64,000 nucleotides of DNA from a virus. The DNA is taken from IMG/VR virus record IMGVR_UViG_3300037502_002960, positions 19,360-83,359 of that record; one strand, written 5' to 3'. A program made the translations under genes and the position numbers. Position 1 is the first letter of the stretch, and each line of letters starts with the position of its first letter. The notes under the pieces were generated by a model. That model was given only the letters and a program-made list of their open reading frames with translations. It searched no databases and was not told where the DNA came from. Below are positions 1 through 64,000 of the stretch, one piece after another.

Positions 1-77
1 ATTGTCTACTTTCATTAATGAACCCTTTAAAAGAGACATTTTTAAATCTATAACCTTCATTTCTTTAAAATCCATGA

Positions 78-671
78 TTAAAACAGCCTTTTAGACTTTT
101 CAACCTCAATATCGGTTGGTGTCGTCTCTGGTGAGAAATAATCAGAAAATAGTCTTATGGCATCAAACTTGGAATTTACTGAAAGATGCTGGAAACCGTT
201 AAACGGCATAGTTATAATTGGATTGCCAGAACGTCTACCAATTGTATTTACTATTTCTTCCATAATCTCATAAGGTCTAATAAACTCTTTTTTATAACTT
301 TCATCCCAAGCCAGCCACAAATTTTTCGACACAATTATATCAATTACAAATGAAGATTCTCTAATTCTTTCACCGTCTAATTCTCCAGTAGAATAATAAG
401 CTCTAATCATACTCTTATCTTCTATTGTTGCTTCTGGGTCGAAAGGTGTAGGAGAAATTCTACAGAAAGAATCGGATTGTTTGATAATTTGAATATTTTT
501 TTTCTCCATATTATCTTGAAAGCTATTAAAACCATCTGGTCTACTAGCAATGTCAAAGTTGCTAGAGTCTTTGTCTATGATTAGTAGACTTACCAGCCTG
601 TCATTATATCTAAGCTGATTCATAACCTTTACAACTTCATTTGACATATTACTTATTTTAGCCATTACCAC
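78..671 (-). CDS. Putative head-tail joining/tail completion protein
   Basis: 197-aa ORF in the virion operon downstream of capsid and head-closure genes; function from synteny only. Confidence 0.45.
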   Translation of the reverse strand: MVMAKISNMSNEVVKVMNQLRYNDRLVSLLIIDKDSSNFDIASRPDGFNSFQDNMEKKNIQIIKQSDSFCRISPTPFDPEATIEDKSMIRAYYSTGELDGERIRESSFVIDIIVSKNLWLAWDESYKKEFIRPYEIMEEIVNTIGRRSGNPIITMPFNGFQHLSVNSKFDAIRLFSDYFSPETTPTDIEVEKSKRLF

Positions 672-1414
672 AATCCTCCTTCTGTCTCTGTAATGATATC
701 TGTATCATCTGTATCGTAATTATTATGTGCGTAACCATTGACGAAATCATCTTGAGTATTTTCTGTAGTTATTTTTAATGTACATTGAATAAGACCGTTG
801 CTATTTGAATCAATGTTGGTTATATCATCTATACCAACAATCTCATACACTTTACTATTAAAAATGAATCTAAAATTTAAATTAAAGTTTCTTGTCAAGT
901 CATTACTTTCAAAAGTTAAAAACATCTGACCCATCGGCAACCTAACATCATATTTGTTCCACTCAATGTCATTCTTGCTTTGCTTAGACTTAGAGCCTAA
1001 GTCAGTTGCAGAAACGATACATTTTATATCATGCTTTACGCCATCTTTGTCAACCCATCTTAATCTTTGATTTATTTTTAGCGCTAACATTTTTAAACTT
1101 GTTGATGCGTTACCACCATATTTATCTATTAACATATACCACTCATCGTCTATAAGAACATTCATACCTATTTCCAATGTCTCCATAGGTCTAAGTATTA
1201 CCTCTCTTAAAGTACCAAGTCTCTCAACTTCAACAACTCTAGCGTCAATTTCAGTAATTTCTATATGAGTTAAAGAGTCAACTTGTAGCCTCCTAAAAGT
1301 TGGAGATGAAGAAAAGTTCTCATTGATAAAGTTAATAGTATTTTCTTGATAAACGTCGCCAACATTATCTCCACTTCTACCTAGCCTTCTTGAATACTTG
1401 TCTAGATATGACAC
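665..1414 (-). CDS. Putative head closure/neck protein
   Basis: 249 aa, beta-rich; position after adaptor gene as in SPbeta-like phages. Confidence 0.5.
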   Translation of the reverse strand: MSYLDKYSRRLGRSGDNVGDVYQENTINFINENFSSSPTFRRLQVDSLTHIEITEIDARVVEVERLGTLREVILRPMETLEIGMNVLIDDEWYMLIDKYGGNASTSLKMLALKINQRLRWVDKDGVKHDIKCIVSATDLGSKSKQSKNDIEWNKYDVRLPMGQMFLTFESNDLTRNFNLNFRFIFNSKVYEIVGIDDITNIDSNSNGLIQCTLKITTENTQDDFVNGYAHNNYDTDDTDIITETEGGLW

Positions 1415-1416
1415 AT

Positions 1417-1731
1417 CTAAACACCTTCAATCTTATTTAGCATTGTTTTGATAATATTTATAGATTTAAAAACTTCTCTTTTAATTATTTTCTTCTCGCT
1501 ATTGGTTTTGGCAACCTCTTTCTTTATTGACTCTAATGTTGATAATAAAGAAATGTACTCAGATGAGCTTTCCATATTCACAACGTTTTCTAAACCATAT
1601 AGTTCAAATATGAGAGATTCTACGTATGTGTCAACACCTTCGTTGTTCTCTTCATATAATGGTAAAACTTTAAATACACTATTTATTAGGGTGTCAAGAT
1701 ACCCAACTAATCTTTCGTTGTTAGAAATCAT
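1417..1731 (-). CDS. Hypothetical virion-operon protein
   Basis: 104 aa, overlaps or abuts both neighbours. Confidence 0.55.
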   Translation of the reverse strand: MISNNERLVGYLDTLINSVFKVLPLYEENNEGVDTYVESLIFELYGLENVVNMESSSEYISLLSTLESIKKEVAKTNSEKKIIKREVFKSINIIKTMLNKIEGV

Positions 1732-2306
1732 TGCCCCATCTCCATATATGTGTATTCTGTTATAAGTTTTTTTGACTCTTTTTGCAAGAGCCTATATAGT
1801 AAGTTTAGTTCTCTTAGCTGATTTGCCTGAGAGTATATTTTAAAATCTTTATCACTCAATGATTGTTTTATTACTTCTGTTGATAGCACCTGAGGCTTCA
1901 TATATTCTACAAGCATTAAATGTGTTAAGATTGCCATTTCAAATTCTGTTAAACTATTAGGTATAATAGCGTTTTCTATAGTGTATAGACCATTTTGATA
2001 AGATATGTCAGATTCTAGAACATCGTATTTATTAATAAGCTCTGTTTTATTCTCTACAGTATCGCTATCATATTTTTCTTTTACGGTCTTTTTTACACCA
2101 AAATAGTGACCGATTTCATCTTCTAGTAAATCAAGGTTATTTTTACATTTATAAAATTTTGGTTTTGCCTTTTTATAATATGTCAGTAAATCCTCTTTTA
2201 CACCAGTTGGGTCGGTCTGTATACTTTGTAATAGTTTGTAATCAGATAAGCTAGACAGAAAATAGTCATACAATTCATCTAAATATGTTCTTTCCATCTT
2301 GGACAC
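1728..2306 (-). CDS. Putative head-tail connector (adaptor)
   Basis: 192 aa, C-terminal DFKIYSQAN motif seen in adaptors of SPbeta-like phages; synteny. Confidence 0.55.
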   Translation of the reverse strand: MSKMERTYLDELYDYFLSSLSDYKLLQSIQTDPTGVKEDLLTYYKKAKPKFYKCKNNLDLLEDEIGHYFGVKKTVKEKYDSDTVENKTELINKYDVLESDISYQNGLYTIENAIIPNSLTEFEMAILTHLMLVEYMKPQVLSTEVIKQSLSDKDFKIYSQANQLRELNLLYRLLQKESKKLITEYTYMEMGQ

Positions 2307-2312
2307 CTCTTA

Positions 2313-2996
2313 TCAGTCATTTTTAATTTTAATTACATCTTCTAAGGGTGCGTTATCCTCTAATGAAAAACCAAATAACTGCTGGATTGTGTTAATCTTT
2401 TTAACACTGTCTAATTTACCATTAGTATACATTTCCTTAGCTTTTTCAATAAACGCCTGTTTTGCACCTTTAGGCATATTTTTTACAAAAACTTCGATTT
2501 CTTCTGGAGATTTAGAAATGATTTCTTCTACATTTTGTGGTGTCACAATATTTTTATAAATTTCAGTCAACTCAAATTCATCTTGAATGTGTGGATTCAG
2601 AACAATTAACCAGCCGTCTTTAAAGACTTTTGGGCTTCTGTTTCTAATATTTAATAGTTCACCATATGGAATTTTAGTTGTTTGACCAAAATCTGTCATT
2701 CTCCAAACACGACCAGTCATATCTGACCTGTGGACTAATGTTCCGCTTAAACCGTTCATAACAACAATTAGGTCATCGTCTTTAAATTTAAAAGCTTTTG
2801 TCTCAACAACAACTGTCTTTTCAATTTCTTTTCTTTCTTCTGCTTCTTTTAAATCTTTATCTTCCTGCTCAACCATCTCTTCTAGTTTAGCATTTGTATA
2901 AATTTTTCCATTTTCGTCTTTTAAGTCTTCTTTGTCATAGCCATATTCTTCAATTAAAAGTTTTACTAATTCTTTTTTAGATAATTTTTTAACCAT
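2313..2996 (-). CDS. Hypothetical protein following the major capsid gene
   Basis: 227 aa, purine-rich RBS (AAAAGGGG). Confidence 0.55.
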   Translation of the reverse strand: MVKKLSKKELVKLLIEEYGYDKEDLKDENGKIYTNAKLEEMVEQEDKDLKEAEERKEIEKTVVVETKAFKFKDDDLIVVMNGLSGTLVHRSDMTGRVWRMTDFGQTTKIPYGELLNIRNRSPKVFKDGWLIVLNPHIQDEFELTEIYKNIVTPQNVEEIISKSPEEIEVFVKNMPKGAKQAFIEKAKEMYTNGKLDSVKKINTIQQLFGFSLEDNAPLEDVIKIKND

Positions 2997-3021
2997 TATT
3001 ACTACCCCTTTTTCTCATTTT

Positions 3022-3046
3022 TAAGGGGTTGATTTCTCAACCCCTA
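3022..3046 (-). terminator. Hairpin terminator/attenuator after major capsid gene
   Basis: AGGGGTTGA-tttc-TCAACCCCT inverted repeat. Confidence 0.5.
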
Positions 3047-3065
3047 TTTGTTATAATATTATTTA

Positions 3066-4064
3066 TTAAGCACCAAATTTAACGAAACCGAATGCTTTAG
3101 AAGTTACAACGGCAATACCAAACTTGTTAGATACAAAGTATTCTTGCATCATGTCAGATGAAGTTCCACCTTGATTATCTTGGATAATTGCGTCACCTTC
3201 GTTAACAACTTTAACCATTTTGTCTGCATTTTGTGGTAATAATAATACAAAGTCATTACCAATTGAGAATTCGTCAGTACCATATTTATGGGTTTGAGCG
3301 ATTTCACGTAGTTCGATACTAGCAATTTTGCCATAGTATCCTAAGTCGTTCTTAGTATCAACCATAGCATCAGTTGTAGCGTCTGGAGCTAGCTTACGTA
3401 AAGCAAGTTTAGTACCGTGGATTGCCACTTTTTCACCAGTACGAGCCTCAATATGCATAGCCAATTCAATAATTTCTTCCTCTGTAGGAACAGTTGTTGC
3501 AGTAAAGTGATATGTACCATTGTACTCACCATATGATTGCATTACAGCAATAGCAATACGTTCGTTAAGGTCTTTCTTGAACGACTTTGCAATTCCTTCG
3601 ATGAAATCAGCCCAGTCAACACGACCTGCTAAGAAGCGGTGGAAATCTTCTCCAACTTTAATAGCATATGTATCAAGAGATACTGAGAACTCTTGTCCAT
3701 CACGTAAACGTTGTCTACGGATATTACTATTTCCATCAGAAACGAGAGCGACACGGAATAAGTTGTTTGCAGGAACTTTAAATAAGTTTTCATCGCCCCA
3801 TGCTAAGTTACGATATTCTGCGAAAGCCTCTAAATCGTTTGAAAGGTCTTCTTGAACAGTTTCGTTGATAATTTCTTCAAGAATTTCAAAGATTTCTACC
3901 TTATGTTTACGGAAAGTTTTACGGTCAATCTTACCGTTTCCTTCTAGTGAGAATTCCATTAATTCTGCGAAAGCCTTACGAAGTGCATCGTTAGCTTCAT
4001 TTGTTGAATAGTTTTGTACTCTGCCTTTTGCTAAATCGACAGCTAATTTAATCATTTCATTCAT
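3066..4064 (-). CDS. Major capsid protein (SPbeta YonB-like)
   Basis: 332 aa, GGAGG RBS, typical MCP size and C-terminus, order portal-protease-decoration-MCP. Confidence 0.8.
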   Translation of the reverse strand: MNEMIKLAVDLAKGRVQNYSTNEANDALRKAFAELMEFSLEGNGKIDRKTFRKHKVEIFEILEEIINETVQEDLSNDLEAFAEYRNLAWGDENLFKVPANNLFRVALVSDGNSNIRRQRLRDGQEFSVSLDTYAIKVGEDFHRFLAGRVDWADFIEGIAKSFKKDLNERIAIAVMQSYGEYNGTYHFTATTVPTEEEIIELAMHIEARTGEKVAIHGTKLALRKLAPDATTDAMVDTKNDLGYYGKIASIELREIAQTHKYGTDEFSIGNDFVLLLPQNADKMVKVVNEGDAIIQDNQGGTSSDMMQEYFVSNKFGIAVVTSKAFGFVKFGA

Positions 4065-4093
4065 TTCAAATTTTCCTCCCTATTTTTGGTTAA

Positions 4094-4600
4094 TTACCGT
4101 ACAACTTGTACAGCATATGAATCAGTATTTAAGTCTAGTTCTCTAGTCGCATCTTCGATTACTTTGAAAGCAATTTTTGCAGTATCTGCATCAGCTGGTA
4201 AAGTTGGCACACCTAGCTTACCAGCAGTTTTAACAGTTAAAAGATCACCTTTAGCTGGTACACCATCAAATAAATCAGCAGTTAAAGTAATGATATCACC
4301 ATCTGCTAAGCGATAAGCACGAGCAGTTTTACCAGCTTCAATTAGATAGTCTGCTAATTTATACTTTCTTTCATCAGCCATAACCTCTGGGTTGTGGACT
4401 AAAAGAACCTCTTCTGCCATATCTGCTTCAACAGCAAGAGTACCATATTTTACCTCTGCCTCACCTGCAACTAAATCACCAAGCTTTACAAATACACCAT
4501 TAGTAGTTTCTACAGCAGTGCTACCATCATTAGTGACAATAACTGATTCTAAATTACCGTTATAACCAGATAAAACTCTATCTTTACGTACAATAGCCAT
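4094..4600 (-). CDS. Head decoration/capsid-stabilising protein (YonC-like)
   Basis: 168 aa Ala/Gly/Val-rich, directly upstream of MCP. Confidence 0.65.
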   Translation of the reverse strand: MAIVRKDRVLSGYNGNLESVIVTNDGSTAVETTNGVFVKLGDLVAGEAEVKYGTLAVEADMAEEVLLVHNPEVMADERKYKLADYLIEAGKTARAYRLADGDIITLTADLFDGVPAKGDLLTVKTAGKLGVPTLPADADTAKIAFKVIEDATRELDLNTDSYAVQVVR

Positions 4601-4627
4601 TTTTAAATTCCTCCATTTTTATAATTA

Positions 4628-6214
4628 TTATTTATTTCTATATTTTTCAACTAAACCACCATAAGGTGTTTCGTCTACTTTATCTTTGCTGAAACTTAAC
4701 TTAATAGTTTCTTTTTCTTTCTTTGTAAAATTCTTTTTGCTAGCAACTTTTTTACCTAAAATTGCATAACATTTTTCTTCAATTTCTTCTAAAGAAAATT
4801 CATGAACATTAATATCTTTTACATCTTCTTCGTTTAACTGGAATTTTTCAAAGATATCTTTCGAGTTAGATTCATGCTCATCTTTTAACTTATCAAGTTT
4901 AAACTCTTTTAACTCTTCATTTTCTTCTTTTAAAGATTCGTATGTAGAGCGCATTAAACTTAAAGCATCTTTTTCTTCTTTTGTTAAATACTCAGCGAAT
5001 ACCTCACCTAAGTTTTCTACAAGTTCTGCTTTTTCATTTACAATCTGATAAGCAATCTTATAATGCTTGTTTTCGCTATAGTTATAAGCAACAAAGGTTT
5101 TTTCAAACACTTCTGTTACATACATATCACCGTAGCCTAATTCTTCAATTAAACCATAAAGTGATGAACGAATATCTTCATGAGACATTTCAAAAAACAC
5201 TGTAAATACCTTGTCTTCTTTTTCTTCATCTTCTGTATTTTCGTCAATAACTTCTTCTAAAGTTTCTTCTGTTACTTCATCATGATTTTCTTCATCTTCG
5301 GTCTCAGTATCAACTTTATCTTCAGTTACGACTACAGTCTCTTCTTGAGATTCTTCTTGTTCAACTTGTTCAACTTTATCTTCTGCTAAAATTTCATCTT
5401 CTGAATCATCTTCAACATCGGTATCAAAAGCTTCTTTCACAGCAACTTCCAAATCTTCATCGTTTAATGATTCAAAGTCAATATTTTTTGCTGTTAAATC
5501 TTCTTTTGAAATAGAATATTTTTCTAACAATTCTTCAAGCAATTTACTATCCCCTTTCTCTTCTGATAAGGAAGTTTTTAACTCATAAATCATATGAGAA
5601 AACTCTTTCTTAAATTCATTTTTATTCAAAGAGTAACCAGTTATACTAGCATCTTCAAAGGCTGGCTCAACATTGTCGCCCAAAATACATAATGCTGAAA
5701 AATTGAAACCATCAATAATATAAGTGTCTTTTTCATCAGACCATTTTCCATCTGTGATTTCAATCTCCATTGACTGACCTTTGCCATTTTCAATAATGTC
5801 ATAAGCTTCTTCGTATCTACCAGTCCACAAGTAACACCCATGGATTGTCAAATACTCTCTTGTGACACCATCGTCACCTTTAACTTCTTCCCATTCATAT
5901 GTAGCTGATTCTGGAACAACACCGTATGGCTTTGTTGTATGAATATATTTGTATGTATCAATATCAATTTTGCCACCGTGACCTTTATAGTCTTCTGATT
6001 CAACAGAGTATTCTCCAACAATCGGAATATTTTTTAACGTGGGAAGAGCTTTTTCGACCGCATTTTTTGTAATGTAAGATGCGTTTCTATTCTGTCCAGT
6101 ATACATAACTCTTACTTTGCAGGTAGAGAAAAGTGGATTAATCGCTTTAACATCACTAATATTTGCTTTAAACTCTAAAATTTTATCCATTTTTACTTCT
6201 CCACCCCCTTTCAA
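4628..6214 (-). CDS. Prohead protease/scaffold (YonD-like)
   Basis: N-terminal protease-like domain (GQSMEI, FSALCILG..VEPAF) and acidic coiled-coil C-terminus; true start probably the second Met (~6190). Confidence 0.75.
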   Translation of the reverse strand: MKGGGEVKMDKILEFKANISDVKAINPLFSTCKVRVMYTGQNRNASYITKNAVEKALPTLKNIPIVGEYSVESEDYKGHGGKIDIDTYKYIHTTKPYGVVPESATYEWEEVKGDDGVTREYLTIHGCYLWTGRYEEAYDIIENGKGQSMEIEITDGKWSDEKDTYIIDGFNFSALCILGDNVEPAFEDASITGYSLNKNEFKKEFSHMIYELKTSLSEEKGDSKLLEELLEKYSISKEDLTAKNIDFESLNDEDLEVAVKEAFDTDVEDDSEDEILAEDKVEQVEQEESQEETVVVTEDKVDTETEDEENHDEVTEETLEEVIDENTEDEEKEDKVFTVFFEMSHEDIRSSLYGLIEELGYGDMYVTEVFEKTFVAYNYSENKHYKIAYQIVNEKAELVENLGEVFAEYLTKEEKDALSLMRSTYESLKEENEELKEFKLDKLKDEHESNSKDIFEKFQLNEEDVKDINVHEFSLEEIEEKCYAILGKKVASKKNFTKKEKETIKLSFSKDKVDETPYGGLVEKYRNK

Positions 6215-6226
6215 AATTTAGTTAAG

Positions 6227-7720
6227 CTATTTATCTCTAGCTCTAGCACCCTCATCGCCAATATCCTCAACCTCAGATTCTGGTCTACCTTCTGATTCTT
6301 CAATACCATCAGAACCCATGGTGTGACTACTAGCCAAAGGAATTAAATTATGATGCAATTCAAACACATCATTTTCAAGTGTAATTAAATTTGTAAGTTC
6401 AATAGGGCTTAAACCTAATACAGCACCGATATGGCTTTTAACTGGAATACCGTATTGAGCTGATTCAAGATACATCTTATGTTTCTCTTTTTCATTAAAT
6501 CTAGTAACATCTAAAATATCTACACTAAACATAAGATTTTTAAAATTAAACTTAAGGTATCTGTTTAACCATCTTTCAATCTGGTTTAATACATCAAAAA
6601 CAATATTTTCATCTGTCTTAATAGACATTTGTAAACCTTGTGATGTAGATTTATCTGCATTAAATAGTAATTGAGAAGTACCATTTCCAGACCAGAAGTC
6701 TCTTTCAGCTTTTGCGACACCATCACTGTCAGCCCTATCTTTGTCAAACTTAACTGTATCAATTGGCATAGGTGAAGTGATAACCCCAACATTATCTGGA
6801 ACCGTTTCTGATGCTAAATTGTGGAAATACATCATTGTATCCATATCAATCATAAAGTCGTTGTTATCTTCAGAATCTTTTCTCATAGGAAGTTCTTGAG
6901 TAATTAACATATAATTACTAATCTCTTCTTTATTTTTTCTTAATCTCTTGAATCCTTCCATATCAAAAATTGCATCAAAACTTCCAGCAAACGGTGGAAA
7001 TGTTTCTAACATAGACTCATTGATTTTAATACAAATAGTATTCTGAGAATCAAGTTCAACCCAACTACCTAATCTTCTATCATTTACTTTTCTGTTTTTC
7101 CATAAGATATATTTCTGTTGAACCTCTTCTGCCCAACTAGAAAGTTCATCTTCATTACCAGAAAAATGTTCCATATTTATACTAAAACTATAAACACCAT
7201 CTTCAACAGAAGTTATCTTTGCGATTGAGCTGTCAATTTTTTGTATATAAAAATCATTCTTTGTTTTATGTACATAGCCAAAAAACACATCTTCGACAAA
7301 AGCTACATTTAATAGCTTGGTAAATTCGTGTTTTATATTTAAAACTTTTAAGAATTCTGCAACTTGATTATATTGCTTTAAAATCTTAGTTTTATCTATA
7401 CCTGCCAAACTAACAGATGGTACTAATACATGCGCAAAGGTTGGCATTTCTGCAAAGTGCCTAACCAATCTTTGATATTGTGGGCTTTTTGCATATAATA
7501 ATTTTGATACATCAACTAGTTTTTTCTGATTTTTTTCTAGTTTAAATCCTTCTAAAAATGTCTGAATATCACTTTGCTTATATTTGGAAAGTAAAGATTT
7601 GCTGTTCAAATCCCTTGATAAATCATTAATAACTAACTTAGCAAAATCTTCTCTTTTAAAAGACATAGAATTTCTTCTGATATTATCAACATTCCTCACG
7701 TCTCTATCATTAGTCGTCAT
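6227..7720 (-). CDS. Portal protein (YonE-like)
   Basis: 497 aa between terminase and protease. Confidence 0.75.
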   Translation of the reverse strand: MTTNDRDVRNVDNIRRNSMSFKREDFAKLVINDLSRDLNSKSLLSKYKQSDIQTFLEGFKLEKNQKKLVDVSKLLYAKSPQYQRLVRHFAEMPTFAHVLVPSVSLAGIDKTKILKQYNQVAEFLKVLNIKHEFTKLLNVAFVEDVFFGYVHKTKNDFYIQKIDSSIAKITSVEDGVYSFSINMEHFSGNEDELSSWAEEVQQKYILWKNRKVNDRRLGSWVELDSQNTICIKINESMLETFPPFAGSFDAIFDMEGFKRLRKNKEEISNYMLITQELPMRKDSEDNNDFMIDMDTMMYFHNLASETVPDNVGVITSPMPIDTVKFDKDRADSDGVAKAERDFWSGNGTSQLLFNADKSTSQGLQMSIKTDENIVFDVLNQIERWLNRYLKFNFKNLMFSVDILDVTRFNEKEKHKMYLESAQYGIPVKSHIGAVLGLSPIELTNLITLENDVFELHHNLIPLASSHTMGSDGIEESEGRPESEVEDIGDEGARARDK

Positions 7721-7735
7721 TCATATCACCCCTAT

Positions 7736-9761
7736 CTATTCGAAAGTTCTATATTTTGGTTTTTTAACTGCAACATAACCTGTTGCATTAAACTTAGGTC
7801 TATTTTTCTTGCGCTGATTTTTCTTTTCTTCAAGGTATATATAGTAGAGTCCGTATGAAACTGCAGAATATCTATCCTTTTCCATTTGGCTTGATACACG
7901 CTTGACTCTAGTTTTATTGCCCTGTGCTTCGAATGTCAAGTTCATAACTTCATCAACGAATAATGATGTTTCCACGTGTGGAATCAATTGTTGTGCAAGT
8001 TTTTCAGAATCTTTTTCTTTACTCTCTTCTTTTATGACATTTTCACTAACAAGTAATTTTAGGTCATGGTTTGAAATGGTAGCCATAAAGTGGTTATGTA
8101 TATCTGATGCACTTGTCTCTTTTGTGTTAGACATGACATTAAATATAAGTGGTAGTGAATTTGGTTGTTTATATTTATCATAACTGCTATCATTAACAAC
8201 AGAATATGAAGGAAATCTGTCTTCTTTTACAAGATAGTCTATCAAACCTCTACCTAAACCATTACCATCGACTACAACCATAGATGCATTATATTTGCTA
8301 ACAAGTTCTTTAACGTAAATTGATTGTTTTTCAAAGTGCATATTGCCTTTATATGTATGTATATTAACTAGGTGTTTAATATAAGTCCCATTACCTCTTG
8401 CTGTAAGTTTAAATACAGCAATTGCTGTTGTTGCTGTCTTTTTCTTTTCTGAACGTGCAACGTCAACAGACAATACGTATTTTACATCAGATTTAACTTT
8501 TAAAGCTTCTAACTCTGATTTCACCAATACTCTTGATTTTTCCAAGTCTTTTAGTTGAACCAAGCTGTTCTCGCTTGAACCAGTCCACACACTCATATAT
8601 TCTCTCAATTTGTTATCGTGAGGGCTTTTTATCTCTCACTTCTAGGAGTTTCCCCCATTATACCTTGTTAATTCAAGGCTAGTTCAGCATACATTTTCAC
8701 CTTCGTACGTTAGTATGTTAAGGTGTTGGACGCTCTTGGCAGAATTATATTCTAATTTAATAGTTTCATCTGCTATGCGTTACGATACTACATATTTTTT
8801 ATGATATATAGTTATCTCGGTATTACCATATCTAATTAATATTAAAGTTAGGTTTCACCGATATCGCCCAATAATAATTCTGAATATTTCTAATCAGAAC
8901 GCCAAAAAATTTAGCATATTGAAGTGGACTCATTGACGGGTCATTTTTTACCTCTTCTATGTAAGCTGGGTCTAGTTGCTCAAACATAACTGGTAAAGTC
9001 CAATCATTACCAATCACAAAAGCTGATTTGCCCATAGCCATTTCTGTCATAACGCTAAATAATTGTTCCCAAGCATACGACTGTTTTGAACTTGCCGTAG
9101 TAACGTAGCTCAATTGTTTATGGATATCATATTTTGAAACTTTACCATCTGCACCCTTACGGTTGTTTGCTAGTAATGGTAATAGTACCTCACCGATAAT
9201 TTCTCTGTGTTTTTCCATACTAACAATCTCTTCAAAACTAAGTCCGTGTCTTCTGAGACCACGTGAACCTTGACTCGCAACAACAATATCTAAGATACTG
9301 CCGTTCCAAAACGTAAGCCTTGTAAAGTCTTTTGCAAAAGTATGTTTTTTAACTTCGCCTTTTAACAAGGGAATAAAATTCCAAATAGCCTCTATATTAG
9401 CTTGACTGATTTGGGCGGCTTGGTCTTTTTGTGGCGCAACCAAAGATAATTTAATTCCTGGATAAAATATACATTTAAGATACATACTTAAAATATTTAG
9501 GAAAGATTTACTCGTTCCCCTAGTAGATGTGATGTACTAATAAACCTTCTTGTATCTCGCCATAATTCTTAAAAATAATCTCTGAAAAGGGTAAAGTTCA
9601 AAAGAACCGTCTTTAGGCTTTATATAGTCTATAAATAAATCTGGGTAGTATTGAAAAAACGCTAACATATTTGCAAATATTGGTAGCATATCTTCAACGT
9701 TTTTAACATTAGTTCCTTGAACATTCTCTAATTCAGACCATGGTTTCCACTTAGAAGTCAT
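7736..9761 (-). CDS. terL: Terminase large subunit; exons 9761-8913 and 8605-7736, with in-frame TAG at 9537-9539
   Basis: LYPFQ adenine-binding motif, Walker A TRGTSKS, RGLRR..FEE Walker B region, RNase H-like nuclease motifs (SVDVAR, DGNGLG, KDRYSA); spliced junction reads SPLQYA|REYMSVWTG. Confidence 0.88.
8606..8912 (-). mobile_element. Group I intron (307 nt, no ORF) in terL
   Basis: 5' exon ends in U, P1 GCU|AAA pairs with UUUGGC (U.G wobble), core motifs UAUCGGUGAAACC, AAUACCGAG, GUAACGCAUA/UAUGCUG, terminal G; removal restores the frame. Confidence 0.88.
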
Positions 9762-9799
9762 TGTGCATCACCTCCGTTTCAAGGAAAGCGGTTTTTGAA

Positions 9800-10792
9800 T
9801 TAATCATCTAAATCACCGTCTTCACCAGAATCGTTCAATCCAAGCTCATCTTCATAATCTTCATCAATTTCAACTGGTGTTAAATCTTCTTTATAAAACT
9901 CTTCCAACTCATCTTTCATCTCTTCTGGAATGTCTCTAAGAATCTCTTTACCAACCAATCTATGATAATAATTAGACAACGCAATCATCATGCCATCAAC
10001 AATATCTCTTTCAAACTCTACTGGCGGTGGTTGTCTCCAACCTCTTTTTTCAACTTCCTCCCATATCTGAGAAAAGCTTCTTATACCAGTAGCATCATCA
10101 ATGCCTTTTCTATCAACAGGTCTAAAGCCTGCTGACTTCATCATATCTTCATATGTTTTACTAATTTTACTATAGTCTGTCCACTCTTTACCTCTTCTTA
10201 GCCTGTCTCTATCGACAGACAGATAAGCTAACTGCATTAACATATCAATGTGTGTAGGTGTGTGTATTTCATGAGTAGACCTCATATCTTGATAGAATTT
10301 CTCTAATTGCAAGTATTCTTTTTGATTATAACCTGTACCCCATTTATCAACCATTTCATCTGAGTATTCTATAATCTTTCCTGTAGTAGTTTCTATTGTA
10401 TTCGGTGGATTTACCGACGATAAATCAACATTGCCACTATCTTGTATTCCATCGCTATTCATAAAAGTTTTACCTTTATATTGATGAAGTGAACCAACCA
10501 TACTAAGGTAACTACCAATAGGATTCCTTTTTTCCTTATTTTTCATTACTTTATCCCATTCTTCTTGATAGAATGGTTTATCTATTTGTCTTAAAAATCC
10601 GATTACCTCTTCCAAGTTTTCATAATCTATGCTCTCTCTGACGCAATCTCGACAAATATCAAGTCTACCGTCTGGGAATAGAGGGCTATCAACTTTATAA
10701 AAAGTGCTTTCTGGTTTTTCTTTGCCACACTTTCCTTTGCAAAGTTTTTTTGGAACAGGACTGGATTTCTTTTCTATCTTCCTAGGTTTCAA
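9800..10792 (-). CDS. Putative terminase small subunit with N-terminal Zn finger (YonG-like)
   Basis: 330 aa, CKGKC..CRDC, directly upstream of terL. Confidence 0.55.
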   Translation of the reverse strand: MKPRKIEKKSSPVPKKLCKGKCGKEKPESTFYKVDSPLFPDGRLDICRDCVRESIDYENLEEVIGFLRQIDKPFYQEEWDKVMKNKEKRNPIGSYLSMVGSLHQYKGKTFMNSDGIQDSGNVDLSSVNPPNTIETTTGKIIEYSDEMVDKWGTGYNQKEYLQLEKFYQDMRSTHEIHTPTHIDMLMQLAYLSVDRDRLRRGKEWTDYSKISKTYEDMMKSAGFRPVDRKGIDDATGIRSFSQIWEEVEKRGWRQPPPVEFERDIVDGMMIALSNYYHRLVGKEILRDIPEEMKDELEEFYKEDLTPVEIDEDYEDELGLNDSGEDGDLDD

Positions 10793-10948
10793 AAATAAAA
10801 CCTCCTGTCTAATACTAATGTTAATAAAAGAAAATTACTCCCTCATATAATAGTGCTTTACTGAGGTGTTTTTTCACCCTCTTTTATTAACTTTTTTTAT
10901 TTATAGGTATTTTTACCTATAAAAATAAACTTTAACAAGCACAACCTG

Positions 10949-12166
10949 TTAAAGTTCAATTCTTATAGGGAGTATTCTGTCTTCTTCAAAAACAACAATT
11001 GATTGTGATGGTTTAGTATCATATCCAAGTTGAATACTGTAGTCTGTTGAACCTTGTAAACAACCACACCCTAATGTCATTCTACCGTGATTCTCTTCGT
11101 TGAAGCTCATATGATGAAAATGACCATAAATCAATAAATCATAAAATTCATTATCTGACGAAATAAATTTATTAATTTTTTCTTTTGAAGTCTTTTTTAA
11201 TAAATCACCGTGAACAGTTTTTACTTTTCTACCATTTACATCAAAAGACATATCAAAATTACTATTCTTTTTATCAATAATTTTAATGTTTGGATTGCCG
11301 ATTAAACTAATAAATGACTTGACGCTTGCATCAATAATATTTTCTGCACTATCACCAGAAATTGTTACAGCCTTATCATACATTCTTGAATGGTTACCAA
11401 GAACACTTCCAAGATATTCAACATCTAGCTCTTCTGCTAAAGTAAGGAGAAAAGAATTAACTATTTCTGTAGCCTTAACAATCTGTTCACTAAATGTAAA
11501 TTCAATATCGTATGATTGTGTTGGTCTCATGTATCCACCCTCAACTAAATCGCCAACACCAATTACTTTAACTTTATTCACGTTAAATAATTTACAGTAA
11601 TGAAACACCTCATTAGCATATTTCTCTACTCTTTTTTTTGCAATCTCATAATCATAACTATCTGTTTTTAATCCAATGTGCCAATCTGTCATAGGTACAA
11701 CAATTTCATTTTCTGTAGTAACAAAATTATGTTTCTTGAATTTTTCAAACTTTACATCTTTAAAATTATCAACCACCTCTTCAATAAAAAGAGTTTTGTC
11801 TATTACGTTTCTTTTAACTTTATTTAGCTCTCTGAATTGATTTTGTGCGTTTCTTTTTGCGTAACTAAGTTCACCAACTAATTCTTTTATCGACTCTAGC
11901 TTGTTGTCGGAAACCATATCTACATACTTTGCCACTTCTGGTAATTCGCCAATAGATTTTTGATACCTTTTAATCAATTGTCTATATGTTTCACATCTAT
12001 CAGAATTATCATAACCTTCTTTTTCCATCATCTTTTTATGTAAAGACCAATTACATTTACCACTTGGTGAAGCTTTTTGTAATTCTTTTTTGATTTTTAC
12101 AGCAACATTTAAATGCTCTTCTGTTACAGTAATCTCTTCACCTTTTTTATTTATATAACTTCTCAA
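10949..12166 (-). CDS. Calcineurin-like metallophosphoesterase (YonJ-like)
   Basis: DWH, GDLVEG, GNH, HGD and GHFH motifs. Confidence 0.8.
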   Translation of the reverse strand: MRSYINKKGEEITVTEEHLNVAVKIKKELQKASPSGKCNWSLHKKMMEKEGYDNSDRCETYRQLIKRYQKSIGELPEVAKYVDMVSDNKLESIKELVGELSYAKRNAQNQFRELNKVKRNVIDKTLFIEEVVDNFKDVKFEKFKKHNFVTTENEIVVPMTDWHIGLKTDSYDYEIAKKRVEKYANEVFHYCKLFNVNKVKVIGVGDLVEGGYMRPTQSYDIEFTFSEQIVKATEIVNSFLLTLAEELDVEYLGSVLGNHSRMYDKAVTISGDSAENIIDASVKSFISLIGNPNIKIIDKKNSNFDMSFDVNGRKVKTVHGDLLKKTSKEKINKFISSDNEFYDLLIYGHFHHMSFNEENHGRMTLGCGCLQGSTDYSIQLGYDTKPSQSIVVFEEDRILPIRIEL

Positions 12167-12218
12167 AAACTATCACCTCAAATGTTCAGAATATTCAGAA
12201 TATTTTAATTAAAAAAAA

Positions 12219-12440
12219 TTAATCTGAATCAGTTTCCAACTCTTCTTCTTCAACTTCTTTTTCAATCTCTTGAGTAATCTTAATATCTAATTTAATCTCT
12301 TTGTATTCAAATCTTTTAAGAAATTCAAGAATATCTACAGCTACAGTTTCTGCACTATCCTTATCAATCTTTTCATGAATGAGAAGTTGTTCAGCATCTA
12401 ATAATCCCTGTGTATTTAATGTGCTACTAATTTTAGCCAT
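12219..12440 (-). CDS. Small acidic protein (YonK-like)
   Basis: 73 aa, AAGGAG RBS, synteny. Confidence 0.5.
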   Translation of the reverse strand: MAKISSTLNTQGLLDAEQLLIHEKIDKDSAETVAVDILEFLKRFEYKEIKLDIKITQEIEKEVEEEELETDSD

Positions 12441-12461
12441 AATAAAACTCCTTTTTTAATA

Positions 12462-12974
12462 TTTTAACACCAAAAAGAATTTAGCGAGGGATTGCACCCT
12501 CGTTTTAAATTATAAACGCTTGTTTCGGTCACATTGGAATATAATATTCTTGGTAGGTAGCTATCCTATCCTCCATATCATACTTTTTGCCCAAAAGTAG
12601 GGGTTTCACCTACAACACTCACATGGTTGCTAGAATTAAAATATCAGCTCTCTACTGTATGTAATATAGTTAAAGCAGATTTATGCAAGTGTACTCAGTG
12701 CCGTCTTATAGTCTGTCACCAGACGTCAACTGCTTAAGTCTTTTAAGTTGTGGCGTGGAATTACTATTATTAACCACTCTTTGTCCTCCACTATCAACCC
12801 GACATCACTGATACCATAAGCTTACTTTATAATTTAAAAATATCTTATCTCATCGCTTTCTAGCTGTGACCATTGCTTAACCTTTTCAGATTTAATTTTT
12901 CAATGGTTGAGACAGATTACCTTATCGACTACCAATCGATTACTCAGTCAGCTAAATTCTTTTTAGTGTTAAAA
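12462..12974 (-). ncRNA. ROOL-like large structured RNA
   Basis: 513-nt ORF-free region closed by a ~24-bp terminal stem; contains AUUGGUAGU, GCAAUGGUCACAGCUA, CAGUGAUGUCGGGUUG, GACGUCUGGUGA, CAAUGUGACCGAAA, which I recall from ROOL RNAs; lies in a phage tRNA cluster. Confidence 0.8.
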
Positions 12975-12990
12975 ATAAAATTTAGGTAAT

Positions 12991-13033
12991 TTGTGCAGGG
13001 AGCTGGATTTGAACCAGACTTTATGTTCCCTGC
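12991..13033 (-). ncRNA. tRNA minihelix-like element (acceptor stem and T arm only)
   Basis: GCAGGGA-ACATAAAG-TCTGG TTCAAAT CCAGC-TCCCTGC-A-CAA. Confidence 0.6.
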
Positions 13034-13043
13034 ATAATACAAG

Positions 13044-13352
13044 CGCCCCATAGATGATTCGAACATCTGACCCACGCTTTAGCTTACCAACTACAGTTTT
13101 CACTGCCACGTAGTGTTTGTGGTCTGGACTATAACTTCATCATTTCAGATGCGACACGTTTAGTCTCTACGGAATCTCAACCAATAGTTTTACCTGCATA
13201 AGCCATTCAAACTATCTTGTTTCCTCGGTATTGCCATCAGCATTATCTGTTAAGGTTTCACCGATACGGTGTCGTGCATTTCATAAGTTATTTTTCCCTA
13301 TGAAAGCTCCTATAACTGAAGAGCGTTGCTCTATCCACTGAGCTAATGGGGC
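13044..13352 (-). tRNA. tRNA-Arg(UCU) interrupted by a group I intron
   Basis: GCCCCAT/ATGGGGC acceptor, GGATA D loop (A20), ACGCT/AGCGT anticodon stem, TTCGAAT T loop, G73; spliced loop CU-UCU-AA; CCA not encoded. Confidence 0.88.
13083..13318 (-). mobile_element. Group I intron (236 nt) at tRNA position 34/35
   Basis: CUU exon end pairs with GAG guide, P10 UAG/CUA, core UAUCGGUGAAACC, AAUACCGAG, GUAGAGACUA/UAGUCC (P7), terminal G. Confidence 0.88.
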
Positions 13353-13364
13353 TTGATAAATTAA

Positions 13365-13673
13365 TGCTATCTCGACTCAAAAAGCTACTTATGCCCCTTA
13401 TCAAAGTTAAGTCAAGTATAGCCCTCTGCCTACTTAACTAGTATTTCAGCAGAAGTTTTTTGTGGCATCTTGTTTTAGCGACGCATCGCTTGATAAACTT
13501 GTGGTCAACAGTTTTAATCTTTAAAAATTACCCTACAGAATAAACTGTAGTCCTAATCAGTAAAAACAAAACCTACACAAGAGCTTATGACCTATCTTGG
13601 TACGCTACTTATTGTAAGCGTGACAGGTACTATTTGAGCCAGACCTCTTATTAGTCGCATATCTGGTGGCGAC
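13365..13673 (-). ncRNA. Unassigned large structured RNA (possibly GOLLD-related)
   Basis: ORF-free; stems GUCGC/GCGAC, CAAGA/UCUUG, CUACAG/CUGUAG, GCGA/UCGC, CUGC/GCAG, GCUAU-CUUGAC/GUCGAG-AUAGC; possible pseudoknots CCAGAU/GUCUGG and AUGCC/GGCAU. Confidence 0.6.
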
Positions 13674-13894
13674 AAATATTTGATATATATATTAACATAA
13701 GTTAATTTATATAAAAAATCAAGATTCTTTTGGGTTTCTGTCTAAACTTAAAACCATATAGTTTGAATTCCAAAAATTATATCTTTTTGAATTTAAACTA
13801 TCTTCTTCTAGCCCTGTATCATAACTGTATGAACCTTTATAAGTTACACAGTCATTATAGAATGGTGTTTTTGCAGAGCCTTCTGTATCTTTTC

Positions 13895-14107
13895 TTAAAT
13901 TGATTCTTCATATTCACCCAAGGATTCATATTCAAAATTGTCTTCTCCATATTTTCTAATTGCGGAGTAAAGTGGTCGATTTTCACATCTCTTTTTTCTA
14001 CTGTCAATCAAATGTTGTTTAAATCTTTTTTCTACAGTTGAGAATGTTTTTCCTACATATTCTTTGCCATTAATCAAGTTTTTTATAACATAGATTGTTC
14101 CTTTCAA
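13895..14107 (-). pseudogene. Truncated free-standing GIY-YIG homing endonuclease
   Basis: TIY...YVGK...R...H motif, GGAGG RBS; stops after 70 aa, before the catalytic domain is complete. Confidence 0.7.
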
Positions 14108-14179
14108 AAAAATTCCTCCGTTTTTAATTATATATGGATGGTTTTGAATACCAGAATCTCACCTTTAGATGATACTTTA

Positions 14180-14254
14180 TGGTGGACTTGGAGAATCCCG
14201 ACATCTCAACCTTTCCCTTATGAGGGGAATGCTCTTCCTTTGAGCTACAAGTCC
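14180..14254 (-). tRNA. tRNA with CAU anticodon (Ile2 or elongator Met), atypical T loop
   Basis: GGACTTG/CAAGTCC acceptor, TTCCC-CT CAT AA-GGGAA, A73, encoded CCA. Confidence 0.8.
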
Positions 14255-14344
14255 AGAATAGCCATGAGCAACATGGCATAATCTAACCGATAAGTCGGTC
14301 GTTTACTTTATTATTCCTTGTAGAATAACACGATTAATCGTCTG

Positions 14345-14429
14345 AGTGTGGTGCAATGGGTCGAACATTGCAACTCAACATCTATAGGCTAGCCATAATG
14401 TTGCGCTTTTCCAATTAAGCTAACCACAC
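14345..14429 (-). tRNA. tRNA-like RNA with an 18-nt anticodon loop; identity undetermined
   Basis: Perfect GTGTGGT/ACCACAC acceptor, GCTT/AAGC D arm, GCAATG-TTCGACC-CATTGC T arm, CAACA/TGTTG stem enclosing TTATGGCTAGCCTATAGA. Confidence 0.65.
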
Positions 14430-14536
14430 ATAATTATGATGTCCGCCCACTTTAATCAACTTTTAAATAACAGAAAGTGGGGAGACACCAAGAAATAAGT
14501 TAACTCATTCAATAGTGATTTCTCACTATAAATAAC

Positions 14537-14565
14537 ATTATATCATAATATTTTATTTTTGTCAA
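14537..14565 (-). promoter_or_regulatory. Sigma-A promoter driving the RNA operon
   Basis: TTGACA-17-TATAAT with extended TG. Confidence 0.8.
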
Positions 14566-14584
14566 GCATTTTGAAACATTATTT

Positions 14585-15793
14585 TTAAATATCCCCAAAA
14601 ATTCTACTTGCTTCACTTCTAACGTCAATATCCAGTACTACAATGCCAACATTCTTATTACCTTTAAGAGATTCTACGGCATGTTTTAATCCATTGTCTT
14701 TAGTGTACTTATACTCTGACTGATTAATATCACCACTAAAAGCAATAACAGAATTTTTTGCAATTCTTGTACCAACAAGTTTAATTTGTTTGATATCTAA
14801 ATCTTCTGCCTCATCAACAAACATAAATGTGTCTTCAAAGCTCATGCCTTTAATATAAAAAGGAATCTCTTTATCCAAAACACCTCTCTGTTCTAGGTAA
14901 AAAGCTTCTTGTTCACCGCCATCAAGGTGCTGAACAATTGGTTTAAAGAAACCGTTTGTTTTTTCTCCTTTATCACCAGATAAGAACCCAATTTCCTCTC
15001 CACTGCCAATAGGATTTCTGATTACCATAATTTTAGACTGTTCACCTTTATCTAAAACAGAATGTAGTGCAACTTTTGTTGTTAAGAATGTTTTACCACT
15101 TCCATATGTACCTAGAATAAATTTAATTGGAATATCTTTGTTATTTAATAAGTCTAATGCGCACTCCTGTAAATCATTCTCTGGATTGATATGTTTAGAT
15201 TTGTCATCCCATCTAGGTAATTTTAGTTTTACATGTTCTTCACCATTCCATCTGTACTTGTCAACAGTTTCTTTATTTAAATTCCTAACAATCAAATACT
15301 GATTTACTAGTAGTTCATATTTATTATGATTTAAGTTTGAATAAAATTCTGCCATTTCTTTGTCATCCATATCAACAAACTTGTAACCGCCATAAATATC
15401 ATATAAAGATTCGTTTTCAACAAAAGCCATTTCAACACCATATTGCTTACACTTTTGTCTCAACAGTCTATCATTTGTAATCATCCCATAGCCTTTTTCG
15501 ATTGCAATATTTAAAATAATATTATCAACATAATCTCCGTCAAGACCATCTTTTTCTTCAAACTTATAATCATTAATATCTTCAAACTCATACTCGTTTT
15601 CGTCTAATATACGTTTTAGATTTCTGATATTCCATTGTAGCGTACTATCAGATTTTCTTGTTCTCTCAAGATGTTCAATCTCTCTGTTAATATCAGATGG
15701 AATAACACAATCGTATTCTTTAATTACCTCTGGGTTTTTTAACAAAACATTAGTATCAATAATATATTTCATAAACAGTCTCCTATTCGTCAA
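14585..15793 (-). CDS. phoH: PIN-domain/PhoH ATPase fusion
   Basis: IIDTNVLL PIN motif, GTYGSGKT Walker A, VDEAED, GDINQ. Confidence 0.9.
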   Translation of the reverse strand: MTNRRLFMKYIIDTNVLLKNPEVIKEYDCVIPSDINREIEHLERTRKSDSTLQWNIRNLKRILDENEYEFEDINDYKFEEKDGLDGDYVDNIILNIAIEKGYGMITNDRLLRQKCKQYGVEMAFVENESLYDIYGGYKFVDMDDKEMAEFYSNLNHNKYELLVNQYLIVRNLNKETVDKYRWNGEEHVKLKLPRWDDKSKHINPENDLQECALDLLNNKDIPIKFILGTYGSGKTFLTTKVALHSVLDKGEQSKIMVIRNPIGSGEEIGFLSGDKGEKTNGFFKPIVQHLDGGEQEAFYLEQRGVLDKEIPFYIKGMSFEDTFMFVDEAEDLDIKQIKLVGTRIAKNSVIAFSGDINQSEYKYTKDNGLKHAVESLKGNKNVGIVVLDIDVRSEASRIFGDI

Positions 15794-16100
15794 ACTCTCT
15801 TATATTTTTAAGACCTTCTTTAAGTTTCTTAGATGGTTCAACAGACAACTTGTAATATTCATCTGTTTTCATATGCTCTTTTGTTATTGGGTTCATTATT
15901 TTTCTACTTTTAACTTTTTTAGTTGATAGAGAGAAAAGTTTAGTGTATTTGACTTTCTCACCAATCATAAGAGCTGTAATTATTTTTTCAGCTAAGACCT
16001 CAAGGATTAGGGCAACTTCTCCTTTTCTTATTCTAAGTTCACGAACCCTGTCGTCACTCCAAACTTCGTGAACAAGTTCAGATAATTTCAATTTAATCAC
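15783..16100 (-). CDS. HU/IHF-family DNA-binding protein
   Basis: RKIMNPITKEHM beta-arm, PSKKLKE. Confidence 0.75.
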   Translation of the reverse strand: MIKLKLSELVHEVWSDDRVRELRIRKGEVALILEVLAEKIITALMIGEKVKYTKLFSLSTKKVKSRKIMNPITKEHMKTDEYYKLSVEPSKKLKEGLKNIREFDE

Positions 16101-16370
16101 CTACTTTTCTAACACATGAATTAATTCTGAATTTATCTGTTCTAAATCTTCATCATAAAATTCTAATTGATATTTGTCGTTTACAACAACGAAAATCTTG
16201 TCCATTAAACTTTCGTTTGTAAAGTCTTTTGTTTCTGTAGATTTTCTAAAAACCTTATACTTAGACAGTGATTCATTTATTTTAAAAACTTTGTCCATAA
16301 AAGTAAATTCATTATCAATATTAACTACACACCATGTTTTAGCATTTTTATTAAAATTATTCTTCATCAT
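16101..16370 (-). CDS. Hypothetical protein
   Basis: 89 aa, coupled to neighbours, GAGGT RBS. Confidence 0.55.
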   Translation of the reverse strand: MMKNNFNKNAKTWCVVNIDNEFTFMDKVFKINESLSKYKVFRKSTETKDFTNESLMDKIFVVVNDKYQLEFYDEDLEQINSELIHVLEK

Positions 16371-16695
16371 AGCTTACCTCACCGAAAATCATTGTGGTTT
16401 GAGTTTTACTTAAATTTGAAAACGGTATTTCTTTTGAACCATTTTTTAACCTATTAAGCTTGTTTCTACTCATAATATCTTTATCTTCAATCGTTTCACT
16501 AACATCTTCTTCCCTATGCCAAACTAAAAAATTAGCCATTCCCTCTAGCATATATCTTACCGAGTTGCCATCCCAATTATTATGTATTTCATCTTTCCAA
16601 ATTTCAAGTATCTTTTCTACTAATTCAACTTTTTCAGACAACTCAAGATTTTTATCTAAAAAAATCTTATTGCCATCTGGTAATTTAAGATTCAT
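16357..16695 (-). CDS. Hypothetical protein
   Basis: 112 aa, coupled. Confidence 0.55.
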   Translation of the reverse strand: MNLKLPDGNKIFLDKNLELSEKVELVEKILEIWKDEIHNNWDGNSVRYMLEGMANFLVWHREEDVSETIEDKDIMSRNKLNRLKNGSKEIPFSNLSKTQTTMIFGEVSYDEE

Positions 16696-17134
16696 CTTTG
16701 TCCACCCCGTGTTTTATGTAACCGCATTTATACATGGATTCTTTCCACATTTCATTATTTTTTGAAACTATTTTTTCAACTATCTTATCAAAATATTTAT
16801 ATATCCCTTGTTTACTAATCTTTTTTGTAATATTATATATATCCGACAACGTGTGACCCTCGAACATCATATTTATAATCATGCGTTCGTTGTCATTAAA
16901 TTTGCATCTTTTTATCGTATCCTCAAGAGAAACATAAAGCGCTATAACCTCTTGGTTTAGTTCTGAAATAGAACCTGCCTCATCAATACTAATCGCTATA
17001 TTATCTATTCTTGGGTATGTTTTGTCAATACTTTCTCTATGTTTTATCAAATATTTTACTACATTGTGGTCGGATAATGTAAGAAGGTAATAATCTCTTT
17101 CTTTAGCTTTAATATCTATTGAGACAGAACCCAT
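16685..17134 (-). CDS. Sigma region-4-like HTH regulator (candidate late activator)
   Basis: C-terminal EGHTLSDI...ISKQGIYKYFDKIVEKI HTH pattern. Confidence 0.55.
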   Translation of the reverse strand: MGSVSIDIKAKERDYYLLTLSDHNVVKYLIKHRESIDKTYPRIDNIAISIDEAGSISELNQEVIALYVSLEDTIKRCKFNDNERMIINMMFEGHTLSDIYNITKKISKQGIYKYFDKIVEKIVSKNNEMWKESMYKCGYIKHGVDKDES

Positions 17135-17164
17135 TTAAACACCGCCCTTAATTATTATATATTA

Positions 17165-17267
17165 AGTATATCATTATTTTTTACTTTTGTCAAGTAAAAA
17201 ATATACAATATTTCAAATATTCTGAATATTTTTTACCTTTGACATAAATAAAAAATGATGTTATAAT
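17165..17267. promoter_or_regulatory. Divergent sigma-A promoter pair
   Basis: Minus TTGACA-17-TATACT (17193-17165); plus TTGACA-17-TATAAT (17239-17267). Confidence 0.75.
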
Positions 17268-17306
17268 CTTAGCAGGTAGTTAAAAAATAGACTTGGTGGT
17301 GAAATA

Positions 17307-18125
17307 TTGATTGAAATTTTGCATGAGATAAAGAGAATGTATGGCGAGGCTTACATACAAGTACCAAATAAGATTTTCAAAAATATATCTTCTGTTACAA
17401 ATGATTCTAGACAAAACTCATTTTGCTTTTCATATATAACTTTGTTAGGATTTCTGTATAAATATACTGCTTACGTAAATCCAAATTTAAATACATATGT
17501 ACAGGCAAAAGATATAAAGACTTTATTGGGCTACAGTGAAAAAACAAAGACAATCAACAGGTTAATAAAGGAAAACGGTATTCTAGAGGACAAAGGTTTT
17601 ATAAAAACAACAAAAAAGATACCTGTATACGTAAGTTATAGTGATGATGAAATAAACGGTTATAAAATTATAGAGTTTACAACATTAGATAATATAAAAA
17701 ACAGAGAAGAATACGATATGTTTAAAAAAATTATAAAAAACAGAAACTACAAAATTCAAGAACCGATATATCTTTTTAATGTTGACGGGAAACACGGTAC
17801 TCTCTATGACTACTCTAACACATTTAAAATAAATATATCTGAGTTTATTAAATTTATCGAAAACAAAGAAATGGGTAACATGGACATTATGTTTTATTAT
17901 TATATTAAAAGTCAAACACAGAACAAAAACCATAGAGTTGCCCCAATATCAATATCATTACTAGAAAAGAATATTGGTTTTTCTAATTCTTCAATCTACA
18001 AAACAATAACAAAACTAGAAAAGCTAAATTTAATTTCGGTTACAAAGAAAGGTTGGCAAAACATAAAAGATGGTAATAACCCAGAGCCAAATGATTTTTT
18101 CTTGAGTTACTTTTTAAGCAGGTAG
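17307..18125 (+). CDS. Putative replication initiator (tandem winged HTH)
   Basis: YIQVPN start, two wHTH-like segments (IGFSNSSIYKTITKLEKLNLI); followed by AT-rich palindromic elements. Confidence 0.55.
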   Translation: MIEILHEIKRMYGEAYIQVPNKIFKNISSVTNDSRQNSFCFSYITLLGFLYKYTAYVNPNLNTYVQAKDIKTLLGYSEKTKTINRLIKENGILEDKGFIKTTKKIPVYVSYSDDEINGYKIIEFTTLDNIKNREEYDMFKKIIKNRNYKIQEPIYLFNVDGKHGTLYDYSNTFKINISEFIKFIENKEMGNMDIMFYYYIKSQTQNKNHRVAPISISLLEKNIGFSNSSIYKTITKLEKLNLISVTKKGWQNIKDGNNPEPNDFFLSYFLSR

Positions 18126-18253
18126 CTAAAGTAGAGAAATATAATATATTATCTATTAACTAATATATATTTAATTTAGATATATATAATATTAAGATAT
18201 ATATTAAGTGTATTATATTTCTCTGTTTAAGCTACCTCCTAAAAAAGTAACTC
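18104..18253. repeat. Origin-like element copy 1
   Basis: Inverted arms GCAGGTAGCTAAAGTAGAGAAATATAATA / TATTATATTTCTCTGTTTAAGCTACCTCC around an almost pure A/T core. Confidence 0.75.
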
Positions 18254-18430
18254 TTATTTTTTATTATTTACCACATAAGCAATACTATATGTTAGTGCTG
18301 GTTTTGTTTTATTCTTATAACGTATATGAGGACAAAAATAAGGCTATTCTAGGCTGTTTAAAACGTTGTTTAATGTATTTTATCGTTGGATATTTAAAAA
18401 CGCCTTAAACGGCTTTATTTTAATTCTCAC

Positions 18431-18570
18431 AAGCAGGTAGCTAAAGTAGAGAAATATAATATATTTAATATATATATAACACTATATTAAATATATATCT
18501 AAATGTATTATATTAATATATATATAGTATATTATATTTCTCTACTTTAGCTACCTCCTTAGAAAGTAAC
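18431..18570. repeat. Origin-like element copy 2
   Basis: Same inverted arms, different AT-rich core. Confidence 0.75.
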
Positions 18571-18715
18571 TTAAAATCCTTTTAAAACTGTTTTTAATTA
18601 ATCTTGATAAATCATACTAAGAAGATATTAAAACGTCACTACAGGCTTTATTTTAGCTCTCAAGCACATTTAAATGTCTCAGACAATGTAAAAATAAATA
18701 TTTGTATTATTTTTC

Positions 18716-18744
18716 TTGACAAAAACAGAAAAGTATAATATAAT
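18716..18744 (+). promoter_or_regulatory. Sigma-A promoter
   Basis: TTGACA-17-TATAAT. Confidence 0.7.
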
Positions 18745-18765
18745 AAAGTTATAATAACTTAGGAG

Positions 18766-19785
18766 ATGATATCTGTGGAAGAAAAAGTTGTCCAGTTTAA
18801 TTCAGATAACGATAAAAATGTTTTTGGTTGTATAGAAACTTTTTTAAAGAGGGTTTCGCAAAATAGTGAAAATACAAGAGTGTCATATGAAAGAGCCATT
18901 AGAGAATTTTTCAAAACAATGAGAAATAAAAGTATTGAGGATTTAGTAGAAAAAGATTTAATTTTTACAAAACCTCAAATTGAAAGATACCAAACAAATC
19001 TAAGAGATAAGGTTAAATCTACAACTGTAAACAATAAAATATCTGCTATTAAAAAATGTTATACAAAACTCGAAGACTATGGATTTGATGTAAAGGCAAG
19101 CTGGTTTAATGTTGAAAGGTATAATGAGTTTGATAAAGAATCTTATGATGCACTGACTCATCAAGAAGTTGTAGACATTATTAATTATATTTCTACAACG
19201 AGAAAAGGTATAGAAAAATCCCTTTTAATTAGAATGGCGTATGCAACAGCATTTAGAAAGCAATCCCTACTAGATTTAAAATGGTCAGACCTAGAAAATA
19301 TCGATGGTCAATGGTTTATAAAAACTTTGGGTAAAGGTAATAAATGGGATTATAAAAAAATATCTGATGAGCTGTATAAAGATTTGATTGAAATGAAAGA
19401 TAATATGAAAAAAGATAGAGAGAATATTTTTGAGATAACAGTGAAAACACTAAACAGAATGATGAATCAAGTTAGAGATAATTTTGATTTTGGTTCAAGG
19501 AATATTGTTTTTCACTCATTCAAAAAATCTAGCATTAAAGAGGTTGCTCTATTAACAAATTATGATTTAAAAGCTATGCAAAGACAAGGTAATCATTCAA
19601 ATATTTCAACGACATTAAATGACTATATGTCTGAAAAATCTATGGATGAACTTGTAGTGGTTGACACTAATTCAAAAATAGACCTATCTGTTTTTGACAG
19701 TATGTCTAAAGAGGATTTGTTAAATATGATTAAATCTTCTGATAGAACAACTCAAATAAAACTTTTAAATACTATGAAATCTTAG
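18766..19785 (+). CDS. Tyrosine recombinase/integrase-family protein
   Basis: SAM-like N-terminus, TAFR, GKGNK, HSFK (HxxR with R>K), GNH...Y. Confidence 0.8.
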   Translation: MISVEEKVVQFNSDNDKNVFGCIETFLKRVSQNSENTRVSYERAIREFFKTMRNKSIEDLVEKDLIFTKPQIERYQTNLRDKVKSTTVNNKISAIKKCYTKLEDYGFDVKASWFNVERYNEFDKESYDALTHQEVVDIINYISTTRKGIEKSLLIRMAYATAFRKQSLLDLKWSDLENIDGQWFIKTLGKGNKWDYKKISDELYKDLIEMKDNMKKDRENIFEITVKTLNRMMNQVRDNFDFGSRNIVFHSFKKSSIKEVALLTNYDLKAMQRQGNHSNISTTLNDYMSEKSMDELVVVDTNSKIDLSVFDSMSKEDLLNMIKSSDRTTQIKLLNTMKS

Positions 19786-19794
19786 AATTTTTTG

Positions 19795-19823
19795 TTGACA
19801 GGCAAAAATAATAATGATATAAT
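19795..19823 (+). promoter_or_regulatory. Sigma-A promoter
   Basis: TTGACA-17-TATAAT with TG. Confidence 0.7.
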
Positions 19824-19854
19824 AGTATTAAAATAAAAGGGGCGGTGAAAGTTA

Positions 19855-22077
19855 TTGGATAAACATGAAATTAAAGTAAAACCAACCAGACAACTATTTT
19901 TTAATGATGATTCAATGTTTGGCATATTTGCCTGTAATGTTATAGGTGGAGATGAAAACATAGAACTGAATGATTACTATAATATCAGTGTGAAAGGCAA
20001 TATGCCTAAATTAGAAATCAATAATGAATATACTATGGTTGTTGAAAAAGACAGTAGAAGTAATTACAAAGGTAGCTACGCTCTAATTGAACTAAAGAAG
20101 GATAAACCAATTGAAATATCTGAGCAAAAAAGCTTTTTAGAGGCTCTATTGACAGAAAAGCAGGTTGAGAATATTTACAGCTTCTATAAAGAGACTGATG
20201 ATGTTATTGGTATGATTGAAAAAGACACTTTTGATTATGACCAAGTTAAAGGAATTGGTGAAAAAACAGTAGAAAAAATCAAAGAAAAAATTAAGTCAAA
20301 TATGGGTCTAAGTGACCTGTTAATCTTTGCAACGAAATATGGCATATCTAACAAGATGATAGCAAACCTTATAAGAAACAATGACCCATATTATGTTATG
20401 GAACAAATCAAAAAGAATGTTTATTTCCTAACAAAGTTTGATGGATTTGGGTTTTTGAAAGCCGATGAAATAGCAAAAAATATTGGTTTTGATATGTCAT
20501 CAATTGAGCGTATTAATGCTTGTGTTGAATATGTTATTTCAGAGGAAGTTTCAAGTGGTAATTCTTGGATTCAAGACAAAGATTTAATTAATAAAGTTGT
20601 TGATTTAACAGACTTGTCAAGAGATTGGATTATAAAAAATCTTGATGAAATAAAGGTTAAAAACGAATATATTGTGCTTGATAAAGATAGATATGCAAAA
20701 AAATCAGTCTATGAGGCAGAAAAATACGTAGCTGAAAGATTAAAAGGTATCTGTCAGAAACAAGAAGAGAAAATTGTTAGAAACAATATTTTCACAGATG
20801 ATGAGATAAAAAATTACCTTGATGAATACTGTAAAGAAAATAATGTAAAACTTGACCAAAAACAAATTGAATTCTTTTATGAATTCAATAATAATAATGT
20901 TATGGCTCTTATTGGTAACGCAGGTATGGGTAAATCATTCTTGATTGGAATTTTAATTAATTTGATTGAGAAGAAAGAAGGAATTAGTTATTCTCTTATG
21001 ACCCCAACAGGTAAGAGCGCAAAAGTTTTGAGCGGATACACAAAAAGAGAAGCAAAAACAATACACAGAGAAATAGGTTATGGTCACGGGAGTGAAAATT
21101 CAGAATATAAAAACCCTGTAAACAATGACATTATAGTTGTTGACGAGGTTTCAATGTGTGATGTGTTTTTAATGAAAAACCTATTAAGTGCTATCACAAA
21201 AAACGATGCAAAAATTCTTTTTGTTGGTGACGATGAACAGTTACCGTCAGTTTCTGTTGGTAGATTTATGTATGATATGATTGAGAGTGGTGTTGTGCCT
21301 GTCTTAAGATTAAGAAAAGTGTTTAGACAAAGTGAAGGCGGAATGCTTGATATTGCCACTAAGACAAGACAAGGAATTTCTTTCTTAGGAAATTATGATA
21401 GTGGGAGAAAGGTCTTTGGTAAAGATTGTGTGTTTTGGTTGGTAGACCAAGAGCACATGAAGAGTGGCTTGATATACAATTATAAAAATGTTATCAAAAA
21501 ATTTGACCCCAAAGATGTATTGATTCTAACACCAACAAACAAGGGTAATCTAGGCACTGTTGAATTAAACAAAGAAATTCAGTCTATAGTTAATCCTCCT
21601 GCACAAAATAAAAAAGAGTTTAAGGTTGGTAAAAAAGAAGACCCTAAAATCTATCGTGTTGGTGATATGGTGATGAACTTATCAAATAAATATGACATTG
21701 AAACTGAAAGTGGTATCGCAGATATATTCAACGGTGACACTGGTGAAATATTAGATATTAATCTAGAAGAAAAAGTTATGATTATATTAATAGACGGAAT
21801 GAAAGTTTTATTTCCTTTGTCAGATGTTTATAATGATTTATCTCATGCTTGGGCAACAACCATACATAAATCACAAGGTAGTGGATATGATGTTGTTATT
21901 TCTGTAATTGATAAGTCATCTACATTCCAGTTAAATAAAAATTTACTTTATACTGGTTTGACTCGTGCTAAAAAATACAAACTAGTATTAACACAACCAT
22001 ATACCTTCAATAGTGCGTTGAAAAAATCCTCAAGCCTAGATAGAAAAAGTTTTTTAAAAGAGTTTTTAACAAATTAG
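19855..22077 (+). CDS. recD2: RecD2-like SF1B helicase
   Basis: HhH (VKGIGEK), GNAGMGKS, PTGKSA, VDEVSM, GDDEQLPSV, FRQ, TIHKSQGS, LYTGLTRA. Confidence 0.92.
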   Translation: MDKHEIKVKPTRQLFFNDDSMFGIFACNVIGGDENIELNDYYNISVKGNMPKLEINNEYTMVVEKDSRSNYKGSYALIELKKDKPIEISEQKSFLEALLTEKQVENIYSFYKETDDVIGMIEKDTFDYDQVKGIGEKTVEKIKEKIKSNMGLSDLLIFATKYGISNKMIANLIRNNDPYYVMEQIKKNVYFLTKFDGFGFLKADEIAKNIGFDMSSIERINACVEYVISEEVSSGNSWIQDKDLINKVVDLTDLSRDWIIKNLDEIKVKNEYIVLDKDRYAKKSVYEAEKYVAERLKGICQKQEEKIVRNNIFTDDEIKNYLDEYCKENNVKLDQKQIEFFYEFNNNNVMALIGNAGMGKSFLIGILINLIEKKEGISYSLMTPTGKSAKVLSGYTKREAKTIHREIGYGHGSENSEYKNPVNNDIIVVDEVSMCDVFLMKNLLSAITKNDAKILFVGDDEQLPSVSVGRFMYDMIESGVVPVLRLRKVFRQSEGGMLDIATKTRQGISFLGNYDSGRKVFGKDCVFWLVDQEHMKSGLIYNYKNVIKKFDPKDVLILTPTNKGNLGTVELNKEIQSIVNPPAQNKKEFKVGKKEDPKIYRVGDMVMNLSNKYDIETESGIADIFNGDTGEILDINLEEKVMIILIDGMKVLFPLSDVYNDLSHAWATTIHKSQGSGYDVVISVIDKSSTFQLNKNLLYTGLTRAKKYKLVLTQPYTFNSALKKSSSLDRKSFLKEFLTN

Positions 22078-22143
22078 TTAAAAGCTCTTGACAAAAACAA
22101 AAAATAATGATATAATATATTTATATAAATTAGGAGGTATTCT

Positions 22144-23076
22144 ATGGTAAAACCAATTGTATATGATATTAAAAATGATAATGCTGGTATTTTTGACAGC
22201 ATTGTATTCAAAGATGGTGAGTTTTATGTTTTAGCCAATTTTCAAGGTGGCTTAAACTATGTAAAAGAATCTGAGACAAATATTATTGAACCAATTTTTA
22301 TAGACCATCCAAAAGTAGGAAACGTTTATAATGGTGATATTTTCAAAGATGATGAAGAAAACCCAGTATTCTCTATTGAGTTTAGCGAATTAGATGATAC
22401 AAAATTAAAGTTAGTGGAATATCTTAATAATGGTGGAAAAGATGAAACAGACATTGATAAAGATACTGCTGTAGAAATTATTAGTGGAGGTAAATTACTA
22501 GGAAACATTTATTTAAAAGACAATCCAGAAAGTTACTTGAAAGAGATTAACAGTGTTTATACACCTAATTTTAAAATTAAAGTTGTTAAGCACGGGAAAG
22601 AGATTATGTATGCTTGCAATAATGTACGAGACGAAGTAATTGATTTAATTTCTGTTTCATTTATTGGTTTTGACATGGTTGATGAACAATACGTCCGTAT
22701 TACATACGACCACAATGAATATCAACAGTTAGTTGAAAAGGATTTTATTAAAGATTTAACAGATGCTGAAGCTTTTGGGGAATTGGAGAAAATTCTTTAC
22801 GGAGATACAAGCAAAGGGTGTGATTCTGAAGAAGATTTATGCTCTGATATTTATATTGATGATAGTAATGGGGTAAAAGGTTTTGACTCTTTTACTGGCA
22901 AATTTGAGATTGATGGAGAAGATGTAGCAACTTTTGATTTTTCAAATATGTCAATCGATGCTGATAAAATTACAATCACTTCTGATGAAGTCTTAACAGT
23001 TGGAAACAGTAAGCCTAAAAAATGTGAAAAATGTCTCAGAGAATATAAAAATTGCATGTGTGATTTATGGGACTAA
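22144..23076 (+). CDS. Hypothetical protein with YopX-like N-terminal domain
   Basis: VYNGDIF...LLGNIY..NPE pattern; own sigma-A promoter 22088-22116. Confidence 0.5.
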   Translation: MVKPIVYDIKNDNAGIFDSIVFKDGEFYVLANFQGGLNYVKESETNIIEPIFIDHPKVGNVYNGDIFKDDEENPVFSIEFSELDDTKLKLVEYLNNGGKDETDIDKDTAVEIISGGKLLGNIYLKDNPESYLKEINSVYTPNFKIKVVKHGKEIMYACNNVRDEVIDLISVSFIGFDMVDEQYVRITYDHNEYQQLVEKDFIKDLTDAEAFGELEKILYGDTSKGCDSEEDLCSDIYIDDSNGVKGFDSFTGKFEIDGEDVATFDFSNMSIDADKITITSDEVLTVGNSKPKKCEKCLREYKNCMCDLWD

Positions 23077-23087
23077 AGGAGGATAAT

Positions 23088-23333
23088 ATGAATAATACAC
23101 AAGAGTTTTTTGATGCGGTACAGTCATTTACAGAATCTTACGATGGTACAGAATTAGTTGTTAGAGTTAAAAATGGTGAGCCAATTAGTTTGTTTTTATC
23201 TATTGACCACTTTGGAACGATGAAAGTAGAGCCAACATTAGAGGGTCTATCTGAAATCAATGATAAAATGGTGCATATTGAAAAAGATGTTAACAAAATT
23301 AAAAAAGCAATGAAAGATGCTAAAAATTTATAA
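23088..23333 (+). CDS. Hypothetical protein
   Basis: AGGAGG RBS before ATG at 23088. Confidence 0.55.
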   Translation: MNNTQEFFDAVQSFTESYDGTELVVRVKNGEPISLFLSIDHFGTMKVEPTLEGLSEINDKMVHIEKDVNKIKKAMKDAKNL

Positions 23334-23391
23334 ACAGTAAAATTAGCCTACTAATATAGTAGGCTAAAAGTCTTACAAAAGAGGTGGTATT

Positions 23392-23796
23392 TTGTCAGAA
23401 TTAAAAGTTGGAAGTTATGTTGTTGTTAATAACCCTAGTTGTTTGAATTATGGTTTAAAAGGTTTTGTTACAGAAGTATTTGAAGATTATGTGTATCCTG
23501 TGAATATAGAGTTTGATGATGAGTCAAAAGAAGATAACAAGTATAGAGAAAGCGAGAATTTATACCTATTATCTGAAGTAAAAGTTTTGCAAGATGCAGA
23601 TTCTGCAGATTCTGAAGAGTCGGAACAAGGCAAAAAAGCGCCTAATATTTATGAAAGAATTGACTATATTATAAAAGAGATAGCAAACCTTGATACAAAA
23701 ATCGAGAATAAAGCATATGCAGTTAAAAACCTAAAAAGTGCTCAGAATTGGCTTTACAGAGAAGAGTTTTTTAAGGATGTAGAAGATGAACAATAA
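23392..23796 (+). CDS. Hypothetical protein (SH3/KOW-like N-terminus)
   Basis: LKVGSYVVV..GLKGFVTEV pattern, GAGGTG RBS. Confidence 0.5.
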   Translation: MSELKVGSYVVVNNPSCLNYGLKGFVTEVFEDYVYPVNIEFDDESKEDNKYRESENLYLLSEVKVLQDADSADSEESEQGKKAPNIYERIDYIIKEIANLDTKIENKAYAVKNLKSAQNWLYREEFFKDVEDEQ

Positions 23797-24139
23797 AGAA
23801 GATAAAAAGTTTAAAAAGTCTATAAAAAAAATATCAAAAAATCCAACAATTAACTATAAAGTATGGGAAATGTTTGTGGACATAGGTTTTTATAAATATG
23901 TTATGTCATTAACAGATAGCTCAGAAGACCTAGATACAGTTATATCTTTTATTGAAAGAGTTTTTGACACAGTAGATGTAAATAAAACTATTGAACTAGC
24001 TAAAAAAATAGAAGATATGAATGAAGATGAGATTGTAAGTGAGTCTTTCAAACATGTTCCAGACAAAGATTTGTCTAGATACATTATGTTATTAGAGTAT
24101 ATGTCTATGAAAATAGGTGAAAGAAATGAAAACAGCTAA
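23786..24139 (+). CDS. Hypothetical protein
   Basis: 117 aa, coupled. Confidence 0.55.
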   Translation: MNNKEDKKFKKSIKKISKNPTINYKVWEMFVDIGFYKYVMSLTDSSEDLDTVISFIERVFDTVDVNKTIELAKKIEDMNEDEIVSESFKHVPDKDLSRYIMLLEYMSMKIGERNENS

Positions 24140-24254
24140 AACATTATATAGAAGAATAGTGATATTTTTATCTAAATTCATTTAAGGCAGATTAGTTAAT
24201 TAATCTGTCTTTTTCTATTGACAAAAATAAAAAATAATGCTATAATATAAATAG

Positions 24255-25077
<823 letters not shown>

Positions 25078-25093
<16 letters not shown>

Positions 25094-25659
25094 TGGAATA
25101 TATTACTTCTGATTTACATTTTGGTCATAAAAATATTTGTGGCGAGAACGGTTTTTGTACAACAAGAAAACATTTTAAAGATGTTGATGAGATGAATGAA
25201 GCAATTATTGAAAACTGGAATAAAAAGGTTAATAAAAATGATAAGGTTTATGTATTAGGTGATTTATGTATGAACATGAAACCAAATGACCTCTTTGAAA
25301 CTATGAATCAGTTAAAAGGTGAGATTTGGTTGGTTAAAGGAAACCATGATAATAATAGAATCTTTAAAGCATTAGTTAATGGAAATCCAGAAAAGTTTAA
25401 ACTAATTCCTATGGGGGATATTGTAAAAAGAAATGGAATTCAATATTATTTGACACACTATCCGCAAGGTTTAGGTGAAAAAAGACGTAAAATTAGAAAC
25501 TTATGCGGACACATTCACGAAGAAATTGCTAGAGACCCTAATGTTATGAACGTTGGTATTGATTCACCAGAGATTGATACAAAGAACTTTGGTGAACCAG
25601 TTGAGTTACAACATGCAATGGATTTATTGGATGAAAAGTTTAAAAAATCTATTGAATAA
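25078..25659 (+). CDS. Calcineurin-like phosphoesterase
   Basis: SDLHFGH, LGD, GNHD, THYP, GHIH, NVGID; start probably at 25093. Confidence 0.85.
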
Positions 25660-25676
25660 ACAAGGAGTGTAAAGTT

Positions 25677-25841
25677 TTGGAAAATTTTAAAATTAAATAT
25701 TATAGATTACTAGAAGATTGGGCAGATTTAAAGTCTGATTATAAAGATACAGTCGAGGCTCTAAAGGAAACTGAACAAATCTTAAATGATTATGAAGAAG
25801 CTTTTTATTTTAATGAATTTTCAGAAAAAGATAATGAGTAG
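25677..25841 (+). CDS. Small hypothetical protein (54 aa, not in ORF track)
   Basis: AAGGAG RBS, TTG start, open frame to TAG. Confidence 0.5.
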   Translation: MENFKIKYYRLLEDWADLKSDYKDTVEALKETEQILNDYEEAFYFNEFSEKDNE

Positions 25842-25844
25842 ATT

Positions 25845-26024
25845 ATGATTATTATTGATGGAAAAGAGTATAAAAAGTTTAATGAAATAGTTGATTTTTT
25901 CGAGAAAAAGTATGATTTTTCGTGTATTTATTGGAAAAATGCAGTAAAAACAGGTGACTTTCATACAATTTTTGATTTTTTAGTTAAAAATGGAGTAAAA
26001 GAGAATATTGAATTAAAATATTGA
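25845..26024 (+). CDS. Small hypothetical protein (59 aa, not in ORF track)
   Basis: ATG 3 nt after previous stop, open frame. Confidence 0.45.
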   Translation: MIIIDGKEYKKFNEIVDFFEKKYDFSCIYWKNAVKTGDFHTIFDFLVKNGVKENIELKY

Positions 26025-26063
26025 GTTAAAATAGGGTTAAAAATAAATTAATAGGAGAATAAT

Positions 26064-26483
26064 ATGAAATATAAAGAATTTAAAAATATTTTACCAAACT
26101 ATGTGTTTAAGTTAGAATATTTGGCAAATCAAAATATCATTGTTGTTTCTGACGCTACTAATACGGGTTTAACTTATGGTGTAGTAGGGACAAATAATAT
26201 GTATGACGTTAGAACCTATAATTTACACAGGTTGTATAAAGATTATGCAGAAATTCTTTACTCAGCATTGGTTAAACTTGCAGAGACACCTGTTGGTGAG
26301 CGTGGCAATTGGGAAACACTATACTATATTAAATATCCTTTTGTCAATTCGGATGAAGTTGTGTACGCTGGTAAAGGCGATGACCTAGTTTATAAAAAAG
26401 AGTATGCAAGTAAATTCACATATGATGAAGTTAAAAATAAAAGAAGCGAGTTATTACCGTTTTTAGTTGAAGCTTTAGGTTAA
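26064..26483 (+). CDS. Hypothetical phage protein
   Basis: 139 aa, AGGAG RBS. Confidence 0.6.
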   Translation: MKYKEFKNILPNYVFKLEYLANQNIIVVSDATNTGLTYGVVGTNNMYDVRTYNLHRLYKDYAEILYSALVKLAETPVGERGNWETLYYIKYPFVNSDEVVYAGKGDDLVYKKEYASKFTYDEVKNKRSELLPFLVEALG

Positions 26484-26497
26484 TCTTTATAAAAAGG

Positions 26498-27013
26498 TTG
26501 GTGAAATTATTGGGAAAAATTGATAAAGAGGCAAGATTGAAGAATTTAGATAATGAAATTGTTGATTTATTAAATAGTGTTGGTGAGGTTGACATATATC
26601 AAAGCGGTTATAAAAAGGGAATTTATGATACACTAGATATTGTAAGAATATATATTAATAAAGAGTTAGAATTAATTAAAGACACCCAAAGAAATTTTGG
26701 TGTAGGTCAAACTGTTTGGGTACAAAATATCAAGTTTAATGGAGAAGATAGTGATGGATTGGCTCTTTTAGATGCTTTAGAGTGTGTTGTTGTTGAAAGT
26801 GACGATGAAACAGCTAAAATCCAGAGAGTAGAGAATAGTAATATGGAATTTGATGTTTATCAAAAGACAGGCTATTTAGTTAATATGCCTGGTATCAAGG
26901 TGTGGTCAGACATTAATGATTTTAGAAAATTTAAAGAATACTATAAAGAATACTTTAAGGCACAAAAACTTTTAAAAGAAGCAAAGGACTCCATAGATAA
27001 ATTAATAAAATAA
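26498..27013 (+). CDS. Hypothetical phage protein
   Basis: 171 aa. Confidence 0.55.
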   Translation: MVKLLGKIDKEARLKNLDNEIVDLLNSVGEVDIYQSGYKKGIYDTLDIVRIYINKELELIKDTQRNFGVGQTVWVQNIKFNGEDSDGLALLDALECVVVESDDETAKIQRVENSNMEFDVYQKTGYLVNMPGIKVWSDINDFRKFKEYYKEYFKAQKLLKEAKDSIDKLIK

Positions 27014-27030
27014 TAATCGAGGTGAAAATA

Positions 27031-27201
27031 TTGTCAAAAGGTAACGGGTTTATAAGTAGAATTTTATGTAAACATAAGAGAATAAAGGTTGAAAAGGTCA
27101 AGTCAATGTTTAAAAATACTTATATGGAGCATTATGTATGCGAAAAGTGTGGCAAACACATTAAAACAGTATATAAGGATAAGAAGAAAGAAACAGATTA
27201 A
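27031..27201 (+). CDS. Small Cys/His Zn-ribbon prophage protein (56 aa, not in track)
   Basis: GAGGTG RBS; LCKH...CEKCG. Confidence 0.5.
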   Translation: MSKGNGFISRILCKHKRIKVEKVKSMFKNTYMEHYVCEKCGKHIKTVYKDKKKETD

Positions 27202-27291
27202 GGATAACCATATTGGTTATCCTTTTTATATTGACTTTTGTATGTTTTTGTGGTATAATTGAGTTAGGTAAAATATATAAAAACTAAGGAG

Positions 27292-27516
27292 ATGTTTAAG
27301 ATGGAAGAAAAAGAAAATGCTGTTGTTTATAAAACTGATGAAGGAAAAGGTTTATTTGTGCCAGAGGGTAAGAGTGGTTTGATTTTGGACGATATTGATA
27401 AAAAATTGGATAAAGTTGATGAGGATATACTTGAAATGCGTAAAACATTAGAGAAAATGCTATTAAAAACAGACAATCTTTTATCAAAATTAGAGTATAA
27501 AGCTGGTGATGAGTAA
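27292..27516 (+). CDS. Hypothetical coiled-coil protein
   Basis: 74 aa; promoter 27231-27259. Confidence 0.5.
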   Translation: MFKMEEKENAVVYKTDEGKGLFVPEGKSGLILDDIDKKLDKVDEDILEMRKTLEKMLLKTDNLLSKLEYKAGDE

Positions 27517-28258
27517 TATGTGTAATGGTTATAATTGTATAGATAAGAATGGTGTCAGACAAGAAACAGTTGATTTGAATTTAAATGTTAAAATTAAGAA
27601 AGATTTAAAGGATACAGAGGTAGTTTGCAGTGAGTGTAAAGGGCTTGGTATTGTAATTTCTGATAATAATTATACTGTCATTGATGATTTTAATAATTTA
27701 TCTAACTACAAAAACCCTAGCTTAATCTTCTGTACAAGCTGTTATAACGGTGTCCAAAATAAGTGTGAACACTGTGGTAAGGTAAACGGAAGAAGTAAGA
27801 TGTGTAGCTGTGATGGCTATAAGAAAGAGTTGTCAGAAAAGATAGAAAAACGTGAACAGGATAAATGGGACAAGGCTGAAAAATTTAATGTTGTTGATTT
27901 GAGAGATAGTGGTTATGACAACATGGTTTATTTAAATGATTATGATGATTATTTTGATGACATTGATAGTTTAATTGATTACTTACATGATGAGATTGAG
28001 GATGGGCAAACTAGTAAAGAAGATGTAACAGATATGAAAGTTTATTTTACAAAAAAGATTGGTGTAAATCTTGATGCTCATAGTATTATGGAATATGCTT
28101 GTGAAGAATTGCATGAGGATGCATTTGAAAGAATTGATAAGTTAGATTTATTACAGGATGAATTAGATATTTTTGTTGAAAAATATTGTAGTGGTGCTAC
28201 TACATACATACCAGATTATAGCAAGGCTGTTGTTTTAAAATATTATGATTTAATTTAA
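27506..28258 (+). CDS. Cys-rich Zn-finger protein
   Basis: CSECKGLG, CTSCYNG, CEHCG. Confidence 0.55.
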   Translation: MMSNMCNGYNCIDKNGVRQETVDLNLNVKIKKDLKDTEVVCSECKGLGIVISDNNYTVIDDFNNLSNYKNPSLIFCTSCYNGVQNKCEHCGKVNGRSKMCSCDGYKKELSEKIEKREQDKWDKAEKFNVVDLRDSGYDNMVYLNDYDDYFDDIDSLIDYLHDEIEDGQTSKEDVTDMKVYFTKKIGVNLDAHSIMEYACEELHEDAFERIDKLDLLQDELDIFVEKYCSGATTYIPDYSKAVVLKYYDLI

Positions 28259-28295
28259 AAATGAAAACACGAGGTGAAAATATGGAGGTAAAAAT

Positions 28296-28760
28296 ATGAA
28301 AGAAAACGTTAAAAACGATACAAGTAGGATAGGATTCAAAGAGCTTAGTGAATTACTTGGTGAAAGTAAGGATAAGATTATGGATTCTGAATACTTAGAT
28401 AGGTTAAGGGATGTCTTACATGATGAGGTTGTGGGTAAAGAAGAAGAAAGTATTAGGATTTATAAACTTATTGAGAAAGCAAAAGACGATTTGACTAATA
28501 GGGGTTTAGAATATTCTTATATTTGGTATAACTTATTTTTCTATGGTGCTGGAATTCATGGAAAAATGGGTATTGGTGAAAAAAGAGAAACTTTTAGACA
28601 AGATAGTGAGATGTCTAGGTTAATGTGGATGCAGTGGTTAGCTAGTGGGTATGTTAGTATATATGAAAAAGGTGAGATGCATATGCTTAATGCATGGGTT
28701 AATGTTGCTGACGAACAGTTAAAAGAGTTTGGGAAATTGTATAGATATATGCTTGAGTAG
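28296..28760 (+). CDS. Hypothetical protein
   Basis: 154 aa, GGAGG RBS; followed by hairpin and U tract (28768-28801). Confidence 0.6.
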   Translation: MKENVKNDTSRIGFKELSELLGESKDKIMDSEYLDRLRDVLHDEVVGKEEESIRIYKLIEKAKDDLTNRGLEYSYIWYNLFFYGAGIHGKMGIGEKRETFRQDSEMSRLMWMQWLASGYVSIYEKGEMHMLNAWVNVADEQLKEFGKLYRYMLE

Positions 28761-28809
28761 TTAATGTGAGTCTCAGTTTTTATACTGAGGCTTATTTTTT
28801 TGGTCAATT

Positions 28810-30060
28810 TTAATATAGGTATGGTGGTTTGGGTAGTGATTTATTTGAAAAGTAAAAAATATACCCCCTCCCATGCGTGAATCTGGGTATATGTAAATTT
28901 TGTGGCACTATATGTAGATTGAGTATTTTTTAATGACCGTACATATTGAGGATATTTAGTAATTTTTGGGTGACATTATAGTGTTTAAAAGGGCTAGAAA
29001 CGTTGGTGTTAAAGGATTTTTGGTAGTTGGTGGTGGTGATATTATGGTCAAGTTATGGTTTGGGTGAAAATTTTCAATCGTATGGAAGAGATTTTAGGGG
29101 TGGGAAATTATATAATATGGAAGATTAGGTTGGGTTAAGGTTGGATTGGGGTGAGAGGTTGTGAAAGGCTGATGTAGATAGGGTTTGAGGGTGTTTTAGG
29201 TGTGGATAAACAGGTGGATTTAGGGTTTTTTTATGTAGATTTAGGGTGGATTTAAGGTTAATGTGGAGTGATTTTGAGGTTGTATTTTTGCGTGGACGAG
29301 GTTTGATTATGGGTGATTGGGTGTGTTATGGAGGTGATTTAGGGTGATGGATGTTGACAAGAGATTGAGATAATAGGGTTAATAGAGGGGATTTTAGACG
29401 ATGTTGAAAAAAGAGTGGGAAATGGGTTTTACGGATGGAAAAGGGTGTAAATGGGTGAGATTGGGGTGGGATATGGAGAAAATGGGATAGAGGTGAAAAT
29501 GAACACGGAGTGTGGGAGTTGGAGTGCTATACACATTTTGAGAACTGGATTGGAAGAAAATGGTAAAAAACTACCCCTATAAGGTACGTTATAGGGACTC
29601 CCACCTGGTAGAATATGGCAGGGATAAATGGAAAATTGTGGTAACCTTGATTGGAAGATTACGGTATTTTACTGTAAGATTATACCAAAGTTTATATCTG
29701 TAAAATATGGTAAACCTTCCCACAATCGCCACCTATTGTTAACACGGCTTGTTTGGTCTTAGACTTCCAACTACCCTTAGTAACCTCCCTTCCCTCTCTC
29801 ACTAAATAACTTATAGTAACCTACTTACTTTTTGTAACCAACCTGAACCAACCCCACAACCTCCAACCCTAAAAAAAGGACCAATTCACCACCTACCAAT
29901 TTTACCAAAAATTCCCAAACTAAAAAATCCTGATCCCCTGATCCCTACTCTCTCAGACCCTCACCAAGTGAAACGAACAATACAACTATACATCTTTTAA
30001 TGTTTCATTCTCTCTAATCGCCTTCTAGCAACATCACCAGGACAACCAACCAACCAGCCT
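28810..30060. other. Non-coding region with abrupt G/T to C/A strand-skew switch
   Basis: G+T-rich to about 29690, C+A-rich afterwards; no ORFs. Confidence 0.7.
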
Positions 30061-30116
30061 ATATAACTAAGCATATAAAAAAACCTAGCGACCATAGTCA
30101 CCAGGTTTTCATCTTA

Positions 30117-31322
30117 TTAGTGGTTATGCGCTTCACATGTTAACCCTAATACCTTGTTTAATAGCTTAGTGTTCAATCTAATTCTTACAACGTTGTGATA
30201 TTCATCTATATCATATTCTTCATTATAAGCTGTTACTCTGCTTTCAAACTCTATCTTCTCTTCTACGTCCTCTTCATATTCAATATAAACATAATACGAA
30301 CCCGAACCATCGCACATTGGACAGGACACGTCCCGATAATCGTATTCCTCAGTTATGGGGTTCTCAAAATCTAACTCAATCTCTCCGTCCCCCTCGCACA
30401 ACGGGCAATCTATTTCCACGTCATCGCTAAATGTTACATAGCTTGTAACATAATCAGTATATGAAGTATAATAACCACCGTCGAAATCATTTGTTATAAC
30501 TTCACTCTCACTTAAGCGACCGCTTACCTCTTTCCCAAATACTCTTTTATTTAATTCCTGGATTAATTCTAACCCTCTCTCTAATGTTTGAGTGTTTTCA
30601 TTCTTTCCATAGAGCTTTGTGGGTACTAATATATTAAATCCTTCATAGTTAACCTCTTTCATAATAACCCTTGCCATAAAACTATCACTTATATTGTCAA
30701 TGCTTTTCACGTCTTCCAGGTTCTCATGTAAGAAAGCCACGTATAAAGAAGTATCATAGACCGAACCGATTAAGCGCTGATTGTATCTATCTCCTCCATG
30801 ATATGTTTTTTGACATGATGACCAGCTCCCGTCATTATAGTTAGTCATTCCAGCGACTACGTGAGGCATAGCAGATATAGTTATATATGCATCGCCTTCA
30901 ATCTTTTCAATTGAACTGTACCAATCTAAAACCGTCTGATTAATACCCATTTTATTTAACTTCTTGGATAACTTCGTCCCGTTTTCTAATCGATTATTTA
31001 TAAAGTTATCATAAGTTAAAGAGTTTAAAAACTCTTTAACTTCTTTCACTTTATCGAACTTTTTCTTTTTCTCGTCTTCACTATCGTATAATCTAGCATA
31101 ATCTAAGACCCCGATTATTAATTCTTTAAAGGTGTTAAACTCTTTTAATAACTGAGTTTTAACTTTATAAGTGCCTTCACCAATATGAACCCGTTCCCGA
31201 TATTCAAAATCGAACATATCACCAGCTTCTAACATAGAGACCATCTCATCATATGAATCATTGAAAGAGATACACTCTTTCATAATATCACCTAAAAACT
31301 CAACTTTTTTACTGTTTGTCAT
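30117..31322 (-). CDS. Hypothetical protein with C-terminal DnaJ-type Zn finger
   Basis: CPLCEGDG and CPMCDGSG. Confidence 0.65.
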   Translation of the reverse strand: MTNSKKVEFLGDIMKECISFNDSYDEMVSMLEAGDMFDFEYRERVHIGEGTYKVKTQLLKEFNTFKELIIGVLDYARLYDSEDEKKKKFDKVKEVKEFLNSLTYDNFINNRLENGTKLSKKLNKMGINQTVLDWYSSIEKIEGDAYITISAMPHVVAGMTNYNDGSWSSCQKTYHGGDRYNQRLIGSVYDTSLYVAFLHENLEDVKSIDNISDSFMARVIMKEVNYEGFNILVPTKLYGKNENTQTLERGLELIQELNKRVFGKEVSGRLSESEVITNDFDGGYYTSYTDYVTSYVTFSDDVEIDCPLCEGDGEIELDFENPITEEYDYRDVSCPMCDGSGSYYVYIEYEEDVEEKIEFESRVTAYNEEYDIDEYHNVVRIRLNTKLLNKVLGLTCEAHNH

Positions 31323-31401
31323 TTTAAAAACTCCCTTTCGTTTTTTCCATTTTTTTGGTAAATTTTTTTAACCGCTTTTTCTAATCCCCAAACTTAAAAT
31401 T

Positions 31402-31878
31402 TTATAGGTACCCTTTTTCCTTTAATGAAAGATAACTATTACTAGCAATGTCTCCTGGTACAATTAAAGAGTCTAATAATTGAATCCCTACCAACTCCCC
31501 AACTTGCTTGAGTCTTTCAGTTACCCTTATATCTTCTTGAGACGGTGCGCAATCCCCACTAGGATGATTATGAGCAACTATGAAACTAGTTGCATTTCCA
31601 ACAACCAAGGACTTAAACACTTCTCTTGGGTGGACTATTGAACTATTTACCGTTCCGATTGATACCGTTTCAATAAAATTCACTTTGTTCTTGGTATCAA
31701 GACCGAGAACGATAAATTGTTCCCTATCTGAACCCTCTAAATATTGATTAATTATTTTTGCGCATGATTCTGGACTCTTTACAATATTGTTCTCGTACCA
31801 TTCGATTGACTCTCTTACTAACTTCACTCTTACACTTTCGATTTTTTTCTTGCCTTTGTTAACGTTCATTTTAAGCAC
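31402..31878 (-). CDS. radC: RadC-like JAB-domain protein
   Basis: DREQFIVLGLD, VHPREVFK, AHNHPSGD..PS.ED, LLD. Confidence 0.9.
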   Translation of the reverse strand: MLKMNVNKGKKKIESVRVKLVRESIEWYENNIVKSPESCAKIINQYLEGSDREQFIVLGLDTKNKVNFIETVSIGTVNSSIVHPREVFKSLVVGNATSFIVAHNHPSGDCAPSQEDIRVTERLKQVGELVGIQLLDSLIVPGDIASNSYLSLKEKGYL

Positions 31879-31916
31879 GTCCTTTTTTAGTATTTTAGAT
31901 AATTAATATTATAATA

Positions 31917-32222
31917 TTAATTGTTAACCCACTCACTGATAGCTTGAGCAGGATTTTTTTCAAGCTCTTCTTGTCTCTCCTTCCACTCTTTAACCTCTTC
32001 ATTTTTTACCATTGTTAACGTATATTGACCGTTGTCAATGGTTATTCTATGTTTAATATCTTTATGAATATTTAAATCGGTTACACGCTTTAAATACTCT
32101 ACTGTTTCATAGTATTCAATAGCTACAATGTAACGACTATATCCAATCGTTAAACCTGCTAAAATTGAAGCTATAAACCCGTATACCAAAACATGTTGAC
32201 CGAACTTTTTTAACTTTCCCAT
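31917..32222 (-). CDS. Small membrane-anchored protein
   Basis: N-terminal hydrophobic helix. Confidence 0.55.
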   Translation of the reverse strand: MGKLKKFGQHVLVYGFIASILAGLTIGYSRYIVAIEYYETVEYLKRVTDLNIHKDIKHRITIDNGQYTLTMVKNEEVKEWKERQEELEKNPAQAISEWVNN

Positions 32223-33377
32223 TTTCTACCATTCCTTTCAACTTCCATTTTTTGGAAAGAGTCTGTTTCTTTTGTTTCCCTCTTTCGTTACACTCATCAT
32301 AGCATTGTATAAGGACTCTTGTCAAACGACCAACCGCAAACCCTACAGCCCCAAGGGATACAGCTACTGTAAAAAATTTACATTGTATGAAATCGGTTGC
32401 ACTATACATAGTTATTCACTGTTTATTCACTTTTTAGCACACCTGTCCCCACGAAAAACTGTATGCAAACGGTTGCGCACTAGGGGTATAAATTAAAAAA
32501 ACTTTTGTGTGAACGAAAATAAAATAAACCGCTTCAACCCTACAGCCCCAACGGCTCCAGGACTTGCGACCTTGTGAAATAAAAAATACTTTCATGAAAC
32601 ACTGTGCAACAATGATTTTTTTTATGTATATTGATGCATATTCATACTATAAGCGCTTTCAAGAAGGTATACCCCTCCAGGTACTGAAAACCCTACAGCG
32701 CCAAGGGATTGAAGCACTTTTACCATTTTATGTATAATGTATATCTGTGAATATTCATTGAATAACCATACGGGGTATTTTGATCCCTTTTCTTCTATAT
32801 AATAGTGAAAAATCGTAACGAAACCAAGCCGAAAAACGCTATATAATAGAAGAAACTCGGTAAGGACTTTTTACCCATAAAAACGCTGCCTTTATCGTGA
32901 CTATATTCCCACATGAAACGCTGCGTTTTCTAGTTCAATAGTCACGCGCGTTTTAAAGCCGTTTTAAACCCCTCTGAGACGTTTTAAGCCTTCAAGGTAC
33001 AAACACCTTAAGCAACCTTGTTTATACCCCTTTTCAAAAGTACCCCACGGGGTATATACCCTAACGGGGTATATGTATTTTACTTGTGAACTTGACAAAA
33101 TCGAAAAAGTGTGAACCCTTACTCTCCCAAGGGATACAGCCGTTTTTTAAAATAAAAAGTTTGTGAAAAATTTCGATACCCTAGGTGGTATATAAAAAAA
33201 TGTACCTATACCCCTAGGGGTATCATATGGTTAAAAAATGTAAAAAATGGTATATTTTTTTAAAATTGTAAAAAAATAACTATCCATATAAGTTTACATT
33301 ATTTTACTGTAAAAAAATAACTTATATATAAGTTTCCAATATTTACCAATTTTAAAAAAGTTATTTTTTACCAAATG

Positions 33378-33932
33378 AATTTTCAGACAATTCAGATAAT
33401 TAAGAATATTCAAATAATTTTAAATTTTCAGAAAATTCATAATAGTCAGAAAATTCAAAAAAATAAGATAATTCTAAATATTTTAAATTGTTAGAATATT
33501 CAGATAATTCAAACAATTATGACTATTCTTAATATTCTAAATTTTCTGAAAATTCAAAAAATTCTGAAAATTCAAAAAATTCTGAAAATTAAGAATAGTC
33601 AGACAATTCTAAATTTTCAAACAATTATGAAAATTCAAACAATTCATAATATTCATATAATTAAAAATTTTCAGATAATTCTAAATAATCTAAATTTTCA
33701 GATAATCCAAACAATTCATAATATTCTAAATAATCAGATAATTCAAAAAATTCATAATTTTCTGATAATTCTAGCAGACCAAAAATGATCCATTTTTAAT
33801 TATCAGAAAATTCATAATATTCAAACAATTCAGAAAATTCAATTAATTAAATATTCAGAAAATTCAGATAATATAGCAAGTTTTCAGATAATTCATAATA
33901 TTCAGACAATTCAGAATTTTCAAAAAATTCAG
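33378..33932. repeat. Degenerate 9-bp tandem repeat array (about AWTTCAGAW)
   Basis: Units such as aattcagat, aattcaaaa, aattctgaa, tattcaaac in near-continuous 9-nt phase over about 550 bp. Confidence 0.8.
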
Positions 33933-34205
33933 CCCTGCGAAGCTTATTTTTAAATAATAAAATAAATAATAAATAAAAAATTAAATATAGATTCTCACCC
34001 CCTTATTAACAGCGAGCCTAAAATATTACGGGTGATTTTTGAAAATCAAAAAAATTTTTTGAAATTTTTTAAAAATTTGCTTCTATTATTAACAGAAACC
34101 CTAAAAAATTACGGGCAATTTTTGAAAGTTAAAAAATTTTTAAATTTTTCTTTCCTATATAATATAGAAGAAAAAAATATTTTTAAATTTTATACATATA
34201 ATCTG

Positions 34206-34234
34206 TTGACAAAAGACAAAGATAATGATATAAT
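34206..34234 (+). promoter_or_regulatory. First sigma-A promoter of the early-gene region
   Basis: TTGACA-17-TATAAT with TG. Confidence 0.75.
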
Positions 34235-34267
34235 AGGTTTATAATAAAAAAACAAGGAGATGTTAAC

Positions 34268-34537
34268 ATGAAAAACATTGATGTAATTAAAGCTTTTGTA
34301 AATGGAGCAGGTAAAGGAAAAAATAAAAGACTTTCTATTAAAGGTAATAAACTGTTCGACTACAATACTATTATTTGTGAAAAAACTAATAAAGGGTACA
34401 ACTTAAATAAAACAAAATACAGTAAATCAACAAGTGCCGTTCAAAGTATGTTGTCAAAAGAAATTGACTCAAATAACATTAATGGAAAAGTTACCTTGTT
34501 TGATAATGTAGAAATCAATTCAAGCGATTTAAAATAA
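34268..34537 (+). CDS. Hypothetical early protein
   Basis: 89 aa, AAGGAG RBS. Confidence 0.6.
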   Translation: MKNIDVIKAFVNGAGKGKNKRLSIKGNKLFDYNTIICEKTNKGYNLNKTKYSKSTSAVQSMLSKEIDSNNINGKVTLFDNVEINSSDLK

Positions 34538-34574
34538 CTAAGGATGAAATATAGTAAAACAAAAATCAAATAGA

Positions 34575-34898
34575 TTGGTGGACGACAATATGGAATCAAA
34601 TAATTATATTATTGAAAGAAATATTAAATCAAGAGAAGACCTTTTAAATGGTATAAAATTATTACTTGAATCATATGTAAAAAGAACGAATGAATCTGGA
34701 GATGACAAATTAATCAATCACTTCTTAGAATTAATTCAACATAGATATGATAACTTCATTGTAAGACATGAATATGTGGACGGTAATGGGCAACATGAGC
34801 CTTTAAAGGTTACAAAAATATCATATCTTATTGACCATGTATTCACTATTAAAAAAGATATAGACACTGACAAGATTGTACTTGAATCATACATTTAA
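34575..34898 (+). CDS. Hypothetical early protein
   Basis: 107 aa. Confidence 0.55.
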   Translation: MVDDNMESNNYIIERNIKSREDLLNGIKLLLESYVKRTNESGDDKLINHFLELIQHRYDNFIVRHEYVDGNGQHEPLKVTKISYLIDHVFTIKKDIDTDKIVLESYI

Positions 34899-35593
34899 AA
34901 GTTGTAAAAGGTTTCAAGCTAATAAATAAATCAAAATTCTTTTATACCTTTTATATGCATATTATATTATAGTTTTTATGCACAAACAAATATATATAGT
35001 GCACTACAAACCTATATATGCACACATAATATGCATAATACTATATATGGTATGATAAAAACATATATACACTATATATAGATTAAATCCATGAATATAA
35101 ACCATTTTTACCCATATATAGACGAATTTTTACTACACATACTACATGTAGTGTCTACATATAGGTTATACATACTACATATGGACATTTTAGCCAATTT
35201 TTGCTTAATAAAATTAACCTTTTATAAAATATATAAATTTTAGGTAAAATATATCCTAAAATTTATATAAAAGTATATATACTAATTCGTCGCCAGAAAA
35301 CGGTTCGAGTTTCTACAGACTCTTATAAAACTGGTTATGTATACCCCTATATTACCTATATGTGTGCCCAAAACCGTTTCAATTTCTACGGGTCGCCCAA
35401 TTTTCTGATTGACCCCACCCCCTAAAAGGGTTTGAGTTTTTAAAACCGTTTCAAAATTATGAACCTATATGAAGCCAGAAAAGGGTTTGAAATTTTAAAA
35501 TCAATTTGGAAAATAAAAACGATATACCCCGTTGACAAAACTAAAGATAAATGGTATAATTAAATCAATAAATTAGAAAGGTTGTGAAAATAA

Positions 35594-35737
35594 ATGTGGA
35601 CATGGTTTTGGTTTGTATTATGTATGATTCAAATGCCTTTAACAATGCTATTATTACATAGTTTAATTCTTGTTAAAAAGAAATATAACTATGAACAAGA
35701 ATTTAAAAGAGCTATTGATAATCATATAAAAAAATAA
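35594..35737 (+). CDS. Small membrane peptide (47 aa, not in track)
   Basis: Promoter 35532-35560, GAAAGG RBS, hydrophobic N-terminus MWTWFWFVLC. Confidence 0.5.
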   Translation: MWTWFWFVLCMIQMPLTMLLLHSLILVKKKYNYEQEFKRAIDNHIKK

Positions 35738-35825
35738 AAACAAAAATTTTTATTAAAGAGACTGTTGACAAACGATTAAAATAATGATATAATTATATTA
35801 TAGAAAAGGAAAGGGAGTTATTAAA

Positions 35826-36149
35826 ATGAACGAATTAAAAGTGTATAAAAACTTAAGTCAAAATGTAAAGAATGAAATTGAAGAGAATTTAGAATTCATT
35901 TTTGAAAAATATGAATCAGTAGAATCATTAATTGAGCAAGGTGAAATTAGATTATTTAATAGAAGTCAATTAATTGAATTTCTATTCTTTGACGATAGCA
36001 ATAGTGATAAAGAGGCATTGCTAGAATTGTTAAACACAACAGATACACAAATTCAAGGATACAATGATGGATTAGATTATATCGTTCACAATAATTACGA
36101 CAACGTTTTTGAATTATCAAATGGCATGTATTTGTTTGTATGGCACTAA
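35826..36149 (+). CDS. Hypothetical early protein
   Basis: 107 aa; promoter 35765-35793. Confidence 0.6.
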   Translation: MNELKVYKNLSQNVKNEIEENLEFIFEKYESVESLIEQGEIRLFNRSQLIEFLFFDDSNSDKEALLELLNTTDTQIQGYNDGLDYIVHNNYDNVFELSNGMYLFVWH

Positions 36150-36253
36150 GATTGAATTCTACAAGTGCAGGCGATTCAATTATCGCTTGTACAAAGGACT
36201 ATTCAATTCAATTAAAGAAAATGATTTGATTATGAAGACAGTCTAAAAAGGAG

Positions 36254-36466
36254 ATGAACAGAATGGAAAAATTATACGCAGTTCATTTAGTAGATTTAAA
36301 AGATAATGGTCAAACGGGTTTTGATTTCTTTGAGTATGAAGAGGATGCAGATAAGCAATTAGAAAAAATCAATAGTGACATCAAAAAATATAATAAAGAA
36401 TCTGAGTTTAAAGCTGTCAAAAGACTGGTTGACTATGACTCAAAAAGAAACGCAGTAAATATTTAA
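36254..36466 (+). CDS. Hypothetical early protein
   Basis: 70 aa. Confidence 0.5.
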   Translation: MNRMEKLYAVHLVDLKDNGQTGFDFFEYEEDADKQLEKINSDIKKYNKESEFKAVKRLVDYDSKRNAVNI

Positions 36467-36480
36467 AGGAGGTTGAAAAA

Positions 36481-36651
36481 ATGAAAGAGATTAAAACAAT
36501 TTTAAAAGGAATTGAAAAAGATTTATTAGGTAGTAAGAGACAACTTGAGAAAACTGAATATGGTTCAAAAGAATATTATTTCATTAAAGGAAGAATCTCT
36601 CAAGCAGAAAATACGATTGCTAAAATTGAAATGGTTTTGGAAGGAGAATAA
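36481..36651 (+). CDS. Small hypothetical protein (56 aa, not in track)
   Basis: AAGGAGG RBS, open frame. Confidence 0.55.
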   Translation: MKEIKTILKGIEKDLLGSKRQLEKTEYGSKEYYFIKGRISQAENTIAKIEMVLEGE

Positions 36652-36654
36652 AAT

Positions 36655-37044
36655 ATGGGTGTATACAAGTTCGAAAATACAGACGTATCAAAAATGCAGG
36701 AACGAGCTACAGAATTACTAAGTCAAAACGAATTAATCTCTTTATCAGTAAGTTATCTGGTAAAACATTCCTACAAACACTTAGAGGGGAAAGATTTAAA
36801 AAATGGTAATTTGCAGTCAGAAAACACTTTAAGAGAATGGAAAACAAAAAATAAAAAGTATGACTACTATATAAAAAGAGTTATTTTGAATGATGTTATT
36901 GTTAATGCTAGAAAAGATTTTGAAAATATGAATCAAAGAGAATGTTTGGGGTACAGTGAATTTGACATTGAATGTATTGTTACTGAAATATCGGTTAATG
37001 CAAAGATTTTTATTGACATACTTAATAATAGCGATAAAGTCTGA
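36655..37044 (+). CDS. Hypothetical early protein
   Basis: 129 aa, AAGGAG RBS. Confidence 0.6.
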   Translation: MGVYKFENTDVSKMQERATELLSQNELISLSVSYLVKHSYKHLEGKDLKNGNLQSENTLREWKTKNKKYDYYIKRVILNDVIVNARKDFENMNQRECLGYSEFDIECIVTEISVNAKIFIDILNNSDKV

Positions 37045-37137
37045 TAATAAAAATCAGACTTTATCAAAAAGTCCATTGACAAAAGATTATATAAATGTTA
37101 TAATAAATATATAAAATTTTAGATTGGAGATATTAAT

Positions 37138-37404
37138 ATGGAAATTAAACAACATGAAAACTTTACTAAAAAAGGCGGAATGATTGCCGAGGGTATTGTA
37201 AAAGAAATTATAAGAAAAGGTATTCCAACACGTATCTCTACTACATGGAAAGATTATGGTCAAGGATTATCTTGGGACGCTATATTGGTTTATTCGCACT
37301 CACTAAAAAGTGATTATCAACTATTAACACCTAAAGAATTTGAAAAAATTAATGACGGCTCAATCACAGATGAAGAGATTGAAAATATTATTGATAAATG
37401 TTAA
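37138..37404 (+). CDS. Hypothetical early protein
   Basis: 88 aa; promoter 37076-37104. Confidence 0.6.
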   Translation: MEIKQHENFTKKGGMIAEGIVKEIIRKGIPTRISTTWKDYGQGLSWDAILVYSHSLKSDYQLLTPKEFEKINDGSITDEEIENIIDKC

Positions 37405-37757
37405 AAAATAAAAAGGAGAGATTGACTATGGTTAGCTATGAAAGAAAATTAGAAATTTTAGAAGAGAATGGTCGTATTAATTATGAAACGTATACTTACT
37501 TGAAATACTTTGACACTAACACTTGTGGAGTTAACGGTATGAAAGAATTGATTAAAACGTGTAATGAAAATGGTATTGAAGTATATGCAAGTGGATATAT
37601 TGCGGTAAAACAAGATTACAACGAATTGACAAAACTATACAATGTAGATGAACGCAATGTAATTTGCTTAGGCACTTACTATGGTGAATCATTATTGGAC
37701 GATGATGGCGATGAATCAATCATTGAAGACGATAGAATTTATCTGATTGTAAAATAA
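37398..37757 (+). CDS. Hypothetical early protein
   Basis: 119 aa; start probably the second Met. Confidence 0.55.
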   Translation: MLKNKKERLTMVSYERKLEILEENGRINYETYTYLKYFDTNTCGVNGMKELIKTCNENGIEVYASGYIAVKQDYNELTKLYNVDERNVICLGTYYGESLLDDDGDESIIEDDRIYLIVK

Positions 37758-37778
37758 AAACGCAAAGGAGAAGGTAAA

Positions 37779-37997
37779 ATGAGGGCTACAGGAAACTATT
37801 TTAACTTTAAACATATAAACAATGAAGACAGAGTTTATATTGCTACAGAATTGATTTCTGATGATAATGAAGTATGTTATCTTGTATCATGGGAGGCTAT
37901 ACGAGAGGGCGAATTTATTGATAGAGTTAATACAGTAAATTATTCAAAAGAGAGTGTCGAAGACTCTTTAAAATATGAAATGTGGATTAAGCTATGA
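37779..37997 (+). CDS. Hypothetical early protein
   Basis: 72 aa, AAGGAG RBS. Confidence 0.55.
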   Translation: MRATGNYFNFKHINNEDRVYIATELISDDNEVCYLVSWEAIREGEFIDRVNTVNYSKESVEDSLKYEMWIKL

Positions 37998-38281
37998 TGG
38001 ACAAAAATATAATGAACCCTATTTGCAAATTTAAATCAAAAATAAATAATGTGGCAGAAGATATTACCTATGGTTTTATTTAAGAAAAATGAAAGTAATT
38101 ATCTCATTATGTGGGTTGCAGGAGATGCAGTTTGCCAAGAAAGTATACCTAAGAAAGAATTTTCAAAAAACATAAAAAGTGGTATGTTTAAAATATTATA
38201 ATTATTTTTATAAAATCTATTGACAAAAGCCTATATGTCTGTTATAATATTGTTATAGCAAACATATAGGAGGTTTTATTA

Positions 38282-38461
38282 ATGGAAAAAACATTATTAA
38301 AAGCAGGACAAAAGGTTAAAGTTTTTACAAAGATTGATATTGTTTTTGAAGGTTCAGTTTTAAATAATTTGTATAGCTCAAGTGAAAAGCTATCAATAAC
38401 TAGTGACAATAGTGTTTATAGATTTTCAAAAAATCAAGTATCAAAAATTGAATTACTATAA
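38282..38461 (+). CDS. Small Sm/SH3-like protein (59 aa, not in track)
   Basis: Promoter 38220-38248, AGGAGG RBS, GQKVKVF..FEG.V. Confidence 0.5.
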   Translation: MEKTLLKAGQKVKVFTKIDIVFEGSVLNNLYSSSEKLSITSDNSVYRFSKNQVSKIELL

Positions 38462-38584
38462 AGTTATAAAAATAATATTTTTTATTCTACAATCGCTTGA
38501 CAAAAGACTTATTACATGATATAATAAGATTATAGAGTTAAGATAAACAATTTGTTCAAGAAAATATGAAAAGGGGTTGTTAAA

Positions 38585-39244
38585 ATGGAAGGAAAAATTT
38601 ACAAGCAGATTGAAAATGGTAACAAAAAAGAGGTTATTAAAGCAATGATTGAACCTAGTTATGATTTTGTAGGAAAGAAATATGAGTATAATTTTGATTT
38701 TGAGAATGGCATTTCAGTCATTCATCCAGATGAAGATTTTGCAATGCCAGTTATTAACATTGAAAGCTTCATGGATGAATTACTTGAGTTTGATGAATTT
38801 ACAGATGAGGTAAACAAATGGTTGTTTGAAATAAGAAATGAGTATCTAGAAGCAAAAACAATTGACATTGTTAAAAGAAAATTCGATGAAGTAAATACAA
38901 ATGGGTATTTAACAACAAGTGGCTATACGTACAATTTCGACAATGACTTGTCAAGAGATTTCTTATACGATATTTTTGAATATGATGGTGAATCATACGT
39001 GCTTATTAGTGTGCATTATGGTGCTGATGCAAGGGGTGGATTTGGCGACACAGTGTGTTTTAAAATTAGAGATATTGATTATTTCTATGATGTACAGATA
39101 ACATATTATGACACAGAAACAGATATGGACATGACCTATTCAGACTTTGAAGAGGTTGCGGTATACGATAAGGAAACTGATACATGGACTAATAAAGAAA
39201 ATGGTAATGAGATTAATTTATACAATGTAGCTTGTGGATTTTAA
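38585..39244 (+). CDS. Hypothetical acidic early protein
   Basis: 219 aa; promoter 38497-38525. Confidence 0.6.
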   Translation: MEGKIYKQIENGNKKEVIKAMIEPSYDFVGKKYEYNFDFENGISVIHPDEDFAMPVINIESFMDELLEFDEFTDEVNKWLFEIRNEYLEAKTIDIVKRKFDEVNTNGYLTTSGYTYNFDNDLSRDFLYDIFEYDGESYVLISVHYGADARGGFGDTVCFKIRDIDYFYDVQITYYDTETDMDMTYSDFEEVAVYDKETDTWTNKENGNEINLYNVACGF

Positions 39245-39321
39245 AAAAATAATTAATTATAGCATGGTATAGTCTATTGACAAGAGATTTTAACTATGCT
39301 ATAATTAAAGGGGTGAAAATA

Positions 39322-39630
39322 TTGATTGATTTCAAAACCAATGAATACTTAGAGGATTTCTCTCTAGCAAAAGATTTAAATGAATCTATATATATGGATT
39401 ATTATGGAAATATGATTTTTGGTGATTTTGATATGGGAATTAGAGGTTTAGACCATAACTGTTTGATTGATGATGACAAAGAGAATTCGTTAATATTCTT
39501 GCATAATAATGGTGTTGTTAGGGTTGTACCAGAAGCATATGTTGTGCTAGTTTCTACGAGTCAATCATTATCAAAAATTCAAAAAGAAATAATTGAAGAC
39601 AATGGATATAAAATTGAAGAATATATTTGA
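39322..39630 (+). CDS. Hypothetical early protein
   Basis: The track start at 39277 is the -35 box; TTG at 39322 follows a GGGGTG RBS. Confidence 0.5.
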   Translation: MIDFKTNEYLEDFSLAKDLNESIYMDYYGNMIFGDFDMGIRGLDHNCLIDDDKENSLIFLHNNGVVRVVPEAYVVLVSTSQSLSKIQKEIIEDNGYKIEEYI

Positions 39631-39794
39631 CAAAACAGAAGGAGAATATAACATGAAAAACGTAAAATTAAATATGAACAGAACTTGGGGAAGAATCGAA
39701 AAAGATTTTGCAAAAACATGGGAGTTAAAAAGTTATAATCAAGGTGTAAAATCTTTAAATTTTGGCGGAAAAATTGAGGTAGGTGTAAAAAAAC

Positions 39795-40256
39795 GTGTCA
39801 AATAAAACAAAGTTTAATAAATTCAAGAATGATATGAGAGTGAATATGATTGCTGATAAAATTTTTAAGTATGAGATTATTAAATATCTTAATTTTGAAA
39901 TTGAAGAGAATATTAATTTTGACTTAGAGACATATGGATTAAAAAACTTAAAATTTTCTATTGAATTTAACGAAAAAAATATGAATTATAAAGGAAAACT
40001 AATTGATAACGGTTATCAAGGAGGTTCAAGAAAGTATTGCTCACTTCTTAAAGATTACTATTATGATAACAACTTTATATCAATTGACCACGACCTATAC
40101 CTGGAGTTGTTACAAGGGGAAGGTGTTGTTAATCAGAAATCATATGATAGGGTCATCAGAAAGGCTCTAGCAGTGATTGAAGAGGGTTTATCGGTTATTG
40201 CATTCGACAGTAATAATATAGTTGAATACTATGAAGATTCGTTACGTCAATTTTAA
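39795..40256 (+). CDS. Hypothetical early protein
   Basis: 153 aa, followed by a hairpin. Confidence 0.55.
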   Translation: MSNKTKFNKFKNDMRVNMIADKIFKYEIIKYLNFEIEENINFDLETYGLKNLKFSIEFNEKNMNYKGKLIDNGYQGGSRKYCSLLKDYYYDNNFISIDHDLYLELLQGEGVVNQKSYDRVIRKALAVIEEGLSVIAFDSNNIVEYYEDSLRQF

Positions 40257-40365
40257 AAAATACACCAACTATAAATTTAGTTGGTGTAAAAATATTTTAT
40301 AAATCGCTTGACAAAAGACTTATTATGTGTTATAATTAATATATAAAGTAAAGGAGGAGTTATTA

Positions 40366-40848
40366 ATGGAAAAGACATTAATCAAATTGGTAAATAATAA
40401 GGTTACAGACAACTTTATTAACGTTAGTTCGGATGGCACAAGTTTTTGTTATATGGAAAGAAAGAAATTCAGAAGTGTTGAAGACATTAAAAAAGATGTA
40501 AAAAGAATTAGAAAAGATTTGAAAGATAAAGGAATTAAATTAGGAAAAACAGACACCTTATCAATTTTAAATGATAAAGACTATAAGTTGCTTTATGAAA
40601 AATCTATAGAAAAGTATAACAAATTATTTGATGAACTTATTACTCTTTGGGAGCAAAAATTAGAAGAAGGTATATATTATGGTTGTTCAGATGATGAATT
40701 TTTGAATAGTAAAATACTCCCTTTACAGAATGAAATAAATTCAATGTTTAATAGAAATAAAGTTTTTTATAAATACCTAAATATAGAAAATAAAATTGTT
40801 GATTTAAAATACACAAATAAAGACTATTTATTAAAATTCTACATTTAA
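40366..40848 (+). CDS. Hypothetical early protein
   Basis: 160 aa; promoter 40308-40336, AGGAGG RBS. Confidence 0.6.
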   Translation: MEKTLIKLVNNKVTDNFINVSSDGTSFCYMERKKFRSVEDIKKDVKRIRKDLKDKGIKLGKTDTLSILNDKDYKLLYEKSIEKYNKLFDELITLWEQKLEEGIYYGCSDDEFLNSKILPLQNEINSMFNRNKVFYKYLNIENKIVDLKYTNKDYLLKFYI

Positions 40849-40984
40849 ATGATATATTGGTTGATATGACTATAAGCGACTATTGAATAATTTCAATAGT
40901 CGCTTGACAAAAGACTTAAATTATGTTATAATATAAATATAGAGAGGTGATACTATTATAAAAACACAAAAAGGAGATGGGAAA

Positions 40985-42010
40985 ATGTTAAAACAGATAG
41001 ATAAAGATGTAAAATATATGGAAAAAAGATTTTTTGAACTATTAGATATTCATGGGGTTAGTGGTGACGAGGGTAGAGTAAGAGATTACCTTATCAAAGA
41101 ACTTGCTCAAACAGTTGATAAAATTAAAGTTGATAATTACGGAAACCTACTTGCAGAAAAGAAATTTAATGGTGGTAAAGGTTCGGTAGTAATGTTATCT
41201 TCACACATGGATACAGTTAGAGGCGTTTTAAATGATAGAAAAGTAATCAAAGATAATAAGGGTAATATTCATTCTAACAAAGGTGCTTTGGGTGCAGATG
41301 ATAGAGCAGGTATCGCAATCATTTTAGCAACTTATAAAAAGTTATTAAAAGAAAATGATTTTACTGGTACGGTTAAGTTTGCATTTAGCAGAGAAGAAGA
41401 AATTGGTTGTGTTGGTTCAAGTAAGATTGATAAAAATTTCTACAAAGACGTTGATTTAGCCATTGTGGTAGATAGACGTGGGAATAGTGATATTGTAGGT
41501 GGTTGTTACAGTGCATTCTGTAGTAATGCTGTAGGAGATTTTATGGAGCATGTAGCTAAGTGTAATAATTTAGATTTTAGAATGGTAGAGGGCGGTATTT
41601 CTGATGCAGTGACGTTTTCAGAAAACGGAATCAATTCTGTAAACATTAGCGCAGGATACTATAATGAACACACAGATAAAGAATATGCAAGTATTTATGA
41701 TATGGAGAAAAGTTTAGACCTTTTGATGGGAACTTTTGACATGGTTAACACCTATAAAGAAGCTTTTGGTAGTGTACCAAAAGATGGAAATGATTGGGTT
41801 GGAAAAAAATATAGTTCAGCCTACTTTGAAGATGATTATTATAATTACTACGATGATATGTGGTATGAAGAGTCAGACCCTAACGGTGAAGTATTCGCTT
41901 ATGGTGACGGTAATAACATTTATATCGAGCAAGGAGACCAACTAATAACATTAAACAAAAGCACGTTAGATTCTATTGTAACACAAATTTATATAGGGGC
42001 TGATAAATAA
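40985..42010 (+). CDS. M20/M28-family zinc peptidase
   Basis: SHMDTV, LGADDRAG, EEIG, VDRRG, YYNEHT. Confidence 0.85.
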   Translation: MLKQIDKDVKYMEKRFFELLDIHGVSGDEGRVRDYLIKELAQTVDKIKVDNYGNLLAEKKFNGGKGSVVMLSSHMDTVRGVLNDRKVIKDNKGNIHSNKGALGADDRAGIAIILATYKKLLKENDFTGTVKFAFSREEEIGCVGSSKIDKNFYKDVDLAIVVDRRGNSDIVGGCYSAFCSNAVGDFMEHVAKCNNLDFRMVEGGISDAVTFSENGINSVNISAGYYNEHTDKEYASIYDMEKSLDLLMGTFDMVNTYKEAFGSVPKDGNDWVGKKYSSAYFEDDYYNYYDDMWYEESDPNGEVFAYGDGNNIYIEQGDQLITLNKSTLDSIVTQIYIGADK

Positions 42011-42306
42011 TGAAAACAAAAAAGACGTTAAAAAGAACAAAAATGGTAAAAATTAAAGACTTTAACTTATATTATTTTGGAGAAATGATAAAAACAAAAA
42101 ACGATGATTACATGATTTATTTGAGAGGTGTAAAGCCTTGTATCGGAGGATTCACAGGGTTTTATCTAGGCGACTTTAACCACGACTTTATCAAAAGGAT
42201 TGACTTTATGTTAAGAGAGATTAGTCACAGTGATATCGCTAAACTAGATAGAAACACACTTGTATATATCGATAGTAAAAACAAAAAAATCTATGCTTTA
42301 AAATAA
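42010..42306 (+). CDS. Hypothetical protein
   Basis: 98 aa, coupled. Confidence 0.5.
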   Translation: MKTKKTLKRTKMVKIKDFNLYYFGEMIKTKNDDYMIYLRGVKPCIGGFTGFYLGDFNHDFIKRIDFMLREISHSDIAKLDRNTLVYIDSKNKKIYALK

Positions 42307-42314
42307 AGGGTTAA

Positions 42315-42452
42315 TTTTACTTTCTGAGCAGGTAGCTTAAACAGAGAAATATAATATACTTAATAATAATATATAAATTAAATAAATAATATATTAAGAC
42401 ATATATAGTATATTATATTTCTCTACTTTGACTACCTTCTAAAAAAGTAAAA
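42315..42452. repeat. Origin-like element copy 3
   Basis: GCAGGTAGCTTAAACAGAGAAATATAATA ... TATTATATTTCTCTACTTTGACTACC, same arms as the 18.1 and 18.4 kb copies. Confidence 0.75.
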
Positions 42453-42527
42453 ATAATTATCATAATCTATTGACAAAAGTATAAAATAATGATATACTAT
42501 ATATATAATAACATAAGAGGTGATAAC

Positions 42528-43004
42528 ATGGATTTTGAAACAATTAACCGTGAAGCTAGAAACTTTTTGATTGAAGAGTATAACTTGTATTTACCGTTCG
42601 ACGTAGAAATTAATGGAAGGCTAACAAGAACTTTTGGTAGGTTTGTTCACAGAGAAAGAGAGGCTCTAAAAGTTGAACTATCTAGACATTTTGTTGAAAA
42701 TAACAAAAGAGAAGCAGTTTTAGATGTTTTAAAGCATGAACTTATTCATTTTGCAATGTTTGTAAAAGGAAAACAGCACGAAGATGGAAGTAGAGATTTT
42801 GAAAGAGAATTAGAAAGACTTGGAGTAGTTAGCCAGAAAAATGTTCACAAATACGATTTTAAAGTTAAACCAAAAAACTATAATATTTACGGTTGTTCAA
42901 AGTGTAAAAAAACAATAAAAAGAATTAAAAAGTTAGATACAAATAAATGGATGTGCAGTTGTGGTGGTAATCTTATTCACAACGGAAAGACTAAGGAGGT
43001 TTAA
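42528..43004 (+). CDS. SprT-like zinc metalloprotease
   Basis: NGRLTRTFGRF, HELIH, H...F, C-terminal CxxC..CxC; start at MDFET after GAGGTG. Confidence 0.82.
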   Translation: MDFETINREARNFLIEEYNLYLPFDVEINGRLTRTFGRFVHREREALKVELSRHFVENNKREAVLDVLKHELIHFAMFVKGKQHEDGSRDFERELERLGVVSQKNVHKYDFKVKPKNYNIYGCSKCKKTIKRIKKLDTNKWMCSCGGNLIHNGKTKEV

Positions 43005-43009
43005 TAGAA

Positions 43010-43453
43010 ATGATTAAGACAAAGTATTGGGAAATGAGACAAAAGGACTTGGGAAGATTTTGTGGTAACAGAAAACATTACTCACAAATGAGTGACTTTG
43101 AAACAAAAAAGATTGATAGAAAGTTGAAAAGGTTTGAGGATTGGGAAATCCTCAAACATGCCAAAGACAGATTAAAAGAAAAAAATATTGGGTGTAAATA
43201 TGACGATATTGTATCAACTATTTATAATTGTGATATAATTGAGTATAAGATTGACTATAATAAGTTTAAAGAGTGTTATGAAGAAAGAGTTGTTGTTAGG
43301 GGTCGTTCGTTGGTAAATGGTTCTTATAACCTAAACGTGGTGTTTAATATCACAACAGGAAGTGTAGTTACAGTTTGGGTGAATCATGTAAAAGATAATC
43401 ATAAGACATTAGATTTCAGCATCTACAATAAAAGAATGAGAGTTTTTGCATAA
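43010..43453 (+). CDS. DUF4258-like putative RNase-fold protein
   Basis: HAKDRLKEK, R.VVRG, NVVF...VVTVW pattern. Confidence 0.5.
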   Translation: MIKTKYWEMRQKDLGRFCGNRKHYSQMSDFETKKIDRKLKRFEDWEILKHAKDRLKEKNIGCKYDDIVSTIYNCDIIEYKIDYNKFKECYEERVVVRGRSLVNGSYNLNVVFNITTGSVVTVWVNHVKDNHKTLDFSIYNKRMRVFA

Positions 43454-43471
43454 CTAAAAGGGGGATTTAAA

Positions 43472-44140
43472 TTGTTAGGTTTAAATGAGGTAGAGGCTTT
43501 ATTAGGAAAGATTGAAGGTCATATTGAGTCGATTAGTACAGATAAGTATTATCACACAAAGAATTTTAAGAGTGACACAGGGGATGAATATAATGTGGTA
43601 GTGTTTCATAATATTGATGCCTACACGGACTTTTTAGATGTGATAGAAGGTATCGTTGGTAACGATTTTGATTCACTGTTTGAGTATTTTGGTGAACACG
43701 TTTATGATTTAGACCTTGGTAATAAGAAAGAAGAGATGCAAGATTTGTTGTATGATATATTTGGTAATGCATATATCAAAGAAGATTTAATCGAGTGCGA
43801 TTCATGCGGTTCTGTATACTCACCATTCGGTGCAGGTATTAAAATCAATGATAAGAGCCTATGCCTATCTTGTGTAGCCCCAGAGGACAAAAAAGAGCTA
43901 CTAGAAACATTCGTTAATAACTATAAAAATGTTAATACCTATTTCACAGATGAAGAGTTGGTTGAGCTTGGTTTTGTAAAGGTTAGTAACGTAGATTTTG
44001 TTTATCGTGGTGTTGATTTTGACGTAGACCCAGAAGAGGTTTTAAAGGTTATTAATCAAAAATATGACAAGGTTATTTTTTCATTAGAATACTATGAAGA
44101 AGGTCATGTTGAGTATAGTGTGTGGGCGAAAGTGGATTAA
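43472..44140 (+). CDS. Hypothetical Zn-finger protein
   Basis: CDSCG...CLSC. Confidence 0.55.
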   Translation: MLGLNEVEALLGKIEGHIESISTDKYYHTKNFKSDTGDEYNVVVFHNIDAYTDFLDVIEGIVGNDFDSLFEYFGEHVYDLDLGNKKEEMQDLLYDIFGNAYIKEDLIECDSCGSVYSPFGAGIKINDKSLCLSCVAPEDKKELLETFVNNYKNVNTYFTDEELVELGFVKVSNVDFVYRGVDFDVDPEEVLKVINQKYDKVIFSLEYYEEGHVEYSVWAKVD

Positions 44141-44255
44141 ACAAAAATAGTCTATACTGTATTTGGTTTTCATATACTGTATAACAGAAACGGTCAAATA
44201 TTACGGGCAAAAATAGGAAAAATTTTAAAAATTTTTAAGAAAAATATTTATAAAA

Positions 44256-45008
44256 GTGAAAAACAAGGGGGAAAACGCAGTGAAAACACGAAAAAAGCGT
44301 GATAAAAACAGACTTTTAACAACATTGGCGGTCTTGTTTTTTAGTGGTCTAGTTATTTCGATAATTGGATATGCAGTTGTTAACAATTTAGATTCATATA
44401 AAACTGAAAGTTATATTGAAAAAAGGTTTGAACAGTTAGAATTGGCATACAAAGACTCTAAAAAAGATGATTTATCAAAAGAGGTTTTTGAAGATGATTA
44501 TAAGCAAACAGTAGACGAGGTATTAGATGAAAACTTGGATGATGGCGTTGTACAGGTTGAAAATGTTCAAGTAATCAACAACGAGCTTTTTAGATATGAT
44601 TTATCAGATAAAGAAGTTGAGTTTATCAAAGTGTATCAAAACTTTAACAAAAAATTTGTAGACAATTATATTGATATATCAGACGGGGTACAAAGTTTAT
44701 ATAAAGATACAACTTTATTGAAATCTCAAGATTGGAAAGATGATATTGAAGATTCTTTAGATGATGTTGAGATACTTATAGAATTATTGCAAGAGACTGT
44801 AGATGGAAAAAAGTTTCCAGAGAAGTTTGAAAAAAATTTAATAGACCTGCACACAGTTTATGCAAAAACATTGAGTGACACAAAGTCCATGGTTGACAAC
44901 TATCTTAATGGTGAATCAGAAGCTGGCATGAACTTTGCCCAAAAGATTGAAGATGATATAGAGGTGTTTAGGTACATTGAAAAAGAAGGTGTAAAGTTAT
45001 ATAAATAG
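44256..45008 (+). CDS. Membrane-anchored protein
   Basis: Basic N-terminus plus TM helix, acidic helical domain. Confidence 0.6.
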   Translation: MKNKGENAVKTRKKRDKNRLLTTLAVLFFSGLVISIIGYAVVNNLDSYKTESYIEKRFEQLELAYKDSKKDDLSKEVFEDDYKQTVDEVLDENLDDGVVQVENVQVINNELFRYDLSDKEVEFIKVYQNFNKKFVDNYIDISDGVQSLYKDTTLLKSQDWKDDIEDSLDDVEILIELLQETVDGKKFPEKFEKNLIDLHTVYAKTLSDTKSMVDNYLNGESEAGMNFAQKIEDDIEVFRYIEKEGVKLYK

Positions 45009-45336
45009 CATAAAAAATTGCTATATTCAATAGTTTTATTAAAAAAACATTAAAAAGTAAACAAAAATGTTTACAGAATGTACACAAAGCATTATAATAA
45101 AAATAAGTTATCTTGTATATGAGATAAGAAAGGTATGTATTCTTATGATAAATAAGATTTATAAGAAGATTGAACACACTTAATTATAAGGGTTTAACTA
45201 TAATATTAAAATCATATAAAAAACCCCCCTTATTATTAAGTTTTATATAAAAATAAAAAATAAAAAGATAAAACACGAATATTATTATTGATAAATGGAT
45301 ATAATAATAGTAAGAAAACATTAAGGGGAGATAAAC

Positions 45337-46350
45337 ATGATTAAACTAAAAGGGATGCAAATGTATAACCATTCTGTAAAAGAAGAGTTTTTGTCTAACA
45401 TTAAAGAAGACACCAGACCTTCATATGAAAGAATTTTTAAAATGACAGCAGGAACAGAGGAAGTTTTAGGCAAAGACGTAAGCGAATTTAATTTAAATGA
45501 AATCGAAAAATTATTAGTAAGCTTCAAATCAAAATCGAAAAATACTATTGAAGCATATGGTAGAATCATTTCGAGTTATTTAAACTGGTCTGAAAAAACA
45601 AAACGGATTCAAAAAAACGTTATGGAAGAATTAAAAACAAATGACTTTGAAAAATTCGTTGTAAAAAGCTTTAACTATTACACAGAAAGAGAAATAAGAC
45701 TTGTTGAAGATTTTTGTAACAATTATCAAGACGCAGTTATAATCAGATTATTGTTTCTTGGTGTAGGTGGTAAAAAGCTTAGTGAAATTAGAAACTTAAA
45801 AATTGATGATGTTGATTTTAAAAACAAAAGAGCTTTAGTTAAGAATTCGTTAAAAGAAGATGAAAATGGGAATCCATTAAAGTTTACTGAAAGAATGGTT
45901 GAACTAGACGATAGAGCATTAGATTTTATTGAAAAGGCTAATCAAGAAAAAATTTACCTAAAGAAAAACGGGGATATGGATTTTCACAACAATATTAGAC
46001 CGTATACGGATTTAATTAAAAATGGATATGTGCTAAAACAATCTCTAACTAGAAACAAAGATACTAAATCGGTCGTGGACAAGTTTGTTTTGTATAGAAG
46101 ATTATCAACAGTTGCTGAGCTTTTTGGCATTAAAGATTTTAGCTCAAAAAAGATACAGCAAAGTGGTATGTTAAATTTTGCCAAAGATGTTGTTGGTGAT
46201 GAGGTCACTGTAATAGATTTGAAAATAATCGGGGATAAATTTAATATTAATTCTTATCATAATCTAAAAGGGTTTATTACAAAAGAAAACATTGAAAGAT
46301 ATAAAAACAAAAATAGAGGTGAGAAAAATGAGAACAGTTTCTTTACATGA
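45337..46350 (+). CDS. MrpR/YopR-like repressor (catalytically degenerate tyrosine-recombinase fold)
   Basis: MYN..KEEFL start; LLFLGVGGKKLSEIRNLK lacks the catalytic Arg; no HxxR (IQQSG). Confidence 0.7.
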   Translation: MIKLKGMQMYNHSVKEEFLSNIKEDTRPSYERIFKMTAGTEEVLGKDVSEFNLNEIEKLLVSFKSKSKNTIEAYGRIISSYLNWSEKTKRIQKNVMEELKTNDFEKFVVKSFNYYTEREIRLVEDFCNNYQDAVIIRLLFLGVGGKKLSEIRNLKIDDVDFKNKRALVKNSLKEDENGNPLKFTERMVELDDRALDFIEKANQEKIYLKKNGDMDFHNNIRPYTDLIKNGYVLKQSLTRNKDTKSVVDKFVLYRRLSTVAELFGIKDFSSKKIQQSGMLNFAKDVVGDEVTVIDLKIIGDKFNINSYHNLKGFITKENIERYKNKNRGEKNENSFFT

Positions 46351-46642
46351 AACAGATATTATTTTAGATAGAAAGAAGCTAAATAAAATACTGGAATATA
46401 AAGGCATGACAAACAAGGATTTGTATTTTAAAGTTACTGATAAATTTGGTCTAGACCTAACTTACAAAGGGTTCATGAGCCTTATCAACAACAAGTCATC
46501 TTGGCGACTCCTTTATGCCTACGCAATTGTAAAGTCATTAGACAAAAATTTTGATGATATTTATACCATTATTAAAGTTGACCTTGATAAAAAGATTGAA
46601 GAAAAAAGAGAGTGGAGACAAAAATACGAAAAGCAAAAATAA
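46328..46642 (+). CDS. XRE-like HTH regulator
   Basis: LNKILEYKGMTNKDL...LINNK...IVKSL; ATG after GAGGTG. Confidence 0.55.
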   Translation: MRTVSLHETDIILDRKKLNKILEYKGMTNKDLYFKVTDKFGLDLTYKGFMSLINNKSSWRLLYAYAIVKSLDKNFDDIYTIIKVDLDKKIEEKREWRQKYEKQK

Positions 46643-46719
46643 AAACTTTTTGCTTTTCGTATTGACAACATCTGTTTATCATGGTATAATTTAATTATAA
46701 CTTAAGAAAGGGTGTTTGC

Positions 46720-47106
46720 ATGTACATTGAGGATTTGTTTGAGTCAGAGAAAATGATAAACATGTGCAAAATGGTTTTATCCGATTCAGAATCTATTAAA
46801 CTATTTTACAACGATTACTACTCACCAGAAAATGGTAACCCAGCTTTTGACCTATTAAGATACAGAGAAGACTTATTAAAAGAAAAACACAACAACCTAG
46901 AGGCAGAGGAGTTTTACATAGCTGAAACAAAGCTTGGTTTAAAATGTGCCACAGAATTATTATTCTCTTATCCTTTCTCTAATTCTGAACAAGCTTTGTT
47001 TAATATTTGTTTGAAAAAGGGTTTAAATTCAGAATTCATTTTTAATTCTTTTATTGAAGATTTTAAATGTAACATTATCAAAAAAATAGTTCTAAGTTTT
47101 ACTTGA
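46720..47106 (+). CDS. Hypothetical protein
   Basis: 128 aa; promoter 46662-46690. Confidence 0.55.
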   Translation: MYIEDLFESEKMINMCKMVLSDSESIKLFYNDYYSPENGNPAFDLLRYREDLLKEKHNNLEAEEFYIAETKLGLKCATELLFSYPFSNSEQALFNICLKKGLNSEFIFNSFIEDFKCNIIKKIVLSFT

Positions 47107-47218
47107 CAAAAGCATTATTATATGATATAATTAATCTTGTTGCTAAAAGGAGAAGAAAAATCTTTCTTATCCTTTACCTATAAAAAGCAAAAATAATAAC
47201 ATTAGGAGGTTTTGCTGA

Positions 47219-48340
47219 ATGGCAGAATTGAAAGAAACAAAAGGTAAATTTAAGGTTGTAGGTAAAGTGTCACGTATTGACCGTGACGGAGCATTTAAAG
47301 AAAGTATTATGGATAATCAGAATAACAAAAATCACGGTAGAACTTATCGTGCCTTACGTTTTGGAGTTAAGACGTCAGATACAAATGAAATTTTTGTTGG
47401 ATGTTTTGACTATGAACCAGAGGAAGTTTTTATGTGGAATAGTGAGATGAAAAAAGCTGACCCTTCATACAAAGGGACACGGGTTCCACTTGGTGATTGG
47501 GAAATGAACAAAAGCAAGTACAAAGAAGACGGATACGCTGTTTTACAATCACGTATTGGTCTAGATTGGAAAGACGATGGAAAGCTTGATACAGAAGGTT
47601 TACCACGCTATATCACAAGCAAGTTGTTATATGATAATCTTAACAATGGTGACCCAGTTGCTGTAGAAGGTACTGTACGATACAGTGAATACCAGAATCA
47701 ACAAGGTCAAACAGTGAAAAGGAAAGATTATACAATTGAGAAAGTATTCCGATTAAAGAAATTAGATTTTGATTCAGAAGACTTCAATGAAGTATCTTAC
47801 TTTGAGCAAGAAGTTGTTTATGTTGATGTAGACATTGATAAGAAAGAGAAGAAAGCTTACTTAACAGGTCGTGTCATTGACTACTTTAAAAACTTTGTTG
47901 ATATGGATTTTGTGGTCAACTTTGGTACAGAAGATGGTGGTAATGACCCAGATATGGTTAAACTAGCTGAAGCGTTAGCCAAAAAAGTTAAATTTGGTGA
48001 TGTAATTAATGTTTACGGTAATGCTGTTAATAAGATGATTGTTACTGAAGAAGAAGATGATGAAGTTGATGAAGCAGATGAACTAATCAAAAGCCTTGGT
48101 GGTAAGTCTAAGCCTAAACATGCCCAAGGATATGTTGCCAGAACTTATATCACAGAGATGGAAATTGAAGGTATTGACGCTTGGGATGAAAAAGTTTATT
48201 CAGAAGATGATTTCATTAAAAAAGAAACTATTGAAAATTCTAAGTCTGGATTAGGCGGTAAAAAGAAAGCTGACCCATTCGCTAACTTAGATGATGATGA
48301 TGGAATTGAAGACGTTAGTGATGACGAGTTGCCATTCTGA
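47219..48340 (+). CDS. Single-stranded DNA-binding protein (YorF-like, tandem OB folds)
   Basis: V.VEG.V.YSEY OB motif, acidic DDELPF tail; promoter 47103-47131. Confidence 0.75.
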   Translation: MAELKETKGKFKVVGKVSRIDRDGAFKESIMDNQNNKNHGRTYRALRFGVKTSDTNEIFVGCFDYEPEEVFMWNSEMKKADPSYKGTRVPLGDWEMNKSKYKEDGYAVLQSRIGLDWKDDGKLDTEGLPRYITSKLLYDNLNNGDPVAVEGTVRYSEYQNQQGQTVKRKDYTIEKVFRLKKLDFDSEDFNEVSYFEQEVVYVDVDIDKKEKKAYLTGRVIDYFKNFVDMDFVVNFGTEDGGNDPDMVKLAEALAKKVKFGDVINVYGNAVNKMIVTEEEDDEVDEADELIKSLGGKSKPKHAQGYVARTYITEMEIEGIDAWDEKVYSEDDFIKKETIENSKSGLGGKKKADPFANLDDDDGIEDVSDDELPF

Positions 48341-48450
48341 TGCAGTACATAATTAAATAAGATATTTTTAACACCATAAAAACAGTAAAAACATAGGTGT
48401 AAAATAAAATTAGGAAAACACCCCTTTTGAATAAAAGGGAGAAATTAAAT

Positions 48451-49873
48451 ATGGGATTATTAGACAAAATTAAGCCACACAAAGTAGTAGCAGATGCATT
48501 TAATTACAAGTACGTTATCGCTGGTAAATAGTTTGCCACATTATGTAGCGATGCATAATTGCAAACCCCTCTATAAAACGGGAAACCCTAAGTCTTAAAG
48601 ATATGGCGACCCGAACCGAAGTTGTAATTTAAAAGTTACAACAGGTGCAACGAGTAGAAATTGAAACTAAATCTATCATTTAACCTATAAACAAAAAGAG
48701 TTTTCTATATTCTGTATAACAGAAACCACTAATTATTACGGGTGATTTTAGGATTAGAATAAAATATTTCCAAGAGAGAGGGGCATCTCACTGAGATGAA
48801 AAGGTACTCTGAACTAAAACAGAATCGACTGTTTGTATCTTATATTCCCGGTATAAGAGATGAGGGAAACCTCTAGAATTATCGGATAAAGAGCCGATGA
48901 GGTAACAAAATTGAGACCAAAAGCGGGAAAAACAAGTTTAGTATATGGTATTGTAAAAGAAAAATATGACGAAGATTTATCTAAGTTACTCCTTATCGCC
49001 TTCGAGAAAGGTTACAACGCTCTTGATGGAATCTATGCGAATGACATTGATGAATGGAGAGACTTCCAAGAGTTAGTTGATGAGCTTGTAGAAAGTAAAG
49101 ACGATGTTCCATTCAAAGCTTTAGCCCTAGATACAGTTGATGTTATGGGTAAAATGGCTACAGATTACATTCTAAAGACTCAATCACGAAAAGACGGCAA
49201 GCGTTATACAGCAATTAATGATTTGGCTTATGGTAAAGGTTATGAGTTGCTTGAGCGTGAAATGTCTGAACAGATTACAAAGCTAGATAAAGCAGGATAT
49301 TCTTTATTCTTCCTTACGCATGATAAAGACCGACAGTTTGAAACACGTGAGGGATTAAAATATGATAAAACAACACTATCGCTTGGTGGTCGTGTACGTG
49401 ATTTAGTCCTTAATATGGTAGACTTTATTGTGTTTATTGAGTTAAGCAAAGAACTTGTTAAAGGTGTTGCTGAAGACCGACGCTATATTTATTTCCGTGG
49501 TGATAGTGGTCTAGAGGCTGGTAGTCGATTTAAGCATGTGCCCAATCGAATCGAATACTCTTACAAAGGTTTTGTTGATACAGTAGAAGAAGCCATTCTT
49601 GCAGAGTATGGCGGAGACAAAAAAGCTGTAGAAAAAGCTAAGAAAGAACAAAACAAGGAAAAAGAAGAGAAGGCAAAAGAGTTTGTTGAAACCACTAAGA
49701 TTACTGCCGAAGAATTACAAACAAGTATTATTGATTTGGTAAAAGGTTTTGAAGCAGATAAGCGTAAAGATGCAATTGCTATGCTAAAATCTGAGCTTGG
49801 TAGCGCAGACCCACGAGAATCAGAAGATACTGACGCTTTAGGCAAAGTTTTAGAAGATTTGAAAAAAATGTAA
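48451..49873 (+). CDS. Sak4/AAA_24-like ATPase (YorG-like); exons 48451-48525 and 48914-49873
   Basis: Spliced Walker A YVIAG|RPKAGKT, FEKG, LDTVD, YGKGY, AGSRF; 344 aa after splicing. Confidence 0.85.
48526..48913 (+). mobile_element. Group I intron (388 nt, no ORF) inside Walker A
   Basis: P1 GGU|AAA pairs with UUUGCC, AAACGGGAAACC core, GCAACGAGUA/UACUCUG P7, ends AACAAAAUUG; removal fuses the frames. Confidence 0.88.
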
Positions 49874-49966
49874 TAAAATAAGGATTTTATCGAGTAAAAA
49901 GTACCCCCATAACTATGCTTATGGGGACACTTTTTCTCTAAAAATCCACTAAATTGGAGTGATTTT

Positions 49967-50629
49967 TTGAGTTATAATAAAAAAGACAAATTATTGCTTA
50001 TTACTATGGCGATAATCTTTGTTCTTTCACTTTCCTTCACTTTTTATAGAATTAACCAATCGACAGAAAAGGTTTTGGAATTTGAAAACGAAAACGAAAT
50101 CCTAAAAGAGAATGCGATTCTAAAAGAGGTTGAAATTTCTAATTTGATTTCAGAAAATGAATCGTTAAAAGAATCTGTAAAACAAAAAGATGATGAAATT
50201 TTTGAATTGAACCAGAGCCTAGAAAAATCTCAATCGGAAATCGACACACTCAAAAAAGAGGTAAAAAATTTAAAAAAGATTAAATCCTCAACGGTAAAAT
50301 CAAGCTCTAGCGCAAAGGGAAAAGAGATTAAGGTTTCAGCAACAGCCTATACAGCGACATGTGATGGTTGTAGCGGTATTACATACACTGGTCATGATGT
50401 GAGAAATACAATTTATAAAAACGGTAACAGAATCATTGCCGTTGACCCTAGTGTAATTCCGCTTGGGAGTAAAGTAAAAGTTGAAACAGATAATGGATTG
50501 AGTTTTGTGGCTACTGCCCAAGACATTGGTGGTGCTATAAAGGGTAGAAAAATTGATATCTTAGTTGCAACTAAATCTAGAGCGTATGAAATCGGTAGGG
50601 TTGGGGCTACTGTTAAAATATTAGAATAA
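49967..50629 (+). CDS. 3D-domain cell-wall hydrolase (YorM-like), TM plus coiled coil
   Basis: ATAYT, IAVDPSVIPLGS, AQDIGGAIKGRKIDI. Confidence 0.88.
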   Translation: MSYNKKDKLLLITMAIIFVLSLSFTFYRINQSTEKVLEFENENEILKENAILKEVEISNLISENESLKESVKQKDDEIFELNQSLEKSQSEIDTLKKEVKNLKKIKSSTVKSSSSAKGKEIKVSATAYTATCDGCSGITYTGHDVRNTIYKNGNRIIAVDPSVIPLGSKVKVETDNGLSFVATAQDIGGAIKGRKIDILVATKSRAYEIGRVGATVKILE

Positions 50630-50639
50630 GGGGTGTCAG

Positions 50640-51149
50640 ATGGCTATCATTATTTTAGAAGGTTGTGACGGTGTAGGTAAAGATACTGTAGCTGAAAGTA
50701 TTTCAAAAGATTTAGGTATGCGAATTTTACGTGGCTCATCTTTTGAAATTTCAGAACTTGGTAAAGACGGAATGTTTGATTACATGATGAAATTATTAGA
50801 TAGCGATAACGTTATTTTAAATAGATTTTTTTATTCAAATATTGTTTACGGCAAAATCTTTAATTACCCCATGATGGATTCAGAGCAATATTCAAAGCTC
50901 TTAGAAAAAGTCAATGACAAGGGTGTTCTTGTTGTGAATCTAGTCTCAAGTGAAGATATAATTAAAGACAGGTTGGACAAACGTGGTGATGATAAAGTTA
51001 AATCTGAGCATGTTTCTGACATTATTAACTCTTACAGTGATGAGATGAAAGGGTTTTTCAAACCAGAAAAGCTTTTAATAGTTTCTAATGAAAAAGAGTC
51101 TGACATACATTTTATTAAAAATATGGTAAAAAATCTTGTAAAAGAGTGA
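50640..51149 (+). CDS. Deoxynucleoside monophosphate/thymidylate kinase-like (YorR-like)
   Basis: IILEGCDGVGK, NRFFYS..VYG, RGDD. Confidence 0.8.
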   Translation: MAIIILEGCDGVGKDTVAESISKDLGMRILRGSSFEISELGKDGMFDYMMKLLDSDNVILNRFFYSNIVYGKIFNYPMMDSEQYSKLLEKVNDKGVLVVNLVSSEDIIKDRLDKRGDDKVKSEHVSDIINSYSDEMKGFFKPEKLLIVSNEKESDIHFIKNMVKNLVKE

Positions 51150-51264
51150 TATTGTATCACTCTTTTTTTATTTTGTTTATAAAATCTGTTGACAATAGTT
51201 AATAATAATGATATAATGTATTTAAGTTAAAAAGTAAAAATAAAGAAAGTGAGGTTAAACGCAA

Positions 51265-52656
51265 TTGGGAAAAAAGAAAGTAAAAATAGATTTTAATCAG
51301 AGAGTTTTTTCTATGTACGGAGAGAACCCTCCATTCTATGACAATACAGAATTTAAAGGTGTAAATGAATACATGTCTGTAAAATGTTCAAAGTGTCACA
51401 GAGAAATAAAAAACAAAGCAAGAATGTTTATTAGACCAGACAAACCTTTTAAATGCGGGTACTGTTCTGGAAAATGGAAAAATACTGAAATATTTAAAAA
51501 AGAAATTTATAATTTAGTTGGAAACAAATATACACTGATGTCTGAATATAAAGGGGCGCACGAGGTTGTTTTTATTGTTCATAATCTTTGTGGCAAAGAC
51601 TTTGAGACTACACCAAATAAATTCATAACTAAAAACAAAAGGTGCACAAGCTGTAGCGTTTCCAACGGAGAACAATTAGTAAAAGATTATTTAAATAAAA
51701 TGGAAGTTGGATACGTATATGATAGAAAATTTATAGGTAATAAAACGTGTTTATCTGAAAATGGTAGAAGTCTTAGATTTGATTTTCAAATTATAAATAA
51801 TAATGGTAATGTTTGTGGAGTCATAGAGTTTGACGGAGAACAACATAGTTCTGCAAACCATTATTTTCATGATAACGAATATAGAAATACTGATGATATA
51901 AAAAATAATTTTTGTAATAAAAATAATATTCCCATACTAAGAATAACTATATGTGAAATTTTAAAATCAAAAAATACTTTATCAACGACAGATAATATAT
52001 CTATAATTAAACTGAATGAAAAGATAGAGGGATTTATAGATGGTCTAAATGAGGACTTAGATTTAGGAAAAACTATTTTAAGCGAAAGAATAAATAGAAA
52101 AAATGAAAAAATTATAAACAAGGGGAATGATATCCTTGAAATATTAAAAGGTGAGAACTTAAACTGGAAATGGATAAAAAATTATGACAGATTATACAAA
52201 ATAAGCGACAAGGGTGATATTATTAAATTCAATTCAAAAGGAAGCCCAATTAAAAAGATGAGTAGTTTTAAAAATGGTAAATATCTTTCAGTTAATTTAA
52301 CATACAATAAAAAAACAAGTAACTATAACCTTTCAAAGTTAATATATTCTACTTTTAAAGACATTGAATATGAAAATTTGAAAGACATGTATATACAATA
52401 TAAAGACGGGAACGAAACCAACACCTCTATTGATAATCTTATATTAATATCTAGAGACGAGTGGAGTAGAAAAACTTTTAATATGAACAAAAAGGGTTGT
52501 TTCAAAATAGACCCAAAGACAAAAAACAGAACCTATTATCACCCGATATCTTCTGCCTCAAATGATGGGTATGACCCTAGTGCCATTGTAAAGTGTTGTA
52601 AAGGAAAGAATAATATGTACAAAGGATTTTACTGGGAATATGATAATTTTTACTAA
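51265..52656 (+). CDS. Free-standing homing-endonuclease-like fusion (Zn ribbons, PD-(D/E)xK/Vsr-like, NUMOD4, degenerate HNH, NUMOD1)
   Basis: LRFDF..IEFDGEQH..D.IKN.FC..NNIPILRI; WKWIKNY..LYKISDKG; YKDGN..N...NL; SAIVKCCKGK..YKGFYWEY. Confidence 0.7.
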   Translation: MGKKKVKIDFNQRVFSMYGENPPFYDNTEFKGVNEYMSVKCSKCHREIKNKARMFIRPDKPFKCGYCSGKWKNTEIFKKEIYNLVGNKYTLMSEYKGAHEVVFIVHNLCGKDFETTPNKFITKNKRCTSCSVSNGEQLVKDYLNKMEVGYVYDRKFIGNKTCLSENGRSLRFDFQIINNNGNVCGVIEFDGEQHSSANHYFHDNEYRNTDDIKNNFCNKNNIPILRITICEILKSKNTLSTTDNISIIKLNEKIEGFIDGLNEDLDLGKTILSERINRKNEKIINKGNDILEILKGENLNWKWIKNYDRLYKISDKGDIIKFNSKGSPIKKMSSFKNGKYLSVNLTYNKKTSNYNLSKLIYSTFKDIEYENLKDMYIQYKDGNETNTSIDNLILISRDEWSRKTFNMNKKGCFKIDPKTKNRTYYHPISSASNDGYDPSAIVKCCKGKNNMYKGFYWEYDNFY

Positions 52657-52774
52657 ACTCAATTTATGGGTATGTGTTATGGAGTCAAAAAGCAAAAGAA
52701 AATATTTAAAAGTTTTAAAAAACTATTGACGAATATAAATAATAATGATATAATATATTTATAAGTTAAAGGAG

Positions 52775-53005
52775 ATGATAAAAATAAGTACAGAAAACTT
52801 GGATAGAGTAATATTATTTAACACATTTATTGAAATATCTGAAAAAGTAAAAAGGTTAAGCTCTATAGTACAAAATGAACTTGACTTTGAAAATGAAGAC
52901 CTAGATGAATATTTTGAAGTATTTGATTATGTAATTATGGATTTAAAAGAACAAAAGAAAGAGATTCAACTATTTATTGAATCTCAAACAAATAGCAAGA
53001 AGTAA
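52775..53005 (+). CDS. Small acidic helical protein upstream of the CRISPR locus
   Basis: 76 aa; promoter 52726-52754. Confidence 0.5.
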   Translation: MIKISTENLDRVILFNTFIEISEKVKRLSSIVQNELDFENEDLDEYFEVFDYVIMDLKEQKKEIQLFIESQTNSKK

Positions 53006-53039
53006 GAAGACAGGATAAGGTGCTGTTATAATACAGCAC

Positions 53040-53210
53040 CGTAACTACTCTGCGCATACTTTGGTGCGCTAAACCTAGAAGTGCCAGATAGAAACAAAAT
53101 ACATATAGTCTTTTGTTTTACGAATATAATAAATCTGGTAACACTCGGTAAGTTCCACTTTGGTTGGAACGGCTGTGTTATGAAAATAGAATATAGCAGA
53201 ATGTGCAAAA
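53040..53210 (+). ncRNA. Cas12f tracrRNA
   Basis: 5' hairpin GCGCA-UACUUUGG-UGCGC whose loop CUUUG pairs with repeat 3' CAAAG; AGAAGUGCCA...UGGUAACACUCGGUAAG as recalled for AsCas12f1 tracrRNA; anti-repeat 53172-53201; boundaries approximate. Confidence 0.8.
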
Positions 53211-53352
53211 TTACTAAATTATCTTTTGAATCATAAAAATAAGTGAAATCAAAATAGCCTCTATAGAGAGGAAAAAACGACACTGGTTTACTTGTTAAAA
53301 TGATAATTTTAAGAGATTTGATGGTAGGTGTTGAAAGAATACTACTTGCGAG

Positions 53353-53586
53353 GTTTTGCCACCATTATATTTAGCACAGTAACAAAGGGAAACGGAAGTT
53401 CATGAAAGCTGGAAAACGGTTTTGCTACCATTCTATTTAGCACAGTAACAAAGGTTTGATTAATACACCAATATTCATTTTCACGTTTTGCTACCACTCT
53501 ATTTAGCACGGTAGCAAAGGGCGTTGACAGAGTTGTTTAAGAATATGTTTGTTTTGCCACCATTCTATTTAACACAAGTGGTAAAA
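53353..53586 (+). CRISPR. Mini CRISPR array: four 36-nt repeats, three 30-nt spacers
   Basis: Repeats at 53353, 53419, 53485, 53551 (last degenerate), consensus GTTTTGCTACCATTCTATTTAGCACAGTAACAAAGG; exact 66-nt period. Confidence 0.95.
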
Positions 53587-53644
53587 AACAAATAAAATAG
53601 CGAGTATATTAACATTAACAAAATAAAAGAGTAGAGGTATTAAC

Positions 53645-55078
53645 ATGACAACAAAAACACTTAAAATAAAGATTGTAAAACCGCTAGATACAGACTGGAA
53701 AGAATTTGGTGAAATTTTAAAAGATATTCAATATGACTCTTGGAAATTATCTAATAAAATGATTCAAGGGCTATGGGAGTTTAATAATGAAAATTTTAAA
53801 TACAAAGAAAGAACTGGTAATTACATTGACCTAAAAAAAGATAGGTTATTATTTAAAGACCTAGGCAATAGTAAAAAATATTATACAAATGTCTTGTCCG
53901 ATATAAAAAACCTCTTAAAGAAAGAAGCATACAAACTAAGTAGCAGAGGGTATCAAGCTTTAGGAAAGATGGTTAATGACTCTTGGAATATTCACTACCA
54001 AGATATCGTTAATGGAAGGGAATCAATTATCAACTTTAAAAAAAACTTACCAATTGAACTTCACAACTTACAAATGATGAACAATATAACAAAAGAGCTG
54101 ACACTTAAAAAACAAGACATTAAAGGTAAAGACTGGTACGAAATCTCGTTTAATCTAATTTCAAAAACCTATTCGAAAGAACTTGGCTACAAAAATGGAT
54201 GGTTTAGAGTTGCTCTTGATGTACGAGATAATTATCAGAAAGCTATTGTTGATAGAGTTATTAGTAAAGAGTATAAATTATCTATGAGCAAGTTAACACA
54301 AGATAAAAAAGGTAATTGGTATTTCATGATGGCTTATACGTTTGAACCAAAAAAGAAAGAATTGAATAAAGAAAGAATTATGGGAATTGATTTAGGTGTA
54401 AACATTCCTGCTGTTATTGCAATTAATGATGATAATTACTATAAGCAAAATGTTGGTAGCAGAAAAGAGATTCAAGATTTTGAAAAACAAGTCATTGCAC
54501 GTAAGAAAAGTTTACAAAATCAACGTAAACATTGTGGAGATGGCAGTATTGGTCGTGGGATTAAAACAAGGTTAAAGCCTTTAGATAAGATTGGTAATAA
54601 AATTTCAAACTTTAAAAACACTAAAAATCATTGTTGGAGTCGATATATCGTTGATGAGGCTGTTAAAAATGAGTGTGGTGTAATTCAAATGGAAGATTTA
54701 AGCGGTATCTCAGACAACAATAAGTTTTTAAAGACTTGGACGTATTATGATTTACAACAAAAAATCGCTTATAAAGCTAAAGAAGTTGGTATTGATATTA
54801 AAATGATTAAACCATCGCACACATCAGCACGTTGTAGCAAGTGTGGTCACATCCATAAAAAAGAAGACAAACCTTTATGGAGACCAACGCAAGAACAGTT
54901 TAAATGTATGAATTGTGATTATGGTCATAGACGTTTTGTTAATGCGGATTTTAACGCATCTAAAAATATAGCAACAAAAGACATTGAAAAGATTATTGAA
55001 AAGCAGTTAAAAGAACAGAAAAAGAAAGAAAACATTAATTTGAAAAAGAATTATGATTTAGTAGAAGAAAATATGTAG
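53645..55078 (+). CDS. cas12f: Cas12f1 (type V-F, AsCas12f1-like) RNA-guided nuclease
   Basis: IVKPLD.DWKEFG.IL N-terminus, RuvC GIDLG / QMEDL / NADFNA intact, WTYYDLQQKI.YKA, CSKCG..CMNC; adjacent array and tracrRNA. Confidence 0.92.
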   Translation: MTTKTLKIKIVKPLDTDWKEFGEILKDIQYDSWKLSNKMIQGLWEFNNENFKYKERTGNYIDLKKDRLLFKDLGNSKKYYTNVLSDIKNLLKKEAYKLSSRGYQALGKMVNDSWNIHYQDIVNGRESIINFKKNLPIELHNLQMMNNITKELTLKKQDIKGKDWYEISFNLISKTYSKELGYKNGWFRVALDVRDNYQKAIVDRVISKEYKLSMSKLTQDKKGNWYFMMAYTFEPKKKELNKERIMGIDLGVNIPAVIAINDDNYYKQNVGSRKEIQDFEKQVIARKKSLQNQRKHCGDGSIGRGIKTRLKPLDKIGNKISNFKNTKNHCWSRYIVDEAVKNECGVIQMEDLSGISDNNKFLKTWTYYDLQQKIAYKAKEVGIDIKMIKPSHTSARCSKCGHIHKKEDKPLWRPTQEQFKCMNCDYGHRRFVNADFNASKNIATKDIEKIIEKQLKEQKKKENINLKKNYDLVEENM

Positions 55079-55102
55079 TTAAAAATTAGGAGGAGTTTTT
55101 TT

Positions 55103-55423
55103 ATGGGAAAAGTAGTAGTTAGTATTTATCACACATATGGCAAAGGTGACGGAGAAGAGTTGTCTGACAGATATATTATTAATAATACAAAAGAAGAGCG
55201 TGAAGGTATTTTTGAAACTTTTGGTTATGATGAAGCTGTAGACAATAAAAAAGATTTCATTAATGGTAAAATTGACCAATTCAGTTTTGATAAGTTTGGT
55301 GGGGATTGGGATGAACCAACAGGTGGATATATTTTAATTGATACAAAAGAAGAACTTGTTTCTCAAGCAGAGAATAACTATAAAAAAGAATTAGCTAAAA
55401 TTGATGAGTTATTTTCTCGTTAA
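55103..55423 (+). CDS. Hypothetical protein
   Basis: 106 aa, AGGAGG RBS. Confidence 0.6.
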   Translation: MGKVVVSIYHTYGKGDGEELSDRYIINNTKEEREGIFETFGYDEAVDNKKDFINGKIDQFSFDKFGGDWDEPTGGYILIDTKEELVSQAENNYKKELAKIDELFSR

Positions 55424-55443
55424 ATTTAGACAGGAGGGAAAGT

Positions 55444-55899
55444 ATGTTAAAATTTTGTGTGGAACAATGGGATAAAAACAAGAATTTATTAAGAGATGAT
55501 ATTGAGTTTGACAAAGAATTTTACAAATATTGTTATTATAAAGACCTTGTTTCTAAAATTGTTGAAATTATTTTTAATACAGATAATGAAAAAAAGTGTG
55601 ACATTGAAAATATCACATGTGTTGATAACGGTGACTATCAAGGTGTTCAACTGTTTTTAATACCAAGGGATTGTTATCAACCGACCGAAACAGAATATTT
55701 AATGACATATGTTAATTATGGTTCATGTAGTGGATGTGACACTCTATTGTATGCTCAAAGCAGTGATGATACACTTGTTAATGATATTATGACACTATCA
55801 TTACATATTGTACAAAACACAACGAAACCATATAAGGGCGGATGGGGATATTATAATTTTGAAAATGTGGAGGTTGATAAAGATTATGGGAAAAACTAA
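55444..55899 (+). CDS. Hypothetical phage protein (YGSCSGCD motif)
   Basis: GDYQG..., YGSCSGCD. Confidence 0.6.
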   Translation: MLKFCVEQWDKNKNLLRDDIEFDKEFYKYCYYKDLVSKIVEIIFNTDNEKKCDIENITCVDNGDYQGVQLFLIPRDCYQPTETEYLMTYVNYGSCSGCDTLLYAQSSDDTLVNDIMTLSLHIVQNTTKPYKGGWGYYNFENVEVDKDYGKN

Positions 55900-56374
55900 G
55901 GTTGTTATCAAAGAAGTTGGGTTTAAATTTTCACCCAGTGTTTATGATAAAGCTAATGTAGGTTTAAGCGCAGGCTATAATGTAAAATTGACTGAATCTA
56001 TGTACGTCTACGATGCTGTTTTTATGAATATTGATGCAGATACTGTTTCTGTTGGAAGTAAAATTAATTACGGTGAAAAATATTATATTGTTGAAAGTGT
56101 AGAAACTTTACATATAGTTGGAGATGAATTAGAGCAAGATGTAAAAAAAGTAATTAATGTAAGACCAGAAAAAGATAATCTAGAAAATAAGGAAACAACT
56201 ATCTCTTATAGCAGTTTGATTGAATTTGAAAAAGAGCTGAAAAAACAACTTGAAGACAAACAATATGAATATTTAATTGCAAAAGAAAAAATTCGTGAAC
56301 TAGACTGTAAACTAGGAGCATATAAAAATAAACACAAAAAACTTAAAAAACTACTGTTTTTCTGGAAAAGGTAA
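55886..56374 (+). CDS. Hypothetical protein
   Basis: Likely start MGKTK after GGAGG. Confidence 0.5.
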   Translation: MGKTKVVIKEVGFKFSPSVYDKANVGLSAGYNVKLTESMYVYDAVFMNIDADTVSVGSKINYGEKYYIVESVETLHIVGDELEQDVKKVINVRPEKDNLENKETTISYSSLIEFEKELKKQLEDKQYEYLIAKEKIRELDCKLGAYKNKHKKLKKLLFFWKR

Positions 56375-56393
56375 AAATAAAGGAGGGTCGATA

Positions 56394-56705
56394 ATGGACG
56401 TAATTAAAAGAATAGATATCAAAGAGTTTCGAGAAAAAGGGTATCTACAAGAAATTAATAGACAATTTTTACACCCCTTGGGATTAGCTTTAGAGATTAT
56501 TTTTGATGAAGATGGTGTAGAGCATTTGGGTGGTATATGGGATTATCGTGAAGACCCAGAAGGCATTTATTTTTCTGAAGAAATTGTTAAATTAGATAGA
56601 TTTAGTGATTCCATAGAGTTTATCGAAAACGAAAAGAAAAAGAGGGAAAATGAGAGAATTAAAAAATTTGGCAGTGTAATACAAACCCCTGGTAAAAAAG
56701 ACTGA
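56394..56705 (+). CDS. Hypothetical phage protein
   Basis: GYLQEINRQFLHPLGLAL, AGGAGG RBS. Confidence 0.6.
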   Translation: MDVIKRIDIKEFREKGYLQEINRQFLHPLGLALEIIFDEDGVEHLGGIWDYREDPEGIYFSEEIVKLDRFSDSIEFIENEKKKRENERIKKFGSVIQTPGKKD

Positions 56706-56909
56706 TTTTTATAGTTTTAAGAATCCCCTCTATAGAGCATAAAAAAGGGTACTAAAAAACTTGATAAAAGAATAGTTTTATCAACAACAAATCTAAAAAT
56801 AAGGTATATATAAAAATATGCCTTATTTTTCTATTTAGGCATATTTACCCTTGACAAAAATCAATAATAATAGTATAATTATATTATGATACAAAAAGGA
56901 GGAGAAAAA

Positions 56910-57503
56910 ATGGGCAGAGTAGTTAAATGTCAATATTGTGGCGAAAAAGATACAGAAACTCAAGATATGGAGTTTGAGGTTGTAGGTGTTTCTAAGCCAC
57001 AAAAAAAGTATTATCACAAACAATGTTACCCTAATTATCTAGAAGAAAAAGAATTCAAAGAGAAAGAGCGCAAAGAAAAGGATGAATTAGTAGAGGTAAT
57101 TAAAGATATTTACGGTGTTAAAGACTTACCATATCAAGTATTCCCTTTACTTGAAAGCTTAAGAAACGGTGAGCAAGTTTTTGGGGGAAGAAAAGAAAAC
57201 AAGCGATATAAACAAGGTTATACCTACCCCATTATTATGGAAACATATAAATATTGCCAAGATACCATTGAGTATTGGAATAGTGTTAAGAATTTTGACG
57301 GGTTTATTGGTGCATTTAAATATGGGTTATCGATTGTTTTAGACAAGTTATACATAGTAGAATCAAGAGAAAAAGAAAAAGAGCAAAAAGAAAAAATTAT
57401 GGATTCGTTTATGGATAATAATGCAGGATTCCATGACGAGTTTACTACAAATTATAAAAAGAAAAACAATAAGAATGATGACATTTTAGATTTTCTTGAT
57501 TGA
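56910..57503 (+). CDS. Replication-associated Zn-binding protein (YorH-like; possible helicase loader)
   Basis: CQYCG..YYHKQC; promoter 56851-56879; upstream of helicase. Confidence 0.6.
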   Translation: MGRVVKCQYCGEKDTETQDMEFEVVGVSKPQKKYYHKQCYPNYLEEKEFKEKERKEKDELVEVIKDIYGVKDLPYQVFPLLESLRNGEQVFGGRKENKRYKQGYTYPIIMETYKYCQDTIEYWNSVKNFDGFIGAFKYGLSIVLDKLYIVESREKEKEQKEKIMDSFMDNNAGFHDEFTTNYKKKNNKNDDILDFLD

Positions 57504-57516
57504 GAGGTAGATTTTA

Positions 57517-59049
57517 TTGGCAAAAGATAAAACAGATGAGCTTATTAAGAAACAGGTAGAAGAAATTAACAAAACTGCCGAGGTAAACGAATCATATTTG
57601 ATTGGCTTATTGTGGTCAGACCCATTTGAAAACTATACAGAATATAGTGAAGTCCTAAACCAAGATGAATTTATCCATGATGTATGGGGATTCTTTTTTG
57701 AATTTGGTCGAAGAATGTTTAAAGATGGTGTTAATAAATTTGATGAAATTACTGTAAAAATGAAGTTAAAAGAGTATAATATTGAAGAAGAATTTAATAG
57801 CTATAACGGTTTCAGCACAATTCATGATGTAGTAGATATTGTACAGCACTATAAAGATAATATTGAATACTATTATGAAACAGTAAAAAAGAATTATGTT
57901 GTTAGACAGCTTTTTCTTCTCTTTGGAAAAAAGGTTTTACTTGCATCTGGTAAGTATGACTGGAAAAAGATGAATCGTGAACAGTTGGTTAAATATTGGA
58001 ATGATAAACTTAATAACATATCTATGAACAATGTTTCTACATATGATATCGAAAACCTTTATATTGAGGCTGATGAGTTTATTGAAAGGCTAGAAAAAGA
58101 TGCGTCTGATATGCTACCATACTACAACAGTAAACTATTAAATACAATCTCTCAAGGTACACCACGTGGACACGTAACAATGATTGGCGGTTTTGGGGGT
58201 AGTGGTAAATCAAGTATCACGGCATCTAAATTTATTATGTCTTGTATAGAAAATAAAGAGAGAACAATTGTTGTCTTAAATGAGGAAGATGCGCAGGCTT
58301 TTAGACAGAAAATTGTTTTAACAATACTTTACTATGAGTTCTCTACTGGTATTGACAGAAAAAGAATGGTCAATGGTAGTTTAGACGAAAAAGATAAAGT
58401 AAAAATCAGACATGCATTTAAACGCATGAAAGAGCTTATGGATGGTGAAGATGCCTTAATCAAGGTTTTATTTATGGAAAGATATGTAATGAAAGACCTT
58501 GAGAAAATTGTAAGATTTTGGGCTAATAGAGGTTATGATAATTTGCTTATCGATACGCACAAGCCATCAGATGATTCAGAGCATGATTCCAGATGGGAGA
58601 CATTTACGGAAGATATGAAAACAATTTATCGATGGACACGTAAGAATGCGGGAGGTATGAACCTTAGAACAGTGGTGACATTCCAGTTAGCTGATACCGC
58701 TGTCAGATACAGATATTTAGATTTTGAGGCTATTGGTGAGGGTAAAAAAGCTAAGAACGAGGCTTCAATCATGTATATGTTTAGAACAGCTTGGGCTGAT
58801 GAATATGAGGGTGGTAAAAGAGAGCTTGACTGTTATACTCTCAAAAAGATGCCTAATGGGGAATATGGTAAAGTACCTTTTAAGCTAGAAAGTGGTAAAA
58901 CATACTATCTTTGGTTTACACCTAAAAACAGGTTTGGGCAAGCAAATGATACAGGGTTACCAGTATTAATTGTAGAGCCAATGTTTAATGCTAACGTGTT
59001 TAAAGAAATAGGTTGGTGTTATGTAGCAAATGATAAATCTGGTAGATAA
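57517..59049 (+). CDS. DnaB-like replicative helicase (YorI-like)
   Basis: GGFGGSGKS, LNEED, LIDT, TFQL, KNRFG. Confidence 0.85.
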   Translation: MAKDKTDELIKKQVEEINKTAEVNESYLIGLLWSDPFENYTEYSEVLNQDEFIHDVWGFFFEFGRRMFKDGVNKFDEITVKMKLKEYNIEEEFNSYNGFSTIHDVVDIVQHYKDNIEYYYETVKKNYVVRQLFLLFGKKVLLASGKYDWKKMNREQLVKYWNDKLNNISMNNVSTYDIENLYIEADEFIERLEKDASDMLPYYNSKLLNTISQGTPRGHVTMIGGFGGSGKSSITASKFIMSCIENKERTIVVLNEEDAQAFRQKIVLTILYYEFSTGIDRKRMVNGSLDEKDKVKIRHAFKRMKELMDGEDALIKVLFMERYVMKDLEKIVRFWANRGYDNLLIDTHKPSDDSEHDSRWETFTEDMKTIYRWTRKNAGGMNLRTVVTFQLADTAVRYRYLDFEAIGEGKKAKNEASIMYMFRTAWADEYEGGKRELDCYTLKKMPNGEYGKVPFKLESGKTYYLWFTPKNRFGQANDTGLPVLIVEPMFNANVFKEIGWCYVANDKSGR

Positions 59050-59107
59050 TCTATTGACTAATGTAAAAAATAATGGTATAATGTATTTATCATGTTGTTG
59101 AGAAGGT

Positions 59108-60199
59108 GTGATAATGTCCGATTTAAAATTAATTAAAAATAGACTTAGGGATTATGACAAGATTGAAAAATTATTAGAGAAGATGGGTTGTGAATATGTT
59201 AAAATGGAACAAGGTGGTGACTTGGTTACAGCCATGTTACCGCCCAAGTTCAACAGCAGTAATAAAAGAGCTTTACAAGTTAGAATGAACGACTCAATAT
59301 ATTGTCAAATAAGAAATCGTGGAGATTTTAATGGTGGTAGCATATTCGACTTAGTTTCATATATTCAATTTGATAAACGTGGAGAAAAAGAAATAAATAA
59401 AAATTTACCAAAATCAAAGGAATATATATGTAAAACTTTTGGTTGGGAAGAGTATTTAGGTAATAAAAACAATGTATTTGTGAAAGATTACACAGCTTCA
59501 TTGAAAGAGCTTATTGGTGGTAAAAGAAAACGAAACAATTTTGTTCCAAATGAGGTTATTAGTGAATCTATACTAAATCAGTTTTACATTGATAATCAAC
59601 CAGTGCCATATTATGAATGGGTAAAAGAGGGTATACCATCATATGTACAAAGGTTATATGGTATCGGCTTTGACTTACTTAGTAGACGTGTAACAATACC
59701 TTTAAGAAATACAAAAGGTCAATTAGTTGGAGTAAAGGGTCGTACAGTTGAAGAAAAAGATAAAGAAGATAGAAAATATTTGTACTTATATCGATGTAAT
59801 AATAGATATGAATGGTTTAATTTCTATATTGCTAAAGATTATATTATAAAAAGTAAAAAAGTTTTCATTTTTGAATCAGAAAAATCTGTTATGAAAGCAG
59901 TTTCATACGGGTATTTTAATTGTTTATCAATAGGTGCTACAGATATTTCTTCTGAGCAATCGAATCTTTTAAATAGCTTAGGTGAAGATATTGAAAAAGT
60001 TTTATGCTATGACAAGGACAAAACGATTGATGAAGTTACTGAACAGGTAAATAGATTGGGTTCAAATAATGTTTATGCGATGATTGACACCGATGATTTT
60101 CTTGAAGGCAAAGACGCTCCAGTAGACAAGGGTAAAGTTATCTGGGAAAATTTAGTAGACAATTATGTGTATGAACTTTCAACAGAGAAGCAAGAGTAA
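59108..60199 (+). CDS. DNA primase, TOPRIM (YorJ-like)
   Basis: RVTIPLR..G.LVGVKGR, KYLY, FESEKSV, CYDKD. Confidence 0.85.
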   Translation: MIMSDLKLIKNRLRDYDKIEKLLEKMGCEYVKMEQGGDLVTAMLPPKFNSSNKRALQVRMNDSIYCQIRNRGDFNGGSIFDLVSYIQFDKRGEKEINKNLPKSKEYICKTFGWEEYLGNKNNVFVKDYTASLKELIGGKRKRNNFVPNEVISESILNQFYIDNQPVPYYEWVKEGIPSYVQRLYGIGFDLLSRRVTIPLRNTKGQLVGVKGRTVEEKDKEDRKYLYLYRCNNRYEWFNFYIAKDYIIKSKKVFIFESEKSVMKAVSYGYFNCLSIGATDISSEQSNLLNSLGEDIEKVLCYDKDKTIDEVTEQVNRLGSNNVYAMIDTDDFLEGKDAPVDKGKVIWENLVDNYVYELSTEKQE

Positions 60200-60241
60200 A
60201 AAATAATGATATAAAAATAATGTTTATAAAGGGGTTTTTCT

Positions 60242-60385
60242 ATGAGTTACAGTTTAAAAGATATTGAAAATGGTTACGTAGAAATGGGCAAGATTAATTT
60301 AGAAATCAGCGAAAGTTGGTTTGTGGCAGAAAATGAATCAATGAAAAACCTTGAAAGTAATATTGGTGGTGTTGAAAATGAGTAA
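60242..60385 (+). CDS. MazE/NdoAI C-terminal-like antitoxin peptide (47 aa, not in track)
   Basis: MSYSLKDIENGYVEMGKINLEISESWFVAENESMKNLESNIGGVENE; GY.EM..INL.IS....AE.E motif; AAAGGGG RBS. Confidence 0.75.
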   Translation: MSYSLKDIENGYVEMGKINLEISESWFVAENESMKNLESNIGGVENE

Positions 60386-62126
60386 GATTCATTGGGTAGA
60401 ACGAAAAGCAAAAAAAGAAGTGTCAGATTTTGACAGCATTCAAGAAAAAATCTGTAAGATTAGGGGAATTGATGAGCCGAGTCGATTTTTCAGCCCAACA
60501 GAAAATGAACTCTTTGACCCAAATCTTTTAAAAAATGTGGATTTGGTAATTAAAAGAATTACAAAAGCTATCGAAAACAAAGATAAAGTTTGTATCAGTT
60601 TTGACTGTGATGTTGATGGTATTACAAGCGGTGTCATTACATATAGATATTTAAAAGAATATATTGGTGAAGAAAATTTATCATATATTTATAGTGAACG
60701 TGGTGACGGTCACGGAATTAATGAACAGATTGACTTAGACTTTGTTAAAAAGAAACATATTGATGAAGATGGAGAAATTATTGGGGAAGCAAGAAAAGAA
60801 AGATATGAATTAAATTCTGAAAATATTCAAAAAATTAAAGATTCAGACCTTTTAATTATTGTTGACTCCTCAACAAACGATGCAGACGGATGTAAGAAAA
60901 TTAAAGAAGAGTATAAAACAGATGTTTTAATCATTGACCACCACGAAGTAGAAAACGAAAATGAATATGCTGTTATCGTTAATCCTAAACAGAATGGTTG
61001 TAAATACCCTAACAAAGAATTATCTGGTGCAGGGGTTGTTTATAAGGTTTTAACAGTATTAGAAGAGTCGCTTGGTGAAGCAGGAAATGTTAATGTTGAA
61101 TACTTTTCAGATTTAGTGGCACTAGGTATGTATGCAGATGTCATGCCAGTAGACGTATACGAAAATAGATACCTAATCATGCATGGACTAAGAAATATTA
61201 AAAATGTTGGGGTAAAGCGTATTTTGAAAGGTGCTAAAGAAGATTTATTCAAATTAAACTCTGATTCAATTGGGTTTTCTATTGCACCTTTAATTAATGG
61301 TGTTGCAAGATTAAATCAGATTAAACTAGCGATTGATATTCTTTTAACAGATGATGACGATGTTGCAAAGAAAATTAGATTAAAAATGCACAAGCTAAAC
61401 GAGAAACGTAAGATTATGCAAAAAGAAATTATTGAACGATATGAAAGTATGTTAGATATTAATCATAAAATTATCTTAATCAGTGATGATGAGAGTAGTA
61501 AGGGATTTAATGGTCTTGTTGCTCAAAACTTAGCTAGTAAATACCAAAGACCAGTAATTGTTGGTCGTGACCATAGTGGTAATTTTAGTGGAAGCTTCAG
61601 AAGTATCAATAGTTTTAATTTAAAAGAGTTTTTGTCTAATTCTGGACTAACAGAAGAAGTTATGGGTCACAATCAAGCTGGTGGTTTCACTATTAAATCG
61701 GAAAAAATTGATGAACTAGTTGAATATATTGAAGAAAACATGCCAGACCTGTCAGAGACAGAACAATATTATACATACGATTTTGAATTATCTCCACAAG
61801 AAATTGATGATGATTTAATTAAAGTGATTGAATACGCAAACCTTGTCACTGGTAATAGATTTCCAAAGATTGTTGTTAGAGTTAATGACATTTTGATTGA
61901 ATCGGTAAACACAATTGGTAAAACCATGGAGACTAGAAAATTTAAAACACTAGGTAATCTTGAAATGATTAAGTTTAAAGTTAGTGAAAACTATGCAAGA
62001 GAAGTTAATGGTTTTGACTCTTTAGATGTCATTGGAGACTTATCTAATAACGAGTGGTACAATTTTAAGACAAAAGTAAAAACTATAACACCTCAGATTA
62101 AAATTTTAGACTATAAGAAACAATAA
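60378..62126 (+). CDS. recJ: RecJ-like DHH ssDNA exonuclease (YorK-like)
   Basis: DCDVDG, IVD, IDHH, LSGAGV, AD, APLING..R, GS.RS, GH.QAGG. Confidence 0.9.
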   Translation: MSKIHWVERKAKKEVSDFDSIQEKICKIRGIDEPSRFFSPTENELFDPNLLKNVDLVIKRITKAIENKDKVCISFDCDVDGITSGVITYRYLKEYIGEENLSYIYSERGDGHGINEQIDLDFVKKKHIDEDGEIIGEARKERYELNSENIQKIKDSDLLIIVDSSTNDADGCKKIKEEYKTDVLIIDHHEVENENEYAVIVNPKQNGCKYPNKELSGAGVVYKVLTVLEESLGEAGNVNVEYFSDLVALGMYADVMPVDVYENRYLIMHGLRNIKNVGVKRILKGAKEDLFKLNSDSIGFSIAPLINGVARLNQIKLAIDILLTDDDDVAKKIRLKMHKLNEKRKIMQKEIIERYESMLDINHKIILISDDESSKGFNGLVAQNLASKYQRPVIVGRDHSGNFSGSFRSINSFNLKEFLSNSGLTEEVMGHNQAGGFTIKSEKIDELVEYIEENMPDLSETEQYYTYDFELSPQEIDDDLIKVIEYANLVTGNRFPKIVVRVNDILIESVNTIGKTMETRKFKTLGNLEMIKFKVSENYAREVNGFDSLDVIGDLSNNEWYNFKTKVKTITPQIKILDYKKQ

Positions 62127-62480
62127 TCTAAAACAGACCTAATAAAAGTGAATTAGGTCTGTTTTTCTATTGACAAAAGATAATTATAATGATATAATAT
62201 AATTATAATGAAAAGGATGTGATAACGTGGTATCAAGATTAATAGGATACATTAAAAAAGCATGGTTATTCAGTACAAATAACATCTGATTTTAACAGTG
62301 GTGAATATGAAGTTGCGTGTATTCATTTTAAGGATAGAACGCTTGAAAAAATGAGAGGAGATAATTTAGAAAAATTATTAAAAGAGATGCTTAATTATAT
62401 CTTAAGGTTAAGAAGTTGGAAAGATTCTAGAAATTTATTTTAAAGAATAACAGGTCAGAACCGAGAGATAAATGATTTAA

Positions 62481-62524
62481 AAAATAGGGACAAAATAGGG
62501 ACAAAATAGGGACAGAAAGGGGAC
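62481..62524 (+). repeat. Four tandem 11-bp repeats AAAATAGGGAC
   Basis: Three exact copies plus one variant. Confidence 0.8.
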
Positions 62525-62748
62525 AAAACATGCCTCACGCATTAATGCCGACACTTATATATAGGGGTAATTATTACGAATTTTGGCGGAAAAGTCCGAG
62601 CGATTATGAGTTAGAGATGATGTGGGTTAAAAATCCGTATGCGAAAATTAGAATGGAACAAAAATACGTTTTTTACAGCAGAGAAAACGGTAATACACTG
62701 TTTTTGAGTTATGAAGAAATGGTAAAAACAATCTTGGGAGATGAATAA

Positions 62749-62928
62749 ATGTTCATAAAACTAACGCTAAGAAGTGGTAAAAGCATGTGGTTTAACGTAT
62801 TTTTAATGGAATCAATTACAGACGAAGATTTATACTCTAACGTTTTATTTAGAGGCAATGAAAATCCTATCGAAGTTAAAGAAACACCGAAAGAAATAGT
62901 TAAGGTGATTGAGGAGATGAAGAAATGA
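62749..62928 (+). CDS. FlbD-like small protein (59 aa, not in track)
   Basis: MFIKLT...WFN...ESI...VKETPKEI; ATGA overlap with next gene. Confidence 0.55.
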   Translation: MFIKLTLRSGKSMWFNVFLMESITDEDLYSNVLFRGNENPIEVKETPKEIVKVIEEMKK

Positions 62929-63404
62929 TTATAACCGATAAAAAAGCTATACGGTACGACTATAATAATGGTTGTCTGATAATCGATGATGAATATCTTG
63001 TTGAAGAAGATAGGTATTCTGTGTTAGATGTAAAAGAATCTTTAGGCATGAAAGCATTAGGCAGGATTTATTTTCATTCATATAGTAATCTTGATTACAC
63101 GACAGGAGAGCCAGTTGAAAAAGCAATTATTTCTGGTGGAGAACGAGGTGTTGAGGAAAGATATCTAAAGCCTGGAGTTAGAGTATACACCGAGGAACAG
63201 GTTAAAACAATTATTTTAAAAGGTTTATACGAAGATAATGAAGAATTAAATCCTAAATTGCCTAATGATGTTTGGGTATTATTAGAAGAATTGTCTAACA
63301 ACAAGGCTAAAAACAAATCAAAAAGAGCTAAAGATATTCTTGGGAAATATTCAAAAATAGACTTTAGAACGGGAGAGAAAAATAGTGAATCTAGAAGAGA
63401 TTAA
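62925..63404 (+). CDS. Hypothetical protein
   Basis: 159 aa, GAGGAG RBS. Confidence 0.55.
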   Translation: MIITDKKAIRYDYNNGCLIIDDEYLVEEDRYSVLDVKESLGMKALGRIYFHSYSNLDYTTGEPVEKAIISGGERGVEERYLKPGVRVYTEEQVKTIILKGLYEDNEELNPKLPNDVWVLLEELSNNKAKNKSKRAKDILGKYSKIDFRTGEKNSESRRD

Positions 63405-63621
63405 AGACAGATATATGGATTATGAGTATGACTTTAATTTGAAGAAAGAACATGTGAATTGGCTTATTAAACAGTCAGAAAAGATTGAGCAAATCAAAAA
63501 GATTGTAATCGAGTCTACAGACACAGATAATTTGTATTTTAATGACGATGGGTCAATTAAATATTTGGGCGATAGAGAAACTTTAAATGAGATTGAAAAA
63601 TTATTAGTACCTGTAAATTGA
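63385..63621 (+). CDS. Hypothetical protein
   Basis: 78 aa, coupled. Confidence 0.5.
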   Translation: MNLEEIKDRYMDYEYDFNLKKEHVNWLIKQSEKIEQIKKIVIESTDTDNLYFNDDGSIKYLGDRETLNEIEKLLVPVN

Positions 63622-63649
63622 GCAAGTTATAAAGAAAGGATTTGACAGA

Positions 63650-64000
63650 ATGAAGTTAATTTTCAAAGGAAAGGTCGAATTAGGTGATGACTGCAGAACT
63701 GGATACAACAACTTGTCAGATGGTGCTGTAATTATTGGAGATATTGATGTGATTAAAGAAATCTACGAGACTTTTAACAGTGACCAAAAGGTGACGGTAG
63801 GAATCGCTAGTAAAGACTTTGATGGTGAATTATTTGTACAGTGTGGCTGGGGCTATAGCGAATATACACCAATGGAACAAGATGAACTACGAGTTGGAGA
63901 ACATAACATTATAGATATATTATCTGATTACGAAAATGAAGAAGTTACTTTGTTTATATCTGATAGTCCAATAAATTTACTTGAGGAGATGACAGAATGA
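63650..64000 (+). CDS. Hypothetical protein
   Basis: 116 aa, AAAGGA RBS. Confidence 0.55.
   Translation: MKLIFKGKVELGDDCRTGYNNLSDGAVIIGDIDVIKEIYETFNSDQKVTVGIASKDFDGELFVQCGWGYSEYTPMEQDELRVGEHNIIDILSDYENEEVTLFISDSPINLLEEMTE

What the first reader, a model, noticed from the sequence alone, without database searches (positions are those of the whole stretch)
12462..14565. A 2-kb phage RNA operon under one strong promoter
Seen, in transcription order: sigma-A promoter, stem 14441-14486, tRNA-like RNA with an enlarged anticodon arm, four hairpins, tRNA(CAU), dead GIY-YIG, ~310-nt structured RNA, intron-containing tRNA-Arg, minihelix, ROOL-like RNA. Large RNAs alternate with tRNA-shaped units. Inference: host RNase P/Z cut at the tRNA-like units to release two large RNAs (tRNA punctuation), giving an RNA-based module of unknown function such as decoys against anticodon nucleases or RNA scaffolds.
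Basis: partly seen in the sequence, partly recalled or inferred. Interest (0 to 1): 0.72.

Follow-up and report, generated by a model that had tools for sequence, protein, structure and literature searches.

The report
Phage tRNA island with large RNAs
This gene-free 2 kb of an uncultured Bacillus-type phage is its tRNA gene island, rebuilt so that a few tRNAs and tRNA look-alikes sit between two large folded RNAs, one a distant relative of the cage-forming ROOL RNA and one of no known family.

Summary
All eleven listed elements are present on the minus strand. The stretch lies where Tsamsa-like Bacillus phages carry a 19-tRNA array, between phoH and the phosphoesterase and packaging genes, so it is a remodelled phage tRNA island.

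It holds:
- a 12/12 sigma-A promoter;
- a tRNA look-alike with a 16-nt anticodon loop;
- a tRNA(CAU) with an odd T loop;
- a third tRNA destroyed by a now-truncated GIY-YIG nuclease gene;
- a ~320-nt conserved RNA (RNA1) with no Rfam match;
- a tRNA-Arg(UCU) split by a group I intron, well supported by covariation;
- a minihelix;
- a ~510-nt RNA closed by a 24-bp stem, whose core matches Rfam ROOL below threshold (40.9 bits, E 7e-7).

The block from RNA1 to tRNA-Arg is 95-97% identical in phages whose neighbouring proteins are 20-47% identical.

Co-transcription and cutting at tRNA borders fit the layout but are unproven: no RNA data exist, and a possible second promoter precedes RNA1. ROOL next to phage tRNA islands is already in print, and this scan has reported ROOL-bearing tRNA islands and intron-split phage tRNAs on other DNA. 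I class it as a new variant of a known kind. RNA1 is the newest part.

The parts
14537..14565 (-). Sigma-A-type promoter, TTGACA-17-TGnTATAAT
   Evidence: 12 of 12 with an extended -10. Similar promoter sequence sits between phoH and the first tRNA in Tsamsa (L007 1208-1243; first tRNA at 1319) and in other relatives.
14430..14536 (-). Leader with three hairpins, including stem-loop 14437-14490
   Evidence: MFE -33.2 kcal/mol, z -5.48, 0 of 200 shuffles. The stem arms are conserved in L010, but the loop there differs and holds a promoter-like -10.
14344..14429 (-). tRNA-shaped RNA with a 16-nt anticodon loop that can zip into a long arm; no CCA encoded
   Evidence: ARAGORN with introns allowed. 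RF00005 29.6 bits in a 291-nt scan. Cloverleaf MFE. 84 of 86 positions identical in L010.
14255..14343 (-). Four small hairpins
   Evidence: z -3.50, 1 of 200 shuffles. In L010 hairpins 2-4 keep their stems; changes fall in loops or give a wobble pair.
14180..14254 (-). tRNA(CAU) with encoded CCA and a non-canonical 9-nt T loop
   Evidence: RF00005 50.9 bits. ARAGORN misses it. The same odd T loop, with compensating stem changes, occurs in an unannotated copy in Bacillus phage Goe19.
14135..14178 (-). 5' two-thirds of a third tRNA gene, cut off by the nuclease-gene insertion (approximate borders)
   Evidence: It aligns with the 5' part of the intact 73-nt tRNA at L010 5010-5082. No fold of its own, z +0.41.
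13895..14107 (-). Truncated GIY-YIG homing-endonuclease ORF (70 aa); degenerate remainder down to about 13725
   Evidence: Pfam PF01541 E 3e-8. PHROG homing-endonuclease families match only its N-terminal ~66 residues. The whole insert is absent from L010 and from contigs of runs X2 and X4.
13694..13722 (-). Possible internal promoter, TTGATT-17-TATGTT (8 of 12)
   Evidence: Read. It falls below the scanner's threshold. It aligns with TTGAAA-17-TGnTATAAT in front of the same pseudoknot in L005.
13353..13680 (-). RNA1: conserved structured RNA with no family match, a 5' H-type pseudoknot, a multi-branch core with one variable hairpin (13513-13592) and two 3' hairpins; ends 13 nt before tRNA-Arg
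   Evidence: z -3.08. No Rfam hit. 95-97% identical in L010 and L098 outside the variable hairpin. Compensating changes.
13044..13352 (-). tRNA-Arg(UCU) gene: exon 1 13319-13352, group I intron 13083-13318 (236 nt), exon 2 13044-13082; no CCA encoded
   Evidence: ARAGORN, coordinates, covariation test. T-stem and P6 compensating changes in L098.
12991..13033 (-). Minihelix: 7-bp acceptor-like stem plus T arm with loop UUCAAAU; D and anticodon arms missing
   Evidence: MFE -15.9 kcal/mol, z -3.31, 3 of 200 shuffles. No homologue in L010 or L098.
12462..12974 (-). RNA2: ROOL-related large RNA closed by a 24-bp stem (12951-12974 with 12462-12485); ROOL-matching core at 12524-12814
   Evidence: z -4.68. 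Inverted repeat, 23 of 24 matching. RF03087 40.9 bits, E 7.2e-7, model positions 189-519 of 574. No ROOL hit for the 5' third. A ~97-98% identical copy lies in contigs of run X2 from another study.

Best explanation
This is the phage's tRNA island, the counterpart of the tRNA array that Tsamsa-like Bacillus phages carry between phoH and the phosphoesterase and packaging genes. It has been remodelled into a mixed RNA gene cluster.

**Likely mechanism (inferred)**
1. Host RNA polymerase starts at the consensus sigma-A promoter and reads through the cluster. A weak second promoter may add starts in front of RNA1.
2. Host RNase P cuts at the 5' side of the tRNA-shaped units.
3. RNase Z cuts after the CCA-less units: the tRNA look-alike, tRNA-Arg and the minihelix.
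4. The group I intron splices itself out to give tRNA-Arg(UCU), which reads AGA, the phage's main arginine codon.
5. These cuts free the RNAs in between. RNA1 is a new conserved structured RNA. RNA2 is a ROOL relative whose 24-bp closing stem may also be trimmed by a double-strand RNase.
6. A SegB-like GIY-YIG homing-endonuclease gene once landed in one tRNA gene and has since decayed. Such nucleases could explain why the RNA block moves between distant phages.

**Shown:** the elements, their folds, the synteny, the conservation pattern, the intron structure and the ROOL relatedness.
**Inferred:** the single transcript, the cleavage sites, and what RNA1 and RNA2 do. By homology RNA2 may self-assemble as ROOL does.
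For: **Synteny**
- Tsamsa has phoH, 19 annotated tRNAs and the exonuclease gene in the same order.
- 33 tRNA-array or phage relatives share the phosphoesterase gene at about 43% aa identity.

**Promoter and terminators**
- The promoter is 12/12, and similar sequence sits ahead of relatives' arrays.
- The scan finds one minus-strand terminator-like site inside the cluster, at 13550-13533 in the variable hairpin.
- L010 and L098 have strong terminators right after tRNA-Arg. In the window the minihelix and RNA2 follow instead.

**Intron**
- On 5 sequences, 96.9% of 353 cells pair, against 35-41% when partners are slid.
- 29 pairs change on both sides, against 0-4 when slid, and 0 of 500 shuffles reach this.
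- A U-G pair closes P1 in 5 of 5 sequences.

**tRNA-Arg use**
- AGA makes up 262 of 400 arginine codons in 33 ORFs.

**RNA1**
- z -3.08.
- 95-97% identical to L010, while the exonuclease is 46.7% aa and PhoH 19.7% aa identical.
- An internal hairpin has diverged (about 57% identical once its conserved anchors are removed, my arithmetic) yet keeps pairing through 2 double changes.
- Run X5 changes pair 13626/13592 from C-G to A-U.
- Pseudoknot stem 2 has 2 of 6 pairs changed on both sides in L005.

**RNA2**
- ROOL hit with E 7.2e-7 on the operon strand.
- The closing stem's single non-Watson-Crick position is G-U on this strand.

**Geometry**
- In L010, RNA1 lies between two tRNAs with gaps of 0-1 nt and 13 nt.

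**Literature**
- ROOL lies near tRNA islands, and co-transcription has been suggested (PMC5737381, passages).
- ROOL forms an octameric cage (PMC12286853, section read).
- T4 segB is a GIY-YIG gene between tRNA genes (PMC2988022, Table 1).
Against: - No RNA evidence at all: none of the 18 listed runs is on record as RNA.
- The promoter-like site at 13722-13694 could make RNA1 through RNA2 a separate unit.
- A hairpin followed by a U run at 13550-13533 could stop some transcripts.
- The cluster has no clear terminator at its end, so it may simply read into the packaging genes.
- In L010 the best promoter-like site lies inside the loop of the 'leader stem', so that stem may not be an RNA element there.
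- RNA2 reaches less than half of Rfam's ROOL gathering score. It was missed in the 64-kb and 2.8-kb scans and by the genome search. Its 5' third matches nothing.
- RNA1 is known from only about four lineages, so covariation is thin. One L098 change breaks a predicted pair.
- The high identity of the block could reflect recent transfer rather than constraint.
- The L010 copy of tRNA(CAU) has a 6-nt loop without CAU, so this unit may not decode everywhere.
- Three of the five sequences in the intron test are near-identical, and the structure was drawn on the window's sequence, which favours it over the slid controls.
Confidence: 0.7

Rival explanations
1. There are two or more independent transcription units. 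The strong promoter serves only the first tRNA-shaped units. RNA1, tRNA-Arg and RNA2 are made from the internal promoter brought in with the nuclease-gene insertion, or RNA2 is just the leader of the packaging operon.
For: - TTGATT-17-TATGTT at 13722-13694 aligns with a strong promoter before the same pseudoknot in L005.
- The ~450-bp nuclease insert separates the two halves.
- No terminator lies between RNA2 and the YonK-like ORF, which starts 22 nt downstream.
Against: - The internal site matches only 8 of 12 and fell below the scanner's threshold.
- L010 has no such site, and RNA1 there directly abuts a tRNA.
- There is no convincing terminator upstream of it.
- The two readings are not exclusive.
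Confidence: 0.3
2. It is a decaying tRNA island. The look-alikes, the minihelix and RNA1 are wreckage left by nuclease-driven rearrangements. Their conservation reflects recent horizontal transfer, not function.
For: - One tRNA is clearly destroyed and the nuclease gene is dead.
- The minihelix looks like a tRNA with its middle deleted.
- The L010 copy of tRNA(CAU) has lost its anticodon.
- The block's identity is far above that of the flanking genes, as recent transfer would give.
Against: - Within the same block one hairpin has diverged strongly while the rest stays at 95-98%.
- Compensating changes occur in RNA1, in the tRNA stems and in the intron.
- The tRNA look-alike keeps 84 of 86 positions, including its odd loop.
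- RNA2 matches ROOL.
Confidence: 0.1
3. RNA2 is a small mobile DNA element with 24-bp terminal inverted repeats that inserted after tRNA-Arg. It is not an RNA gene of the operon.
For: - The ends form 24-bp inverted repeats, 23 of 24 matching.
- It shows presence/absence: L010 and L098 carry a terminator at that place.
Against: - ROOL match on the operon strand.
- Strong fold, z -4.68.
- No second copy in the 83-kb contig.
- A 20-nt repeat pattern found only 4 single, unpaired matches in IMG/VR, with no other similarity.
- No clear target-site duplication, by reading.
Confidence: 0.08
4. One reading: the tRNA-shaped units and large RNAs act as decoys or scaffolds against host tRNA-cleaving defences.
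For: - Phage tRNA arrays are linked to escape from tRNA-cleaving defences, and SegB acts on such an array (PMC13096335, abstract and passages; PMC7824862, passage).
- The look-alike keeps a perfect tRNA body with a non-decoding anticodon arm.
Against: - Nothing in the sequence ties these units to any nuclease.
- No defence or anti-defence gene was identified in the locus.
- A 16-nt loop or long stem is unlike the anticodon loop that such nucleases recognise (inference).
Confidence: 0.12

Closest known systems
ROOL RNA (Rfam RF03087) in phage and prophage tRNA islands (Weinberg 2017, PMC5737381; Kretsch 2025, PMC12286853)
   Same: - A large structured non-coding RNA of a phage, next to tRNA genes.
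- The core aligns to ROOL model positions 189-519 and includes several of its conserved motifs.
- The ends are closed by a long helix.
   Different: - It scores 40.9 bits against a gathering score of 99.1.
- The 5' third and the last ~55 model positions do not align.
- It is about 510 nt, against an average of 581 nt.
- Whether it forms a cage is unknown.
tRNA array of Tsamsa-like Bacillus phages (NC_023007)
   Same: Same genomic slot, strand and gene order, with a similar promoter in front.
   Different: Tsamsa has 19 annotated ordinary tRNAs (21 by ARAGORN). This phage has two plausible decoders plus look-alikes and two large RNAs.
Phage T4/T6 tRNA gene cluster with the free-standing GIY-YIG gene segB (PMC2988022; PMC13096335). 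T4's stable 'species 1 and 2' RNAs in that cluster are recalled from memory, not checked.
   Same: - A GIY-YIG homing-endonuclease gene sits among phage tRNA genes.
- Non-tRNA stable RNAs are encoded within a tRNA transcription unit.
- The tRNA region behaves as a preferentially inherited block.
   Different: - Here the nuclease gene is truncated and sits inside a tRNA gene.
- The extra RNAs are far larger.
- The host is a Gram-positive bacterium.
[quoted passage not shown]
   Same: - Insertion after U34, as in the classical tRNA-Leu(UAA) intron.
- A U-G pair in a short P1, a terminal G, and a P3-P8 core with the P3/P7 pseudoknot.
- About 70% identical copies sit in chromosomal tRNA-Arg(UCU) genes of 19 of 104 Bacillaceae genomes.
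   Different: - It is carried by a phage. A 2014 review states that all phage introns then known were in protein-coding genes (PMC3984707, section 11).
- Rfam's RF00028 does not detect it.
tRNA punctuation of mitochondrial transcripts and tRNA spacers plus RNase III stalks of bacterial rRNA operons (recalled, not checked here)
   Same: Large RNAs are flanked by tRNA-shaped units and by a long end-to-end helix, so host tRNA and double-strand RNases could set their ends.
   Different: No processing data exist here, and the large RNAs are not ribosomal.

Membership tests
ROOL RNA (RF03087) | Covariance-model score at or above Rfam's gathering score (99.1 bits) | tested here: not met
   40.9 bits, E 7.2e-7, seen only when 606 nt were scanned. 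No hit in the 64-kb, 2.8-kb or genome-search scans. In one search the controls did not ring either.
ROOL RNA (RF03087) | Conserved core helices and motifs of the central and 3' domains | tested here: met
   The alignment to model positions 189-519 keeps the long-range 12-bp helix (10 of 11 pairs by my reading) and several upper-case consensus motifs.
ROOL RNA (RF03087) | Full architecture (P1-P19, six multistem junctions, three pseudoknots), including the 5' domain | tested here: not met
   Model positions 1-188 and 520-574 are not aligned. A separate scan of 12790-12995 gave no ROOL hit. A long closing helix is present.
ROOL RNA (RF03087) | Location in a phage or prophage near a tRNA island | tested here: met
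   passages of PMC5737381 and PMC12286853.
ROOL RNA (RF03087) | Assembly into an RNA-only octameric cage | not testable with these tools
   Needs native gels or cryo-EM.
Group I intron (tRNA anticodon-loop type) | P1 with a U-G pair at the 5' splice site and a G as the last intron base | tested here: met
   The U-G pair is present in 5 of 5 aligned introns. The intron ends in G before the 3' exon in all five.
Group I intron (tRNA anticodon-loop type) | Core of P3-P8 with the P3/P7 pseudoknot and the P4-P6 domain, kept by covariation | tested here: met
   Pairs changed on both sides: P2 5 of 7, P3 5 of 6, P4 2 of 6, P7 2 of 5, P8 2 of 4. These helices pair in 97-100% of cells. P9 is weaker, at 70-84%.
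Group I intron (tRNA anticodon-loop type) | Match to Rfam Intron_gpI (RF00028) | tested here: not met
   No hit on the tRNA-Arg intron at E up to 10. Williams 2020 notes that the Rfam seed holds no bacterial introns.
Group I intron (tRNA anticodon-loop type) | Self-splicing with guanosine | not testable with these tools
   Needs an in vitro splicing assay.
tRNA (RF00005): unit 14183-14254 | Cloverleaf, 7-nt anticodon loop, canonical 7-nt T loop | tested here: inconclusive
   50.9 bits with a 7-nt loop carrying CAU, but a 4-bp T stem and a 9-nt T loop. ARAGORN misses it.
tRNA (RF00005): unit 14344-14429 | 7-nt anticodon loop able to decode | tested here: not met
   The loop has 16 nt, or zips into a long arm. 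The body alone reaches 29.6 bits.
GIY-YIG homing endonuclease | Complete catalytic domain plus a DNA-binding domain | tested here: not met
   70 aa. It matches profile positions 1-43 of 78 in Pfam and only the first ~66 positions of 235-284-position PHROG profiles.
tRNA-punctuated polycistronic RNA | One primary transcript whose mature ends lie at the tRNA borders | not testable with these tools
   No RNA run was listed. Only the layout fits: RNA1 lies 0-1 nt after and 13 nt before tRNAs in L010.

The most novel reading that the evidence does not exclude
Most tRNA-shaped units here are no longer decoders. They are kept as cutting handles, which makes this a true tRNA-punctuated non-coding RNA operon. 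Its real products would be two large RNAs. RNA1 would be a new class of structured phage RNA that travels as one cassette with the intron-bearing tRNA-Arg. RNA2 would be a 'half-ROOL' chimera, with a ROOL core and an unrelated 5' domain, that assembles into a shell of different geometry.
Probability: 0.22. Interest if true: 0.75.

Novelty: new variant of a known kind. Interest (0 to 1): 0.55.

Why it matters
ROOL and GOLLD form large RNA-only cages, but their function and the way they are cut out of their transcripts are unknown. This locus is small enough to clone. In one place it offers:
- a divergent ROOL core with a different 5' domain;
- tRNA-shaped units and a 24-bp stalk that predict exact processing sites;
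- a second conserved large RNA of no known family.

Its promoter is of the ordinary host type, so expressing it in Bacillus subtilis could test directly how such RNAs are released and whether a reduced ROOL still assembles.

It also adds phage examples of self-splicing tRNA introns, which standard tRNA finders miss, and another case of a SegB-like nuclease gene landing in a tRNA gene.

Tried and rejected
**Relatives through PhoH.** Searches gave only two distant loci with no similar RNA region.

**RNA1 homologues.**
- The only match in 50,697 phage records was a 32-nt one at E 0.3, taken as chance.
- Two IMG/VR pattern scans returned only the known contigs of L010 and L005.
- There was no match to the RNA1 part in 104 scored Bacillaceae genomes, apart from one 38-nt hit at E 8e-4.
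- Rfam gave nothing.
- The pseudoknot pattern occurs once in the window and, among 198 loci, only in the window's own loci, L010/L096 and L005/L097.

**RNA2 as a mobile element.** Rejected.

**ROOL through the genome search.**
- The window's own record and four related records gave 0 matches.
- The control genomes did not ring, so this says little.

**Closest protein relative, L008.** Two ORF-poor gaps of 567 and 604 nt between its tRNAs fold only weakly better than shuffles: z -1.03 (16 of 100) and z -1.96 (0 of 20). I do not claim large RNAs there.

**Sequencing runs.**
- No RNA holder was listed.
- All four laid runs are contigs, so they show neither ends nor expression.
- 91 differences and 60 pieces were not shown, so I could not examine variation in RNA2.

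**Tsamsa gp247.** The 'RNA-binding protein' is DUF2828 + DUF7788 + a weak VWA match. A Ro60-like reading is only my recollection.

**Papers.**
- My searches found no paper on a group I intron in a phage tRNA-Arg, or in Bacillus tRNA-Arg(UCU).
- Table 1 of Williams 2020 is an image and supplements are closed, so I could not see whether this type is among its 21.
- The ROOL alignments in the supplements of PMC5737381 were also out of reach.


Full report
**Where the window lies.** The window is part of an 83,359-bp IMG/VR virus contig that CheckV rates about 51% complete. G+C is about 30%. The finding lies on the minus strand between a PIN-PhoH gene (14585-15793) and a YonK-like 73-aa ORF (12219-12440). 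A metallophosphatase ('exonuclease') gene and the packaging and portal genes follow. The phosphoesterase is about 43% identical to that of Tsamsa-like Bacillus siphoviruses of 160-170 kb. In Tsamsa (NC_023007) the same slot, phoH to exonuclease, holds 19 annotated tRNA genes followed by three ORFs. ARAGORN tRNAs there. The 2-kb stretch is therefore this phage's tRNA island.

**The elements.**
- Promoter: the scan gives one perfect site, TTGACA-17-TATAAT with TG, at 14565-14537. Similar sequence precedes the tRNA arrays of Tsamsa and other relatives.
- Leader: it folds into three hairpins, z -5.48.
- tRNA genes: ARAGORN in default mode finds none in the whole window. With introns allowed it finds two: a tRNA-like unit at 14344-14429 with an 11-nt 'insert', and tRNA-Arg(UCU) at 13043-13352 with a 236-nt intron.
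- tRNA(CAU): Rfam finds it at 14183-14254, 50.9 bits. It encodes CCA and has a 4-bp T stem with a 9-nt T loop.
- tRNA look-alike: it reaches Rfam's tRNA threshold only in a short scan (29.6 against 29 bits). Its anticodon loop has 16 nt and can zip into a long arm.
- Goe19: an unannotated copy of the odd tRNA(CAU), with the same T loop and compensating stem changes, lies in Bacillus phage Goe19.

**Relatives of the cluster.** Searching with the phosphoesterase gave three useful loci.
- L010 is a complete 116.8-kb IMG/VR phage.
- L098 is a 14.7-kb metagenome contig that begins inside RNA1.
- L008 is the closest phage by protein, at 63% identity.

L010 carries the look-alike, the hairpins, the tRNA(CAU) homologue, an intact third tRNA, RNA1 and the intron-bearing tRNA-Arg, followed by a terminator. 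L098 carries RNA1 (partial) and tRNA-Arg, then a terminator 157 nt later.

| Segment, window vs L010 | Identity |
|---|---|
| tRNA look-alike | 97.7% |
| RNA1 outside its variable hairpin | 95-97% |
| tRNA-Arg with intron | 96.1% |
| Exonuclease | 46.7% aa, 60.9% nt |
| PhoH | 19.7% aa |

Logan contigs from four runs of four studies also hold the RNA1-to-tRNA-Arg block. Run X2 additionally holds 12583-12990 of RNA2 at about 97-98% identity. None of these runs is on record as RNA.

**The nuclease gene sits in a tRNA gene.** The ~450-bp segment with the 70-aa GIY-YIG ORF is absent from L010 and from the X2 and X4 contigs. In its place L010 has a complete 73-nt tRNA (5010-5082). The window keeps only the 5' two-thirds of that tRNA, up to the junction of the variable loop and T arm. 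The ORF matches only the N-terminal part of homing-endonuclease profiles and ends at an in-frame stop, so it is a remnant. T4 segB is a free-standing GIY-YIG gene between tRNA genes (PMC2988022, Table 1), and SegB cuts inside tRNA genes (PMC13096335, passage).

**The intron.** Rfam's RF00028 does not hit it. I drew P1-P9 on the window's sequence. I then tested the drawing on an alignment of five tRNA introns: the window, L010, L098, and the tRNA-Lys(UUU) and tRNA-Arg(UCU) introns of the 484-kb uncultured phage LR756508.
- 96.9% of 353 cells pair, against 35-41% with slid partners.
- 29 of 76 pairs change on both sides, against 0-4 with slid partners.
- 0 of 500 shuffles reach this.
- P3 has 5 of 6 pairs changed on both sides and P7 has 2 of 5, which supports the pseudoknot.
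- The U-G pair at the splice site is invariant.

Two caveats apply. Three of the five rows are near-identical, and the structure came from one of them.

The LR756508 tRNA-Arg intron is inserted at the same site. A 236-kb phage (L072) has a related intron with an HNH-type ORF in a tRNA(CAU) gene. In bacteria, 19 of 104 scored Bacillaceae genomes carry a ~360-bp match at about 70% identity. In 4 of 4 loci examined this is a chromosomal tRNA-Gly(UCC)/tRNA-Arg(UCU) pair with a 284-287-nt intron at the same site.

A 2014 review says that all phage introns then known were in protein-coding genes (PMC3984707, section 11). Williams 2020 raised the number of bacterial tRNA intron types to 21, but I could not read its table. 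Earlier reports of this scan describe intron-split tRNAs in other phages. AGA is 65.5% of arginine codons here, so the spliced tRNA would be useful.

**RNA1.** It folds better than all 100 shuffles and matches no Rfam family, even in a 381-nt scan. It has these parts:
- a 5' H-type pseudoknot;
- a multi-branch core;
- one hairpin that differs strongly between the window and L010/L098;
- two 3' hairpins;
- a 13-nt tail before tRNA-Arg.

Support for pairing:
- two double changes in the variable hairpin;
- a C-G to A-U change at 13626/13592 in run X5;
- several changes to or from wobble pairs;
- two of six pairs of pseudoknot stem 2 changed on both sides in L005, where the pseudoknot alone follows a strong promoter.

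One L098 change breaks a pair. The family is small, at about four lineages, and all members are uncultured.

**RNA2.** It is closed by a 24-bp stem with 23 Watson-Crick pairs and one G-U on this strand, and z is -4.68. Rfam's ROOL model hits 12524-12814 at 40.9 bits, E 7.2e-7, model positions 189-519 of 574, but only when 606 nt are scanned. Larger scans filtered the hit out. The 5' 175 nt match nothing. I read it as a remote ROOL relative, not a certified member. L010 and L098 lack the minihelix and RNA2 and have a terminator instead, so this pair of elements was gained or lost as a unit.

**How it likely works.** The layout fits host processing.
- The three CCA-less tRNA-shaped units would be cut by RNase Z just after the discriminator base, and all four units by RNase P at the 5' side. 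This rests on established knowledge of Bacillus tRNA maturation, which I recall and did not test.
- In L010 that would release RNA1 exactly.
- In the window the upstream tRNA is broken, and a weak promoter-like site stands in front of RNA1.
- The minihelix lies 16 nt before the closing stem of RNA2.
- The stem itself is a plausible target for a double-strand RNase.

None of this is shown by data.

**Comparison and verdict.** ROOL next to tRNA islands and possible co-transcription are in print (PMC5737381; PMC12286853). This scan has already reported ROOL-bearing phage tRNA islands and intron-split phage tRNAs on other DNA. New here:
- the particular combination of elements;
- a reduced ROOL variant;
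- RNA1 as a candidate new RNA class;
- the conserved non-decoding tRNA look-alike;
- a phage copy of the Bacillus tRNA-Arg(UCU) intron.

I rate it a new variant of a known kind, with interest 0.55.

Noticed in passing
window 8608-8832 and 9485-9800: The packaging gene region is broken into ORFs with ORF-free gaps. RF00028 gives only weak hits at 9665-9779 (10.2 bits) and 9826-9979 (5.8 bits). The close relative L008 has a clear group I intron (78.9 bits) in its terminase region, but that intron is not at the matching site here. The 224-nt gap at 8608-8832 looks structured by eye.
   Followed up: partly
L199 (Bacillus phage vB_BsuM-Goe19, OM728299, record about 29700-29775): An unannotated tRNA(CAU)-like gene with the same unusual 9-nt T loop as the window's tRNA(CAU), followed by a terminator. 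ARAGORN does not call it. A similar match lies in Exiguobacterium phage vB_EalM-132.
   Followed up: partly
L186 (LR756508, 484-kb uncultured phage) 463-1113; L072 8400-9500: Further phage tRNA genes split by group I introns: tRNA-Lys(UUU) and tRNA-Arg(UCU) in LR756508, and a tRNA(CAU) with an intron that carries an HNH-type ORF in a 236-kb phage.
   Followed up: partly
L187-L198 (unnamed Bacillaceae genomes): A chromosomal tRNA-Gly(UCC)/tRNA-Arg(UCU) pair whose tRNA-Arg carries a 284-287-nt group I intron after U34. A match is present in 19 of 104 scored genomes.
   Followed up: partly
L005 5678-5800: The 5' pseudoknot of RNA1 occurs on its own, directly after a strong promoter and before a terminator-like hairpin and a small ORF upstream of phoH. 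This resembles a leader or switch module.
   Followed up: no
L007 (Tsamsa) 3355-3968: About 600 nt of non-coding DNA with its own consensus promoter lies after the last tRNA and before gp247 (DUF2828/DUF7788). A hairpin motif recurs after each promoter of the island.
   Followed up: no
window 24218-24246 (+): A second copy of the island's promoter sequence, 90% identical over 29 nt, lies elsewhere in the contig.
   Followed up: no

Follow-up and report, generated by a model that had tools for sequence, protein, structure and literature searches.

Introduction

Of the well-studied CRISPR nucleases Cas12f is the smallest, and how the adaptation-less arrays of type V-F (formerly V-U3) come by their spacers is a standing question. 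Among the described effectors, AsCas12f1 of Acidibacillus sulfuroxidans (422 aa; PDB 8j12, 8j1j, 7wju, 8dzj) has its tracrRNA encoded between the effector gene and the array. Its sgRNA is described as having two segments of repeat:anti-repeat pairing besides four stems (bioRxiv 10.1101/2023.07.03.547593), and the tracrRNA as long, with two repeat:anti-repeat contacts (same report; PMC8548392). Small Cas12 effectors with arrays have also been described on phages: Cas12j/CasPhi of huge phages (PMC7162821; cited in PMC8548392) and the Cas12p 'hacker' (bioRxiv 10.1101/2025.01.20.633832). Such systems usually lack an adaptation module and are presumed to act against rival nucleic acids. Both belong to other Cas12 families, and no II-A-style array signature appears in those descriptions.

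Arrays that lack adaptation genes can be filled by the Cas1-Cas2 of another type. According to the respective accounts, this was shown for VI-B using II-C in F. columnare (PMC8092290) and reported for a plasmid-borne IV-A3 using I-E (Benz 2024, cited in PMC11656645), the leader and repeat being only partly like those of the donor. In these cases a single cell carries both systems, on its genome or a plasmid, and experiments demonstrated the acquisition, whereas at the locus described here the recipient would be on a virus and the case is made from sequence. The insertion site of one possible donor, type II-A, follows junction rules (Van Orden 2017, PMC5382924; Kim 2019, PMC6895254). As reported in PMC5382924, the repeat is 36 nt long at 163 of 167 type II-A loci and its last base is C at all 167, repeats of Groups 1 and 2 end in AAAC, and these same groups have a GAG/GTTT junction between leader and repeat; the II-A integrase is reported to favour G at its second attack site (PMC6895254).

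Here we describe a phage Cas12f locus whose array resembles those of type II-A in several of these features. Our literature search found no paper on Cas12f with II-A-style arrays in phages.

Results

A phage-borne Cas12f1 effector

The window is a stretch of 64,000 nt (positions 19,360 to 83,359 of the viral record IMGVR_UViG_3300037502_002960); coordinates refer to it, and all features given lie on the + strand. The cas12f1 gene (53645..55078) encodes an effector of 477 aa, thus a longer protein than AsCas12f1 and a phage-borne one. Homology to AsCas12f1 is full-length, residues 4-456 aligning with its structures (PDB 8j12, E=4.5e-81). The effector also matched the Pfam Cas12f1-like TNB family (3.9e-16) and the NCBIfam model guided_TnpB (8.5e-45, 153.7 bits for a cut-off of 100); against the Cas12f2 model it scored 105.9 bits, under the cut-off of 450. 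The RuvC residues D249, E350 and D435 and the two CxxC pairs of the zinc ribbon (C397, C400, C421, C424) are invariant in 27 homologues and align with the AsCas12f1 motifs, confirming the original prediction of a 477-aa Cas12f with an intact D/E/D triad.

The phage record is 83,359 bp long and about 51% complete. Genes collinear with those of the Bacillus phage vB_BcoS-136 flank a 5.7-kb insert, which contains the module and which that phage lacks, and megablast of the locus against GenBank phages gave no near-identical DNA. The carrier is best explained as a Bacillus-type siphophage of about 160 kb, with the module as accessory cargo. That the closest phage kin infect Bacillus was counted against loading by a host II-A system. 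As had been noted for the immediate neighbourhood, there are no adaptation genes: Cas1, Cas2 and Cas4 were found nowhere in the 83,359 bp, about half of the genome, so an integrase may lie in the missing half. A csn2 search of the record, run without a positive control, was likewise negative, and the largest ORF of the window has 740 aa, hence there is no Cas9-sized gene.

Upstream of the module lies a putative sigma-70-like promoter (52726..52754; TTGACG, 17 nt, TATAAT, with a TG extension; 11/12 consensus), which could drive the whole module. It precedes ORF76 (52775..53005; 76 aa), which adjoins the tracrRNA region directly and matches no Pfam or PHROG family. ORF76 is missing from all other fetched Cas12f loci and is thus not a conserved partner. 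A gene for a homing HNH endonuclease adjoins the module. ORF76, ORF106, ORF151 and the HNH gene were considered as parts of the system and rejected, having no homologue in any other Cas12f locus.

A putative tracrRNA upstream of the array

A tracrRNA-like scaffold was predicted at 53050..53203 (ends approximate), upstream of the array and not between gene and array as in AsCas12f1. It comprises a hairpin with a CUUUG loop (53052-53069), a conserved motif (53142-53147), a further hairpin (53152-53170) and an anti-repeat (53171-53203). Of the 23 related loci examined, 13 show the same architecture at a distance of 20-230 nt upstream of their arrays. The anti-repeat pairs with positions 1-29 of the repeat, beginning at its first base. 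Folded with the repeat, the region 53040-53210 gave a duplex of -29.2 kcal/mol, as against -15.8 +/- 3.0 for 500 shuffled repeats, none of which was as low; comparable pairing with the repeat was obtained at one further site of the window (13833-13880).

Two contacts with the repeat had been predicted, which is also the number described for AsCas12f1. The duplex bears out the one through the anti-repeat, but the contact through the CUUUG loop is less clear. Such loops occur in two hairpins (53059-53063 and 53158-53162), and the 5-bp CUUUG:CAAAG pairing alone is not significant, being equalled by 18 of 200 shuffled tails. Since the 5-bp pairings of the R:AR-2 pseudoknot are not significant individually (18-135 of 200 shuffles were as good), we kept them only as a hint of covariation: the loop complement covaries with the repeat 3' end, with CUUUG:CAAAG here, CUUAG:CUAAG in the related locus L054 and UUCA:UGAA in L002, L011, L013, L015 and L018. 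The view that tracrRNA and repeat are co-adapted is upheld by an anti-repeat that covers the repeat from its first base.

A mini-array with a II-A-style insertion site

The array (53353-53586) has a period of 66 nt, and its 3' end lies 58 nt upstream of the cas12f1 start codon on the same strand. It contains, as predicted, four 36-nt repeats (R1, 53353..53388; R2, 53419..53454; R3, 53485..53520; R4, 53551..53586) and three spacers, all three of exactly 30 nt (53389..53418, 53455..53484 and 53521..53550). R2 equals the array consensus, from which R1 departs at 2 positions and R3 at 3; the repeats are thus not identical, R1, R2 and R3 differing from each other by 2-5 nt. R4 is a degenerate, terminal-like repeat, 10 positions off R2, mostly in the 3' half, and 10-11 nt off the other repeats. 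Fresh acquisition should leave R1 and R2 identical, thus no recent acquisition is visible. No Rfam family reached its gathering score (CRISPR-DR41, 16.4 bits for a cut-off of 36). All together, tracrRNA, leader, mini-array and cas12f very probably form the core of a V-F1 (As-type) CRISPR-Cas12f system, as judged from their sequences.

The AT-rich leader (53204..53352) ends in TTGCGAG (53346-53352), which abuts repeat 1. Its end, ACTACTTGCGAG/GTTTT (the slash marks the junction), confirms the TTGCGAG/GTTTT reported originally and amounts to a GAG/GTTT junction; the array start reads TTGCGAG/GTTTTGCC, and the leader end agrees with the CTRCGAG motif at 6 of 7 positions. Type II-A spacers are about 30 nt long with a narrow spread. 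The 36-nt repeat, the GTTT start, the GAG/GTTT junction and the spacer length are shared with type II-A arrays, and the anchoring motif in part (6/7). The 36-nt repeats with 30-nt spacers and a GAG/GTTTT junction also set the array apart from that of AsCas12f1. The II-A reading is nevertheless incomplete: R1-R3 end in CAAAGG, so the 3' end is AAAGG in place of the II-A AAAC with its final C, the repeats are diverged, and the repeat was absent from the II-A-bearing genomes scanned. The effector is a Cas12f, unaccompanied by cas9, cas1, cas2 or csn2.

Contigs of four runs were compared at the locus. Run X2 contained the same sequence in short pieces; runs X3 and X4, from another study, contained a variant of about 93% identity with a shorter array of different content. 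In this variant the C at position -4 of the leader is T and GAG is kept (5/7 to either ATTTGAG or CTRCGAG), and its sole spacer is about 21 nt, not 30, as calculated from the alignment gaps.

Searches for the repeat and the spacers

Identical or near-identical repeats were found in none of the viral, metagenome, species-genome or plasmid sets. A degenerate 25-nt core of the repeat had no match in the viral, species-genome (185,579) and metagenome collections. A looser 24-mer, degenerate enough to admit both forms compared in the suggested likeness to II-A repeats, had two single matches in the 185,579 species genomes (an Alphaproteobacteria MAG and Dyadobacter), neither of them an array; being exact degenerate patterns, these scans would miss a diverged or unsampled host repeat. 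Neither the suggested likeness to the reverse complement of II-A repeats nor a repeat shared with a host II-A locus was therefore recovered by the two patterns. Among 72,556 plasmids, blastn with the array as query yielded chance matches only.

The spacers fared no better. Against 50,697 GenBank phages, blastn matches stayed at chance level (E >=2; at most 90% of the spacer, 86% identity), each spacer had 0 exact 30-mer matches in IMG/VR, and by blastn-short no match within the phage's own 83 kb or in any of the loci fetched exceeded 19 nt. With no protospacer found in these sets, no PAM can be read.

Array classes among related Cas12f loci

Clade relatives of this effector (L002, L005, L054, L011, L013, L015, L018) share the order tracr-leader-array-cas12f, a homologous scaffold and small arrays, and their viral records likewise contain no Cas1. 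Their arrays differ, with 29-33-nt repeats, 32-39-nt spacers and leaders ending in GG, as do those of the closest relatives; the same repeat and spacer lengths hold for the relatives of 36-55% identity whose arrays have at least four copies (L002, L005, L011, L012, L013, L015, L018 and L023). L054 (59% identity) resembles our locus in its period of 66 nt and in the 3' end of its repeat, which is related, and differs in the 5' half of the repeat. Its two repeats share the upstream 5 nt too, and the array looks like a duplication, not an acquisition. Cas1 was found in 0 of 46 related phage records, 16 of which are at least 90% complete.

We surveyed 34 non-redundant arrays beside Cas12f relatives. 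A GAG leader end occurred only in the two arrays with 36-nt GTTTT repeats (L090 and L095); the other geometry classes have leader ends of their own, GG or GCA. The combination of exactly 30-nt spacers with GAG/GTTTT, present here and in L090 and L095, was seen in none of the 32 other arrays. The original view that 36/30 geometry with a GTTTT start is typical of type II agrees with the II-A signature, but the geometry is not specific to type II, as it also occurs with non-GAG junctions beside Cas12f relatives (L081, L085 and L059).

The gut and rumen Cas12f-like loci L090, L092 and L095 resemble ours in that their 36-nt repeats begin with GTTTT, their spacers measure 29-31 nt and their leaders abut the repeat with GAG (or GGG). 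In their flanks, too, neither cas1 nor cas2 appeared among the Pfam families listed. They differ in carrying the Group 1 motif, as perfect or near-perfect ATTTGAG/GTTTT, in a scaffold that adjoins the array, and in mutually identical repeats, which suggest recent growth; their effectors belong to a remote clade with 30-36% identity across the RuvC half. L090 has a perfect ATTTGAG, and its repeat, like ours, ends in AAAGG. With these loci, the pairing of Cas12f and a II-A-style array recurs. A Pfam scan of 60 ORFs from 9 metagenome loci with 36/30 arrays showed no Cas1, Cas2, Cas4 or Cas9 among the 25 of 40 families listed.

Repeat type was mapped on a quick IQ-TREE phylogeny with SH-aLRT support, leaving out L037, L045, L049 and L082, whose ORFs are too short. 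By the array classes that we assigned, the II-A-style class arises at least twice, and a 98%-supported clade of five effectors (our locus, L053, L054, L002 and L005) comprises three classes.

Discussion

Because the record holds no integrase and the array has a II-A-style insertion site unlike that of its nearest relatives, we infer that spacers may be supplied by the host. The explanation we favour, with slightly less than even confidence, is a V-F1 module on a Bacillus-type phage that is loaded in trans by host type II machinery. As homology suggests, the array transcript would pair over the full length of the repeat with the tracrRNA that the phage itself encodes, and processing would leave the spacer with a handle of 3' repeat sequence. 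Cas12f would then, as a dimer, cut matching DNA beside a 5' PAM, the targets most likely being rival phages or plasmids. The array itself may have been shaped to suit a type II (II-A-like) Cas1-Cas2 integrase of the host, a part of the scheme that we read from the insertion site and hold tentatively, and this integrase would add spacers in trans, rarely. Where Cas9 selects spacers for a 3' PAM, they would carry the Cas12f 5' PAM only by chance, and after insertion selection would keep the minority that do. The absence of adaptation genes and the II-A-style junction agree with the originally proposed Cas1-Cas2-Csn2(-Cas9) donor; its part in loading stays an inference, no host or protospacer having been found in the sets searched.

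Several observations count against host loading: the AAAGG end, the unmatched repeat, the divergence of R1-R3, and the -4 T and spacer of about 21 nt in the variant. To these may be added the 36/30 arrays with non-GAG junctions, the Bacillus kin, the half genome, the mismatch between 3' and 5' PAMs and the lack of a protospacer.

A functional Cas12f module might instead do without type II machinery. Array and tracrRNA would be inherited or swapped as a unit and changed by recombination, duplication and deletion, or another integrase would serve (a Cas4-Cas1-Cas2 linked to type V-F, that of a II-C system, or one encoded in the part of the phage genome that the 51%-complete record lacks), the 36/30 geometry and GAG being coincidence or a sign of shared integrase ancestry. 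The divergence of the repeats by 2-5 nt and the duplication-like upstream 5 nt of L054 fit this account, as do a repeat that the pattern scans found in no II-A locus or other array, a 3' end unlike that described for II-A (PMC5382924), the 36/30 arrays with other junctions beside Cas12f relatives and the heterogeneous repeat lengths reported for type V-F (PMC10691335). GAG alone is expected in about 1% of cases by base composition, by our estimate. We regard the account as possible, if doubtful, for Cas1 is absent from all 46 viral records of the related set (16 are near-complete), the 30-nt spacers and GAG/GTTTT go together here and in L090 and L095 and in 0 of 32 other arrays, and array geometry changes class between close effectors, a pattern not easily explained unless the integrases differ. 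The array may instead be a fossil with fixed guides and a constant role for the phage, such as rival exclusion, homing or regulation, in the manner of a TnpB omega-RNA or a crRNA-like regulator; CRISPR repeat-like regulatory RNAs have been described (bioRxiv 10.1101/2023.03.03.530964). Only three spacers, diverged repeats with a degenerate last one, the adjoining HNH homing gene and the failure of all spacers to match 50,697 GenBank phages, IMG/VR (exact) or the phage's own 83 kb would suit such a role. We consider it unlikely: the RuvC triad is intact, the 83 kb offer no self-match usable as a regulatory target, and the variant of about 93% identity has a different array, so that the content is not fixed.

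Phage mini-arrays with host repeats are known (PMC11656645), and the array could also, or instead, be read by a host Cas9 with a host tracrRNA. In a variant of this idea the array runs the other way and its insertion end is R4, whereby a II-type 3' PAM would become a 5' PAM for Cas12f; for VI-B and II-C, transcription in opposite directions is reported to place the PAMs on opposite sides (PMC8092290). Read in reverse, the repeat ends in AAAAC and the flank ATTTGTT agrees with ATTTGAG at 5 of 7 positions. Even so, reading by host Cas9 seems very improbable to us, because the tracrRNA predicted for the phage itself spans the whole repeat in its pairing and shows homology to Cas12f scaffolds, and because the pattern scans gave no host repeat. 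The reverse orientation as such was rated unlikely: the degenerate R4 would be insertion-proximal, and the repeat would lack a GTTT start.

Returning to loading by the host, we would propose, guardedly, that phage Cas12f modules tailor leader end, repeat length and repeat ends to the integrase of their host and leave immunisation to it. At this locus the donor would be a II-A-like Cas1-Cas2(-Csn2-Cas9), and the result, a hybrid in which type II adaptation serves type V interference, would have an origin separate from that of its counterpart in the gut-phage Cas12f clades. The locus is an independent occurrence, as its Cas12f clade, habitat and leader motif all differ from those of the gut cases. 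Should the II-A link fail, the locus would be an ordinary new member of the phage-borne V-F1 systems. In practical terms it adds a compact effector of the As type, together with a tracrRNA defined by prediction and a 36-nt repeat. If true, loading by host Cas9-type machinery would pose the puzzle of how spacers chosen for a 3' PAM serve a 5'-PAM nuclease; it would also account for the heterogeneity of V-F repeat lengths and, among instances of cross-type spacer acquisition, would be the first to involve a virus and its host.

A phage-borne Cas12f module

The 477-aa ORF at 53645-55078 (+) begins 58 nt 3' of a CRISPR array and is the single Cas12f gene of the 83,359-bp record, an IMG/VR sequence from a subsurface metagenome with a CheckV completeness of ~51%; the window covers its bases 19360-83359. 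The protein carries a Cas12f1-like TNB domain (Pfam, 3.9e-16), exceeds the NCBIfam guided_TnpB cut-off and aligns over residues 4-456 to the AsCas12f1 chains 8j12, 8j1j, 7wju and 8dzj (E=4.5e-81). D249, E350, D435 and four zinc-ribbon cysteines did not vary among 27 aligned homologues, and together with the AsCas12f1 alignment this bears out the original prediction of a Cas12f with intact D/E/D RuvC residues. The predicted absence of cas1, cas2 and cas4 near the effector also held: none of the three was found across the 83,359 bp, ~51% of the phage genome.

The helicase of the phage has its best match in Bacillus phage vB_BcoS-136 (70% identity), followed by other Bacillus siphophages of 140-170 kb. 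Gene order is collinear between the two phages at 47219-51149 and 56886-62126, and the 5.7 kb in between (51150-56885) form an insert without counterpart in vB_BcoS-136, containing an HNH endonuclease, a 76-aa ORF (ORF76), four small ORFs and the CRISPR module. At this position vB_BcoS-136 has only ~150 nt and a terminator. None of the neighbours of the module within the insert recurred beside other Cas12f genes in the loci that we fetched, thus the tracr region, the array and cas12f are the unit. This module is accessory cargo of the phage.

When 8,000 candidates were scored, at least 549 matched the effector at E <= 0.001; the best non-self match among them reached 65% identity, and named matches came from Lysinibacillus, Bacillus smithii, Sporosarcina and Ureibacillus. 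We fetched 47 viral loci and the best 80 of 460 metagenome loci, most of which have small arrays beside cas12f. Cas1 was found in none of the 46 related viral records searched (L035 was left out), 16 of them at least 90% complete; therefore, adaptation-less phage Cas12f modules are common. PMC10691335 likewise describes V-F lineages as mostly without adaptation modules and as heterogeneous in repeat length.

Predicted guide RNA scaffold

Within the tracrRNA-like region (~53050-53203, +), the complement of repeat positions 1-29 is found at 53171-53203. For the stretch 53040-53210, which includes a neighbouring CUUUG, the predicted duplex with the full repeat has -29.2 kcal/mol, an energy reached by 0 of 500 shuffled repeats (mean -15.8 +/- 3.0 kcal/mol). 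Homologous sequence lies 20-230 nt 5' of the array in 13 of the 23 related loci examined, with a common order of GC hairpin, conserved motif, second hairpin and anti-repeat, and in each case the anti-repeat fits the repeat of its own locus. The tracrRNA had been predicted to match the repeat twice: the anti-repeat stands, but the CUUUG:CAAAG loop contact is not significant when taken alone (18 of 200 shuffles equally good). The contact covaries with the repeat in relatives, as CUUAG:CUAAG in L054 and UUCA:UGAA in five others. Very likely, the locus is a true V-F1 Cas12f system carried by a phage and probably functions as one.

The second-closest relative, L054 (59% identity), has two repeats (L054:196-317, period 66) that are preceded by similar 5-nt sequences, and its conserved tracr motif directly adjoins the first repeat. 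This layout suggests that the guide is naturally fused and that the array grew by duplication. The hairpin at 53020-53039 keeps its stem in a ~93% identical variant of the locus (sequencing runs X3 and X4), where its 6-nt loop TATAAT is inverted and reads ATTATA. Far from the module, in apparently degenerate coding DNA, lies a 48-nt stretch (13833-13880, +) that can base-pair along all 36 nt of the repeat about as strongly as the tracr anti-repeat does (-27.4 kcal/mol; 30 pairs, of which 4 are G-U). It has an 11-nt identity to the repeat on the minus strand and may be due to chance or be a stray repeat-like element.

Type II-A features of the phage array

The array (53353-53586, +), downstream of the leader (53204-53352, +), has the predicted four 36-nt direct repeats, at a period of exactly 66, and three spacers of exactly 30 nt each, the usual spacer length of type II-A arrays. 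Numbered from the leader, R1, R2 and R3 differ from one another at 2-5 positions and R4 from these three at 10-11, with almost every change in its 3' half, a pattern typical of a terminal repeat.

The rules for II-A insertion sites were drawn from Van Orden 2017 (PMC5382924) and Kim 2019 (PMC6895254). According to these, II-A repeats are 36 nt long in 163 of 167 loci, start with GTTT and end with AAAC, C being the last base in all loci; the leader ends in ATTTGAG (87 loci), CTRCGAG (55) or CG (25), and 117 of 142 Group 1-2 loci have a GAG/GTTT junction. [quoted passage not shown] The phage array shares with II-A arrays the 36-nt repeat, a start in GTTTT and the GAG|GTTTT junction. Its leader end agrees with CTRCGAG at 6 of the 7 positions, the closeness that had been predicted, but its repeat ends in CAAAGG instead of AAAC. 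Counting the partial leader match, it agrees with four published rules, and it breaks the one on the 3' end; judged by sequence, it bears several, not all, II-A insertion-site features.

Array styles among Cas12f relatives

Eight relatives of 36-55% identity with arrays of at least four copies (L002, L005, L011, L012, L013, L015, L018 and L023) have repeats of 29-33 nt and spacers of 32-39 nt, and in five of them (L002, L011, L013, L015, L018) the leader ends in GG. The 36/30 geometry was therefore not inherited with the effector, and the phage array is an outlier among its nearest kin. Mapping array class on a quick tree, we found three classes within a single five-effector clade (SH-aLRT 98%), and the II-A-style pairing in a distant clade as well. 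The latter comprises L090, L092 and L095; II-A-style arrays have therefore come together with Cas12f on at least two occasions. In a set of 34 non-redundant arrays with at least four copies, a GAG leader end was confined to L090 and L095; both combine 36-nt GTTTT repeats and 29-31-nt spacers with a perfect ATTTGAG, which in L092 reads ATTTGGG. The L090 repeat also ends in AAAGG, so this 3' end and a perfect II-A leader motif can occur together in one array.

On L090, which comes from a gut metagenome, a single Cas12f-like gene is surrounded by three mini-arrays (3300-3430, 4780-5100 and 5150-5300), two of which have an ATTTGAG leader abutting 36-nt GTTTTAGA repeats. A conserved scaffold hairpin and an anti-repeat precede each of these two, so they serve the Cas12f-like gene; the scaffold looks fused to the array.

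Leader-end classes track array geometry among Cas12f-linked arrays. The GG class (also L030 and L049) has repeats of ~29-33 nt and spacers of ~32-39 nt; a GCA class (L034, L036, L061, L062) has repeats of ~32-34 nt and spacers of 32-37 nt, a geometry like that of other arrays whose leaders end in CC, CG or AG. This suggests several distinct integrase specificities. In L040, L041 and L042, five 28-nt GC-rich repeats (4706-4977, period 61), which we take to resemble type I-E, lie ~450 nt 3' of a relative that has 31% identity to the phage effector; this may be another Cas12f-like gene beside an array in the style of a different type.

Possible loading by a host type II integrase

The original prediction held that a host type II integrase would insert spacers into the phage Cas12f array in trans. 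Cross-type loading is known for VI-B/II-C (PMC8092290) and IV-A3/I-E (cited in PMC11656645). Several observations weigh against II-A loading here. Arrays of 36/30 geometry are also found where the junction is an unrelated one (L081, L085, L059). The repeat core matched no array in 185,579 species genomes, IMG/VR, JGI metagenome contigs or plasmids, and the predicted likeness to the reverse complement of a II-A repeat found no backing in the species genomes. No protospacer for the three spacers was found in GenBank phages, IMG/VR or the phage's own 83 kb. The published CTRCGAG group is restricted to five Lactobacillales and Listeria genera, whereas the kin of this phage infect Bacillus. Moreover, R1 and R2 mismatch at two positions, therefore the last insertion, if any, is old, and the record covers only about half of the phage genome, whose full length should be about 160 kb.

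The X3/X4 variant, from another study, has T for C at leader position -4 with GAG retained, two repeats only and a non-aligning spacer region 9 nt shorter. Array content thus varies between close relatives, a difference that could reflect loss as plausibly as gain. A literature search returned no paper pairing Cas12 with a II-A leader motif and, among the papers listed, none on phage arrays of type V that are filled by type II machinery.

Loading in trans by a host type II integrase is nevertheless the best single explanation, which we put forward tentatively, as a candidate only. The original prediction also raised the question of how spacers selected by a 3' PAM would serve a nuclease that needs a 5' PAM. 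The only type II donor case demonstrated by experiment is VI-B/II-C, where the PAM changes sides because transcription runs the opposite way (PMC8092290). In the phage array, the degenerate repeat and the GAG junction both speak for an orientation like that of II-A, and a spacer would therefore serve Cas12f only if it happened to have a 5' PAM.
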